DNA from: Octopus vulgaris
Lineage: Eukaryota
Assembly: GCA_951406725.2 (NCBI GenBank)
Contig: OX597818.1
Coordinates: 5,456,001-5,520,000, forward strand
Length of the DNA stretch: 64,000 nt
Direction: 5' to 3'
Shown here: piece by piece, positions 1 to 64,000 of the stretch
Position numbering within the stretch: the stretch's first letter is position 1
Layout: each line of letters begins with the position of its first letter
Notes under the pieces: generated by a model
Seen by the model: the letters and a program-made list of their open reading frames with translations, nothing else
The model's database searches: none
What the model was told of the DNA's origin: nothing
Program-made: the position numbers and the translations under genes

Positions 1-1440
1 TACGAAAAGTAAGTGGGGAACGTAAAGCATGCGGAGACTTGCTGTCGAAAGCATACAGACAATTTCCAACGCTACCACCCACAACAAGGAATACAACTGT
101 ATATTTCAAAGAAAAAGTTAGAAAGCCTAACAGTCACGTTTTCGCAGCTGTAGCTAAAGTAGAAGAGCAATTAAATATAAATCTTGAATATTTGGAAACG
201 TTCAAACATCTGAGGGAGAAAAACATCACTAATGTCTCTTTAACACCCCTAGTATAATCTCACAGCTCACCTCACGACGAACTGTAATTTATAAAACTCT
301 ATCACTAAAAGTAAAAAAAAAAAACGAAACAATTGACTACATACCAAAGGAACTTATCGAAATGTGTTATCAGCTTATCTGGAATAAAATTAAATACATA
401 ACTAGAGGCAAAAGATACGGCACCGTGGAATAAGGTTCGACTCGGAAGACGAATCCAAGATACACGCCACAAAGCCCCTAAAAAGGGACGAACTGGTACT
501 TCTGTCGACATACCTCGGACGGCCAGTATCAAAAATAAAGATTGGAAAGGTATCCCCTGAGATTGAAGTCCTTTGGGTGGCGGCGGCTATCATACTTGAT
601 AACGAGAAGAACATTGATATACTAAAGATAAATGAACTACACCAACAAAACCGTGTAGACAGGGTCTAGAACTTTTAAGTGAGGCAAATCAGCAGAACCA
701 TGGAAGCATTCTAGGTATAATACACATACCTGAAGGAGCAAAATTGCACGTAACGGTGGAGTGGCGCAAAACTCAAAGTCCTTAGCTTACTGTGAACAAA
801 CGGGAAACGCGCCCTCCAGTAAAGAGACTCCACAACAGCATTTACATTAGCACACGCAGGATACTATAAAAGCAACTTGACCGCCACCCAAAGTAGCAGC
901 GCCTGCAAAGTGTGCAGAGAAAATATCAAGTGTCACAAGTATAGTAACGAAGATCACAACAGAAGCAGCAACAGTAGGATTAGCAGCAGCACCATCCACA
1001 TTGGAAGGAACGCCATCAGCTACTGCAGCAGCTGAGGATACCCGAAAAAGCATCTATAAGAATACTACAGAACCGACAACAGCAGCACGAAAGAGAGAAA
1101 CCAATTCGACAAACAACAACTCACCTAACCTACTCCTTCCAGAGTCTGACCCAGAAACTTCCACAGAATCAAACAACGAGTAGAAGGGAAACTCCGAAAG
1201 GAAAAAAGGCAAAAAGGGATACCAACGCAGCACTTCTTCACAACACAGACACACGACCATCAACTAAAGCACCCACATTACCAACACCACCAATACCACT
1301 GCCAGCACGATACACCATAGAAAATCCACCGTCGAAAACAATAATATATCTCACTGCAATCAACACAAAAGATGAACCGCTAATGAAATACATACATGAA
1401 AATATCAAGATCACATCAAAAGATTTCATAATATGATACA
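1..1440 (+). pseudogene. Degenerate ORF1 (gag-like) region of a non-LTR retrotransposon, possibly L1/Tx1-like
   Basis: A-rich coding-like strand with frameshifts and stops; ...KLHVTVEWRK... then YCEQTGN (decayed CCHC knuckle-like) and a Thr/Ala/Ser/Glu low-complexity tail. Confidence 0.4.
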
Positions 1441-1644
1441 AAAATATAATATTTAGAATAGGCTCTACTATAAAATTTAATATGTATTAATATAATTACA
1501 TTTAAGGTCAATCAATATGAAATAACATAAGTTTAAAACATCCTAAAAACGTCAATATAATTACCATAATTTCTCTTTTTCTTACATTAAAACTACGTAT
1601 TTTACAATAGGCATATAACATATCGTAATGCTTATAATATACGC

Positions 1645-1645
<1 letters not shown>

Positions 1646-1706
<61 letters not shown>
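1646..1706. repeat. (TA)n microsatellite
   Basis: Direct reading. Confidence 0.98.
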
Positions 1707-1709
<3 letters not shown>

Positions 1710-1829
1710 TTATGAGAGGTAACGGTGTCAGGTAATGCTGAATAAGTGTTATAGATGGACCTCAGTTAAGTTACAGGTTCGGTGATTATGCGAATAAGGG
1801 GTTGAACGTTGGTCATATGTCAGTTTGTG

Positions 1830-2185
1830 TATATAACATTTTTTATTCTTAATGAGATAAGAAAAACCAAGGCTGTGTATATGTATACCATTCTGCCATA
1901 AGCTATTAGAATATTATATGTCCAACATTCTGCCTAAAAAATTGATCTACAAATGCAATATCCCTACATATCTCACAGCTATTTTCTTTTATTTCCTCCA
2001 CTTCACTCCCTATATTATATCTTATCTAAATTATCTATTTCTTAACCCTCCCCTCGCACAGTCTCCGATGAAGGGATATAATAAATATCCTGGTAACAGC
2101 TGTAAGACCTTCTATATAAAAATGTTCTAAGAGCTACACAGCCTTGGTTTTTTTTTATCGCATTACGAAATAAAATTTATAAATA
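1830..2185 (+). mobile_element. PLE-type 3' end (pseudo-LTR) with ~50 bp inverted copy of its terminus
   Basis: 1830-1879 (..ATAAGAAAAACCAAGGCTGTGTA) is the reverse complement of 2135-2185; contains HHR motif 2061-2108. Confidence 0.6.
2061..2108 (+). ncRNA. Type I hammerhead ribozyme motif, variant/decayed
   Basis: GTCT-CCGATGA-A-GGGATA[taataaa]TATCCT-G-GTAAC-AGCT-GTA-AGAC: stems I and II and palindromic stem III loop present; U4->C and GAAA->GTAA deviations. Confidence 0.65.
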
Positions 2186-2323
2186 TATATTACGGAGATG
2201 TATTTGCATAGCATGTGACCAGATCTGAGATCGGGTGCTGAAACAAAACAATTGGAGCGTGGAAGGTGTTTATAAGCCATTTCAATACATACAAAAATCG
2301 TTAGATTCACTTCATTTAATTTT

Positions 2324-2379
2324 AATTTCTCAAGATATTTTCGTCGCTTTGAGACCGTGACCTTTTCAATGACAAAATT
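2324..2379 (-). ncRNA. Minimal HHR-like motif with U3-A8 core (decayed)
   Basis: Minus strand TTTTGTCA-TTGAAAA-G-GTCAC..GCGAC-GAAAA-TA-TCT-TGAGAAA. Confidence 0.45.
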
Positions 2380-2396
2380 CCGTGATGCAGCACGGA

Positions 2397-2450
2397 ATTT
2401 TGTCAGTGAACAGGACGCGGTTTCACAGCGAGGAAAATATTTTGACAAAT
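2397..2450 (+). ncRNA. Minimal HHR-like motif with G3-C8 core (stem II decayed)
   Basis: TTTGTCA-GTGAACA-GGACGC..GCGAG-GAAAA-TA-TTT-TGACAAA; 7-bp stem I. Confidence 0.45.
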
Positions 2451-2541
2451 TGAATTTAAATTTTGAAGTGAATCTAACGGTCTTTGTGTGCTTTTAAATG
2501 ACTTATAAACACTTTCCATGGTGCAATTGTTATTGTGCATA

Positions 2542-2597
<56 letters not shown>

Positions 2598-2789
2598 CAT
2601 ATATAACTACACATGCATACATAGTTACATACAAGTATGTATGCATATATACACATAGTATATAATACATATAAGTATTCAGTTAGCCAAATATATAAAA
2701 AATGATAGATACTTAACAAACTGAATTAACAGATACGTATATACAGCTAGCAGTACATATACATATATAGTACATATATACTTCCTACC

Positions 2790-2880
<91 letters not shown>

Positions 2881-2882
<2 letters not shown>

Positions 2883-3597
2883 TAAGTAATAAACCCTTAA
2901 TTACTTAGTGTTACTTAAACCTTCCTCGAATGGGGCTTTTACATGCCGAAATCTACTTGGTGAAATTAATGATTATTCCAAATTAATTAATTTCACCCTA
3001 TATTATTATTGATAACCATATTTCATCCCAGTAAATTGCCGCAACATCTTATTCTGGCAGCACGCTGGTGGGAGGAGGATGGTGACACATACTTTCATTC
3101 ACACTTTGAATTTGGTGGTACTGGTAACGGCTTACGCTCGCTCTGATACCATGAGTTGAGGTGATGTCTTCTAGTGCCTCCAAATTTAATACACAATTAT
3201 TTATAATTGTAGAGTCCTGCGCTGAGGAGAAAAATAGTCGGGTAAGACATAATTATTTAATTTTCATGCTTTCCTATGACTTAATTTCGAAACGTACGTC
3301 CGTAGGTGACTTAATATAGAATGATTGTCGTCATTTCTTTCTCTTTTGCCTGCGTTGTTTGCCTTTTAAGTGCTGTGGTTTTACTGAGATCTCCCTTTTA
3401 AGTAGAAAGAATAGCCATAACTCTTTGACTGCTATTTCTAAATTCGGTGTGTGGTGAGGCAAATCGTTGCTAAACCCTTAATAACTTAGTATTACTTAAA
3501 CCTTCCTCGAATGGGGCTTTTACATGCCGAAATCTACTTGGTGAAATTAATGATTATTCCAAATTAATTAATTTCACCCTATATTATTATTGATAAC
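2881..3597 (+). mobile_element. ORF-less HHR element, copy A (581-bp unit, ~1.2 tandem copies)
   Basis: 127-bp direct repeats 2890-3016 and 3471-3597 (2 mismatches); 10-bp 5' inversion 2881-2890; flanked by (TA)n; internal HHR. Confidence 0.85.
3216..3306 (+). ncRNA. Type I hammerhead ribozyme, canonical core
   Basis: CCTGCG-CTGAGGA-GAAA..(extended stem II)..TTTC-GAAAC-GTAC-GTC^CGTAGG; predicted cleavage after C3300. Confidence 0.9.
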
Positions 3598-3741
<144 letters not shown>

Positions 3742-4076
3742 TAGATAGATATATACATATATTTATACGCATACATATACCCTGACATACGTATATGCGC
3801 ATATACTTGCATATATACTCAGATAAATATAAATAAAAGTATATGCATCTTGAAATAAAGAATAAATTGATAATTATTATAATATTTACAAAATTAAAAC
3901 CTGCTAGCTATTGAAAATAATTATAGCTAATATAGAACTATAATATAATATAATATAATTTAAATAAACGTTATTATGAGATAATTTAATCACAATAAAC
4001 TCTTAGATTAATAAAACTTTAGTATCATGTTACTTAATAACATATTGATAAGCAAAAGATGCCGATCATTTCACGA

Positions 4077-4230
<154 letters not shown>

Positions 4231-4428
4231 GTATACATACATATGCATACACACAGACACACAGACACACACATATATATATATACATATACATATACTG
4301 GGTAACATGTTACCAGTCGCACTCGAAAATGGCCTGGCATAATATATATACACATACACACACATATATACAGATACATATATATATATATGCGTATATA
4401 TACATACGTATATGTACATACTTACATG

Positions 4429-4484
<56 letters not shown>

Positions 4485-4617
4485 AGCATAGGTGGGCATG
4501 GGACATCATGAAACGTGTACAACACACAGAAATATGAAGCACGAGTACTTTGAACATGAACTATTTTTTCGAACAACGAAAGAGACAAATGGAAAACAAG
4601 GCAAACAACATAAAGAA

Positions 4618-4756
<139 letters not shown>

Positions 4757-4783
4757 CATATATATGTATATATATATACATTT

Positions 4784-5334
4784 GGTGGGTGCCTCCTCGT
4801 TATCGAGTATGGCCATTGCACGAAGCTTAATCAATGTTGTTATCGTGCAATGCCTGTGCAAGAAGATTTTTTTTTAAAGTGAGGAAAGGCTGTGCACTGA
4901 GATAATCTCACTCACTAAGCAACAGCAGCCATAATCCGAACAGAAGAACAAGTCAACATCATCGGTAACCACTGAGCCGCAGGTTTTATGTCGGAGTTAT
5001 CCCAGTTACCTGAGTTACCCTCTCCTAGAAGGATGCCCTAACAAAGGCTAGGTGCCCTTCACTCCCAATGGTTTAACCGCGCTATCGGGTATTCAGTCCG
5101 ATTATTTCCATGTCCCCGCACATGATACAGCCCTAAGACATTTATTGGATGGCCATTGACTCTCAAGAGTTACTCCGCCATTTGACAGGTTTTGTTTTTA
5201 ATCCCGCAGGGTGTCCAATAAACACCCTGCTCACCAAGCAAGCTTGGTGGGGTTGCCGGCTTATTCGCCGACGACCCGACCATGCAACAGGTACTGGGTT
5301 ACATGTTACCAGTAGCACTCGAAAGTGACCTGAC
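4784..5334 (-). mobile_element. ~550-bp non-autonomous retroelement, probably RTE-derived (5'UTR+3'UTR type)
   Basis: Closely similar to 17737-18286 in opposite orientation; CTAGGAGAGGGTAACTC resembles RTE 5'UTR motif; 3' hairpin CTCG-ATAA-CGAG; 45-bp 5' fragment also at 4297-4338. Confidence 0.7.
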
Positions 5335-5351
5335 ATAATGTATATATATAC

Positions 5352-5382
<31 letters not shown>

Positions 5383-5501
5383 CATATGTATACACACACA
5401 CACATATATATGAGAGAAAAAGAGTGTAAGAAACAGAAAGGAAGTGTAAGAGATAGGCTGAGAGATAGATATTTATGCGTGCGTTTTTTCGTATGCATGT
5501 G

Positions 5502-5542
<41 letters not shown>

Positions 5543-6173
5543 TATTACCATGATACGATCGTATATGAATGCATAAAATCTTATCTTTTATACACTATGA
5601 TTTGTCATAAAATCCCCATATGAAAATTATTACCAACTTCATAGAAATTTTGCTACTACGTTTTTAATAGGAATCTTCATCTGTTTCGTTTAATTGTTTT
5701 TAACAAAATGCAACCATGTGCGTGAATTAGAATTCATTAAAGCGAAGGTATTGAAATATATTATATTTTCGTTTAAGTTATGTAAAGCACGTAATATTTT
5801 CCTTTCTTATAAAATCTCTCTGCTAGGTATAAACAAAACTTAAGATAATATTGTGTCATTTGTTTTGAGAATGTGTATGGCATATAGATGCCTTTACAAA
5901 TGTGTTCGCATGTTTTAGTGCGCTTGTGTCTAGTCACTTTGGTTTGTCTTTAAAAATGTTCTGTAATGCATATGCTGACACACACGTTAGTCCATATTAA
6001 TTATAAAAATTCAATACATGCCACTATCATTCATGCATTGTATAATAGTGGTATATCTTGTAAACACATATTATACCTTTTGTAAATCCATGTGCATGTG
6101 TGTGCATATCTGTGTGTGTGTGTATATATATATATATGTACATATATATATATATATACATAGAAGCATATAC

Positions 6174-6225
<52 letters not shown>

Positions 6226-6232
6226 GTATATA

Positions 6233-6273
<41 letters not shown>

Positions 6274-9200
6274 CATACACACAGATGCAAACAGACACAC
6301 GGATACACAGGAATGCATGTCTATGGGTCTTGTATATGTTGATATAAATTTTCATACGTGTATATACGTTTGTATATTATTGAAAAAATAATGATTTTAC
6401 TTTAAACTCTATCTTGTACTTTTACAGCAATGTGTCGAAAACATATGCGAAACGAAGATTCCTTTTAAATTGCAATTACAGTTCATTGAAAAGTACACTC
6501 TTTACGCAGTTTTAATAACACATACAGCAAGTGTGTGACAAATTCATACACTCCTACTATATAATATCAATGTAAACATACGACTTTACTAAAATTATTA
6601 TGTGATTTCATTCCCAAAGAACTTCATTTCTGTATGGAATATATGTTCCTCATAACATATTAGATATCTCATCATCATAGTAATTGTTTTCTGTTTTATA
6701 TTATGCTTATTGCTGGACACCAATTATCAATTGTCACGAACAAATATTGAATTAGTTAGCGATGATAATAGTACACAGATATGGTTTTAGTTTCGAAATG
6801 CCCATGTCATTGTGTATCCAGCTTTCTATTCCCATTATATTTGTATAATTTATTTGCTTTTTTTAGCTTAAAGTATGGATTGTTTATCATTAGAAATATC
6901 ATTGTCATTTTTATATTCTCAACGATGGTTGCATATGCATAAGTTTACTATGTAATGTTTGCCTCCGAACGCCTTGATTGTTAATAGATGTAGAGATCTA
7001 AATTAAATGGGTGGGGTGCTGGACTTGTTTACACTTGAATTTCGGCAGTGCAAAATTGATGGTATTGTCTCATCCGTCTTACCAATTACGTTGGTTGTGC
7101 AACTTCTTAAATACACTTAAAAATCACAATATTAGTTGTCGCTATTTAAGCATATGTAAATTAAAATAGGTAATAAACAAGCTCCATTGCAAAACTCAAC
7201 TCGTATCTTTGGTGAATATACTTTCCCATGTTTTTATAATGCATATACATTCAGTTAATTTACTTGGCTCTATCTTAATGTCATCCGTTGTGATTAAGGT
7301 AGTACAATACAAGAGGTTGCTGATGTTTTATTTTTCTTCTTAGTTGCAGTAATAACAGTGATCCTTGGATTTCCGTCGTTCGTTCATTTAGTGGATGTGA
7401 TAAATGTTGATAACCTGGTTACTGAAATTGTTTATATGACTAAGAACAAAGATTTTGAAAGTGTTCCCTGCCGTATAGTGTATCAGATAGGAATCCATTC
7501 GTCAGTGTCATCCTTCTTTTAAGAGAATGATGTATTATTTGCATTTGTACTATACTTCTACGATGCTGAATAACAGTGTACAAGCTTTTTTTTTTTGTTA
7601 TTTCGATATCATTTTTATCTCAGTTTCCTATTTGTTGCTAGGTCTGTGAATGCTACTGTCAACGTTTTCCATTGGCAATAATGGTAACAGATGAATTACG
7701 ATACTGAAATACACTGAAATTTAGGTTTTCGGTATGTGATGGATTAATAAATGCTTTTATAGTTTATATCGCATGACCTGTAGTGAACTAGACACTTGTG
7801 CCTGTCTAGCCGAGATCAATTGTATATTAAACACATGAAATGTAACTGATATGTAACTCATTTATGAACAAACAATTAAGAAATGAACATAAAATGAAGC
7901 AACAGAATTACTCTCATCTTAGTTCTCTACTATGTGAAATAGAGCCGTTGATTTCGGTACTTCTAAGGAATACAGGAAAAGGACTTACCAAAAAAAAAGT
8001 ATATTCACTGTGATGTAATGTTATGTAATAATGACATATATTCTATTTGAAATACAAGTATATGACTAAATCTAAAATTAGATAACTAGATAGAAGTGAC
8101 GGCAAATCAAGTGATTTACGTGTGGTATTCCTTGTATTGGTTCAGACTTTTCATATGAATATCGTCCATTACCCACAGGTACCCTCTGATAGACTAGAGT
8201 TTGGTACGTCGGAATATCGTTTCTTTCTAGGAAATTTATTTATCTGCTTCCAGTTTAAATGCTTCTAGATACCACGTCTTGGATTCGTTACTATAGCAAT
8301 CTCCAGTGTTGAATCAACTTTGTAATAGTAATACATTTTCTTATCAATGAGTGTAATTAATCGGTTCGTTTATACAATATCTAAGCTTAACTTTCCTCAT
8401 TTGAAATTTTGCAACTACTGGTAAATTATATCCCTTTGACATATGTTTTCTAACAAAAATATACCACATGACACACTACATATTACCAGGTTTTTGTAAC
8501 ATTAAACAGTGTTACACATGCAGCTATACACTAATTGAAATATTAATAATACAATCAAAACGTACAAGCAGTTTCATTTGCTGATCGACCCACTTGGCGA
8601 GAAACATGGGGAAATGTTTCTTCTGATGCCGCTCGAAGATATCGAAAGCTGAACTTTTTAACATATGACATAAAGACTATTTGAAATATATGTCTAATTT
8701 TGTTAATACTAGATTTTTAAAAACTGAAGCTTCTAACGAAGCTATTTCTAGACGAGTTATTGGAATATTGAATGATATATTTTAAATGTTCTGACAAACA
8801 AACAAACGTAGCCATAGACTAACATATATCTTATGTGTTGATTCATAATGTTAAGTAACTTCACAAGAATCGAATTATTTAAGAAGGCACATATATATAT
8901 AAGTCCTTATAAAAGTCGTTAAAATATTCGAACAACTTAAGTAACGCCTATGTGTTGTTATCACGTAACCAATACTGCAAAATTCACACCAGAGTATTTC
9001 ATGGGACAACAAACCAATTTTCGACAACCCCATCCAATGTTGTTTGTCAATATACCAATGAAGCAAACTGCTAATAGCACGGAATCATGCAAACACACCA
9101 CAAGTGTACGCAGTACATTACAATAGTGACAAAACCGGATGTTGCTCAAAATATTCCCAGCATGGGCATTAGTTAACTGAGACATTTCATCACATTGTGC

Positions 9201-9552
9201 GAATCCTTCTGATTAAATTTGATTATCCAGTTTAGCGAAAGGTGAAAAATACAATTGCCAACTTCTTAAAACTAAGGAAATTGAACATAGCTGGAAATCA
9301 ATTAGAAACATAGAAATACAACTTCAGTATCAAACGTTATGGGTGCTTTATGATAGTTCAAAGAAAAATTAAAGAATCATATTCATGTTGCGCTCTTCAA
9401 TATTTGTGTGAGACAAACGCAAACATGCAGGCACATACTGACACATATATACAGTATACATATACATCATACATACATATACCCATACACATATCTTCAC
9501 ACGTATATATGTTCTTATACAAATGTACATAACTCTTGCAATTTCTGCAAGA

Positions 9553-9594
<42 letters not shown>

Positions 9595-10431
9595 TTTCAA
9601 CAATTGAGGGTAAAATTAATTAATTAATTATTAATCAATTTCACCAAGTGTTCAGTATGTAAAGGGACCATTTAAGGCGAATTCAAATTATTACATTATA
9701 TAAAAGGGCTTAGTAAAATAAATTACTTTGCCACATACTGAACTCATTAGAAATAGCAGCTAAAAAAACTTTTTTAAAACTATTTCTAATACTTAAAGAA
9801 AATCTCTCTCATATAGTGCTTGCTCAATTCAACTCACGAAAGTATGGGGGTAAAGACATTAAAAAATCAAATGCAAAGGTTATTTGAGAACGTACGTTTC
9901 AAGATTAGTCAAACTCGACATTTCTATCATCAGCTCAGAACTCCTTGGTTTGGATTTGATAACACTGAAAGTGGGAGCATACCCTTTCGGCTTCCTATCG
10001 CTTCTGAAGATCTGCTCGAAACTAACAGTGTCAACATACCCAAAAAATGCAAGCGAAGAATTTCTGCTCTCCCCTTTCCACCAGCGTGGGTTAAAATCAG
10101 CAAACGCTAAGCTTTTTCGGTAAATCCGAAACATTAAATAGAGAGAGATGAATTATAATTTCAACAATTGAGGGTAAAATTAATTAATTAATTATTAATC
10201 AATTTCACCAAGTGTTCAGTATGTAAAGGGACCATTTAAGGCGAATTCAAATTATTACATTATATAAAAGGGCTTAGTAAAATAAATTACTTTGCCACAT
10301 ACTGAACTCATTAGAAATAGCAGCTAAAAAAACTTCTTTAAGTATTAGAAATAGTTTTTAAAAAGTTTTTTTAGCTGCTATTTCTAATGAGTTCAGTATG
10401 TGGCAAAGTAATTTATTTTACTAAGCCCTTT

Positions 10432-10439
<8 letters not shown>
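9595..10439 (-). mobile_element. ORF-less HHR element, copy B (564-bp unit, ~1.3 tandem copies plus inverted segment)
   Basis: 177-bp direct repeats 9595-9771 and 10159-10335; 10334-10439 is the reverse complement of ~9695-9800; homologous to copy A; (TA)n on both sides. Confidence 0.85.
9885..9937 (-). ncRNA. Type I hammerhead ribozyme, canonical core
   Basis: Minus strand TGAG-CTGATGA-TAGAAATGTC[gagttt]GACTAATCTT-GAAAC-GTAC-GTT^CTCA. Confidence 0.8.
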
Positions 10440-10463
<24 letters not shown>

Positions 10464-10512
10464 GAAAAAACAAGTCAAAATAGAAAATGCTAAAATAATT
10501 TTATAAAGAACA

Positions 10513-10556
10513 TTTCAGTACCGGTTTCGGTCATTTTGAGACCTTTTCAACTGTAA
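10513..10556 (-). ncRNA. Minimal type I HHR, U3-A8 variant, in a PLE-type 3' end (~10462-10840)
   Basis: Minus strand TTACAG-TTGAAAA-GGTC[tcaaaat]GACC-GAAAC-CG-GTA^CTGAAA. Confidence 0.75.
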
Positions 10557-10842
10557 CGATTAAATTTAGAAAAATTAGAAGAAAAGCTTTTTTAAAGGAA
10601 TATTTGTATAGTTTTCAAATTTTAGTGGCATTCTGCCTTTCTCTGACTCCCTTGTTTGCACTTGTGTGTTTGTGAATTCTTGGTAGGGTAGGAGAAGAGG
10701 GATGATGAGGAGAAGGGGTGGAGAAATTTGGGAGTGCCTTGATTGTTGTATTTTGAATGGTCAGTTGCAGTTCAATTCAGGAGAATATTTCTATTGAAAG
10801 GTTGGTTTATGGAATTTGCGTAGGTTGGTTTATGGACTTTGC

Positions 10843-10873
<31 letters not shown>

Positions 10874-10875
<2 letters not shown>

Positions 10876-11015
10876 GTGTTTTAACGTGAATAAGGATACC
10901 ATGTTTGTCAAAAATTAGGTTAAAAAATATGGATACTTTTATAATTCCTTGCAAAATGTTATCCCAAATTTTAAGCCCCACCAAATTAGGGGCTTCCTTA
11001 TGCACGTTACAATAC

Positions 11016-11017
<2 letters not shown>
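10874..11017. mobile_element. 144-bp MITE, Tc1/mariner-type, in (TA)n
   Basis: Imperfect 23-bp TIRs CCGTGTTTTAACGTGAATAAGGA / TCCTTATGCACGTTACAATACGG, TA on both sides. Confidence 0.7.
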
Positions 11018-11060
<43 letters not shown>

Positions 11061-11151
11061 TCTTTTTAAAAGTTTATATGTATAAAGGCAAAATAGAATT
11101 TGAGAATGCACTGAGAATACTTAAAATATTTTTTTATTGATACATTTAAAG

Positions 11152-11189
11152 TTTTAATCGGTTTCACAGTTTACACTGGTTTTCAAAAG
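11152..11189 (-). ncRNA. Decayed minimal HHR-like motif (U3-A8)
   Basis: Minus strand TT-TTGAAAA-C-CAG[tgtaaa]CTG-T-GAAAC-CG-ATT-AA; same position relative to (TA)n as 10513-10556. Confidence 0.35.
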
Positions 11190-11512
11190 ATTCAAACAGA
11201 AAGACGTGGCTTGTGTCTCAGCTGACTTTCTTCTGACTAGTGTTTGAAGATTGCCTTATTTTTATTGAAAGTTCATGGCTCAAATTAGTATATGATTTGA
11301 ATAGGATTTGATGTGTATGTAATAGTCACATGACTGGTCTTAGAAATATTTGTAGTTTCCCCGCTTCGTCCATGTGTTAATATCAAGTGGCAATGTTTCA
11401 CGTTGTAAGTTAAGGTTGACGCAGTTGACTGAACATGTCCAAATTATCGATGCTCTGAATGTTTTCTGTCAGGTGTTTGATTAAGTTTATAAATCTCTGT
11501 ACGTCACCCGCT

Positions 11513-11634
11513 ACGTCCATGCGTTAGTGTCACATGACAGTGTATTTTGGTATAACTAAACATGTTTATTTAACCATGTTGGCCTTCTATTTAGGCGCAA
11601 AATATACTGTCACGTGACTCTAACGCACGGACGT
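11513..11634. repeat. 37-bp imperfect inverted repeat at the junction of two oppositely oriented PLE-type ends
   Basis: ACGTCCATGCGTTAGTGTCACATGACAGTGTATTTTG / CAAAATATACTGTCACGTGACTCTAACGCACGGACGT. Confidence 0.8.
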
Positions 11635-11774
11635 GCAAACGGTTATGAACTTAATCTTGTGTTTATTCTCTATAAACATATATGGAGAGTGTGTACGAAT
11701 TAAAATATGTTTCTTTACTTGTAATAATGACGGATTACCAGAATGTGAAACTTCTTTGGTGAAGATGTTTTTTT

Positions 11775-11856
11775 TTCCTGATGAAGAGACCATTGTTGCT
11801 ATGATGTTTTAATGTGTTAATGGATTGTGGCAGTGGCTACTGAAACGGCCGTGGAC
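11775..11856 (+). ncRNA. Type I HHR motif, decayed cleavage site
   Basis: CTGATGA-AG..CCATTGTTGC..GTGGCAGTGG..CT-GAAAC-GGCC-GT(G)GAC; residue 17 missing or G, stem I weak. Confidence 0.55.
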
Positions 11857-12327
11857 TTGAATTCCTCTTTATGATGGACATTATTCTGGATTCTTGTCTT
11901 GCATTCATTCTTGCATTTTACGACACATTATTCTGGATCCCTTTTACTTTTAATAGTTTAACTACCTTAATTTTTATTCTATGTTTATTTTTTAATTTTT
12001 AATTGCCATACTATATATATACATTCATATTCATCATTCTTCACAGGTTTCTCACACGTTTTTATATGTGTATATATGTATATTCTTATACCTTCGCGTT
12101 TTGTATGCTAAGCGTCCTGGTATTTTAATATGTATTTATTTATGCTCAACGGTGTGAATATATGGGGATGATATAAATTTGTTTGCCCAATTCTGAAGCC
12201 CTTTTTTAACCACAGAGTTTTTGTTTTGCCTCAGTTTTATACTTGAGTACTTCTATTTGCAATCCAGATTTATTTTATTTTTCGATTCCTATACGGAGAA
12301 ACGAAATTGAAAAAAAGTCTACTTTGT

Positions 12328-12370
<43 letters not shown>

Positions 12371-12445
12371 AAGTAGATGTGTATATATATATATATGTGT
12401 GTGTGTGTGTGCGTGTGTGTTTTTGCATGTGTGTGTAAGTATATG

Positions 12446-12476
<31 letters not shown>

Positions 12477-14506
12477 CTATCTATATAGGATTTTCCACAA
12501 AAATTGTCCAGGTTTCTTATCAAAATACCAGGGATGTTAAGGCAGATGCTCTTACTACAGGTCGCCTTCTTTTAGCGTCTTTGACTGTCAATCCCTTCCA
12601 CTGTGTTTGTTATTTATTTTCCCTCTAGCAGCGAGACCGACTGAATGGGCATTGTGTTTTATTATATGTAACATCAGCGACGTCTCAACTTACGTCATTT
12701 TCTGTACTCACTTAATCACCAGTCTATTCTCTCTTGGAAGAATTTCTACATGAAATCTGTTTATTGTAGGTTTCAAATAACACAAAATGGATCATTAATA
12801 TTGGTTCTCAAACACATGGAATCTTTCCCTAGCCTTTAACATACCACCTTGCTATTTAATACATTAATATTCCTTACAGTCTAATCTTTTCGCAATAAAT
12901 TCATCAGCGTATAGGAAGTCACCAAGCGTATATAAAGATACGGTTCTACAATGCTGGGGTTTTAATTTCCAAATGTGTATTTCACATCTGCTGATAAACC
13001 GATCTTCTGCAAAAATGAATGGTTCCACGTGGAGTACTAGACCAATCAAACTTGTTTTCTATTCACATGGCATAGAAAGACATAACAATTATTTTGAATA
13101 CTTGAAATAGGTGAATTCTATTTCCACCGTCGTAAAAGAGATTGTGTTTCTCCGCGATGTTGTTTTGATATTTGTATAACACTGAAATTGCTTTAGCATA
13201 GACGCATGACGAGCCAGAGGAAACGATGTACCCAATTAATAAGTCTGTATGATTCCCGAAGTTTGATCTAGAAAATGCATTTCTAACCTTTCAAGTCGAA
13301 CAGGAACATAGAACTTAACCATTATCAATATGCCGTCCGACAGTTCTGACATAACCCCTTGTTCTCTGAAGTGTCTGTTTCATAAGTAATATTTCCACAT
13401 ACGATTTCATTTGTTTACAATATAGTGCTATACTGTATTATTTTATATTTATTCCAAATTTTGATGCATCAACAGATCGAAATATGAATCAGAAGTTTAC
13501 ACGGGAAGAGTTGACATTTTGTCATGCTGAAAAAAAAAGCTATTCAAGGAAGATAACTCCCTTCTCAGGTAGCCTTTTTTCCATCGATTAATTTTTTAAG
13601 ACTGAAGTCCATCTGCTGGATTTAGTGGAGGCGCGTGTCTCAGTGATTAGCGTACATTATCGATTCATGGATCGGGCGACGCCTTGTGTTTTTAAACAAA
13701 ATACCGTGTGCCTCTAAGTCATTAATAGCTGGAAGAATTCACTTAGAAAACCATTCAGCACACACACACACACACGCACACACACACACACACAAACGCA
13801 CTCACATACATACTCTTAGACAAAGTCACGCATGTTTAAAAACCTACCAGATAATTCCGTAGATTCTATTTTCTACACCCGGGCAACATAGCACTAACCA
13901 AAACATTGTCTGTCAAAGAATTATTAAAAGGAATTTATTGCAATTGATAGGAAGAAACTTACACCTTTTATTCTGTCATTAATTCCAACCATCTCATCAA
14001 AACATTTCTTTCATTCTTTCTCTTTTTCTTTCTTTCTTTTGAATTCACAACCAACATATTTACACATACATATTCACACATCTACACACATATACACACA
14101 CAACAATAATGAGAGAAATATAATGGAATTCACGGCACTCTTTCTTCAGAGCCACTACGATCGTTTCTACCCATCATGCACTTGCTCATGTGAGATGCCC
14201 TATAAACAGCTACAATACATCGTGGGTGCAGACGCTTCGATTAAATGCAATATAAAATGTCTATGCAACACTGCTCGAACGTATATAACAGTGTATGTTA
14301 TATAGCACAGAGCTTCTTTGCACAACATATATGTGATCATAATGAAAGGCATTCGCAATGTGAAAACGGTAATGACAATATCTGAAGAGTATAGATTAAT
14401 AGCCTACTAAAAGTATGATACGTGTAATTGTTTACTTTCTGTTCTACAGAGCATATTGCATGATTTCTTGTGTTTGCTTTGTGAGGTGGTTACTTATCTA
14501 TTTGTG

Positions 14507-14825
14507 GAAGGGGGTGTGGCAAAGTGGTTTGAATATTCGGCGCACGTCCGTAAGACCGCGCATTCGATTCCTGGCGGCCCGATATAGCTTTGATCAAGAC
14601 ACTTTATTGCACATTGCTCCAGCCCACTCGGAAAAAAAATGGTGTACTAGTAAGACAAAATGGCCGGCCATGTCGCATTTTGTTTCACACTGAAACTCGA
14701 TCAGAACAACATTAAAGATGTATGTGTCTATGCAGTGCTCAGTCACTTTCCATGTCTAATTTCATGAGCAGGTGCTCCCTCTGATAGAATCAATTCAACT
14801 GGAAAACTCGCCTTCGTAACAGACC
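14507..14825 (+). mobile_element. Decayed tRNA-derived SINE
   Basis: A-box-like TGGCAAAGTGG, B-box-like ATTCGATTCC, followed by CAAGACACTTTATT..CACATTGCTCCAG core. Confidence 0.6.
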
Positions 14826-14847
14826 ATTTATGTGGCTAACGTGTGCA

Positions 14848-14909
<62 letters not shown>

Positions 14910-15052
14910 GCAATTAAGATTCAAGTCGGTTCTATTGAATTCACTTGAATGCGGTACTTAACTTAGATGCACCAGAAAACTATATGGTATTAACCATACA
15001 ATAATGAGGGGTGATTATAAACGAGAAAAAAAGCAACAAGAATGGATTAGTT

Positions 15053-15143
15053 TTTCAGTACAATTGTTTCATACAAAGACAAGCTTCATTAAAAGCTGCA
15101 AATATTGCAGCAAATACAAGTGTCCCGTACTCATCAGCCAAAA
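15053..15143 (-). ncRNA. Type I hammerhead ribozyme, canonical core, extended stem II, in PLE-type 3' end (~14905-15503)
   Basis: Minus strand TTTTGG-CTGATGA-GTACGGGACA..TGTCTTTGTAT-GAAAC-AATT-GTA^CTGAAA. Confidence 0.85.
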
Positions 15144-15362
15144 CACATATGAGTTCTCCAAGCATCCTAGTGGGTGAGGCTACACTCATGAAGTATCGGA
15201 GATAGTTCTATAAAAAGCAAATTTAGGTTGTAAGCAGACTTCCAAAGTTCTCAAATGATGATGTACAGTCTTATAACAGGTTTTAAAAAAGCTTGTTAGC
15301 TTCACAGAGAAGGTAAATCAATCCATAATGTAGGTGCAAATTACCGGAGATATGAGGAGATA

Positions 15363-15728
15363 TTTCATACTCACAGACGATGAATCTATCCATGATTAAT
15401 CCACAATAAGGTGGGTATAATGTCCTGCAATATGATAAGATACTTGTCACACCTCTGTTCATTTCACAAAACTGCTATGTTAGAAATTTTAAAGGCTGAA
15501 GGATACTGGGATAACTGAGAGTTATCCCAGTATGCTCTTTGTGGGCGGTTTTTCTTTTTTCTTTTTCTTTTCTTTGCTCCACAAAATTCCTTCAGCCTTT
15601 AAAATTTCTAACATAGCAGTTTTGTGAAATGAACAGAGGTGTGACAAGTATCTTATCATATAGCAGGAAATTATACCCACCTTATTGTGGATTAATCATG
15701 GATAGATTCATCGTCTGTGAGTATGAAA
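15363..15728. repeat. Near-perfect 141-bp inverted repeat with structured spacer
   Basis: Arms 15363-15503 and 15588-15728, 2 mismatches; perfect 14-bp hairpin 15503-15533 at the spacer edge. Confidence 0.95.
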
Positions 15729-16671
15729 GAATGCAATTGGTTTAAAATAAAATAATTTACATATATACCAAACTAGTTTTAAAAATATTTTTTGTTCATC
15801 AATGGTAAAAATTTTTGAATTATGAATTAGTAAAACATGTTTAAAAGTTTCAATGTTAACAAGTTTAAATGTTCATAACAGTCGATAATATAACAAACTG
15901 GATCAACTTAAATGTACAGATGTCAATAGCGTCATAAGTGGTCGACAAGAAACTAATATAATCAAAGTTTCATTCATACTGAGTTAAGAGGGAGAAAAAC
16001 AAGGGAGAAATGAAGATAGTAATAAAAGGGATTTAGTTTACAGCTTCTGCGATTATTTTTCCTTTGTGTGCGAAATAAATTGTTATCTGCGGGGAGACAT
16101 ACTGCTTACGCGCTCATCGATTCAATTATTATTTATTTAAGACAATCCAAAATTAGTTAAATTGAAAGTGAACTAACTAAATAGTTCCATTACCCGAATA
16201 TTATTTATTTTTTGTGTCCTTCAAAAATTTTCGTTGCTTTGGTAACCTTGTCAGTGGATGTTATATATGCCCGTTATCGGAGCTACGTTCTTTTTGCCTG
16301 TTATACAGATGTACACTACGCCTCATAGTATACAGTCCAGGAGATCCATTTTTAGCTGAGCTTACAAATCAGTTTCACACAGGATTTCGACAGTTAGCTG
16401 ACTACTTAACACTTCTATCTTTAGAATGTCTGGCATGAAACATGGCGATGAGTGTTTGCTATTGGAAGTCAGGAAGTATTGTACCCATTTCGTGAGTGCT
16501 GGGAAATAGTCAGAAAGAACCGGTGGGTTCCATCAAAATTTATGTCTCTTCCCCATCAAATCTTCGTGAGTGGTAAATGCCAAAAAATGGGATTTGTGTT
16601 CGAGCGGTGTGGAGTTGAATATCAGACGGGTGCTTAAAGGATAATATGGGAGGGGTACCTAATATGGGAGG

Positions 16672-17455
16672 TACTAGAAATAGCAGCCAAAAGTCTGCTA
16701 TTTCTTTTTTCTACAAAATATGTCCATAATTAATGGAAGACTGTTTGATTTCACTATTTTTTCTTCTTTTTGCCTATGTGAGTTACAAATATTGTTAAGA
16801 AATAGCAGTCTTTTGGCTGCTATTTCAAAAATTCTCGGCATGTGGTCAAGCAACTTGTTGCTAAACCCTTAATTATTGTTATAATTATATATAAAAAAAA
16901 ACAACTTTTTGTATAAGTTTTTACTGAATATGATTCTTTTCCATACCGAAAACTATTTGGTAAAGTTTGTTAATTTATTAAATTAATAATTTTTTACCCT
17001 ATATCTGTAATGATCATTTCAATCCACGATCACAAAACTGCGGATCTCTTTCTACGGTACTATCTTGTGAGGTACATTGTAAACTTGGAGGGAAATACGA
17101 ATTCACTCGTCTATATAAATGTGGATATGCTGATTAACTTTTGTATGTTCTGATGGCGCTTGGTCAGAAAACAAGTGGTAAGTTTTCCAAGCATTTTCAG
17201 ATTTATAATTCTCGAAATATTATGTTGATGACGGAAATGAATATTTATAATTCTAATCCAGAAACGCATCCATAATTAATCGAAAACTGTTTGATTTCAT
17301 TATTTTTCTTCTTTTTGCCTATGTGAGATAAAAATATTGTTATCTGTGGAGACATATTTTGTCGAAAAAAGAAATAGCAGTCTTTTGGCTGCTGTTCGTT
17401 AAATTTTCGGTACATGGTTAAGCAACTTGTTGCTAAACCCTTAATTATTGTTATA
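16672..17455 (+). mobile_element. ORF-less HHR element, copy C (~546-570 bp unit, older)
   Basis: Diverged direct repeats ~16722-16885 and ~17270-17455; short 5' inversion 16677-16706; shares TGCTAAACCCTTAAT, AAATAG..CTATTT and GGTAAA..TTTACC elements with copies A and B. Confidence 0.8.
17219..17276 (+). ncRNA. Type I HHR motif, decayed (U3.G8)
   Basis: ATTATG-TTGATGA-CGGA..TCCA-GAAAC-GC-ATC^CATAAT; 6-bp stem I. Confidence 0.65.
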
Positions 17456-17478
17456 TATATGTATGTATGTATGTATGT

Positions 17479-17588
<110 letters not shown>

Positions 17589-17623
17589 CTGTATATAAAT
17601 ATATATTTATAAATACATACATA

Positions 17624-17667
<44 letters not shown>

Positions 17668-17736
17668 CATACATAGATATATATATGTATATATATATGT
17701 ATATGTATGTATGTATGTATGTATATATATATTATA

Positions 17737-18286
17737 GTCAGTTGACTTTCGAGTGCTACTGGTAACATGTAACCCAGTACAACCTGATGCACGTTCGGGT
17801 CGTCGGTGACTAAACCGGCAACCCCACCAAGCTTGCTTGGTGAGCAGGGTGTTTATTGGACACCCTGCGGGATGAAAAACCAAACCTGTCAAAGGGTGGA
17901 GGAACTCTTGAGAGTCAACGACCATCCAATAAATATCTTAAGGCTGTATCATGCGCGGGGACAGAAATAATCGGACTGAATACCCGATCGCGCGGTTAAA
18001 CTATTGGGAGTGAAGGACTCCTAGCCTTTGTTAGGGCATCCTTCTAGGAGAGGGTAACTCAGGTAACTGGGATAACTCCGACATAAAACCTGCGGCTCAG
18101 TGGTTGCCGATGATGTTGACTTGTTCTTCTTTTCGGATTATGGCTGCTGTTGCTTAGTGAGTGGGATTGACTCAGTGCACAGCCTTTCCTCACTTAAAAA
18201 AAATATTCTTGCACAGGCATTGCACGATAACAACATTGATTAAGCTTTGTGCAATGGCCATACTCGATAACGAGGGGCCAGCCACC
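17737..18286 (+). mobile_element. Second copy of ~550-bp RTE-derived non-autonomous element
   Basis: Colinear with reverse complement of 4784-5334; flanked by (TA)n. Confidence 0.7.
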
Positions 18287-18679
18287 TTATGTATATATAT
18301 ATATATATGGAAAATAGGACAAGATAGAAATTGCTAAAACAATTTATTCATGAAACAACACACAAATGCACACGCACACAAACGCACACACACACACACA
18401 CTTATATATATGAGTATATATTGTGTCTGGAGATTTTATTAGTAAATTTTTTTCTAAATATTCGTAGCTTTTGAAACTTGTCAATGGATGTTGACTGTCC
18501 GTATTTGGGGCAGCGTTAATTCTTTGTGCGCATGTGTGTGCGTCAATTTGCATGAGTGCTTGTGTATGCACGTAGTATGTATTACGTGTGCATGAATGTA
18601 TGTATGTGTGTATGTCTAGTCGTGCGATTTGTTGTTGGGATTATAGAAGACAGAGTCAAGGGCGCTACCGGAGTTACTA

Positions 18680-19340
18680 TTTCGTAATTGTTATTGTTAC
18701 GGTTGCCGGCGTTGTTGCTGCTGGTGTTGTGTTCATTGTTGAGGTTGTTTTTCTTACTGTTGTTGTTGTGGGTGTTGTTGGTGTTGAAGCTGGTGGTGGT
18801 GATGGTGTTGGTGATGTTGTGGTTATCATTGTTGTTATTGTTGTTGTTTTGATTTCATATGTTTGTGTTGTTGCTATAGTTGCTTGTGTGGGAGATGTGG
18901 TTATTACCGCTATTGTTGCTGTTGTTTTGGTTTCGTATATTTGTGTTGTTGATTTGGTTTCGTATGTAAGTATTGTTGTTGTTTTATTGTCCATCTTATT
19001 TTTAAGAAACATTTCTCAATCTCAGAGAGACAATCAATTTTTCTGACCTTATATGTATCGAACTTCGGAGGTAACCCTAAGGCATGCATATCATCCGCAT
19101 CTAGTTGTACTGCACCGTATTTGTTGCTGTTGTTGTTAGTGGTGGTATTGTTTTCTGGTGCCCTGTCATCGAAGAAGTCTGCTGGTAAATTACATTTCAA
19201 CATGAATATCACGTCGATATTGTTTGGGTACCTGTGTTGATTCTTACCATGCTGAGATCGGTGTTTTTGCTGTTTCATCCACTTGAGTTTGTTGTTGAAG
19301 TGTTTGTTACAGGCATGCTTTATCCGGAAGTTTTCTTGTT
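18680..19340 (-). pseudogene. PLE N-terminal ORF fragment with (CAA)-rich low-complexity region
   Basis: DMHALGLPPKF..LSEIEKCFLKIRW resembles the L.LGPKF..IE....LRW N-terminal motif of PLE ORFs. Confidence 0.5.
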
Positions 19341-19375
19341 GGATGAATGATGTCTGTGTGTGTGTGTATGAATAT

Positions 19376-19597
19376 AGGCACAGGCGTGGATGTGTGGTAA
19401 AAAGCTTGCTTTCCTACCACATGATTCGGGGTTCAGTTAAACTGAGTGGCACCTTGGGCAAGCGTCTTCTACTATAGCCTCGGGCCAACCAAAGCCTTGT
19501 GAGTGGATTTGGTAGACAGAAACTGAAAGAAGCACGTCGTATATATATATACATCCTGCATGGCCGATGTTAAATGAATAAAACGGCTAAAAGGAGA

Positions 19598-19629
<32 letters not shown>

Positions 19630-19640
19630 CTGCGTGTGTC

Positions 19641-19675
<35 letters not shown>

Positions 19676-19915
19676 GTGTTCTGTCTGTGTATGCGACTTT
19701 GTGTCTGTGTTTGTCACCCATCAACGCTTGATACGCGGTGCTAGTTTGTTTACGTCCCCGTAAATTAGAAACCTAGCGATTCGGCCAAAAAGACCGATAA
19801 AATAAATACCAAGCTTTTAGAAACAAGTACTCGGGTCGATATATCAGACAAATAATTTTTCATAGGTGTACCCCAGCATGGCTACAGTCTAAGGATTGAA
19901 ACATGTAAAAGATAA
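19376..19915 (+). mobile_element. tRNA-derived SINE with internal (GT)n
   Basis: Head GGCGTGGATGTGTGGTAA..GGTTCAGT, core CACCTTGGGCAAG, tail CCCCAGCATGGC..GAAACATGTAAAAGATAAAA; fragments at 26308-26403, 35960-36045, 54320-54367. Confidence 0.8.
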
Positions 19916-21887
19916 AATATATGTGGAAACAAGAATAAATAGTGAAACATGGTACATTTTTGAAATGAATTTTATATTATTAAGCCTGCATATCTTTTAA
20001 CAATTTCATAGTAGATGTATTTGATGTTTGACATATAATTCAGTATAGTGAAATTAATATATAGCAAATTTGCGGAAAGTGGTGAGACGCGTACAGCATT
20101 ACAATTTACATGTAATTTACAGAGTATGTAATGTTGCCGAAACAACATGAAACACTGATCGTGTACTACTAGTTGCTACTTGGTAGAGGAAGGTGTTTAC
20201 TGAGCCGTGGTATAGTCCATGTAGCAGCTGTTCATTTCAGAATAATTCTTCCCCGAGTATATATTGTGATAGTAAATTTGCCTCTCCCATCACTCATCGA
20301 TGTCCATCTTTGTCGATTTAGGTGCAGCATACATTCAATTATTTCAACACCAGATACGGTTTATCGGAGATTCAAAGAATTATACTCTCAAATCTATATT
20401 ATAATCTGAATATAGCATAAGAAGTCTGTGAAGCATGAAGAATGAACTGCATAAATGTCTGCAGAAGACACATAAATTCTTGTCCTTTACAATGTTAAAA
20501 CTTGGGAAGATTTCCTTAACTACGTTCCATTATATTGTAGGTGATCATTAAATAAACATTGAAGCCAACAATGAAATATAATATTCTTGAATCTCATAAG
20601 CAATGATAAAATCAATATTTTTACGTCATCAATGGTGTTATGGCCAACAATGTATAAGGTTTGTAGGGCACATTTCATTTATAGTTCCGAAACGTTGAAG
20701 AGATTCAAGTTTTGAGATACATCCAATTTAATTTTATGAGTGTGAATATCAAAACAACTTATCGATCTCCTTTAGAAATAGACCGAACTCTTGCAGACAT
20801 AAACTAAACTGATACAAAACAGACACTTCAATTTCGTTTCAAATCCCAATGTAATTGCTTTTGTCTAATTCTAATTTGGTAAACAAAATTCATGCACTAA
20901 AAGAAAATCTTTAATAATATTATTGAAATATTCTTGCATTTTGTCGTTATTGTTCAAACAGATATGGAACCTTATCGTGGTTTAAACAATAGCATATCAA
21001 GAGACTATCACCACTAGTATTTCCGCCGTAATCAAAATTTAGTTTAGTATACATATATAGAACTATAATGTATTATTACTGCTTTATCTTTTTAAATACA
21101 TAGTGTGACATGAGATAGATGTGATAGTTTTTTCAAGCAGTTTCAGTGACTACTTGTCTATATATGGAATGATTTTCTGCAGTTGATTGATTTGAAGACA
21201 GGGATTTTACTCACCTCCTCTGTAATTTCAAGTAACAAGTTCAAATTCCATCTCTGTTTGGATAATAACCCTAAGATATGAGTTACCGGTAAAGCAAAGC
21301 GATCCATTCAGATTCTTTCAGAAATTATTGATTGCTTTCAGAGTTATGAATAAATAATTTATCTTTGTTTCTTTCCGATATTTTCAATTTGCAGTAAAAC
21401 TGTCAACTCAAATCGGCATAGATATTAAATATTAAATTTCATGTATTTTCTAAATACTGTGATTCTTTCAATATCCTTATCATTCTGTCACAAATTTTGG
21501 GCAATGTCAAGGAGCGGGAAATAATATCGTATCATACCATAATGGAGAAATTTCGTTTTATATATATGTGCATCCTTTATTCCGATATTTTAATCTGCAA
21601 TTTTAATTTATTAGCATACATGCTTGAAATAAACCCGCGGTTTGTATGTTAACTCCACAAATATAATATGTATGGGGATTATTCCTATAAAACAATGACT
21701 GCATATGCTGTATGAAAAGCGTTATATTTCACAAGCAAGGAATATTCTAATGTAGCATATTGAAAAGTCCATAAATTTACAGAAATTTCTGACTGGAAGA
21801 ATCCTGCAAATAGATACTGAGGGTAGAAAATAAATAGCGACTATGGAAATAACAAAACCATCTGTATCTTTGTTGTGTAAATATTAA

Positions 21888-22240
21888 TTTCAAATTTTTG
21901 GCACAAGATCAGCAAGTTTAGTGGGAAGAATAAATCGATTACATCGACACTAGAGCCCAATTGGTATTAATTTTATAGACCTTAAAGGGATGAAAGGTAA
22001 AGTTGAGCCTGAACTCATTTGAACATAGAGTGTAATGTCGGATGGAACACCACTAACCATTTTTCACAACGTCGTAACATTTCTGCCAGCTCGCTGCCTT
22101 ATATTTGTTGTGTAAATATTGATTTCAAATATTGGCCGTTTCAGGGGAGGACGTAAGTCGATTATATCCACCCCAGTGCTCAACTGGTACTTATTTTATT
22201 GACCTCGATAGGATGAAGGGCAGAATCAACCACAGTGTAA
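21888..22240 (-). mobile_element. Two decayed copies of a second SINE family
   Basis: Plus-strand GGTACTTATTTTAT(C/T)GACC..AGGATGAAAGG motif; related copies at 35405-35550 and ~52270-52390. Confidence 0.65.
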
Positions 22241-23699
22241 TTTCTAAGCTAATGCTGATTGTAAAATCTGTATATTAAACTTCCCTGTCAATCAGAGATT
22301 CCATCTACTTATTTTTTATCGACGAAATTTGTAATATTACTAATTTGCAACAGCAGATATAGAGAAACAGGTAGACTAAAATGAAATTAAATGAGCTTCG
22401 TTACTGAAAACTATAGTGGTGATGATGGTGGTGGTGATGATGTGCTGATAGTGAAAAGCACTTTTATACCGAACTAAATCTATAATATTATTCCTCTACC
22501 TCTTCGTTCACACTTAACGCTTAAGTTTGTTAGAGAGGAGGAAGAGGTGAAGTGGGACAGAAGAGGGAATGTGAAAGTGAGTGAGAAAGCAGATAGCCAG
22601 CTGATGCATTAAAGTAAAATAACATAGCAAAATAAAAATAAAATGCAAATCATACTTTCTTTCTTAAATAGATTTTCCTAATTTTTTTCGTTCTGTGGAA
22701 TTTCAAAGGGTCCCACTAGTAAACATTAATTTGTCAGCCCTGATAGAAAATGTGCTACGGCTCTATCAGATTAAATAGTCCTTGCGTTAGACAAGTCCTC
22801 TTCAGTATTAACTGATCTTTTGTACATGATGTGCAACCATAGAGGAACGGTAGCTTCAAATCAAAGATGAAGTGTGACCTTTGTACGAAAACCCGAGAAT
22901 TCTGATGTAAGGCAGTAATAGTCTCAACAAAAATCTGAACCGTTAACGCCTTGTATGCACACGGACAATATCCTTATGCAGATAAAATCCTCCTTAAATT
23001 TAGTTCTGGTTCAGGGGAAAAAAACGTCGGTTTTTGAAATGTTTAATTGATGAGTTTTATTGAGATATATATTTTAATATGTGTGGGTGCGTGTCTATAT
23101 TTGATTATATGCATGTAGGTATAAGTGCATATGTATACGTGAATGTGTGTGTGCATGTGTGCGTGTGTGCATTTCTTTGTGTGTGTGTGTGTGTGTGTGT
23201 GTATTTGTGTGCGTTCGTGCGTGTATGTGTATATGTATATGTATATGTGTGTCTATACATATTTGTATCTTTAGGTAAAATTCTAAACATATATAAACAG
23301 GTGAGATAAAGCATTCATGATGAATCGAACGGACATAATATTTGCTGAAAATGCTCGCTAGATTCGTTATCATCAAGGTTTTATGTCAAATGTTTTAATT
23401 TGTTTAAAATTTTACCTGGTAATGGTGGATTGTATGCTGTGATGTAATCTATGAATACATCAATTCGTAAATTCAAACCCCATTTTACTCTACGAGCCTT
23501 GAGTCGGATCTGACACTTACACATCTACAATATCCTACCAACCCATGATACTTTCATGATTACTTATTTCACTGTTAACGTAGGTTAACGTAAAAGTAAC
23601 TAGTATTTATCACGTCCTGTATGTAAATATCCATGGATTCAAACGACTCCTATAACTAACATCATTTTACAAGCATCTTCCCCTGCCAATTTAACATCG

Positions 23700-24060
23700 C
23701 CCCGGCTGAACTCTTGGTCCTTCGATGCCTCCGACGCCACAAACACACCATCATAAAACTGGTCGACAAAGGTAGAGCCATGATGGAGTGGCGCGCAGAT
23801 TTCTATAAGGCTGACGCACTCCAACCACTACCATCCAACACCACGCTTAACTACTAACTGACTGTGTCCTCCACTATCCATGACCTCATTTCATCCTCCC
23901 ACCTCCCTCCCACCGCTTTCAATATCATTGTCTACACTCCACGCACTTCCACTATTTACTTCCTTCCAAAACTACACAAGCCCATCAACCCAGTCCGCCT
24001 CATCGTCATCTGCCCCACTGAATTGATCTCAAAATACTTCGACCGTGCCCTTGCCTCCCT
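23700..24060 (+). pseudogene. PLE reverse transcriptase fragment
   Basis: DKGRAMMEWRADFY (DKG motif) and YFLPKLHKPINPVRLIV..PTELISKYFD. Confidence 0.8.
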
Positions 24061-24693
24061 TGTTAGTTTCAAATTGCGAATCGCTATTTTTGTAATCTGC
24101 TTGTCCTGTTTGTTCACGCATTGAAAGCAACCAGTTGCTCAGAAAGCTAGCACATACCATTTCGCTAGCAACAAGGGGAGTACAGGATGGCAGTCAGCCA
24201 AAACCGTCGCTATGCCGTCTCTCTTCTTTCCTCCTGCTGTCTCTCTTATGATGTCCAATTCCTCTTGAAGTTGTATATATATTGTGTCAAGATCCGTTAT
24301 CAATCAATCATCCTTATTGAGAAGAAACAGTCAAAAGTAACCACCACATACAAACACCAAACATCTCCCCTACTTAACACTGTCCAAGTTAACCCGCTTC
24401 ATCTTTACAGCTGATATGAAAAATTTCGAGGAAAAGGCAATCATTTTAACTAAGCAAAAAAAGTAGAAAAAAATTATTGCTATTAAACATCGTAAAATTT
24501 TTGGGTTAATATTCTTAATCTTTAGTTAGAGTTTCTCATTCAAACTACAGAAAAGACAGAATTGGCGGATTAAGTCAGTAGGGTGTTTTGAGGGAGATTT
24601 AGCTGCTATTTCTACTAGGTCTAGCTACCATGTACATGTCTATCTATCTCTCTTTCTCACTCCCTTTCTCTCTCACACACACGCGAACACACA

Positions 24694-24759
<66 letters not shown>

Positions 24760-24839
24760 CGTCTATTTCATATAGACTTACATCTTTCACTTACTTTCTG
24801 TGTCCTATTCGCTTTTTCTTCTTTCAATTACTGCTTTCT

Positions 24840-25804
24840 TCAAATATTTTTTCACGGAATGGGCGCGAGAAGCACAGAAAAGATGTAATGTCTCCACAAA
24901 CAAGTATAAAGCAAGGAGGATTGTAGAAAACCGAAGGCGAGAGTCTGAGCAGAGAAGCGAGATGAGATTTTGTCAAGATCTGCAAATGTATGTTGCAGCA
25001 CTTAATGCCGGATCATTAAGTTAATGTTTTAATGATTAGACATAGGTCCAATAGAATAACTCTCAGAAACAGACTACGTACAACTCGTTCTTCACAAATC
25101 CTCAAGCTGTTTTCAGATATGATCCATTCCATTCTTATGAAAATGATAACTCTGTCCACATTGGTGTGCTAAACACAAATTGACGTTTCTGCAGTGCTTT
25201 AAAATTTTCAAATGAAACAAGTGGTATGTGCTGCTCAGGCGGTCAGGTAACATTGCCAGTACTACCAGCTCCTTCTCAACCTCTTATGGATCTTCTAGAA
25301 GGCACTTCCATCTAGTCAAAGGATTTGTGAACAATATCAGACAATACAACTCTGCATTTCAAATGACATCGTTTGGTGCATCTAAACATGAATTTACGCC
25401 GACGTCAAAGTTCAAGGGCAAGTCTATCACCTCATTGGTTCCCTTTTACCCACAAATGAACAACCACAGTTCCTTAAAATTTACTTTATGCGTGTTGTAA
25501 GACAACAAACCCAAAGGACGTGCTAACATTTCAGATGATGGCTCGTTAGACACAGCGCTGACTGCTGCAAAAGAGAGTATATATACTGACACCTTTTTGG
25601 TTGTGCAAAAGTCCCCCCTAATTTTTCATGACAGGTGAGGGCCTGAACTATTCCAGACGGACGAATAGTATGTTACTTAGTCGAATTAGCCCATAATTTA
25701 CTCCACAAATGTTTTATTGTCAATGCTTTACTTTCCCATATAACCTGTTTCAACATAACTAGACTATATTATGTACAAACGCCGAGCAACGCCGGGTACC
25801 TCTG

Positions 25805-25808
<4 letters not shown>
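24840..25808 (+). mobile_element. Internally deleted Helitron
   Basis: CCSGGQVTLP, NIRQYNSAFQMTSFGA, VQGQVYHLIGSLLP Rep-helicase N-terminal motifs; 3' hairpin CCGAGCAACGCCGG then CTAA/T; 5' boundary approximate. Confidence 0.8.
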
Positions 25809-25860
<52 letters not shown>

Positions 25861-26639
25861 TTTCAATTCCTATATCGGGTGGTGCATTGCGTTCTTGAGC
25901 AAAACACTTTGTCTCACGTCGTTTTTAGATCACTTTCATACCTGATGCAAGGTAGATACTGCATCTGCTGAGGCAACGTGAATTTCATGGAGGAAATAAG
26001 ATAATGTATGATACATACATTTGGTCATTATTAACAAATCATTTGTGCAGGTCGCGTTCGGCATAAGCTGAATGCTTGTACGTCGTCCATTATACACACA
26101 CATATATAGTTTACTTTTTTGTTAATGTAAGATGAACACTAAAGCACTCCATTTGATGATATTTAAATTCTTTTTACTCTACATAGTATATAGTTATGAG
26201 CTATTAATAATTTCATACGATGGAGATGCTTCATAGACAGGTTTTAATGAGACACCCAGTGTCTCCTACCAATTTTTTTGTCTCTGATATATAGTCGCCT
26301 GCATCATTATGTGGTAAGAAGTTTACTTCCATATCACATAGTTCCGGGTTCAGTCTACTATAGACTCGGATCGACTGGATTTGGTAGACGGAAACTGAAG
26401 CCAGTGAACAGCAATTTTACGAAACCGGTATGACTTTGAATCTCTAACAATTCACAATAATGACTTTTATTACATTTATTCCTGCCTCAGTTCATCTAAT
26501 TGTGTACATCGATCGTTACTTTTCATAAAAAGCCTTTACGTTTTTGATTTCCAATGTGCATTTTCGTTTTTTTCTTCTTACTTTCCCCTAACATTTCCAC
26601 GGGCAGTTTCTATTTCCTTTTTGTAACATATTTCTAATA

Positions 26640-27561
26640 GCAATTGGACATACAAAATTACTACTCCTCTATTAACCCTATTATATTAAATCAGGCTTTA
26701 CTTTTTGCTAGGAGATATACCAACTTAAGTATGGGGGAGGTAAAGGTTATCTTAACAGCTAGAAAAGCATTACTAGAGTTTGATAATAAACTATGGGCTA
26801 GGAAAGACACACCAAACTTATTTGACATCACCATGGGATGCCGGATTCAGCGGAAGTGACAGATCTAGTAGGGATGTATTTACTCGATAACCTTAATAGG
26901 GAATTCCCAGAATTAAAGGGCGGACTATACAGGAACGACTCTTTATTTCTAGTCAAAAACACATATAATAGGAGACTAGATTTACTGAAAAAACGACTAC
27001 ATAAATTTAAAAAAAGTTTTGGCTTAACCATAGCTATTGAAAATGAAAATTACTCTGCCAATTATTTGGATGTCAATTGCAACCTTACTAATGGGATACA
27101 TCAACCGTATATTAAACCTAATTCTAAATTAGTATATATAAACCACTCTTGCAATCACCCCCCCTCAAATTAAAAAGTCACTGGTACGCAGCATTAGTCA
27201 GATAATCTCTTATCTATCCTCAAACGGGGACGTATTCAATAGGCATTGTGAAAAATATAATACGGCTTTGCTTAAGGCAGGCTACACAAATAGAATTTGG
27301 TATATACCCAATAGTAATATTTCCAATACAGGTGGAACTATTATGAATAACACTAATAAATCCAGAAGGGACAATAATAGCTATAGGATAAAGAAAAATA
27401 TGATATATAAAAATACATATGGCTATAATACTAGTTTTGGTAATTTTAGAGCTGTTAACATTAGTCCAAATAACTTAGCGCACAATAGTGATAGTGGGGA
27501 TATTATCAGTAGGCATAATAATAATGATAATATATATTGCAATAGTGAAGTTCATCTACAC

Positions 27562-27606
<45 letters not shown>

Positions 27607-28484
27607 GACATTAACAAAACTAATCCAAAGTGGAATTCTAGGCATTATATTGACAATATTAAAGGTAGAAAGAATATAGGTTTGAAGCGTAATGGGGTTT
27701 TTCCCAAAGATAACAATTTGATGAGTAATCCACATAGTGATGAAGATGCACTATGGCTAATAACACCATATGCAATGCAGATTAAAACAGATATACTCAG
27801 AACAATACATAACATAATATATAGACAATTTGCTAAGGGTAAGAACAAATTTAGCCAAATAATTAACAATAGAACTATTAGAATAGGATATAGCATTACG
27901 AATAATCTAGCCACCATCATTTCCTCCTTTAACAACAGGAAATTGGATTGCTTCTATAATGACAGAAGGATAAACCTGAGGAGTAATGAAAATAGGTGCA
28001 ATGCTATCAATAGGAATAGAGATATTGAGATTTCTGCCAAGGTTAAATCTCCTCAATCTGTTAATAGCTGTAATTGCAGAAGCAGGAACCAATGTGTGTT
28101 TGGAAATAAATGCCTGAGGAAAGAGGTTGTTTACTAATGCGCTGTAAATACACAATATAATAGCAAGGTGTACATTGGTGCGACTAAAAATAGTATAAAA
28201 CAACGGCTAAACTATCATAGATATACTTTTAAAAATTAAAATAGGATGAACTCTACGGGGCTTAGTACGTATATCTGGGAACTCAAGAGTAAGAACATAG
28301 ATTTTAAATTAGATTGGGAAATACTAACATCTGCACCTGTATACAATAGTAGAAATAAAAAATGCTCTTTATGTATCAATGAAATTTTCTTCATCATCAA
28401 GGCTGGCCTATCCATTATTAATAACATTAACGAGAGAAATTTTTTCTGCCTTCACAAGATTTCTCTAGATTTAAATAGCACCTA
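26640..28484 (+). pseudogene. Penelope-like RT + C-terminal GIY-YIG endonuclease (probably Nematis-like), 5' truncated, disrupted
   Basis: DIQNYYSSI, FDITMG/DSAEVTDLVG, GLYRND (YRDD variant), NYLDV, NHPP, CNCRSRNQCVFGNKCL..VVY..VYIGAT, CSLCINE; stops and frameshifts. Confidence 0.9.
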
Positions 28485-30443
28485 ATTTTCCTACCAATAG
28501 TCCTATTACACTCCTTTATATAGAACTGTACTACTGGCCCTCATAATTTATAATTTATAATTTTGTATCTCCATACATATGTTCTATATTGATTGCTTTT
28601 GTCCCGGCTTGCAAAATATAGTGATAAATATACTGAAATATATAGTTATTCTGATATATGCATGATATTCTGATCTCCACAGAGTATTTATGGCTGTAGG
28701 GTGTATATACACATTATATCTAATGGCACTGGTTTGGGTCTATGCTATACCAATATTTAACAAATGTGAGTCTATAATTAGTATACTTTGTTTATTTCGA
28801 TGAGCATATAAGGTGTTTTTTTGCATGTATTTGTTTGGCATCCTCACATTTTAAGTTTATCTTTGTACTCATCCTAATTTGCATTTTATTATATTTATCT
28901 ATTTATCTATACATAGATATATATATATACACATATATATTTCTACTTATTTATTTATTTACTTATTTATTTATTCATGTTTTTATTTTTATTTTACTTG
29001 TATTTTTATTCATTTATTTATTTATCCATTCATTCTTCCCTTTTTTTGCACTTATTAATTTATAATTAATTTAATTTATAATTAATTTACTCATATCTTA
29101 TTTAATAGTAATTTCTGCTTACGTATCGTGTCTACATGTATACGTCCTTTGATGGACAGTCATATATCTTGTAATTTAGTAAATATAGGTAGAAATGTCG
29201 AAATGTGTTCATATATGTATGTATGTGTATGTATGTGTTTTTATGCATATATATGTTCTTAGTTGGATATAAGTGTGTATGTTGTTCTTATGCATATGAG
29301 TATGCAAGTACGTATCTGAATATGTATATATGTTTATGCGAATATTTGCAATCACAGTACATGAAAATGTATTAATGTTTATGCGTCGAAATGTGTCCAT
29401 ATGTGTATATATATATATGTGTGTATGTATGTTTTTGGATGTATATTTGTATTCATGGGTGGATATATATATGTATATATTTTTCTTGTACGTATGGGTG
29501 CGCATGTATACATTTGAATGTGTACATATGTATATGAGAATGTCTTCAGACACAGTATATAGGAGTGCATTAATGTTTATACATATGTGCGGATGTGCGT
29601 GTGAATGTGTGTGTGAGTGTATAAACGCTGCTATAGATTTCCCTGCCTGCACTGGCTTATCTATACGCCACTCGATGACAGACATATGATATGTCGGAAA
29701 GTATTCATATGTATACACATGTGTATGCATGTTTTTGTATTGATATTTATATTCATGGTTGGGTATATATATATGTATATATGCTTTTCTTATGTGTATT
29801 AGAACGCAAATGAATATTTGGATGTGCATATAAACATATGCGAAAGTTTGCAGACATGGTTCATTAGAGTATATATGTATATGTATATGTGCGGATGTAC
29901 GCGTGTACGTGTATATGTGTGTACAAATGTTGGTATAGTTTTTCCCTTGCCTACGCTAGTGTAGTAGAAACCTAAAGCTATCAACAAACCAACCGTAGGA
30001 CAGACAATGGTAAATTAAATTCAAACCCACAGGCCAATCATAATATAGTGCTAGATCCGTAATTATTTCTGAAATAATAGTGTATTTATGTCACAAGGAA
30101 AACTATAAACTTAAAATCGGACTTACATATGTACATCTGTGGATTTAATGTGGTATAAACAGAATGCTGGTACTTCTTATTTCGTATGTATATGCGGATA
30201 TATAACACTTTGCACGGTATTGTAATACTATTGTGACTATATTGTTAATAATGAATTTATGTATTGTTTCTCTGGTATTAGCGGAGCATATGTATGTTTA
30301 TTAATTTTTATTATTTATATCATTATGTATATTTATATTTATATGTATATGAGTATGAGTATATGCACTTATATGTATATGTATATGTTTTATTATGGGT
30401 ATATACCTACATCTTTATAAGTATATATGTAATCTAATTTGCA

Positions 30444-30569
30444 ATCTCCGAAGAGGCCTTATGATGTTTTGTAAATGTCTCGTTTATAACTACATATTGA
30501 CCTACCATAAATGGCTAATATGTGTTGAATGAGACATGCTTATCTACATGGCCGAAACAGCTGTAAGAT
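30444..30569 (+). ncRNA. Type I HHR, U4C variant, ~100-nt stem II
   Basis: ATCT-CCGAAGA-GGCC..ATGTCTCGTT..ACATATTG..TAATATGT..AATGAGACAT..GGCC-GAAAC-AGCT-GTA^AGAT. Confidence 0.8.
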
Positions 30570-30972
30570 ATACTCTATATTTATATTTATGTGTACTTAT
30601 ATTTATGTTCTATTATACGTATTCTACTTATTGTATAACATTACTATTTTATGTACACTCTTTCATGTACCCTGTTTTACCCTGCATTATTACGTTTAAC
30701 CTTATAGTTTCTTACGTAGTGGTTTAATAAAGTATGTCATTGAGTATTATCTGGTAATTGATATTTGATTTCGATGTATTTCTCCATTTTCTTATTTTGT
30801 ATAATTAATCTGTGGTAAAACATTTTACCTTTGCCCATATAATACAATAAATGAATTAATTGTATCGCAATTCTTAACATTTATGTATTAACTTTGTTGG
30901 GTACCTCACTAGCAGTATATTGGATATATGGTATCCCATGGTGGGTTGCATTTACAACCCCTATCTCAATTT

Positions 30973-30975
<3 letters not shown>

Positions 30976-31062
<87 letters not shown>

Positions 31063-31081
31063 GTGTGTGTGTGTGTGTATG

Positions 31082-31131
<50 letters not shown>
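30976..31131. repeat. (TA)n/(TG)n compound microsatellite
   Basis: Direct reading. Confidence 0.97.
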
Positions 31132-31136
<5 letters not shown>

Positions 31137-32469
31137 CCTTGAATTAAAATACTCTAGGCATCTCATGTGCAGTAAGGTGGTAAGGGCTAAGAACTGCAAC
31201 AAGTTATATAAGACCACAATAAATGATTTAAATGCTTACCAGATTCCCGACTATGTTTTATATTTCTTTTATACTTTAACCGTGATATGCAAACTTATAT
31301 ATCATGGAAAGTCTCCACAGTATGGAATGTGTTCTTCACACAGCGAAGAAAATAGATAATATATTGATTGACTAAGAAATATTATGGAAAATAAACAAAT
31401 TTGAATCACATGGTTAGGAAGAGAAAAATGTAGCAACAGCATACACACAACTACGTTCTGGCATGCATGAATACATTCAAAGTTAAGCGCTTAGTGAGTT
31501 CAAAATCAATGCACGCATAGTCGGTTAACCAGTGTTTTTTTGGTCAATGAAATACACCCAAATGTTTGGAAATAGCCTGACCAATTCTTTCTTTATATCT
31601 CTCTCAACAACAAAAAACTTGATTAAAGTTATGATAATTACAACTGTCCATTAATACGCTAGTAGATGAATGTATAATTGTTAAAAGTGGCAATGACAGA
31701 TGTGAGGTTCAGTGGAGTCAATGAAAAACATTTTGAGCTTGGTACATTTTAACATTTTATAGAAATGTTGGTGCCGGAGAGCTTTTCTCTCCCTGTGCAT
31801 ACTTGAATGTTCAACTGAAATATTGTCGTATCAGGGCCTAAAACAATTTTCCCCAAGAATTGTCGTCTGATACACGCAAGCATGGAAAAGTGGATATTAA
31901 ATCGATATTGATGAAGATGATGATGATGACATGTTGAAAGATTAGTCAGTTACATATGAATGTATATGTAGGTCTGTATGTGCATGTATGTAAAATGTAT
32001 TTATTTGCGCCACGTTTACATCTGTACCCGTATGGTCATATGCATATACATGGGCACATAATACCCATATATACATAAACATACATACATTCCAGTATAT
32101 ATGAAAATATTTAAGTAACCAACTCATAAATTTAACATTAGGAAAATGTATTACTGCGATAAACTTGTTAGTGAAAGGTCTTCATTTGGCTATATCAATT
32201 CCCGACATCACGGCCGCATATAAAATGGCAATAAATGAAAGCAAGATGCAAACAATTTTTAAAATATTCCAATACAGTTGTGCATAGAGTATGGAAGCTA
32301 AATACATGTTTAAGTATATACACTGACAAATAAATACACGCACCTGCATTCACATAGTACAGCTAGTAAATAGGAAGAAAGCACTCCAAAAATGGTGCTG
32401 TGTGTCTTCTTTATGGAAACTGAATCCACTGTGTGAAATTCAATTCACATGCATTATATATGTGCATAG

Positions 32470-32481
32470 CTACTTATCTAT

Positions 32482-32555
<74 letters not shown>
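32470..32555. repeat. (TCTA)n microsatellite
   Basis: Direct reading. Confidence 0.97.
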
Positions 32556-32937
32556 CTCTCTCTCTCCACATATATATATACCGGACACACACATCTATAT
32601 AAATCGACACGTCTATAAACAATCATATGCACATACTTATTTATCCAATACTAACATTACACATTTTATATTACACAATAAGGACAATGAGTTACTCAAT
32701 CGGTTTTCACAAATCATAAGGTTACAGAATGCGATGCAGATCATCTAACGTCGTATTCGATTTATTGAATGTCTACATTACGACATGGCTTACTTCAAGA
32801 AGAATCTTCCATGTGAGATTGTCGAATGCAAATACAAATTAACTGTACTTGTGTGCGTATGTGTGTGCAAATATGTGTGAAAATGTTCATGTATATGCAT
32901 GCATGTGTGTGTACCTGTGTATATGTGGGTATAAATG

Positions 32938-32981
<44 letters not shown>

Positions 32982-33029
32982 ACAATGCACATAGATACAT
33001 TACACACATATATATATATATATATATAG

Positions 33030-34860
33030 TAGTAACAGAAAAGAGGAATTTTTGATTATCCCCACGTGGTGAGTTGTAATGTATATAAGAAATTAGAAGG
33101 AAAATACGCACACTTTCATAGTTTTAATGTAATTTTTAATATATCGACCGATTTCGCTATCGCTATTCATGATATTATGTTTTACTTATTTGAATATATA
33201 TATTTTTCTTAAGATGGATTTTTGTCCATGTTGTGTGTGATGAAATTCACAAGTAGATAAATAAAGAGAGGTAATTGGTTGTCGTTATTATTGTTATTGT
33301 TTTGGGTAAGGGAGATAAATGTTCAGCTTTCGGTAACGGGTGGGGATTATATATGTGTACAGACAGAGAGAAGTTTCAAAAACCTTGTTTAGTAGGGAAT
33401 TTATGTACAGTGATGTAATCGTGAATTGAAATATGTAAAAAGATAAAAGTTGGTTATGCGGGCATATTAAGACGTGTTTTGTATTTTTCAATGAAAAAAG
33501 TTTCTTATTTAAACGTTCTAGTTGAGAGATTGCGTCTTTGCACTGGTAGAAAGGGAAGACTATGAAATTTGGTTTGATGTTACCTGCAAATTTTCTATAT
33601 GTTCACTGAGAGGAATTTGTCTGTATTGCGGGAAACTGATTTGCTCTTTATGTAGAGTGCTTCTCTTTCTTAAGGTCATACTCGTTTGTCCAATATAGTG
33701 GTATTCGCAGCCCGAGCAGGTTATTACATAAATTAGTTTCTCAGAGGCACAAGTGAAACTAGTTTTAATTGTGGACCTCTGTCCTTGTTTGAAAAGGAAA
33801 TCCGAGCCTTCAAGCAGGTTGGGGCAGGTTCCACAGTTTGGGCGTCCACATTTTTCAACTGCTGGTTTCGTGGCTGTTTTGTAAAGCTTCGCATTTGTAA
33901 GTAGTCTCTTTAGCGATTTGTCTTGTTTTTTTGCTTTTGATGAGTTTGTGTGTTTTCAGAATGTCGTTCATTTTTGGATCTCTAGTTAGTAAAAGAAGAG
34001 TTTGCACAATAGTGTCAAATGTCTCACTCTTTCTGGGGTTGTGTGTTGATATAAATAGTAATGATTTGAGTTGAGGTGTGGTGTTATGTTTTGTTATTCT
34101 TAGTTTTTTGTGTCTAATTGTTTGGCACATTTAATTCCCTCGTCGATAATACAGAGTGGATATTGTCTTTCAATAAGTTTTGTTTTGATGTCTTGAAGAC
34201 GAAGGTCCCGAGTTGTTCTATCAGACACTATTGTGCAAATACGTTTTGCCAAATTGAAAGGGATGTTTATTTTGACGTGGCTCGAGTGGCATGCGTTAAA
34301 GAGAAGATATTGTTTTGAATGAGTTGGTTTATAATAGATTTCAGTTATGATTTCATTGTTAACTTTTTTTATCATAATGTCTAAAAATGGGAGTTGTTCT
34401 TTGTTATATCCCATTGTGAATTGAATGTTACTATTTATGTCATTTAGTGTTGATTTGAAATCCAAAAGTTTGTCGATGTTCTCCTTCCAGATGATAAAGC
34501 AGTCATCTAGGTATCTCTTCCAATTTTCTTTTATGTAGAGGTAAAATGGGTAACCATATTTCTGAAGTGATATTTCATATAAGGTGAATTAAAAATAACC
34601 CATTATTAGATTCGCAAGAACAGGAACTGCTTTCGTCCCCATCGCAATTCCACATTTGTGACGATAGTTTGTGTCGTCAAATAGGAAATAATTGTTCTGA
34701 AGTATAAATTTTAAGGATTCAATAATGAAGATCTGGTTTATGCGCGGGAGACTTTCGGGGTACTTTTCCAACCAGAATGTAATTGCTTTTATTCCATAGC
34801 CATGGGGGATGTTGGTGTAAAGATTGATAACATCGAGGGTAACCAATATTGCCTCTTAAT
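33030..34860 (-). mobile_element. Penelope-like element (Neptune-like), 5' truncated, disrupted ORF, with 3' UTR
   Basis: LDVINLYTNIP, GIAMGT..ANLIMGY, WKRYLDDCF, LPFLDI, YYKPT, CGRPNCGTC, FTCASEKLIY..TCSGC..YIGQT. Confidence 0.92.
33141..33175 (-). ncRNA. Minimal type I HHR, A3-U8 variant, in 3' UTR of the PLE
   Basis: Minus strand ATATC-ATGAATA-GC[gata]GC-GAAAT-CG-GTC^GATAT. Confidence 0.7.
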
Positions 34861-34869
34861 TAATGTATT

Positions 34870-35293
34870 ATTTAATTGGTGTCTACTGGAACTCCTGCCA
34901 ACAAATTTTGAACGAATAATTGGGAATGAAAAGGGGTTCAGCAAAATTTATCCCTCGTTTTCTCACAGAAGATCAAAAGCAGTCACGGCTTAGTGCGTGT
35001 CGTAAAGGGAAAGAACAGTTGGAAGTTGATCCAGACCTCTTTACGTAGGTCATCACTGGTGAGGAAAGTTGGTGGTACGGAATTTTCAGATGTGGAAGAA
35101 CTGGAAACAAAACGACGGAGATGTTAAATGGTATCACTTCACAAGCGTTCTAGCACTGCTTCGAATAGTAGAAAACGCGCTTATGCGGCTGTATTGGTTC
35201 AAATAGAGAATAATTTTGAAGGCGATAAATGTGTAAACATGTAAAAAAATTAAATGTTGCAATATTCCGGTTCCTTTTGGGTACGCCTTCGTA
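34870..35293 (+). mobile_element. Mariner transposon remnant
   Basis: LGMKRGSAKFIPRFLTEDQKQSRL..VITGEESWWY; right TIR-like end TTCCGGTTCCTTTTGGGTACGCCTTCG-TA. Confidence 0.85.
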
Positions 35294-35642
35294 TAGCAGG
35301 CAGAAAGACTAAAGTAGTAGGATTCTTCTAATCCGCACTAACAACAAAATAGCACTTGATGCCGTGTGCTCAAAGGAATACTGACTGTGCGCCTCATTAA
35401 TCTTTTCAACTCTAGGCACGAGGCTCGAAATTTTTAGGGAGGGGTCCAGTTGATTAGGTTGACCCCAGTACACAACTGGTACTTAATTTATCGAACCTGA
35501 AAGGATGAAAAGCAAAGTCGACCCCAGCGGAATTTGCACTCAGAACGTACAGTGCACCTTATTAATCAACCAGTAATGCATTTCTACCAATCTAAAAAGT
35601 GTATAACAACAAATTATTTTCTATTTATCGCTGAATAATTAG

Positions 35643-35665
35643 TAATAATAATAATGATGATGATG

Positions 35666-35747
<82 letters not shown>

Positions 35748-35752
35748 TGATG

Positions 35753-35822
<70 letters not shown>

Positions 35823-35863
35823 TAATAATAATAATAATAATAATAATGATAATAATAATAATA
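35643..35863. repeat. (AAT)n microsatellite
   Basis: Direct reading. Confidence 0.98.
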
Positions 35864-36049
35864 AAATGAAGAAGAAAGCAGTATAACGATTTGAAGTGCG
35901 AAATACGAAGGTTGTGGTCAATCAGGTTATTTGACGTGATACCAATAATAATTGGAGCAGTTGCAAGTCGATTTGCTCGACTAAATGCGGTGCTCCAGCA
36001 TGGCCACGGTAAAATGACTGAAACAAATAAAAGAATAAAAGAATAATGG

Positions 36050-36664
36050 TAGTTTTGTCAGAAAATGTTACATAAAACGAGAAAGCAAACATTCAGCCAT
36101 ATCTATTAACGGACAAGTTCTGTTGTAGTCCTTGATCACATTGTCTGGTCGATTAGAGTCAATTTTTCTGTCTGTTTGTATTGAGAAGTTCCAAAGGATG
36201 GATGAAACCCTCGGCATTTACTACATCCTGTAGATGGTGTTTGTACCACTTATCATGGGATATGATTTTGTAGTATTTACAAGCATTCCAGTGAATGTAC
36301 TACCCTAGTCTGTCATGTCGTATGAGGTACTCCTTTTCAGGGAGGATTGGGTAGCCAAGAACAACATGCTCAATTGTCTCTGTGAATTTTCTACAAATTC
36401 TGCACGATGGGTCAGATCCATTTTTAAGGACGCTTGCATGGTAGTTTCTGGTAGGTAAGCTTTGATCATGCGCTGCAATAACAAAGTCTTCTGTTTCCCC
36501 TTTCAGGCCTCTCCCTTGTAGCCATCAGTGTGTTAGATTTTGATGAATATATGGCGGTTAGGGCATTTTCCATACAAGAGTTTACATTTCCAGTTGTCTT
36601 CGATATTATTCATGCAAGCCTTTGATTTTTGTTTCGTATTTTTGCTTTTTGTTTGATGTTTTTG

Positions 36665-36665
<1 letters not shown>
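36050..36665 (-). pseudogene. R4/Dong-type LINE C-terminal fragment
   Basis: GSDPSCRICRKFTETIEHVV..EYLIRHD..YIHW, NRPD; abuts (ATT)n. Confidence 0.85.
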
Positions 36666-36734
<69 letters not shown>

Positions 36735-36989
36735 GAGTGATTATCATTCTTCACCACTACTCCTGGACATGATCAGAGAAGCATATATCATCAGTTACTT
36801 AGGTACGTGCTCAGTTGCTGAAGGTCAAACAACTAACAAGCAAATCTGTGTGCTGTAGACCATCTTTTATATCATGAAAATATATGTGCATTCTAACACT
36901 ACTAATCGGCTAAGCCACATTGTTATTATAGTATTATTATAAAAATCAGAAAGATCTTTATGTAACACAGACATTTTGCCATTTAGAAA

Positions 36990-37160
36990 AAAAACTGACA
37001 AATGTTAGGATAGAAACCAAATGTTATATTGGATCAGTAGAAGCAAAATTTAAATCTTGATACAGTTATCTTTCAAACTTTTGACACCCCGAGGGAAAGC
37101 ATACAACGACCATCTGGGCGTTAATCTGGAAACGTCATTACAATATCAAATGGAAGATAG
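36990..37160 (+). pseudogene. PLE GIY-YIG fragment
   Basis: KCYIGSVEAKFKS..LIWK..IKWKIV. Confidence 0.55.
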
Positions 37161-38520
37161 TTATTCGTTTGTTGTAGATGCGTTCAGAAGGGGCCTTATT
37201 TTGTAATAAAGAGAGTTTCTTTACTTATTCGTTGGCTCGAGGTTGTATCGTCCCTGAATTGGTAGAGGGGGAAAATTCCGAAGCTTGGAGTTTTGTTGTT
37301 GGCGCAAATATCTATTTGTTGGCTGAATGCTATTTTTCTGTTTTGGGGAATTTTTATCTGGGATCTGTGCAGAGCCATTCTTTTACGTAAACTATCGTTT
37401 GTTTGGCCTATGTATTGCTCTTGACAACCCAAGCAGGTTAGTGTGTATATCAGGTTCTCCGAAGCACATGTGAAGTTGCTTTTCACTGTGAACCGTTGTC
37501 CCTGTTTGAAGGAGAACTCTGATCCCTCAATTAGATAATCGCATATCCCACAATTGGGTCTTTCACATTTTTTACTGTCGGCTTATGTGTTGATGAACGT
37601 ATTCAAGCTTGTGTTAGGAGACTTTTCATAGATTTGGGCTGTCTCTTGCTTTTTATGATCGTGTGTGTTTGGAGGATTAAGTTCATTCTGTGGTCTTTTT
37701 GTAGCAGGGGTGTGTTTTGGAGGATGGCGTCGAAGGCTTCATTGTTGAGAGGGTTGTGTGTGGAGATGTATGGTAAGGCTTTTGGTCGTAAATTTTTCTT
37801 TAATTTGGGATGTCTGAGTTCCTGGAAGTTGAGTTGAATGCATATGTCAATTAGTGAAGGTGGGTAGTTCCTGGTGGTGAGGGTATCTTTTAGTTCATGT
37901 AGTCGTGTGTCTCTAGTGTTTGCATTAGAAACTATAGTAATATTCTTTTTGCTAGGTAGAAGGGGATATTCATTCTGGTGTGTCTGGGGTGGCATGAATT
38001 GAAAGGAAGATATTGCTTAGAATCCGTAGGCTTGTAGTATATATCTGTTTCTATTACATTATTAGATTTCTTAATGAGGATGTCGAGGAAGGGGAGTTGT
38101 TGCTGGCTATATTCCATCGTGAATTATTATTATTATTCTCCCCCCTCTTCTTCTTAACTTCATCACTAATGCTCTTTAGTATAACACCTACGCAAATTCT
38201 ATAAACAAACCTTTTAATAGAAATATTTTCATGAATTGGACAGCAGGAACTGCTAGCCACGACTGACCAACGACAATGAAGGCAAACCCAAATTCTTCCT
38301 CCCTTTCTCCCCCTCCTCCTTCTCCTCCTCCTTCTTTCAGTTTCTCTATATTTTCATGCCAAAGAATGAAACAGTCATCTAGGTATCTCTTCCAGTTGTT
38401 TTCTATGTAGAGGGAGAAAGGGCTGCCATATCTTTCTAGAACCTTACGATACAGACTGATTTCTAGATATCCCATGACTAGGTTGGCAAAGGAGGGGCCA
38501 TTCGCGTACCCATCGCAGTC
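37161..38520 (-). pseudogene. Penelope-like element (Neptune-like), disrupted, with unrelated insert ~38125-38330
   Basis: GTAMGT, ANLVMGY, WKRYLDDCF, LPFLDI, YYKPTD, FTCASENLIYTLTCLGCQEQYIGQT. Confidence 0.92.
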
Positions 38521-38564
<44 letters not shown>

Positions 38565-39666
38565 ATATATATACATATATACACCTACACACATACACAC
38601 ATGCATACACATATACATACATACATACACATACATATACATATGTACACACCCACATACACATACATATAAATAAACATACATACACACATATATATAC
38701 ATACACATACATACACCCACCCACCCACACATACACACACATATATATGTGTGTGTGTGTGTGTGTACACTTCCACTCATACATACACCCACGCATGCAT
38801 ACATGTAAATCCCACTATGTATAAATCTTCATACATACACGCCCGTGGATTCATGCATACACACACGTAAAAGCATCACATCTTCTAAATATCTATCTTG
38901 ATTTTGGGGATGTGACAGTTTTAATTTAATTAACAAATTAATAATTTAAATGTAAAGATAAAAATAAACGGTAAAATTAGAAAAAAAATAAAATATACAA
39001 AAGCAATGTACAGGAGCAAATATTATAATGGAAAAAATAATCGAAAAGTTCTGGTGATAACAATATTGTTACAATATTACAATATAATATTGATTGGAAA
39101 AATACGTTGGTTTGAGAGATTTCAAGATGATCCACTATGTAAAATACTCTTATTTATATTGTTAGGGAAAGTGAGAAGTTAAAAGTTTCTAGTTGTTTAT
39201 TACCCTATAATACTCATCTAATGTTAATATTCATAAAGATATTAATGAAGTTATATGCTAAATTATAGAGAACAATGGTTAGATTAATTATCTATGTTCC
39301 ATATAGATACGCATAAGTAAGTATAAATTTTCCAGATTAAATGTTATGTGCATACTATCCGGGGATAGAGTTGTTGGGGTAAGTCCATGAATAGTTAATC
39401 TAATAACTGAGTAGTGGTAGATTATTGAAATTCCAATGTGAAATGATTATGAAGGTATTACAAGGGAGAATTAAGGATTATAATATTTAAAGGTTTTAGT
39501 TAATTTATGCATGCAAGATGGCTTAAATTCAGATCTTTATTAACTAGCTTCTTTTTAACTTTGAATCTAATGATTTTTAGAAGTTCTAAGCAACATAGCT
39601 GGTAACCCGTTCTATTATTTTTATAAGTAGCTGCCGATCCAATAATGGACCATCTAAGGTTATATA

Positions 39667-40058
39667 TCTTTATATATAAAAGTAAGGTTGTGTGTCTGTC
39701 TACTCCGATTTAGATTCCTAACTACTCCCACATTTTGCGGTGCAGTTTAACCAAAACCGGGTATCTTATAGTCGTGATTCATATCGAGCCCGTCTGGATA
39801 TTAGCGCGCGTCTACGATGAGTCTACGATTTTAAAAATAATTTACCATAATTTCTTTTCCATTTTAATGCATATTTTTTTTAATATAAGGGAAGTAACTC
39901 TCTAAAAATGTCTACGATGAGTCAACGATTTAAAAAAATTACCATCATATTTTTTCAATTTTTAATGCATTTTTTTGCTATTTTGGGGATATAACTCTCT
40001 AAAAATGCTTTATAGTTATTTCCCTTACAAACCCGAGCAACGCCGGGCGATACTGCTA

Positions 40059-40059
<1 letters not shown>
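39667..40059 (+). mobile_element. Non-autonomous Helitron
   Basis: A|TC start, CTAG|T end, subterminal hairpin CCCGAGCAACGCCGGG, internal ~100-bp duplication. Confidence 0.85.
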
Positions 40060-40116
<57 letters not shown>

Positions 40117-40121
<5 letters not shown>

Positions 40122-42226
40122 ACATCCTTTTTGTCTCGGGAGACAATGGAGTTGCGCATAAAATAGTCTAGTCCGGCTTATACATTTCATGTCCTGATAC
40201 ATTTCCTGCTGTGGCTGTGTAGTCCTATCCTGGACAAACACTCTCTCTGGCAGGTACCGCAAATGTAGCGAAGACTGTTCCTGGCTGGTTGTAATGTCAT
40301 AGTTTCTTGTTGACGTCTTTTCTTGTCTTTCCATTTCTCCTCTCTCTGTCACTCCTTTGTATTCCGTCTTTTACGGTACGTCGCCAATCTCCACGGTTGC
40401 TGGCAATTGCTTTTCAACTGCTAATATTGATATTGCAGGCCTTCATATCCCTTTTGTAAACATCCTTGTAACGTAAGAACGGTCTGCCCACAGACCTAGT
40501 ACCCCTAGCAAGCTCTCCGTAGAGTATGTCCTTGGGAATTCTGCCATCTTTCATACGGCTAACATGACCAAGCCATCTCATACGTCTTTGTGTGAAGAGT
40601 GCAAACATGCTTGGTATTCCTGCTTGCTTGAGGACATCTTTGTTGGGGATATGATTCTGCCATTTGATGCGGAGGATTTTCCGGAGGCAGCGCAGGTGAA
40701 AGATGTTTAGGCGACGCTCTTGGCGTGTGTATAGCGTCCAGGTCTCACTTCCATACAGTAGAGTGCTAAGTACACATGCCTGGTAGATCTTCATTTTCGT
40801 GGTCTTGGTCAGCTTATTGTTGTCCCATGCCCGTTTGGAGAGTTGGGCCATCGCAGCAGCTGCCTTGCCAATGCGTATATTGAGCTCAGCGTCAAGGGAT
40901 AGGTTGTAGGTGACGGTAGAGCCAAGATAGGTAAACATCTCCACCTCCTGTAATCTGTGGTCTCCAATGTGGTTGGGATGTCCGATGTAGCCTGACCCAT
41001 GATGTTGGTCTTCTTAAGGCCGATAGCTAAGCCAAAGAAGTCATTTACATGCTTGCTCAAAACAGTTAATGGGCCTTTGGAGGGCTTCTTCTGTGTGTGA
41101 TACCAGAGCGGCATCATCAGCAAATAGCATATCATTGATCAGGACGTTTCTGATTTTGGTCTTGGCACGCAGGCGTGAGACATTGAACAGTTTCCCGTCA
41201 CTTCTACTGTGCAGAAACACTCCATCATCTGATGTCTGAAAGGCATGTGAGAGCAAGAGCGAGAAGAAAATGCCAAATAATGTAGGAGCGAGGACACAAC
41301 CTTGCTTTACCCCGTTTATTATTTCGAAGGCGGCTGATGTTGAACCATTGTGCTGTATGGTGCCTTGCATATCATCATGGAAAGACTTGATGATCCTCAG
41401 CAGCTTTGGTGGACATCCGATTTTTTGGAGCAGGATGAAGTGGCTTTTTCTACTTACCGAGTCAAAGGCCTTTGTTAGATCAATGAAGGCCATATATATT
41501 GGCATTTTCTGCTCTCTGGATTCTCCTGAATTTGGCGTATGGAGAATATCATATCAATAGTTGATCTGCTTCTTCTAAAGCCACACTGCGATTCCGGATA
41601 GATTCCAGAAGCAAGTTGTTGTAGCCTGGCCAGGATAGCGCGAGCAAAGGTCTTTCCAACAGTGCTTAGAAGAGATATTCCACGGTAATTGTTACAAACA
41701 CCACGGTCACCTTTGTTTTTGTAAAGCGTAATGATGTTAGCATCCCGCATATCCTGAGGGACTGTACCCTCTTCCCAGCCCTGACACAGAAGCTCATGAA
41801 GGTGCCGAAGCAGGATGGTGTTTTTGCCGGCTTTGATTATCTCTGAGGGGATGCCGTCTTTTCCCGGAGCCTTGTTTCTTGCTAGGGAGTCAATAGCCTT
41901 GGTGCGCTCTGCTATAGATGGCGGACTGTCAAGTTCGCACATGACTGGCAAGATCTTGACACTCTCGATTGCAGCCTCAGCTACTGCAGTCTCCCGTGAA
42001 TAGAGATCCTGGTAGTGCTCCACCCATCTATCCAGTTGCTTACTTTGATCCCTGATGAGATCTCCAGTAGTTGATTTCAGAGGGGCTGACTTGGTTGCGG
42101 ATGGACCGAGGGCTTTCTTCAAACCGGCATACATCCAAAAGGTGTCATCCCTGTTAGCAGCTGACTGGATACTCTGACAGATTTCCTGCCAATACCTATT
42201 TGCACAGTGTCTGGCTGTCAGTTGAG

Positions 42227-42228
<2 letters not shown>
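40117..42228 (-). mobile_element. RTE-clade LINE, 5' truncated, frameshifted RT
   Basis: KAPGKDGIP, NYRGISLLS, ESQCGFR, FIDLTKAFD, GVKQGCVLAP, FADD, FTYLGS, WLGHV; 3' end CCATTGTCTCCCGAGACA; (TA)n on both sides. Confidence 0.95.
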
Positions 42229-42311
<83 letters not shown>

Positions 42312-42332
42312 CATATACATATATATAAATGT

Positions 42333-42595
42333 GGAGGCGCAATGGACGGCGGTTAGGGTAGCGGACTCGCGGTCGGAGGATCACGGTTTCGATTCTCAGA
42401 CCGAATGTTGTGTGTGTTTGTTGAGCGAAAACACCTAAATGCTCCACGAGACTCAGGCAGAGGGTGGGGGTGACACAACTTTCTTTCACTCTCGATTCCT
42501 GTTTCTTGAGTAACGCTGCGATGGACTGGTGGCCCGTCCAGCTGGGGGGAACACATACGCCACAAAAACCGGCTAGGCTTGAAAAGGGCGCGAAT
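42333..42595 (+). mobile_element. tRNA-derived SINE
   Basis: GGAGGCGCAATGG..GGTTAGGG, B-box-like TTTCGATTC; related minus-strand copy 54389-54531. Confidence 0.8.
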
Positions 42596-43519
42596 ATATA
42601 CATATAGATATACGTACATACACTCACGTATACGTATACACCTATCAATTTGTATATGAATTAGAAACAGCGCTAGCAATGTAAACATTATCGACCACAC
42701 ATACTCAATGAATGCATTCTGCTTCTTCGCTGGTAGGCTACGACTTAGTGCGGATGCGAATTCGGGTGAGTTGTCTAATGTATATGTATATTAGGCTGTC
42801 AGTTGTGTGTGTGCAACCCCGTGTACGTTGCAAGTGAACTGCTTATTTATATTGTGTACAGGTGTACTGTGTGTGTGTGATTGTGTGTTCTTGTATCTTA
42901 GTTTGGTGTCTGTTTAAGAGGCAGTTGGATACATACGATTGTGTATGCATGAAATGTGAATGCATAGAGAGTCTGCGCTGTGTGAATATTACACCTATTT
43001 ATATCTGTGTGCATGCATGTTAGCGAGTCTTTGCTTTCCTGTTTTCAGCTGTTGTGAGTGCATATGGGGCCGCTGGATAAAGTGTGTGTATGAAGTAAAT
43101 ATATGTGTGTATATTCTGTATTTGTTCGCATGAATATGTGTGAGAGTGTGTGAGGTTATCTGACGAAAGTTTTGTGTTGTAGAGGGATTATGTGAGTTAA
43201 TGTCGCTGGATGTAAAGGAGTTAAGTTTTGGGAGGAATGCGAGACTATATTACATGGTACTCTACGTGTGAGGAAGGAAGTGTAAGTGTGATTGGTGGTA
43301 CGTGGTTTGAGAAGGTGAGAGTGTGTGTATGACGGGGTGTATGCATGTGCTGTAATGACATAATGGTGTGAGTTGTGTCGGTAATGAGTAAACGGTGTAG
43401 AGAAGGTATGTGGAGATGCAGGAGGATGGGAAGTGGAATGTGTGTGGTGTGCGGTGTGTGGTGTGTGAATTGTGAATGGAGGTGGGTTTGGATGAAGAGA
43501 CGTGAAGAATTGGGAGCAT

Positions 43520-43681
43520 GAAGGATTGGGGAAAGGAGAGGGAAAATAAATTCCTACACACGACGAAAGGAGATCGGATGGCCTCTGTGCAAATCTAGTC
43601 CGAACATACAGAGATGTTGTAGGGAATGACCAGTCAAGTGGAAGTGACGGGCGACGAGGATGTCATTACCGAGTCTGATGT
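43520..43681 (-). pseudogene. PLE GIY-YIG C-terminal fragment
   Basis: IRLGNDILVARHFHLTGHSLQHLCMFGL. Confidence 0.65.
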
Positions 43682-44259
43682 AAGAGACAGAGATTGATAG
43701 ATAGGGAGAGGGTCTGAGAGGGAGAGAGAGAGAGTGAAGGGGGAATGGATAGATAGACATAAATTGACAAATTGAGATGGTCGGAGAAATATAGACACCT
43801 ATTTTGTATATTTCACGGGATACATTTATATAGCAACACAAAATAAAGTATCGATACTCAAAGTGGACCATTATATTGGCATACAGTACAAACCAATACA
43901 TAAAAGAAACTTCCTGCTAATTTTAGACTTATGAAATACTATTTAGTGGTTAATTACTGAAGTTGCATTCACATTTAAAATCAAAATACAATAAGATACA
44001 TAACGAAGGAGTGACCAGCATACATCACGCTAATATTAAACAGATTGATGAAACTTGCAGGAAAAGTTGGTAATGACACAAGGAACAGATGATGAAATCT
44101 TTGGTAGTGATCCGGGTATTTTTATAGATTCTTGACGGATTTTTCATTTGTTATATTTACTTCACATGGAGTATTACAATTCAGTAAGACATCAGCTGAT
44201 CTAACAGAAGTGACTTATCAGATAGCAGGCTTACTTTGGAAAAACATTCAACCACAGCA

Positions 44260-45340
44260 GTCATGCCTCCCTCTTGATCTAAAAGTGTGGAGCAACGAAA
44301 GAAAGAAAATGCAGAGCGCATGAAAACGAAAAGGCAGGAAAAGGCATCAGCAGCTGCCGACAGTGTGCAAAGGCGAAGACATAGGCAAAACGAAACGCCG
44401 GATGCTTCCGAGACTGACACTGCAAAAAAGCGCCGACTTAGGGAGAACGAAACGCCGGAGGCTGCCGAGACTCACCATGCGTGCAAAATGGCGAAGACTT
44501 AGGGAGAACAAAACGCCGGAGGCTGCAGAGCCTCGCCGTGCGACTGAAAGTGCAAAAAAAGCGAGGACTTAGGGAGAAAGAAACGCCGGCGTCTGCCGAG
44601 ACTCGCCGTGCGTCTAACAGAGCAAATAAGCAGAGACTTAGGGAGAACGAAACGCTGGAGGCTGCCTAGACTCACTGGGCGTCTGACAGCACAAAAAGCT
44701 AAGACTGAATAAGAAAGAAACGCCGGAGGCTGCCGACACTCGCCGTACGTCTGTCAGGGCAGGAATGCACAGACATAGAAGTGTTAGCTCTGAAACTGAT
44801 GAGAAAGATCTGCTACAAAGGGCATTATATGCACGAATACATTCGGCCTAAAAAGTTGGAGACACTCAACTGGTTGAAGCAGAACAATCCTTTGTACAAG
44901 AACATCGTCATCGGCACAGACTGGAAAATTGGTGGGAAGATGATGATCCAGAGCTGTGGTAAGCAATAGCCAAAGCCTGTCCAGAGGAGATGGAAGTTGA
45001 TCAACCAGACTCCCCTTTTCCTCCGTCACCCACGCCAACTGAAAACAGTTACCACATGCTGGAACATCTGGTTAAGAGGCGCAACTTGAAGATAAAGCAG
45101 ATCCTTGCGAATGGTAACTGCTTACTTCATACTGTATCATCATCTCTCACTTTAGTTGGAGAGCAGAACATCGATGGGCCCGACATACGACAAAAACTCA
45201 TTGACTAACTTGAGACAACATCTGACAAGCAGTACTACTTTGGCTTTTTACAACTTAACAATAGCCTACACCAGTCATCTGTACATGAAATCCTAAGTCA
45301 GCAGCCTATGACATGTATATTAATGAGCTGAGAAATGGCA
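44260..45340 (+). pseudogene. Helitron/Helentron-like ORF remnant with ~69-bp coding tandem repeats and OTU-like segment
   Basis: Six RLRENETPEAAETRRA-type repeats (44390-44760); LKLMRKICYKGHY..IRPKKLETLNWLKQNNPLY; KIKQILANGNCLLHTVS. Confidence 0.7.
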
Positions 45341-45726
45341 CATCAATCTCAGTGTTTTACTCAAAACACGATGTATTTGAAGTCTAGTGTTTGCGCATTA
45401 AAATATTTGTACATTTGAGCATGAGTGTGCGTGTTTGTGTGTGAGTGTGTTTGTGTGGGTCAGTAGATTTATTGATAGAGATAACTGAGGGAATTTCGCA
45501 TCTGACACACACACATACACACACACGCATACTCTCATACACATGTATTAACATGCATATGTATATGTAATCAAGTTTTTATATATATATATATCAAAGG
45601 AAAAGGCACGGTGTAAATCTAGGAGATGTATATGTGTGTGTGTGTGTGTATATCTGTGTATGTTTGTGTCTGAGTAGATTGGTCCGCTGATAGAAATTAT
45701 TGAAGCAAATTTGCATCTGTCTCTCC

Positions 45727-45780
<54 letters not shown>

Positions 45781-47467
45781 CACACACATTCAATATTAAT
45801 AAGTTTTTCCAGATCATTTCCCTAGGAGCTATAATAAAAATAGGAAAGCTTCAATTACTTTGGATCATTTCGAGTTAAATATGTTCAATAAAACATTGTC
45901 CGTCCTACGTATTATAATATAGTCATAATAGGTGAGCTTTTGTTTTGCCACCATGATCAGAAGTTATTACCTTTCCCCTACTTGTTATAAAATCCATTCA
46001 TTTGTTCGATGGCCCTTGTAAGAGACTTTACACTCACACTTTAAATGCATTGATTATGTTCTCTTAAAATTTGCTCAGAGTCCATGTTTCGCTATTTCCT
46101 ACGCTTATTGGCCCAATATGGTCTCGCACTAGTCTTGTTTTAACTTGGGACACTTTTGCTACTCCAGATGATATCTATATTGTCCATGGTTGTTCTTACC
46201 ATGGCTAGCCTTATCCTTTCTTACATGAGTTATTTGGGCTTCAAAGTGCATGTACAATTCGACCTGCTCGAACTTCTCACTCCCTAATTTAAGGTTAGCA
46301 TTTACAGCCTCTTTTCCTACGACTATAAGTTTGGTTTTCTAAAGGCTAATGTTTAAAACCATTCCTCAAACACAATAAGTTTTGTTTTCTGTGTATTTGA
46401 TACGTTCTGGACTCTTTTACCATTTCTTATAGACCGACATCAATCTTGACCAGTAGGATAGTTTCGTTTGCATACTTCCGATTAAAAATATTCAAGCCAA
46501 ACTTTTTTCTGTATTGCTTCTCGCATTATCCCCTCAATGTAGATGTTAAAAAAGTTTGGTGAAAGAAAACTTCTTTTCTAATTTTTGAACTTTTCTGCGT
46601 TCTCATTATTTACTCGAATGCAGGACTGTTGCTGAATGTAAAGCTGCTTGATGAGCCTAATAAGGTATTTCGGAATACCGCGATTAGAGATGATACGTCA
46701 CATGTGGCCATAGTTTGCACAGCCAAAGACCATTCTGCAAAATAAATTTGGAAGGTTGTCTAAACTATTTTTATCTAAACGGTACAGATGATTTCTGGTG
46801 CCACGTCCGCTTTAAAATCAGCCTATTCTCTAACTATTTTGTGTTTGAGGAATTGTTTTAAACATTTTAGGGTGATGACTAAAAGGGATTCCTTTTTTAT
46901 CGGCTAGAATTCAAATTTCTTTAGCTATCCTGACCTCGATAATTAAAATCTGTACACCTTCTTCAAGTAAAAGGACTATATTATAAATTTTAGAGACAAT
47001 GAGAAAAATCCTATAATTTCCACACAAAAGTAATAAAATGGTGATACTACATTTTATTTCGCTTTATTCGTCGAAATGAACCTATGATAATTTGGTTTAA
47101 CGAGGACAGCAGTATCCTATAATTTAAAGTATCTCTATCTTATTGTATATGAATATCCAGAAAAGAGCGATGAAAGTTAATGCTATGGGAAATTGCTCAA
47201 CAAATCGCAAGGAACACTACAACATTGGATTAAATTTGAGCAAGTATTCACAAACGTAAAGTTTGTGTCTACCTTTAGAACATACTTGGCTCTGGGAATA
47301 TGAAGCGTCATCACTGTGAGAGTCATGCATTAGTTATCAATAACGTAATTCTTTGTATCCTGCCAAGTTTCAACTCAAAATTCTTGTCATATTAGAAATC
47401 ATTATAATCGTGATTATTAGGTGTAGTCGTATACTTTTAATATAATTATGAGGAGGAGGAGGAGGAG

Positions 47468-47508
<41 letters not shown>

Positions 47509-50500
47509 GAGAGATAGAAATGTAGAGGGATGTGTTTGGCAAGTATAAGTATTGTTCCGAATTGCATGAGTTAGTCGTACAGGTATTGCTTTGTTGGCCT
47601 ATAGTGAAAGGTGAATTTGGGTATTCTGGTTTTGTTCACACGGTACTGAACATTTACTCTCTGAGAAGTAGATTTAATAAAATGATGTTTGTTTTTGTTC
47701 AAGCAGTAAACACCAAATGTGAGTGCTTCATCACTGAGCGCTACCAATTGACACTACATATTTCAGGTGCAGTAGGCATGTAAGGATATTACAATTTAAC
47801 TCATGTTTCCGTCAGGCATAGCTGGAACATTCATGTCATGCTTCGGAAAGATATTTCCCGTCGCTGGGAAGTCACGCTAGAGATTTCACAACTATTCTGT
47901 CTGAAAAGAAGTTTCTTGAAGAAAATAGGTTTTAATCACATCTTGGATCTTTGCATAACAATGTTTTTAATCATGCAGTTCTTTGTAATTTAAGTTATTG
48001 TTGCTGTTTCACAGTTCTATTTCTCTTCTGTGCAACCAAATTCAAATAATGTCCACTTTAGATTGTAAAATGTGCTTTTATTCCTTTCATTATCTATTCA
48101 ATTAATTGAACACTTGTATTAATGAAGAACGAAAGAGCTAACCGGGTTGTAGTTTATATGTATATTTCTCGTATGGCTGGTATGTAACTTCGTGCTAATT
48201 CTCATTAGATAATGGTCTGGTCTGGGTGTAGAATGTAAGAAACGAATATAGTTAACAAGTAGAAGTTTTCTGTTGTCGAACAGCATTGCAGTGAATTAAT
48301 ATACAGAATATTTCGAATTTCAACATAGAATTAAAAAAACATTATCATTCGTGCTTATTATCTCATCATTATCTGTATTACTAATCTATAATAAGTTTTG
48401 AGAGAGTCCTGTATTACTGCAACGCATAAATCATTTCTCTGCAACTCTTTATAAATAAATCAATAAATTTATATTACTTCTAGGAACAGAAATGTATAAG
48501 CATGAATAAAAGTCTATTAAATAATGTTACAATGACATACTGTCGCTACCTAGACCATGCTTAAGCTGAATTTAATTGCAAGTTAGTCATGCATTTTTGC
48601 TCAAATCAAGTAAATGGTTCATTTACGCTTACTCCTAAATTATGAAAAGTACTGACAGGTAATTAAAAGACATTATTCGTATTCTGTAGATGATCAGTTC
48701 ACTTTGAAGCTGAACAAAATACTCAGGCATTACACTCTCGAGAGATTGCTACACTACAAACAAAATATGATCCAAATATAATTTTAGAGAAAATATAATT
48801 TTGAGAAAAAAAAAACATAATGCCGACAATCATATAAGAATAGGGTAAATGAAAATGTCGGTAATAAAATAATAAGCCTTCTTGTTAGAAATAATTTGCA
48901 TTATATGTGTTTTATTTTTGGAATTTATCAAATGTCAGTGAGATACTAAACATCACTCGACATTTACTACTAAGGATGCACGCTTGTAAGCTATGAAAAA
49001 AGTTGACCATAAATTTAGCAAATTGATGTTATCGAGGTTATTTTTCCTGTGTACATATATTTATAATACACTGCAGGATTGGTCGACGTACTAATATATT
49101 TCAGCTTTTGTTTCATTCTTAAAGTTGTCTAATTTTGGTAAAGCTTAATTAAATATCTATATAAGACAAAAATGCTGTCAATGATTAACAAGATAAATGC
49201 CATGTGGCTACCTTATGAAACCATGTAAAAAAGGAACTTACGTCCAAAAATCAATAACAATATACAATGGTAACATCTTTTTGCTTCATTTATTTTTCGT
49301 TTTCTTATATCTTTTAGTTTCTCTTATTCTTTATCTGTTCTACAGTGCATGCCTGGGTTGCTTACTGTTAAACATATTCATGATTTTGAGACAGAAATAG
49401 AGCTTTATTCCTTTCTATTATTGCTTTTGTATCTAGCATTGTATTAGATATCAGAATAAAAGGAAAACTTGTCAAATAATTCTCATTAACAAATTAATAA
49501 CCTTTTATATATTGTTTATTGATTAGCTCTGGAATATGAATATAGAGAGTTAGGAGAGATCACATTCTGGTGAAATTGCAGCTTTCCACTTAAACTGTTG
49601 TATGTTCAAAGCTCTAAATACAAATGAAAGTGAAGAAATTAAAAATATGCAAACCGTGTTCATGGAGAGAAATAACTGAGTGTCATCATCCTTCTGGGAT
49701 TGAGAAACCATAGTACGGTGAAGTGAAGTGAGAGTGAGTGAGCCGTGTCTGATGGAGATGACACAAAACAACCTAAGATATATTGTCACTAGAAAAAGAA
49801 TGGAAAAAAGATAGTTGTGCTGTGCAGTGGATGTCGGCATGCTTTTTATACGACTTTATAGTAATCACTCAAGTAGTCTTTCTTCCCTCATTTTCTCCAA
49901 AGTAATACGAGAAAAACAGGAAAAGAAATGTCGATTGTCATTAATTTTTAAACAACTACAGACTAATTTCAAGATCTCCAGTTAAGTTGTGCTGAAGAAC
50001 CTAGAACAAGGGAGAAATGTTGCTAACCACAACAACTGGAATATCTAATAAATGAATTTATAGAGAAATAAGGAAATGTTATATACTTTTTCCCTCTTTT
50101 CACTAACAAAAAATACCTTTCAACATTGGAAAAAATATAAGCACTGAAGCGGTTCTCACCTCTTATAGATATTCACCTCTCTCTCTCTCGTCTCATTAAT
50201 AACTGTCTCTCTTACTTCATAAGCAGTAGCGGTTTCCAGTCATATAACTACATGTATCTTATCGTGCTTCTTTATGAAAAAGTTGAAATACAACATTCTT
50301 GCTAAATATATGACTTGATGATAGTTAAAGCAATAATTAATTAACGTTCATTTTAACGGAATCGTCTGACAGGATGTGTTAGTTTTTGAGATTTTCGTGA
50401 GTAAAATTCGATAATTCGTTGAATCTCTCTAAAATATTCTATATATTTGGATTAAGTGATACGTTATACAGCCATTATGTATTTTATAATTCACGAAAGA

Positions 50501-50843
50501 ATAAATTCGAAAGCAATTTTTATCGAGTTTCAATTTCCAAATTTATTATTAGACCGTAAACAAACACATCATACGTTCAGTCACGCTGGTGGCGAGGTTT
50601 TTTTAATTGATTCATGGTCTCATTGATTCCATTTCATGTATTACTAATGTGTAAGAGCAAATGACTTATATGAACCCTTTATGACGATGATAATATCTAT
50701 AATTAGCTCATATATACAAATTATTGGAAAAAAACGAATATTTTCATCAAAAGAATGTGATAAATATTGATATATTCGTCGTTATGTTCTTTCAAAGAAA
50801 TATATTAAAGAAATTCCAACAAAAAACTTGGCTGCATGCTAAG

Positions 50844-50893
<50 letters not shown>

Positions 50894-53800
50894 GTATGTA
50901 TACACACACACATACCGTACATACATGAACTATCAAATTCATCATTTTGCAAAAGGACATAAACTACATATTTAGTATACAAAGAATAAAGAAGTAATAC
51001 ACTTGGAATATAAATCAATGTCTGTATTATTTCCACATTGAATAAACATGAGGGTTCTGGTATTATTTTCTTCTTACTGACTGTATAGTTATCAAATTGA
51101 CACAATATGAAATCAAGAAAGTAATGTTAAGAATATATGAAAGTCGAGTCATATGAAATGACCTTTGAAATATCTATTATACATGAACAGAAAAAACTGC
51201 CAGTATTAAATTAAAGATAGTAAAGAATGTTTTACATAAAACATTTTGTTTCTTATATAATATATCCAAAGTTAACACTAAATGTTTTGGATCTGATTGC
51301 TTTGTTAATTCTTAAGTTATACGTTTCTTATATGAAAATTACTGCGTATCATTAATATTACAATATATTTAATGTTCAAAACTTTTAGTAACTCTAAGTT
51401 CTGATTGATATTGTTTTTAATATATTTTGTATTATATATTTGCTGAATATAAAATAATGCCCCACATCAAGGAATAACTTATGAAATATTACATTATAAA
51501 TCTACAATACTTTCTCACAGGATATATGCGCAAAAACCCTGTAGAAAAAAGGAGCAACCAAGGCAACCTTAAATAAAAATGCTGGGATCATGGGCTCACT
51601 ACGTTTTCCGTATATACTCAAATATAATATACACAAGTAGATAAATCAGAAAATAGGAGAAAATCATATTTAATTAGTAGCAAACGTAGACGAAACAACG
51701 TAGTCGTTGTGATCCGGAATTCAAAAAGCAACATCCAAGGATAATTATGTAAACAATTTTCGAGTTATTTAAATGGGTATGTTCTCAAACCCAAATGAAT
51801 GAAAATTGCTAAGATACAAACAAATCTCATAAAATAACTGTGGTGAAGCTGAATTTTATTCTATGATATAAGCCACACCGGCATGATTGAATTGATATCT
51901 AATTAATATTTTCACGTAGATGCTTTTGTATACAGAATAAACTGGAGTAGTATAAGTTTTAGTTCTTGATATTTGGATGATGAGAGGGAACTTAGTTGCC
52001 ACTTCAGAATTTCTTTATCGCATACACTTAAGTAGTGTTTTTATGATAATGACTGCTAAAGTAATTACAATCCACATTAATTGTAACAAATATATTAATA
52101 ACAGCAATATCATCATCATATTTAATACTATAATATGTACCAATTATAACCCATTTTACACACAAGTATTGTATCTACGTGTGTAGTACATATAGTAATG
52201 CTGACAACCATGACACGTTATTTATAAGTTAGACAAAAGGTTATAAGGTTGCTTATAATATTGGTGTCTTTCACAGGCACAAGGACTGGAATTCGGTGAA
52301 ATGTGTGTTTCTTATTTTATCGAGCCCAGAAGGAATGAAAGCACATTTGATTAAGCAGATTTGAAACACAGAATATAACGAGGCAGAAGTTTTACGTAGA
52401 CAACGCCAACGTCATCTAGTTAATTTCACTAAATTAGAAAATATAATCATTCTTTATAGTGTTGCTTGTAGAGTGTAAATTTGAATTATCAGAATTACTA
52501 CAAGCACTTATATGTTCAAGTACTCTTAGTAGTGTCCCGAAGATATAAGTTGCGAGTGTTAAAGGAAATATTGGAGGTGGTCCTAATTAGTTTTACAGCA
52601 AACAGAAAAGTTAGTAAGGGATCCAGTAGATCTTTGAAAGAATTGAAGTGTGATTCCATCCCTTTCAAGTGGCCAATAACATTTTGCGCGTGCATGCAGA
52701 AGGTAAACGCCTCAGAGAATGGCAAATACACATACACTGGTTGAAGTTTAGGCACCCTAACTGAAACTCTTATAGAAAAGCCCTAGAACACGAGTTATAT
52801 AGTTAACAAGTAGGCAAATTATCTGGCTAAGCAATTAAAATTTGGAGATCGTATACAACACGTCAAAGCAAATCACATATACCATTGTAGAAACGCAAGG
52901 AAATCTTTATCCAAAACACGAAGAATCGACTAATAATTTCTAAGGGAAACGAAGTAAGAATGTAACAGAAAAAGACTTCAAATCTATGCATGCAACAAAA
53001 GTATTACGATTATTTGCTTTCATTTTTCGCAACAAAACTAATTGATATTTTCTAGGGTTTAACAGAGTGAACTTTCATCGATAGATTGATATGAAATTGC
53101 TCGTCAAACTGCAGAAACAGGCACACAAATTACAACTACAAAATTTCCGTAATGTAAAATAACTTATTTTGGGCTATCTCTAAAATTTCGTGTGGCAAAA
53201 TTAGTAAAAATCCACCTCTTATATTTTAGAAATTCTCAGAAACTGAAAAGGGATCATGATGCTTCTTAGGGAGAGTAAAATTGAAGTTATATAATAGGAA
53301 ATGTTACCATTAGATTTCAAAAAAGTTGTCTTTTATAGTACATATCCAATTGGATATTAATGCAACAACAAATACTCACCTGAAAATAGCTAACGTATTA
53401 TCAGAATCAATCTACAGAATGACATACGCAGCCAATTCCATACACCGAATCAATAGACAATGCCACACCTAACCAAAGATTACTAAGCATTTCGCATGCA
53501 ACAGTAACAGATGCATGTCTATTTTGCTTTTTGATAAGGATGTTTTCCAAAAGAAGTATCCTTATACACTATTCATTTTTTAAAAACTGAATCAATTTCA
53601 ATGAGAAATGGAATGTTAATTGTCAATCTGGCTTGGAGTCATAAGTAAGACCGCCAGAAACTTATCCTGTTTCCCATTCTCTCATTGCCTTGGTTTCTAT
53701 CACTTTCTATTTATCTCCATTCCCAGAAGTATTTTTACGTTTTATTTTTTACTTCCTTATATAGTTGTTCTTCATATACCGATCTTTATACATATACAAA

Positions 53801-54087
53801 TATACATACATTTATCTTAATCTACATTTTCTGGGAGGGGTTTCTGCTCCTCAAACTTCTTGCCTAATTTCCTACATATGTTTATGCTTTTCCGATGGAA
53901 ATGCATTTCATATATAAATGTAAATGTTTTCACAAATAAAACTGCACTTCACTTTTGAAGCTCCGATCAAGCTATAGAATGATACACAAGCTCTTAACCA
54001 TGAGTGCATTGCATCTTAAAGCAGAAACAGTTGTGAGGTATTGAAGACTATCACATAATTTCTTATATTTTTGTCGTTTTGATAACT

Positions 54088-54150
<63 letters not shown>

Positions 54151-54525
54151 TATGTGAAATAGAAAGATGAATAATCTTGTAGTAGATTAATCAAAAGTTT
54201 AACCGATACCTTAGTAGCAAAAATCACAGCAGTAAAACAGTTCAATCTGCGTTCAGCTCCATTTCTTCAATTCACCATATATATATATATATATGTTTGT
54301 TTGTTTGTTTTTTTTTTTTGTTTTTCCAGTTTCAGCTCTTGAGCTGTGGCCATGCTGGGGCACCGCCATTGTGGTGAAAGAGTACAGCAGGGATCACCAC
54401 CCGCTGCCGGAGCCTCGTAGAGCTTTTAGGTGTTTTCGCTCAATAAACACACACAACGCCCAGTCTGAGAATCGAAACCGCGATCCTGCGACCGCGAGTC
54501 CGCTGCCCTAACCACTAGGCCATTG

Positions 54526-54676
<151 letters not shown>

Positions 54677-54931
54677 GGTATTTATAAAATCTTAAAGCTT
54701 ACGGCGATCACCGTACAATGACCAAGGAAAATAGTCTAATAAAGAGGCATATAAGCCCTCGACAGAAAAAAAAGGATTTTCTATCCGCGTGGGGCTCAAA
54801 CACACATCCCTTTGTTAACGCGGCTAAGTATGTTACCTTTACACCTGCGAACTATATTAGTTCGTATTTTATTTACATTATTTACATTATTTAAATTCGA
54901 CGGATATTTGTCCTCATCTTGTTTGTTTTTA

Positions 54932-54975
54932 ACACAATGTTTCGGCTGATATATCCTCCAGCCTTCTTTGGGTGT
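54932..54975 (-). ncRNA. Minimal HHR, core decayed, stem II intact
   Basis: Minus strand ACAC-CCAAAGA-A-GGCTG..CAGCC-GAAAC-ATT-GTGT. Confidence 0.55.
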
Positions 54976-55016
54976 CTTGGGGATATTTCAAAACCCATTC
55001 CTAAGGTATTTTTCGA

Positions 55017-55086
<70 letters not shown>

Positions 55087-55305
55087 GTTATTGTTCAGGT
55101 CACTGCTTGGAAACGAACTCGGAATCTTGGAGTTAGTAGCCTGTGCTCTTAATCACTACGCCATATGTCCGTGGGCATATGGCGAGATTCCGAGTTCGAT
55201 TCCAAGTAGTGAACTGAACAATAACAACAACAACAACAACAATAATAATAATAACATCAAAAACTACATTAGGAATGATAACCCAAGTTCGAAATTTTCC
55301 CAAGT

Positions 55306-55347
55306 CACCTGAAGAAGACTGAAGGGTATATCAACCGAAACGTTGTG
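55306..55347 (+). ncRNA. Minimal HHR, core intact, stem II decayed
   Basis: CAC-CTGAAGA-A-GACTG..CAACC-GAAAC-GTT^GTG. Confidence 0.7.
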
Positions 55348-56773
55348 TTAACAATAAACAAGATGAGAACAAATATCCGTCGAATGTAAATAATGTAAAT
55401 AATTTACATAATTCTTCATCTCTTAAATATAGAACTGTAGTTCGTATTTGTTTATGTAAACAAACATTCTATGTGCTGTCGGTGCGAATGGCTTTGTTAT
55501 ACGGTGTCGTGTTTTACAATACTGTAAATAATAATAATGATTATTTATATAAGCCTGGCAATCACCGTGCAATGACTGAGGGAATTTGTCTAATATATAA
55601 ATACCATTATTATTATTTACAGGATTGTAAATCACGGCACCTTATAACAAAACCATTCGTAGCGAAAGCACATACAAAGTTTGTTTACATAAAGCAAATA
55701 CGAACTAATATATTTCTTAAATTTGAACGAAAGAAGCAAGCTAATTCGCTGGTGTGACTGTAACACACATAGTTACGTTAACAAAGAGAAGTGGGTTCGA
55801 GTCCCTCGTGGATAGAAAAGCCTTCGTCTCTGTCGAGGGCTTATATACCTCTTTATTAGACTACTTTCCTTAGTCATTACACCGTGATACTTTAAGCATA
55901 TATAAATGACATTTTTATTATTTACAGGATTGTAAAACAGGACGACGTATTACAAAACCATTCACATACATATAACGTGATTCGTTCATATATTTATGCT
56001 CTTGTATTTTCTTTCACATTTTTCTCTGCTAGAGCTATTGCAATATATTTCTATTATTCCATTGCGTGCCATTTGAAATGCTTAGCAATGCGTCTGGAAA
56101 ATATCGTCCCATATTTTGTATACTGTATTCTTGTTCCATCTGACGTAGTGAGACTTTTCAAAATTTGAAGAAATCGCAAATTAAATTCTAATATAAAACA
56201 TTATTCAGCTTACTGACACATAAATGTGTGTTTGGATTTTTTACAAATAATTTTCTTTCCATTTTTATTCGCAATTCATTCTTTTGAAGGCATTTATTTT
56301 CGAATAAAGACGCTTTCTCCTTGCCAAGAAAGATTCCTTCCAATTTTTTCATAATACAATCATCAGTATCTAAATAATTTGAAGTTGAATAGGAAAAGAG
56401 AATACAGAAATAAACTATAGCCTGAAGTTACATTTCTCTATAGCATTGGGGCTTATTATCTTACTATTTTTTTCTTTTACGCAATATTCACGGTGTTCCT
56501 TATTTCTAATACCATGCTCGTGTCACTGTCGAAAAGAAAACCTTAATGATATTATCATTTTGCTTCAGGGTTTGAAAACTGAGATAGCCAGCTAATCTAC
56601 CTTCAGGGAATTTTTGAAGTTGAAGCAGGTTGACTATTATTGACACAGAGCGCTATGACACAAAATAAAAGAAAAAGAAAAAGAAACCACTTCTATTCAG
56701 ATGTCGTTTATTTTATATTGATTTCAGAGTTTCAGTTTCAGCTGGTAAATATTTCCCGCAGCTAGTAGACACT

Positions 56774-56888
56774 ACACACACACGCACACACACACACACG
56801 CACGCACACACAAACACGCGCACACACACACACAGACACACACACACACACACACACAGACACACACAGACACACACACACACACACA

Positions 56889-56922
<34 letters not shown>
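56774..56922. repeat. (CA)n microsatellite
   Basis: Direct reading. Confidence 0.97.
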
Positions 56923-56925
<3 letters not shown>

Positions 56926-59364
56926 CTAAAGTGTAATAAATATGATACAGAAATAACGCGGAACAAGAGATAATGGAATATTTGATTAGGGATCATACAT
57001 ACGATATAAAAATGATAATACATATTAACAAGGTGGCATACATAATGCCGTACTCTGGATTATCATGATGGTGTTATTAATAATTTCACACATAGCAGTT
57101 AATGGCATAATTTATTGAACTTCAGGACAAGCAAATTCACCTAACTGTAGGATTGAACGAATGCCAAATGTATACTACGGCACTTGTGTCTGATATATTC
57201 TGTAATCATGATTTATATCTAGACGAACCGACTTAAATATTTTCAATAACAGGCGTCATTTTGAAATCATGAAATTCTAGCATATATTTCTGAAGTAACA
57301 TATAACATTCATAAATATGCACTTTAACATGTAAAGACTCTTTGCAAATCCATGTTTCAAAATACACAAATATATATATTTTCATTTTGGTTGATTTACT
57401 TTTGATCCGGAAGTGAACTCTAATTCAAATTTGTTCCAAAGGCGTTCCCGTTTTAACTAGTTTCTTATCCGTTGAAAATTCAAGAGGGCTTTGCTTTCTG
57501 ATAAACAGGTATGTTGTGTTATGCATTTCCATTGCAAGTTCGCATTAGTAAAAACATATTGCAGTGTTCCTTTAAATGTAGTTGCTCTTCTTCCTCGGCA
57601 CCTTCTGCATCGTCATTTACAAAGCATTGCTCAAATCGGCAAACTTTGTTAAATCATCATACCGCTAATGGTCACGTAGAAAGTCTGTGCGTATATGAGA
57701 TATTTGCTGATTTCATTTAACGTTTCAGAACAATGCAAAGGTGGTAAAAAGGCTAGGTGATGATGTAATGACGTGGTAATACCGGATCATATAGATAAAA
57801 TCATATTACTTTGGCTGCCAGATAAGAATGAGGATTCAAAGCTGTCTGAAACGATGAGAATTTAACTTATATTTCATGTGGAGTCACCAAACCAGCTTCA
57901 CCCTGCATACAAGATAATAAATGTACCAAAAGATATACTAGATACATTCTTTAAGAAACGTAGATCGACAATGGTGATCAGCATACAGCTGTACCACCGA
58001 TGTACGCCTGAAAACGGCGGCAAGACACCAGCAGTTAACGTTTGATGACATGAGGTGACTTTAGACAATCTGCGAGTAAGTCTTTATGCAAGCTCTCGAA
58101 ATAGACAACAAACGATCGTTACGGTAGCTCTGAAAATAAGTTATGTAAATTACAGCAATAATGTCAGTAACATAGTTGCCATTGTTCTTGTAAACGGTCC
58201 CAATGATAGTGGGTTGGATAAAGTCAAATGATATGAAACTGATACACTTTCAGCAATGAAAGAGTTTAGACAGAATCTTTGGATGTGATATTCACCAATG
58301 CTACACAATAGTGGTTGGTATGGTTCTGTATCCGGGGAATGGGCAAACAAATTAAAGCTCATCATTTGGCATGATCTCTACCTGCAAGAAAATCAAATCT
58401 ATTGTGACTTCGTGTATCGCCTTCTCACAGTGGAAAACGACTAAATTCAGTTGTCCAGTACATCAGTGAAGCACAGCAGGGAACAAATTATCATATCACT
58501 TCTAATATTCCCTACAGATATGGTCCGAAACAGATCTGTGAAGACGAAAACAGAAGAAATCTAATGGATTTGACGCCTGTAAAAAATTCAATAGAAAGTG
58601 TCACTAAGAATCAAATTGTAAATGATCTAACCAAATTTGAGAACAGCTTTGGCCCAATAAGAATCTCTTACAACATTCTGTTGCCGGAGTTTAAAGCATG
58701 AGTTACGTTACATTGTAATCGAGATTCTCTAAATGTTTGCAAAATCACAAGATTGGCTATAAAATATAATTGACTGTATTCCCTTGAAGTAACAATAGTG
58801 TCTGGAAAATTTCTATATGACAGTTACGTCATTACCAGAATACTACTGAAATCAACTAGTTTGCGATTCTACTTTCAAATATTTCCAACCTTTCTTTAAC
58901 AAAAGTTTACTATAACCATTCGTTAATATCAAACTTAAAACGAATTTAGCAAATCTAACGTTTCCACTTGGTTAGATTTGCATAGGTACTTCAAGAGTTG
59001 GGAAACTTCATTGATTTTTTATCTAAGTACGAAACTGCAAAATTAACATTATTGTTAATCTCGTAATCTATAGAATGGTGAGGTGAACAAGTATAATTTG
59101 ATATAAAATTCAATTTAACTTCAATATACAGAGTTCCTAATTACTTAGTTATATTGTTTGTAATACATGCGGAATTATTATTGCATTGTTTGTCAATAAA
59201 TTTGCCAGGATTCACTTAATTCCTCGCCTGTCGATATGTAATCTACAGATCAATTAAAGCTAATATAAAAAGCAAGGGTAGATATAAGAAGCAAGAGCAG
59301 ATATAAGTTCGCTTCAGCTCGCAATATATAGAAAAATATGACAACTCGTCACTGATATTCCAGC

Positions 59365-59730
59365 AAGCAAAATAGCCAGCTAAGGACATATCTATAAGAA
59401 ATGAAATTCATAGCTATACTGAGAAGTAATATTTATCGACAAATGGCCGTTCCGTAGAAACCGACATTTTACAGTTCTTAACCCCAGGAGAGCGAACTAC
59501 TGATATCTCTACCGGACGGCTGCCACCACTGACGATGAGAACAAATAGCTCGAAACCTGGCAGACTGGTGGTCACGTCGTCGTCACTAGAAGATGGTAGG
59601 TGTTTGCTCCCTTGCAATATATATTGGGTTCCTAAGGAACAGCCATGTTGTAGTGGTGATAAACTTTACTTCTCAGTTATAGTTACTACTTTCATCTCTT
59701 ATAGAAATTTTCGAAGTAGCTACTTTGCTT
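59365..59730 (+). other. 366-nt imperfect fold-back (rod) with apical hammerhead
   Basis: Nested complementary blocks 59365-76/59719-30, 59391-406/59690-705, 59418-29/59666-77, 59443-62/59627-46, 59490-97/59602-09. Confidence 0.85.
59515..59581 (+). ncRNA. Extended type I HHR with bulged stem I, extra U after A9 and GAC triplet
   Basis: GACGGC-T-GCCACCA-CTGACGA-T-GAG[aacaaatag]CTC-GAAAC-CTGGCA-GAC^TGGTGGT-CAC-GTCGTC. Confidence 0.75.
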
Positions 59731-59740
59731 ATTATTATTA

Positions 59741-59820
<80 letters not shown>

Positions 59821-59930
59821 ATTATTATTATCGTTGTTGTTGTTGTTGTTATCATTATTATTATTGAGTGAATGAACAGTGCATGCCATCAAAGTGACAC
59901 TGGGGTAAAATATACGAAGCCCAGTATGCC

Positions 59931-60000
<70 letters not shown>
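59729..60000. repeat. (ATT)n microsatellite tracts with a ~65-bp repeat fragment between
   Basis: Direct reading. Confidence 0.95.
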
Positions 60001-60003
<3 letters not shown>

Positions 60004-62680
60004 TAGTTTTATTTTTATAGCGTGCTTTCACTTCACTACCGAGCGCAGCTCTGTGTGCCTTGGGTATGTGCTGTGATTTGTTGTGATGCTCTGATGGTTA
60101 TTGTATGGAAAGTGTTCTGAGTAGGATGTGTGCAGTGCCTAGTAGTGCAATTTTCTGTATGTTATATGTGTTTGTAAGTCCGGGTGTTTTTGTTATGTAT
60201 TTGTCTGAATATTTTTTTATCATGCCTAATGCACCTACTAAGATAGGAATTGTTTCTGTTTTTAGATTCCACATTCTGGTTACCTCTATTTCCAGGTCTT
60301 TGTATTTTGAAAGTTTCTCCATTTATTTTAGAGACACGTTGTCATCCGCTGGTATTGATACATCAGTTAGGAAGAATTTTTTTCCTTCATGATCTCTGAC
60401 AACTATATCTGGTCTGTTGGCCTTATTTTCTCTATCTGTGTGTATCGGCATATCCCAGAGTATGGTTGCTTTCTCGTTTTCTGTGACCTTTTCTGGTGTG
60501 TGCCTATACCTTTTTTTTCTGTTGTTATTACATAATGTTGGCATAGCTTGCAGTGTATGTAGGTTCCAACTCTGTCATGTATGTGAATATATTCCTTCTT
60601 AGCCAGGACTGGGCAGCCAGAGATAATATGATTTATTGTTTCTTGTCCATCTCCACATATTCTTCAGTTACTCGTTATATTTCTTTTCATTACATGTTTT
60701 TGTTAATTTCTGGTGGGGAGGATTTGGTCTTGTGCTGCAATTAAAAATCCCTCTGTCTCTGCTTTGAGTCCTGAGCTTCTCAACCATTGCTAGGATTTTT
60801 CTTTGTCTATTTCTTTTGCGTTTAGTTTAGTCCAGTATTTACCATGAAGGGGCTTTTCTTGCCATCGTTTTATCATGGTTCGTTGCTGTTCTATTTTTAG
60901 TTTGGATTGCATTTCTTTTATAGCTTTTGTTGTTTCTTTATCTTCTTCTTCTTCTTCTTCTTCTTCTTCTTCTTCTTCTTCTTCTTCTTCTTCTTCTTCT
61001 TCTTCTTCTTCTTCTTCTTCTTCTTCTTCTTCATATTTATTAGGTGGTTTGATTTCTTGTTTGTATTTGTCAGCTTCCTTAAATACTGAGAACAGTTTTT
61101 TGTTTTGCTCGTGTTTTGCCGCTATTTGTATCAGTTTTCCTTCCTTCTGAAGTAGATATTTTTGCAGTCCAATGGTAGTTATTTTATAGTAGTTTTCCAG
61201 CTGTATAAGGCCTCTACCACCTTCTATACGTTGTATATATAGTCTTTCTATGTCAGATTTTGGGTGATGCATCCTAGACCCTGTCATTATTTTTCTTGTT
61301 TTCCTATCTATTTTGGTCAGTTCATTTAGTGTCCAGTTAATGTTATTTTAGCTGTAACTTATAACTAGGACGGCTAAAGTGTTAATACCTATTGTTATTA
61401 GCATTGAGCTCTGTTTTTAGTATTGATCTAACTCGTCTATAATATTCTTTTTTATTTTCTCTTTCATTTGTGTGTGTTGTGTCTTATCTAGTTCATGGAT
61501 TCCTAAGTATTTGTAAGTTTGGCTTTGGTCTAATTCTTTTATTTCATTGGTTTTATCTAGTGTGATGTTGGTACTCTTAACTAGTTTTCCTCTTTTCATG
61601 GTTACTTTGGCGCAATTTTCTAATCCAAATTTCATATCTATTTCTTTGGTAAATCCATGAACTGTCTTTAATAGTGTTTCCAGCTGTTTGTCATTTGCAG
61701 CGTATAGTTTTAGATCATCCATATATAAAAGGTGGCTGATCGTTTTGCCGTAACACTTATATCCGCATCCAGTTCTATTTAGCATATCAGATAGAGGTGA
61801 CAGTGCCAAGCAGAAAAGGAGTGGAGAGAGCGTGTCTCCCTGGAATATTCCTCTTCTAATGGGGATGGCTTTGGTTTTCATGAGTCCCTTTTTTGTTTGG
61901 AGTTGTAGCATTCTTTGCCATTTATTCATAGAGTGCCCTATGAATTTTATAATTGTTGGTGCTACTTTGTTAATGGCTAGTGTTTCGAGGATCCATGTGT
62001 GGGAGATGCTATCAAACGCCTTTTTGTAGTCGATCCAGGCCATACTGAGGCCTTTCTTCTTTCTGTGGCTGTCTTCAGTTACGGCTTTATTAATCATTAG
62101 TTGATCCTTACAGCCATATGAGCCTTTGCGGCATCCTTTCTGCTCTTCTGGAAACAGGTTGTTTTCGTCCAGGTGTTTGTTCAACCTTCGCGATATCACT
62201 GCAGTAAATGCCTTGTACATTGTAGGAAGACAGGTTATTGGTCTGTAGTCTTCTGGTTTTGCTGTCTCATTTGATTTGGGAATTAAGATGGTTTTCCCCT
62301 TCGTGAGCCATTCAGGCATTGTCTCTGGCTCTGCTAGTATGTTGTTAAAGTTTTCAGCCAGCTTTTTGTGCATTCCTGTTAGATATTTCAACCAGAAGTT
62401 GGGGATCTTGTTATGCCCAGGTGCCTTCCAGTTGCTTAGTTTTTGCAGTGCCTGGGTGACCTCTTCAGTTGTTATGGGGGTCCAAAGTTGCTCAGATGCT
62501 GAGTTTGTTATTTTGATACTCCTTTTGTTTTTGCTTGTTCGTTCGCCGACCATATTTCTCTCCAGAATTCTTCCACTTCTTCTGCCGTTGGTGCTGCAGT
62601 GATTTCTATTTTATTTTTGCCAAGTTCTTGGTAGAACTTTTTGTGGTTGGAGTTGAACTTTTTGTTGTGTTCAAAGAAGA
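60001..62680 (-). mobile_element. R4/Dong-type non-LTR retrotransposon (RT + CCHC + restriction-like endonuclease), 5' truncated, disrupted
   Basis: WKAPG, YRPITCL, EQKGC, WIDYKKAFDS, GIFQGDTLSPLLF, HLLYMDDLKLY, YKYLG, ILWD..ANRPDIVV, KLSKYKDL; (ATT)n on both sides. Confidence 0.93.
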
Positions 62681-62692
62681 TTATTATTATTA

Positions 62693-62760
<68 letters not shown>

Positions 62761-64000
62761 GTTCATATACACTCAACAGATTAGGATGTTGGAAATGAAA
62801 AGAATCCTAACATCGGCCTACAGCAAAGAACCCTCCGAAGTATTCTAGCTGTCCCTAATTACACTTTTCTGCAGCTGTAATAAACCGGGTATTATGCCTA
62901 TGTCTTCTATCCATCTGTTGCTCACATATTTAGTGAAAGTTCCCAATGCACCTATAACTATTGGGATACATATAACCCGCCCTTTCCATAGTCCCTGTAA
63001 TTCAATATTTAAGTCCTGGTACTTCACTATTTTTCTGTACTTCTCATATTAATGTTTTCATCATTTGGGACTGTATAAAGTCAATTGTCTGGCACTTTCT
63101 ATTCTCTTTATCTACTACTACCAAATCAGGCCTTCTAGCTTCTATCTCACTGTCAGTCTGAATGTTAAGTCACACAACATCATGTACTTCATACTTTCTA
63201 GTACTTTACTAGGTTCATGTTCATGCCTTTTATCTGTATGTTCAAATCCTATCTTCTTGCAAAGCTCCCAGTAAATTGCTCTCCCTAGATTGTCATGTCT
63301 TTACTTATATTCTTTCTGTGCCAGCATGCTACATTCCCTTACTATATGAGTAACGCTTTCCTCCTTTGATCTGCATATTCTACATTGGGAATATGTCTAT
63401 TTTGGCTTTTATCCAATTAGTCCCAAACGCTTGATTGTGTGCAGCTCCTAACAAACTTTCGGTCTCCCTCTGCAGCTTTCCCGTCGGCAACCATAACCAT
63501 GCCTCACTACTATTTACTGAAACTATCTTGGGGAATCTACCACGCAACGCCTTCTCCTGCCAGTGAGATAAGTTTTGGTTTTTTCTCTGGTTTTTAAGTT
63601 CGTTTGCTTTTTGGTTTCTCCATGTCTTGCTGTGAATCTAACAGCTTTTAAAAAACTTTCTTCACTATTAGCTACATAGGATTCTATACCTACTCTAGCG
63701 AACTCCATCCAGTCTTCAATTGATATTAACTCTCTTCCACCTGCCGCCTTTCTAGGTAGGTATAATCTTGCTACTCTTGTACATGGGTGGAATCCTCAAT
63801 TCATATTGAATTCCTTCCTAGTTTTTCTGTCTAGCTTTGCAAATTCAGTTTTTGTTCAAGCAACAAAAGCTGCTGAGTGTAAAAGTAATGAGCCTGCACA
63901 AGTATTTACAGCCTTCACTAGATTCGAACCATTCATCTCTGACTTCATTAGCTTCTTTCACACTTCTGATCTACTCAGTTGTCGTTTTCATTTCTATATT
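62761..64000 (-). mobile_element. Second, older R4/Dong-type LINE 3' portion (runs off window)
   Basis: RLYLPRKAAGGRELI, KYQDLNIELQGLWK..IPIVIGALGT; abuts (ATT)n 62680-62760. Confidence 0.85.

What the first reader, a model, noticed from the sequence alone, without database searches (positions are those of the whole stretch)
2324..2450. Compensatory change at HHR tertiary pair 3-8; all four Watson-Crick combinations present in the window
Seen: the two arms of one inverted element have cores UUGAAAA (U3-A8) and GUGAACA (G3-C8) in the same register. Elsewhere: U3-A8 (10513), A3-U8 (33141, AUGAAUA), C3-G8 (3216, 9885, 15053) and U3.G8 (17219). Established: C3-G8 is a Watson-Crick pair in the active HHR fold and compensatory swaps retain activity. 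Inference: these non-CUGANGA motifs were selected as ribozymes and would escape standard searches.
Basis: partly seen in the sequence, partly recalled or inferred. Interest (0 to 1): 0.7.

Follow-up and report, generated by a model that had tools for sequence, protein, structure and literature searches.

The report
Hammerhead repeat family with swapped core
The stretch is a decayed, fold-back copy of an abundant animal repeat family whose majority sequence is shaped like a small self-cutting 'hammerhead' RNA with two paired core letters swapped (G3-C8 instead of C3-G8), which would be a new natural variant if it cuts, while the second swap in this one copy is likely chance decay.

Summary
The letters are as described, but the reading changes. 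2243-2536 is an 82% inverted repeat, and neither arm is an intact hammerhead. Contigs of four public runs (4,753-6,506 laid per run, three organism labels) show a high-copy family. Its majority has G3 (97-98% of depth) and C8 (94.5-97%), also where the left arm has U3-A8. Majority letters close 15 of 15 pairs of a minimal type I hammerhead (arms 12 and 13). So G3-C8 is the family state; the left arm's U3-A8 is a deviation in a broken copy that would fold as a long hairpin, probably chance (a rare subfamily is not excluded). 'All four pairs' mixes unrelated single copies: C3-G8 and U3-A8 (10550) pass a descriptor, A3-U8 is weak, U3·G8 looks decayed. Natural U3-A8 is published; I found G3-C8 only as an engineered, partly active swap, but four key papers were unreadable. 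Penelope-like origin and cleavage are inferred, not shown. This scan earlier noted two unproven G3-C8 candidates in other genomes. Verdict: new variant of a known kind, interest 0.5.

The parts
2243..2536 (.). Fold-back (inverted) copy of a high-copy repeat family; arms 82% identical, centre 2387/2388
   Evidence: Self-BLAST; inverted arms 2314-2387 and 2388-2461; 4,753-6,506 contigs laid per run on 2236-2535
2399..2449 (+). Right-arm hammerhead-like motif: stem I 2399-2405/2443-2449, core GUGAACA 2406-2412 (G3-C8, the family state), bulged G 2413, stem II 2414-2418/2428-2432 (two base-proximal pairs broken in this copy), GAAA 2433-2436, palindromic stem III, U16.1 2441, U17 2442 (predicted cut after 2442)
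   Evidence: Pair table: 13 of 15 pairs in this arm, 15 of 15 with majority letters
2326..2376 (-). Left-arm hammerhead-like motif, core UUGAAAA 2369-2363 (U3-A8, departs from the family); U16.1 lost (2334), one stem I pair (2329) and one stem II pair (2358) broken
   Evidence: 12 of 15 pairs; family majority at 2369 and 2364 is G3 and C8
2384..2391 (.). Fold-back centre; in other copies the right-arm sequence instead continues upstream into a pyrimidine tract ending in CA before G2384 (splice-acceptor-like; inferred)
   Evidence: Loose ends before 2384 in 52-53 contigs per run; 9 of 32 listed pieces bridge the centre (tables 7 and 8)
2539..2881 (.). (TA)n-rich microsatellite directly behind the right arm
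   Evidence: Tandem Repeats Finder
10516..10553 (-). Separate minimal hammerhead-like motif with U3-A8, 4-bp stem II and CCGG palindrome; single copy in the window
   Evidence: Passes the strict descriptor; best score
3216..3306 (+). Canonical C3-G8 type I hammerhead-like motif with long stem II
   Evidence: Passes the strict descriptor
9885..9937 (-). C3-G8 motif with weak stem II base
   Evidence: Loose descriptor
15053..15143 (-). C3-G8 motif with long stem II, G·U at 10.1-11.1
   Evidence: Top score of the loose descriptor
17220..17275 (+). U3·G8 motif with C·A at 10.1-11.1 and imperfect stem III palindrome; likely a decayed C3-G8 motif
   Evidence: Read from the sequence; not among the hits or 67
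33141..33175 (-). A3-U8 candidate with a 2-bp stem II, about 385 nt behind a broken GIY-YIG-like reading frame on the same strand; weak, single copy
   Evidence: Sequence; medium descriptor; not a hit; Pfam GIY-YIG E 0.0014, below cut-off

Best explanation
2243-2536 is a decayed fold-back copy of a high-copy repeat family, likely derived from the flanking repeat (pLTR) of a Penelope-like retroelement, whose majority sequence forms a predicted minimal type I hammerhead with a G3-C8 core pair, and the U3-A8 of its left arm is likely an unselected double mutation. Shown: family size in contigs, majority letters, closure of all stems by those letters, damage to both arms. Inferred mechanism: in the single-arm source element the motif is transcribed; its two-pair palindromic stem III (AAUAUU) is too weak alone, so two motifs would pair through stem III, or the element's protein would help folding; G3 would pair with C8 and hold residue 8 as C3-G8 does; the RNA would cut after U17, slowly, as for other Penelope minimal hammerheads. 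The swap was probably fixed once in the source lineage and then amplified. Fold-back copies such as this one would form a long hairpin and decay neutrally.
For: (4 of 24 listed runs, at least 80% likeness): 2369 reads C (G3) in 97.2, 98.1, 98.0 and 97.0% of depth; 2364 reads G (C8) in 94.5, 96.6, 97.4 and 97.3% (shares). The per-run tallies of change kinds account for every G>T and C>A place, so neither U3 at 2406 nor A8 at 2411 reaches 4%; no run has room for both changes of a canonical C3-G8 subfamily at 4%. At all 9 positions where the arms differ in the motif region the majority equals the other arm, and all 5 broken pairs are closed: 15 of 15. A rough analytic chance of so complete a motif is about 6e-7 per 300 nt. 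Two common minority letters in stems keep pairing as wobbles (2330, 18-24%; 2432, 11-25%). The build matches the metazoan Penelope consensus: extra base between 9 and 10.1, G10.1-C11.1, palindromic 15.2-16.2, U17, U-rich 5' and A/U-rich 3' flanks (PMC4209133). Engineered G3-C8 partly rescues a Penelope hammerhead (PMC11167929) and shows strong positive epistasis (PMC9901934). Chance of a pair-keeping double change in a copy this decayed: 0.2-0.7% for this pair, 6-10% for any of 15 pairs in two arms. An unnamed protein record read through another fold-back copy implies G3 with A8, uncompensated (inferred from codons, one copy).
Against: No cleavage data. No reverse transcriptase frame is linked to the family. 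Majority letters are column by column and depth-weighted; linkage of 3 and 8 within copies was not seen, 16 of 56 rows were hidden, and the tool warns that depth is no copy number. One family fixed for G3-C8 is one event, not covariation. A pair-breaking CpG change in stem II (2430, 7-14%) is as common as CpG changes outside stems, so inserted copies show no constraint. The bulged base is G, where the published consensus has H (one listed family has G). For the named pair alone the chance figure is low (0.2-0.7%), and the other fold-back copy shares A8 with the left arm, which could mark a shared sub-lineage. The fold-back has its symmetric part at the centre; I did not show that it matches the inverted structures described for Penelope-like insertions.
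Confidence: 0.62

Rival explanations
1. The left arm belongs to a real, small U3-A8 subfamily (perhaps through a G3·A8 step, or related to the motif at 10550), so the family covaries at 3-8.
For: Chance for this very pair is 0.2-0.7%. A second fold-back copy appears to carry A8 in one arm. The left arm and 10550 share 11 letters over the core and the start of stem II. Fold-back copies are a small part of the depth, so a 2-3% residue at 2369 could hide such a lineage. U3-A8 families exist in nature (PMC4209133, PMC3088659).
Against: The residue at 2369 (1.9-3.0%) and 2364 (2.6-5.5%) lies within the range of other private differences (0.3-10.8%), although contigs with U3-A8 should be drawn to the left arm. 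The arm has three other pair-breaking changes. The hairpin would hide the motif. The second copy has G3, not U3.
Confidence: 0.15
2. The G3-C8 motif is a hammerhead relic: the family descends from a ribozyme-bearing element, but the swapped core no longer cuts at a useful rate and amplification does not need it.
For: Minimal Penelope hammerheads cut poorly in vitro (PMC4209133). Catalytic mutants did not affect insertion in vitro, and no RNA ends were found at the cut site, in one Penelope-like element (PMC11167929). G3-C8 rescue is partial. Naiad elements thrive without canonical hammerheads (PMC8557442).
Against: All 15 pairs and all other core letters are intact in the majority; two transversions that keep the tertiary pair are easier to explain if the pair mattered in the source lineage.
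Confidence: 0.18
3. The repeat is a fold-back DNA element or MITE and the hammerhead shape is a coincidence.
For: Long palindrome; no linked reverse transcriptase; no Rfam hammerhead match.
Against: Rough chance about 6e-7 per 300 nt. A single-arm form with a different upstream sequence exists in every run. Rfam also misses the canonical motif at 3222.
Confidence: 0.05

Closest known systems
Minimal type I hammerheads (min-HHR) of metazoan Penelope-like elements (Cervera and De la Pena 2014, PMC4209133; main text parts 1-2 of 4 and supplement parts 1-2 of 3 read)
   Same: Short palindromic stem III, extra base between 9 and 10.1, G10.1-C11.1, U17 common, dispersed high-copy families, pairs of motifs on opposite strands, a core swap at 3-8 in some families (U3-A8, about 1,300 hits in Schistosoma mansoni).
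   Different: None of the 56 representative families printed in Fig. S3 begins its core with G (found with C3-G8 and U3-A8 descriptors). Here the family pair is G3-C8, the bulged base is G, and no RT frame is linked yet.
Natural U3-A8 hammerheads (Perreault et al. 2011, PMC3088659; passages read)
   Same: Natural compensatory change at the 3-8 tertiary pair; matches the motif at 10550 and the letters of the left arm.
   Different: The passages read name U3-A8 only, not G3-C8.
Engineered C3G/G8C hammerheads (PMC11167929, Penelope-like element of Anolis; PMC9901934, pairwise scan; passages read)
   Same: Same G3-C8 pair; partial rescue of cleavage, and protein-assisted cleavage in the Penelope case.
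   Different: Laboratory mutants; here the pair is the majority state of a natural repeat family.
Non-LTR retrozymes (PMC7229834, passages; bioRxiv 10.64898/2026.07.22.740005, part 1 of 5)
   Same: Non-coding, type I hammerhead-bearing animal repeats proposed to derive from Penelope-like pLTRs.
   Different: Retrozymes are head-to-tail tandem repeats; this copy is an inverted pair and no tandem unit holds it.

Membership tests
Minimal type I hammerhead (Penelope type) | Core U4 G5 A6 N7, A9, G12 A13 A14 | tested here: met
   Identical in both arms and taken as the majority; hidden rows could hold minor transitions
Minimal type I hammerhead (Penelope type) | Watson-Crick pair between 3 and 8 | tested here: met
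   G3 97-98%, C8 94.5-97% of depth; column-wise, linkage not seen
Canonical CUGANGA hammerhead consensus | C3 and G8 | tested here: not met
   Family is G3-C8; no C3-G8 subfamily at 4% in any of 4 runs (change-kind tallies)
Minimal type I hammerhead (Penelope type) | Stems I and II closed, G10.1-C11.1, A15.1-U16.1, H17, palindromic stem III | tested here: met
   Met by the majority letters (15 of 15 pairs); not met by either arm of this locus (12 and 13 of 15)
Minimal type I hammerhead (Penelope type) | Self-cleavage after residue 17, as dimer or with help | not testable with these tools
   Needs an in vitro assay; only contigs were laid, which cannot show RNA ends
Rfam hammerhead families | Score at a family's gathering threshold | tested here: not met
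   0 matches in the window; no hammerhead among 37 matches at E up to 10 in 2236-3400, which also holds the canonical motif at 3222
Penelope-like element (pLTR) | Linked RT plus GIY-YIG reading frame | tested here: inconclusive
   No such frame next to the element; arm translations found no RT protein; no genome or long family copies were available
Penelope-like element (pLTR) | Hammerhead in the repeat, inverted truncated copies, intron end near helix I, microsatellite-associated insertion | tested here: inconclusive
   Motif, inversion and an adjoining (TA)n tract are present; an acceptor-like tract 15 nt before helix I rests on a loose-end consensus of low agreement (0.46-0.48)
Non-LTR retrozyme | Head-to-tail tandem units, each with a hammerhead | tested here: not met
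   No tandem unit over 2243-2536; other loci of the family not examined for tandems
MITE or fold-back DNA transposon | Fixed terminal inverted repeats with a target-site duplication and a matching transposase | tested here: inconclusive
   Outer ends are unequal: the left arm continues in the family to about 2216, the right arm stops at (TA)n; no duplication could be read in the microsatellite

The most novel reading that the evidence does not exclude
A widespread animal retroelement family carries an active hammerhead with a natural G3-C8 core, and neighbouring families use U3-A8 and A3-U8, so that all four pairs work in nature; searches for CUGANGA have then missed whole ribozyme families, possibly including those of Penelope-like clades reported to lack hammerheads.
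Probability: 0.3. Interest if true: 0.7.

Novelty: new variant of a known kind. Interest (0 to 1): 0.5.

Why it matters
The C3-G8 pair marks the active hammerhead fold. Its reversal has been a laboratory proof of that fold; a repeat family fixed for G3-C8 in at least three organism labels would be natural evidence, and suggests that the source element was selected to keep the pair, which bears on the open question of whether Penelope-type minimal hammerheads need to cut. It also gives a simple change to search patterns (any Watson-Crick pair at 3-8): published Penelope and Naiad surveys used CUGANGA strings (PMC8557442). It remains a variant of a well-known ribozyme in a known kind of host element, and this locus itself is a dead copy.

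Tried and rejected
No whole genome is held, so copies could not be collected and R-scape-type tests were not possible. Self-BLAST found no second copy of the family in the window. A 16-base exact search of metagenome contigs gave 120 loci from 14 of 64 parts of the collection; none extended beyond about 30 bases, so they were dropped as chance. No RNA holder was listed among 24 runs; this says nothing on expression. A word-based protein search with the arm translations found nothing. The HMMER search gave 5 hits: four long many-stretch proteins were set aside as repetitive (one inspected), and one (P0005) is read as a spurious frame through another fold-back copy. Folding energies do not single out any motif. 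Rfam gives only microsatellite-driven microRNA matches (150 of 205 rows shown). A relaxed descriptor is not above noise (5 real, 3.65 per shuffle), so single-copy motifs such as 33170 and 16254 cannot be settled that way. My recalled guess that the host is a cephalopod was used only as a search word and is untested. Rejected: selection on the left arm as the default reading, and the four combinations as covariation.

Full report
Setting. The window is AT-rich, microsatellite-rich eukaryotic DNA with broken retroelement frames: two GIY-YIG-like pieces below Pfam's cut-off and two RVT_1 frames among 9 frames scanned. No genome is held.

The observation. 2243-2536 is an inverted repeat with 81.9% identity between arms and its centre at 2387/2388. 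Read outward from the centre, the left arm (minus strand) has UUGAAAA and the right arm GUGAACA in mirror register, so positions 3 and 8 are U-A (2369, 2364) and G-C (2406, 2411). The other cores cited are present. But neither arm is a complete hammerhead. The left arm closes 12 of 15 expected pairs and has C in place of U16.1. The right arm closes 13 of 15 and lacks the two stem II pairs next to the core. Neither was among 22 descriptor hits; a scan that allowed one broken feature found the left arm only.

The claim of four combinations. With a strict descriptor 2 motifs pass, 3222 (C3-G8) and 10550 (U3-A8), against 0.1 per shuffle in 30 shuffles. With a medium one 4 pass against 0.73. With the loose one 22 pass against 14.9, 14 of the 22 have no Watson-Crick pair at 3-8, and 4 of 30 shuffles hold all four pairs. 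In the relaxed scan the real count is 5 against 3.65, and neither the window nor any of 200 shuffles holds all four. The A3-U8 case (33170) has a 2-bp stem II and is a single copy, though it lies about 385 nt behind a GIY-YIG-like frame, where such motifs are expected. The U3·G8 case (17225) also has C·A at 10.1-11.1 and an imperfect palindrome, which looks like decay; one published family representative does have U3·G8. So the list mixes good, weak and decayed motifs of unrelated sequence and is not covariation.

The family. Of 24 runs listed for 1700-2530 I laid 4 (X1 and X3, organism A; X2, organism B; X5, organism C) on 2236-2535 at 80% likeness. They gave 6,506, 4,753, 5,230 and 5,514 contigs, so the repeat is abundant, although summed depth is no copy number. 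On the left arm, 2369 reads C on the plus strand (G3) in 97.2, 98.1, 98.0 and 97.0% of depth, and 2364 reads G (C8) in 94.5, 96.6, 97.4 and 97.3%. No row is shown for 2406 or 2411. No run has a hidden place for both G>C and C>G, so there is no canonical C3-G8 subfamily at that level; transitions at these places cannot be excluded. At all 9 positions where the arms differ in 2325-2380 and its mirror, the majority equals the other arm: 5 private changes on the left, 4 on the right. With majority letters all 15 pairs close: 7 in stem I, G3-C8, 5 in stem II (GUCGC/GCGAC, starting with G10.1-C11.1 after one bulged G), and 2 in a palindromic stem III, then U17. A rough analytic chance for so complete a motif is 6e-7 per 300 nt. 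Minority letters at 2330 (18-24%) and 2432 (11-25%, a CpG site) keep pairing as wobbles. A pair-breaking CpG change at 2430 (7-14%) is as common as CpG changes outside the stems, as expected for copies that decay after insertion.

Two forms exist. In every run 52-53 contigs leave the stretch before 2384 and continue into a pyrimidine tract ending in CA (three runs; GA in one), so a single-arm form exists, with what may be a splice acceptor 15 nt before helix I; agreement is low (0.46-0.48). Nine of 32 listed pieces bridge the centre with 15-36 other letters, some probably the same locus in different runs, so the fold-back form recurs too. A protein record of no name (P0005, Logan, one member) aligns over 72 codons across the centre (43% identity). 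Its residues imply a G3-C8 arm and a second arm with G3 and A8. This is an inference from codons on one copy; it shows A8 without U3, and also shows A8 shared with the left arm.

Is the left arm's U3-A8 selected? The residue at 2369 is 1.9-3.0% and at 2364 2.6-5.5%, within the 0.3-10.8% seen at nine other places where this locus departs from the family. With 8-9% private change per site, a pair-keeping double change has a chance of 0.2-0.7% at this pair and 6-10% at any of 15 pairs in two arms. The arm has three other pair-breaking changes, and a transcript through both arms folds into one hairpin of -115.8 kcal/mol (z -18). I put decay well ahead of a rare U3-A8 subfamily, which stays open because linkage was not seen and fold-back copies are a small part of the depth.

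Mechanism. Shown: family, letters, stems, damage. Inferred: the source element is a Penelope-like repeat; its motif cuts after U17 only when stem III is completed by a second motif or helped by the element's protein; G3-C8 replaces C3-G8. The basis is published work. Metazoan Penelope repeats carry minimal hammerheads of this build, with low dimer-dependent activity and sometimes in opposite-strand pairs (PMC4209133). In a lizard Penelope-like element single changes at 3 or 8 abolish cleavage, the double change partly restores it, cleavage needs protein, and insertion in vitro does not need cleavage (PMC11167929, passages). In a full pairwise scan G-C was the only rescuing swap there (PMC9901934, passages). 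No RT frame is tied to this family by my calls (46, 47, 76).

Novelty. Natural U3-A8 is in print (PMC3088659, passages; PMC4209133). Searches for G3-C8 terms listed no paper that reports a natural G3-C8 family; one listed paper with a single 'G3-C8' string (PMC3884650) was read only in passages on C3-G8, and none of the 56 families in the 2014 supplement has G3. Four papers that could hold such a case were not available, nor were their supplements or repeat libraries, so the claim is 'not found', not 'not known'. Two earlier notes of this scan describe single G3-C8 candidates with an added base behind Penelope-type genes in other genomes; they are unchecked and I did not test them. Rfam has no match at threshold and misses the canonical motif at 3222 as well.

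Verdict. Observation partly confirmed, interpretation partly supported. The locus is a dead copy; the family behind it is a likely new natural core variant of the minimal hammerhead. New variant of a known kind; interest 0.5; 0.7 if cleavage and wider occurrence are shown.

Noticed in passing
window 16254 (minus strand), about 16220-16260: Minimal hammerhead-like motif with C3·A8 (no pair), bulged G and a 4-of-5-pair stem II; score within shuffle noise.
   Followed up: partly
window 16723-16892 and 17269-17464: Two copies of one repeat; the shorter begins exactly at U16.1 of the motif at 17225, next to the predicted cut site.
   Followed up: no
window 10516-10553 against 2359-2369 and 2419-2427: The U3-A8 motif at 10550 shares 11 letters with the left-arm core and a 9-letter word with the family's loop II; possibly a related family.
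   Followed up: no
window 10256-10442, 15363-15728, 54869-55411, 55438-55707, 54707-55888: Further long inverted repeats; fold-back insertions are common in this DNA.
   Followed up: no
window 1832-1879 and 2135-2181: A 49-bp inverted pair (86%) left of the element, between (TA)n tracts at 1646-1706 and 2539; may be a neighbouring or nested element.
   Followed up: no
window 2246-2285: Depth here is much higher relative to the motif region in three of four runs than in the fourth; another repeat may share this part.
   Followed up: no
window 26826-28137 (+), 33560-34588 (-), 37196-38814 (-): Broken frames that resemble Penelope-like RT and GIY-YIG genes (resemblance partly recalled; Pfam GIY-YIG E about 0.001 for two pieces).
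   Followed up: partly
window 41041-42380 (-) and 61417-62610 (-): Reverse-transcriptase frames of LINE type (RVT_1, E 8.5e-16 and 1.6e-30).
   Followed up: no
window 44365-44778: GC-richer tandem array of about 69-70 bp units.
   Followed up: no

Follow-up and report, generated by a model that had tools for sequence, protein, structure and literature searches.

An old fold-back copy of a hammerhead-bearing repeat in Octopus vulgaris, probably inserted with the help of Penelope-like elements

Positions 59365-59730 of a 64-kb stretch of Octopus vulgaris DNA (OX597818.1, 5,456,001-5,520,000; the window, whose positions are used throughout) fold into a rod with a hammerhead ribozyme at its tip, which raises the question of whether this genome carries a copy of a viroid-like RNA or whether the rod was built in DNA. 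A sequence-only reading had proposed a self-cleaving rod circle opened opposite the ribozyme or, alternatively, a fold-back element that had captured a ribozyme. We favor, at a probability of about 0.6, an old, dead, head-to-head insertion of a non-coding retrozyme-like element mobilised by Penelope-like elements (PLEs), with the rod formed by an inverted copy of the element's own end.

The hammerhead and the rod at this locus

The ribozyme core (CUGACGA, an extra U, GAG/CUC, GAAA and GAC) was confirmed as that of a true extended type I hammerhead, with CUGANGA and GAAA boxes, three helices and an open stem I (Table 1). The predicted fold of this copy contains stem I and a stem II of 3 bp but no stem III (probability 0.0). 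A strict hammerhead descriptor matched once on the two strands of the window, at this locus, and never in 40 shuffled 64-kb strands; on the minus strand neither strict nor relaxed descriptors gave a match. Rfam returned nothing at the gathering threshold over the whole window, and over 59200-59760 its five matches up to E 10 were chance matches, none of them a ribozyme, so that this hammerhead was left unscored. Loop II holds CAAAUA, as does that of the Schistosoma hammerhead, and the stem I loop has a U as its first residue (U59572) and a pyrimidine at its penultimate position, 59521; such loop motifs of Schistosoma and other hammerheads are given in the accessible part of PMC2632901. The sequence motifs for a putative contact between the stem I bulge and loop II, as in extended type I hammerheads, are thus present. 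A9, the extra U and G10.1 spell AUG at the start of stem II, in a reading frame that is not kept in the family.

The viroid-sized, 366-nt rod was recovered on both strands, with predicted energies of -129.9 kcal/mol (z -9.0) on the plus strand and -138.3 kcal/mol (z -11.2) on the minus strand, and none of 100 shuffles was as stable on either. The nested complementary blocks were verified at 11/12, 15/16, 12/12, 8/8 (seven Watson-Crick pairs and one G-U) and 17/20 (59443-59462/59627-59646), as was the bulged distal stem I, which has 6+2+6 pairs in the predicted fold. The fold-back centre lies 5 nt from the core midpoint, at the apex as had been claimed, and the rod is richer in GC than the upstream flank (0.41 versus 0.29).

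The arms pair over 119 Watson-Crick, 7 G-U, 10 A-C and 17 other columns. Between the outer arms 79 of 97 ungapped columns matched, with 2 G-U and 7 A-C (75% over 105 nt, E 3e-12 by BLAST), and between the inner arms 25 of 35, with 4 G-U and 2 A-C, a level reached by 73 of 3000 shuffles. No bias toward G-U was found in the rod arms, either overall (7 G-U versus 10 A-C) or in the outer arms (2 versus 7). Folding the plus strand as a circle gave -122.8 kcal/mol, so that closing the ends costs 7 kcal/mol relative to the linear form. Each half of the rod in this decayed copy folded like shuffled sequence (z -0.01 and -0.27). No second copy of the element was found within the 64-kb window.

The statement that the rod has no convincing ORF needs qualification: a frame of 100 codons without a stop spans it (6 of 1000 shuffles), although this frame looks copy-specific. 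From an AUG at 59535, 65 codons stay open as far as the end of the element (about 1% of shuffles). A coding relic was rejected: none of 11 longer-protein candidates was related, three HMMER matches were sums of 6-10-bit pieces in repetitive proteins, the best match among 113 PLE-like proteins had E 0.14, and a one-base deletion near 59677 in most other copies would put TAG in frame.

Table 1. Parts of the element and its ribozyme, in window positions
Feature	Position	Strand	Remarks
Leftmost family segment ("leader")	59306-59338		diverged direct repeat of right inner arm; TATA-like run at 59325
26-nt extension, candidate PLE "tail"	59339-59364	-	on left (inverted) arm only
Left outer arm	59365-59462	-	inverted copy of element 3' end (59627-59730)
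Left inner arm	59463-59522		partly complementary to 59572-59626; outer end unpaired
Extended stem I	59515-59581	+	distal internal loop/bulge (U59572; pyrimidine 59521) placed for loop II contact
Type I hammerhead	59523-59571	+	core, stems, descriptor, fold; differs from most copies at 59540 and 59564
Stem I	59523-59528/59566-59571	+	6/6 Watson-Crick
CUGACGA core	59529-59535	+
Extra U after A9	59536	+
Stem II and loop II	59537-59551	+	GAG/CUC; pair probability 0.85-0.86
GAAA	59552-59555	+
GAC triplet	59563-59565	+
Predicted cleavage site	59565/59566	+
Stem III		+	2 bp with 6-nt loop; pairs only in T59564 copies
Right inner arm, 3' of ribozyme	59572-59626	+	TATA-like run at 59618; depth about 25-48x flank
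Right outer arm, element 3' end, most abundant part	59627-59730	+	copies stop at 59712 or 59730-59733
(TTA)n microsatellite, probable insertion target	59729-59865		abuts 3' end; TRF period 3, 45.7 copies

The repeat family in other contigs

Rod-derived words were present in 20 of the 24 listed runs (10 studies, five organism labels). Four of the 24 runs (X1, X7, X16 and X21) were aligned to 58800-59742 at 80% likeness, and runs with shares below 0.2 were left out of use, X16 excepted. In the three DNA runs 585, 559 and 594 contigs aligned, which marks the locus as an old and decayed member of a multi-copy repeat. The flank stood at single-contig depth and the element far above it: from 19, 50 and 52 in the flank, depth rose to 1087, 2638 and 3932 in the bin 59312-59343. 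Relative to the flank it was 53-76 at 59312, 1-2 at 59472, 22-40 over the core, 39-48 at 59600, 160-173 at 59632 and 353-741 at 59696, and the right outer arm ranged over 160-741 between 59632 and 59727; contig depth is not copy number, and the gradient is inflated, since left arms are also counted on the right arm and inner parts that have diverged escape alignment at 80% likeness. Run X21, perhaps RNA, gave 10 contigs on parts of the element and none over the core, which says nothing on expression.

The same insertion was found in organisms C and D, so that this copy predates their split: one contig of D covers the flank, with 34 differences in 467 nt, and reaches 59382, and another spans 59391-59742 with 31 differences. 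Run X1 may itself derive from the sample that gave the window. Other contigs were colinear with the locus from 59306 or 59318 to 59430-59436, and the element therefore begins at about 59306, some 60 nt to the left of the rod, rather than at 59365. Its first segment, 59306-59338, resembles 59572-59626 to a degree that 8 of 3000 shuffles attained. On the minus strand this segment follows the tail, and some other copies have it on the upstream side of a hammerhead. The left inner arm showed no significant homology to the reverse of 59285-59364 (384 of 3000 shuffles). A search for TSDs of at least 6 nt around the element found none, and simple patterns detected no Pol III A or B box within it.

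Several smaller features lie at and beyond the ends. The TATA-like run at 59325 is followed, 24 nt away start to start, by an Inr-like TCACT at 59349, both facing the rod; a similar arrangement is described for the rotifer pLTR in the available text of PMC3846280, and in AT-rich DNA such motifs are common enough to occur by chance. At the left junction, 59263-59307 forms a 19-nt tandem of 2.4 copies, and the D contig is about 46 bases longer at 59262-59266. A 66-nt non-repetitive piece at 59866-59931, between two (ATT)n runs, is possibly the 3' end of another retroposon.

The cleavage triplet of this copy is GAC, which is not of the form NUH. A T at 59564, which yields GUC, was carried by 9, 9 and 8 contigs of the three DNA runs with 78-89% of the depth there (149.6 of 168.4, 436.9 of 531.5 and 530.4 of 684.2), and in run X1 the contig of this locus itself had exactly the remaining depth (18.8). 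Among other copies that cover the position, most thus read GUC, not GAC, a possibility that the sequence-only reading had raised. In addition, a C at 59540, which gives a 4-bp stem II, was present in 18, 21 and 27 contigs. As judged from these contigs, the ribozyme is a feature of the repeat family and not only of this locus, because other copies mostly have GUC and a 4-bp stem II, and loop II contains CAAAUA. The GUC copies would be expected to self-cleave and this GAC copy to do so little; it is old and probably inert. About half or fewer of the core-bearing contigs reach 59564, and a second hammerhead variant that diverges after GAAA may therefore exist.

Contig ends and joints outlined the remainder of the family. 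Loose ends clustered behind 59712 (22, 27 and 21 contigs), 59730 and 59732 in the three DNA runs, and the consensus behind 59730 (50, 50 and 48 contigs, agreement 0.51-0.58) resembles, by eye, the reverse complement of 59339-59364; in contig data, left arms mapped backwards and right arms that continue look the same. Loose ends before 59627, in 21 contigs of X1 and 15 of X16, showed that a left-type inner arm sequence recurs joined to the outer arm. A further contig in X1 and in X7 covers 59511-59521, and 59472-59503 was covered by 1-2 contigs per run. Arm-to-arm joints fell at different positions (59437-59578, 59429-59684 and 59627/59678), and no same-strand joint from 59730 to 59365 occurred among 15 of the 46 joints.

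Opposite-strand joints from 59305/59306 to 59523/59527 were present in two X7 and four X16 contigs. Record 25 of X7 matches the 59306/59527 joint in depth (56.1) and, read backwards, gives 3' end, tail, leader and hammerhead, which hints at a head-to-tail junction with a unit of about 290 nt if its spacing resembles this locus. The locus has one hammerhead, and it is this single X7 contig that links a 3' end to a following hammerhead; none was shown to contain two hammerheads. At one locus seen in X1 and X7 (joint 59338-59523), a leader motif lies 5 letters from stem I, suggesting a short tandem unit, and one X16 contig (joint 59705-59414) looks like a tail-to-tail fold-back at the 3' end.

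Neither a relative of an RT plus GIY-YIG ORF in or beside the element nor an autonomous PLE carrying element sequence was found. The window itself is repeat-rich animal DNA with microsatellites, in which 2 of the 9 frames scanned contained RVT_1. Two decayed RT/GIY-YIG (Penelope-like) ORF pieces, 34103-34588 and 37846-38457 (both minus strand), are 45-70% alike; the 113 relatives of the former mostly have RT and/or GIY-YIG domains, and those that are named are mostly molluscan. Broken non-LTR retrotransposon frames lie at 60790-62610 and 40414-42380 (both minus strand; RVT_1 E 1.6e-30 and 8.5e-16), the former 1 kb from the element and with a (TCT)n run in frame.

Origin of the rod

The preferred reading draws on the family as a whole, which is multi-copy and has a conserved GUC hammerhead, 3'-weighted coverage and alternative 3' ends, and on further marks of PLE-type insertion: the one-sided 26-nt extension, the adjacent inverted copy, the microsatellite neighbor and the lack of a TSD. 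The depth gradient and the loose ends at 59712 and 59730-59733 point to 5'-truncation, within the limits of depth given above. The same reading is favored by the varied positions of the arm-to-arm joints, the head-to-tail junction hinted at in X7, the absence of wobble bias and of a minus-strand ribozyme, the shuffle-like folding of each half, the analogous fold-backs described below, and the PLE-type sequences at 54869-55411 and 34103-34588. According to the available text of Craig et al. (10.1101/2021.04.23.441226), PLE insertions are 5'-truncated, favor microsatellites, and often have an inverted copy next to them and, at one of their ends, a tail of 30-40 bp. In the anole PLE, as presented in part of PMC11167929 (Frangieh et al.), cleavage occurs at ATT, two RT start sites are separated by the tail, uncleaved RNA serves as substrate and the ORF begins at stem II. 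Palindromes at inverted PLE junctions have been interpreted as self-priming (PMC3846280, Arkhipova et al., in the portion available).

We infer a PLE helper and a self-priming step, which could act as follows. A Penelope-like RT-endonuclease working in trans would nick an ATT-rich target, and reverse transcription of uncleaved element RNA would start at a fixed 3' position, some 150-165 nt beyond the cut, with cDNA synthesis usually ending early, before the hammerhead. The long stem I would be the element's own palindrome at the hammerhead; a new strand that reached it could prime on the complementary arm, its own or a sister template's, and the 3' part would be synthesised a second time, inverted and with the tail. 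The product would be arranged head to head, its arms in register with stem I and the ribozyme core forming the loop; priming on a stem I arm would thus bring the core to the apex, and no selection for a rod RNA would be needed. The rod's outer ~100 bp would be a DNA-level insertion product, and its inner ~55 bp may extend stem I naturally. The ribozyme of active copies most likely cleaved multimeric transcripts to give monomers of about 290 nt, an estimate taken from one contig.

The main point against a simple snap-back is the left inner arm, a type of its own that is found repeatedly next to the outer arm. A single snap-back should have produced identical arms, which suggests that two subfamilies met head-to-head at stem I or that a two-armed ancestor was amplified. 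Other observations also count against the PLE reading: the arm-to-arm joints could be internal deletions of a rod; the tandem junction is drawn from one match in depth between a record and a joint; the left extension (~60 nt) exceeds the usual 30-40 bp tail; and analogous loci, described below, have minimal hammerheads with a palindromic stem III and no adjacent PLE ORF was found there.

The two-armed ancestor is the basis of another explanation, in which an ancient retrozyme fold-back became a master of about 380-425 nt and the rod itself was retroposed by PLE enzymes, its RNA having the hammerhead at one pole and being possibly transcribed from the motifs at 59325 and 59349. Both strands of such a rod end in the same 100 nt, so that it could be retroposed from either. 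We consider this possible, though rather unlikely. The left-type inner arm joins the outer arm at one fixed point in the X1 and X16 contigs counted above, leader, tail and outer arm are colinear in several other contigs, the additional X1 and X7 contigs extend into 59511-59521, microhomology fails to explain the arm junction (10 of 22 columns in the middle segment), and the TATA-like and Inr-like motifs point into the rod. However, among 15 of the 46 joints none links the left-type arm to the hammerhead, the left-type loose ends (median 89 and 128 nt) match nothing in the aligned region, the middle of the left inner arm is covered by just 1-2 contigs per run, the outer arms lack wobble bias, AT-rich DNA commonly contains TATA/Inr-like motifs, and a rod with a single ribozyme could release a circle only if rods stood in tandem. 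The bolder form of this explanation, a genome-encoded rod RNA of about 380-425 nt with a canonical hammerhead, competent as a monomer, at one pole and PLE-recognised ends on both strands, viroid-shaped circles released from tandem rods and hundreds-fold retroposition, seems to us unlikely. Were the rod the amplified unit, fold-back of a simpler retrozyme would have given rise to an animal retrozyme of viroid architecture, which would provide a concrete genomic route to rod-shaped ribozyme circles.

Two explanations closer to the original proposals fared less well. A fold-back DNA transposon or MITE with TIRs of about 100 bp, moved by cut-and-paste and with a hammerhead captured in a minority of copies, would agree with an outer arm some 9-18x deeper than the ribozyme, with two-armed contigs that have no aligned ribozyme between the arms (joint 59627/59678) and with arms that show no RNA-strand bias. 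We regard it as improbable: instead of fixed, symmetric TIRs with a TSD, the ends are heterogeneous and asymmetric (59712, 59730-59733 and the extension), no TSD was found, and the ribozyme is better formed in other copies, which a passenger of a DNA element would not need. With its core conserved among copies, the repeat is not an ordinary MITE, in line with the sequence-only reading; of the two proposals of that reading, the fold-back element that captured a ribozyme came nearer, but the order looks reversed, a ribozyme-bearing retroelement having acquired a fold-back.

Endogenisation of an infectious viroid-like rod RNA, opened opposite the ribozyme and later spread as a repeat, would account for the length of 366 nt, the rod (z -9.0) and a canonical hammerhead with tertiary-contact motifs at one pole, but we find it scarcely credible. 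The ribozyme is on one strand only, the arms are near-perfect inverted repeats without wobble bias, closing the ends costs energy, and viral and prokaryote collections contained no exact match to the family motif. The related proposal that 59365-59730 is a unit-length rod circle found no support either: family sequence continues 60 nt past the left end, the supposed opening point, no joint closes the circle among 15 of the 46, the two halves fold like shuffles, and the minus strand has no ribozyme.

Analogous fold-backs and known systems

A core-subtype pattern yielded 45 metagenome loci (L016-L060) from the 5 of 64 parts scanned (about 1700 stretches estimated), which share nothing with the element beyond the core. 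Among the 45 loci listed, 44 had U at the free position after A9, 34 began stem III with the palindrome of minimal PLE hammerheads, and 32 had a fold-back around the core; 10 of the other 13 have less than 150 nt of flank on one side. All 32 fold-backs were centred 5' of the core, at -8 to -342 nt, with four within 20 nt, and 24 ended 64-82 nt past it. This spread of centres places an apical ribozyme at one extreme of a range. The apical part of L024 and of L043, both of them rods, contains an intact ribozyme, and in L022 and L041, probably one locus, the fold-back turns inside the ribozyme. No PLE ORF was found next to the 45 loci, and tblastn of five RT-like frames of the window against L016-L060 gave no match. 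Abundant fold-backs of 200-430 nt with minimal hammerheads, probably host DNA, are exemplified by L054:590-1093, L038, L050 and L027, and some metagenome fold-back elements contain short tandem hammerhead units.

A loose core pattern matched 15 loci among viral contigs, where BLAST aligned nothing outside the core, and the family-specific core pattern had no exact match in viral or in prokaryote contigs. Four of the viral contigs (L003, L004, L010 and L015, at 501-536) share a well-formed hammerhead with a 6-bp stem II, GUC and an extra U after A9, unrelated to the element outside the core. Within the window, 54869-55411, 4 kb away, is a head-to-head PLE-type fold-back that contains (TTA)n and, by eye, a minimal hammerhead-like core per arm (the right one from 55309); an inverted pair (54707-54854/55742-55888) and another fold-back (55438-55707) flank it. 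At 9590-10442, direct and inverted copies (98-99% alike) of an AT-rich unit between (TA)n runs form a young tandem/inverted insertion, whose weak hammerhead-like cores at 9933 (minus) and 10004 (plus) failed the hammerhead descriptor. Further inverted-repeat pairs or fold-backs of 46-298 nt lie at 2243-2536, 15363-15728, 16679-17396, 18358-19649 and 23273-23417.

The hammerhead-bearing repeat family is apparently undescribed: titles and abstracts contained no account of it or of head-to-head retrozyme rods, Repbase and most subscription journals lying outside the scope of that search. Retrozymes derive from pLTRs, with many solo monomers, according to the accessible text of a preprint by Li et al. 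(10.64898/2026.07.22.740005); PLE mobilisation of animal retrozymes has been argued from co-occurrence and a frog phylogeny, and the same text states that no other organisms were examined in this respect. Here, a canonical retrozyme-type hammerhead stands in a repeat that bears physical marks of PLE insertion, in a mollusc, and its stem I junction offers a testable case for the proposed self-priming. The locus also gives reason for caution in mining viroid-like RNAs, as PLE chemistry can build rods of 250-430 nt with a hammerhead tip (L024, L043 and this locus).

The available parts of PMC7229834 and PMC7761336 describe non-LTR retrozymes as tandem repeats of 170-400 nt with canonical type I hammerheads that yield circles, with PLEs proposed as helpers. 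Like these metazoan elements (Cervera and de la Pena 2020, PMC7229834), the family is non-coding and multi-copy, has less than 50% GC and a canonical type I hammerhead, coexists with PLEs and has an inferred unit (~290 nt) within their size range. Unlike them, it has one hammerhead at the locus in an inverted rather than tandem arrangement, one contig hinting at head-to-tail copies; its halves are not highly self-paired in this decayed copy, it has the PLE-type extra nucleotide and a 6-nt loop III, and it is known from DNA contigs alone. The family appears to work like a PLE-mobilised retrozyme; strict membership would need tandem arrays and circles.

With EN+ PLE insertions that have inverted pLTRs, the element shares 5'-truncation polarity, a head-to-head inverted copy, a one-sided tail, alternative 3' ends, a microsatellite/ATT target, no clear TSD, a hammerhead 5' of the 3' end and an AUG at the stem II start. 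It differs from them in having no linked RT/GIY-YIG ORF, two inner arms of distinct recurrent types, canonical helices and loop II instead of a minimal palindromic stem III (loop III has 6 nt and is non-palindromic), and a 3' end that lies 165 nt beyond the cut, a greater distance than at the analogous loci. The contrast with PLE-type hammerheads that had been drawn at the outset stands for helix sizes and loop II, but not for the extra nucleotide between 9 and 10.1, which, together with the G10.1-C11.1 pair, is a published PLE-hammerhead trait (PMC4209133) that the element shares.

A ribozyme of close design is that of Schistosoma mansoni, which, in the available part of PMC2632901, likewise has a 6-bp stem I leading to a U-starting internal loop, a 4-bp stem II (as in the family) and a loop II with CAAAUA and a 3' A; the element departs from it in its 7-nt loop II, the extra U after A9, a 2-bp stem III with a 6-nt non-palindromic loop, and a purine rather than a pyrimidine last in loop 1. 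In size, rod-like predicted fold and a ribozyme at the pole the locus resembles hammerhead viroids and viroid-like rods. Unlike these, it is a chromosomal multi-copy repeat of one polarity, known from DNA contigs alone, and its hammerhead is of type I, whereas infectious circles typically have type III (PMC7761336, in the part available).
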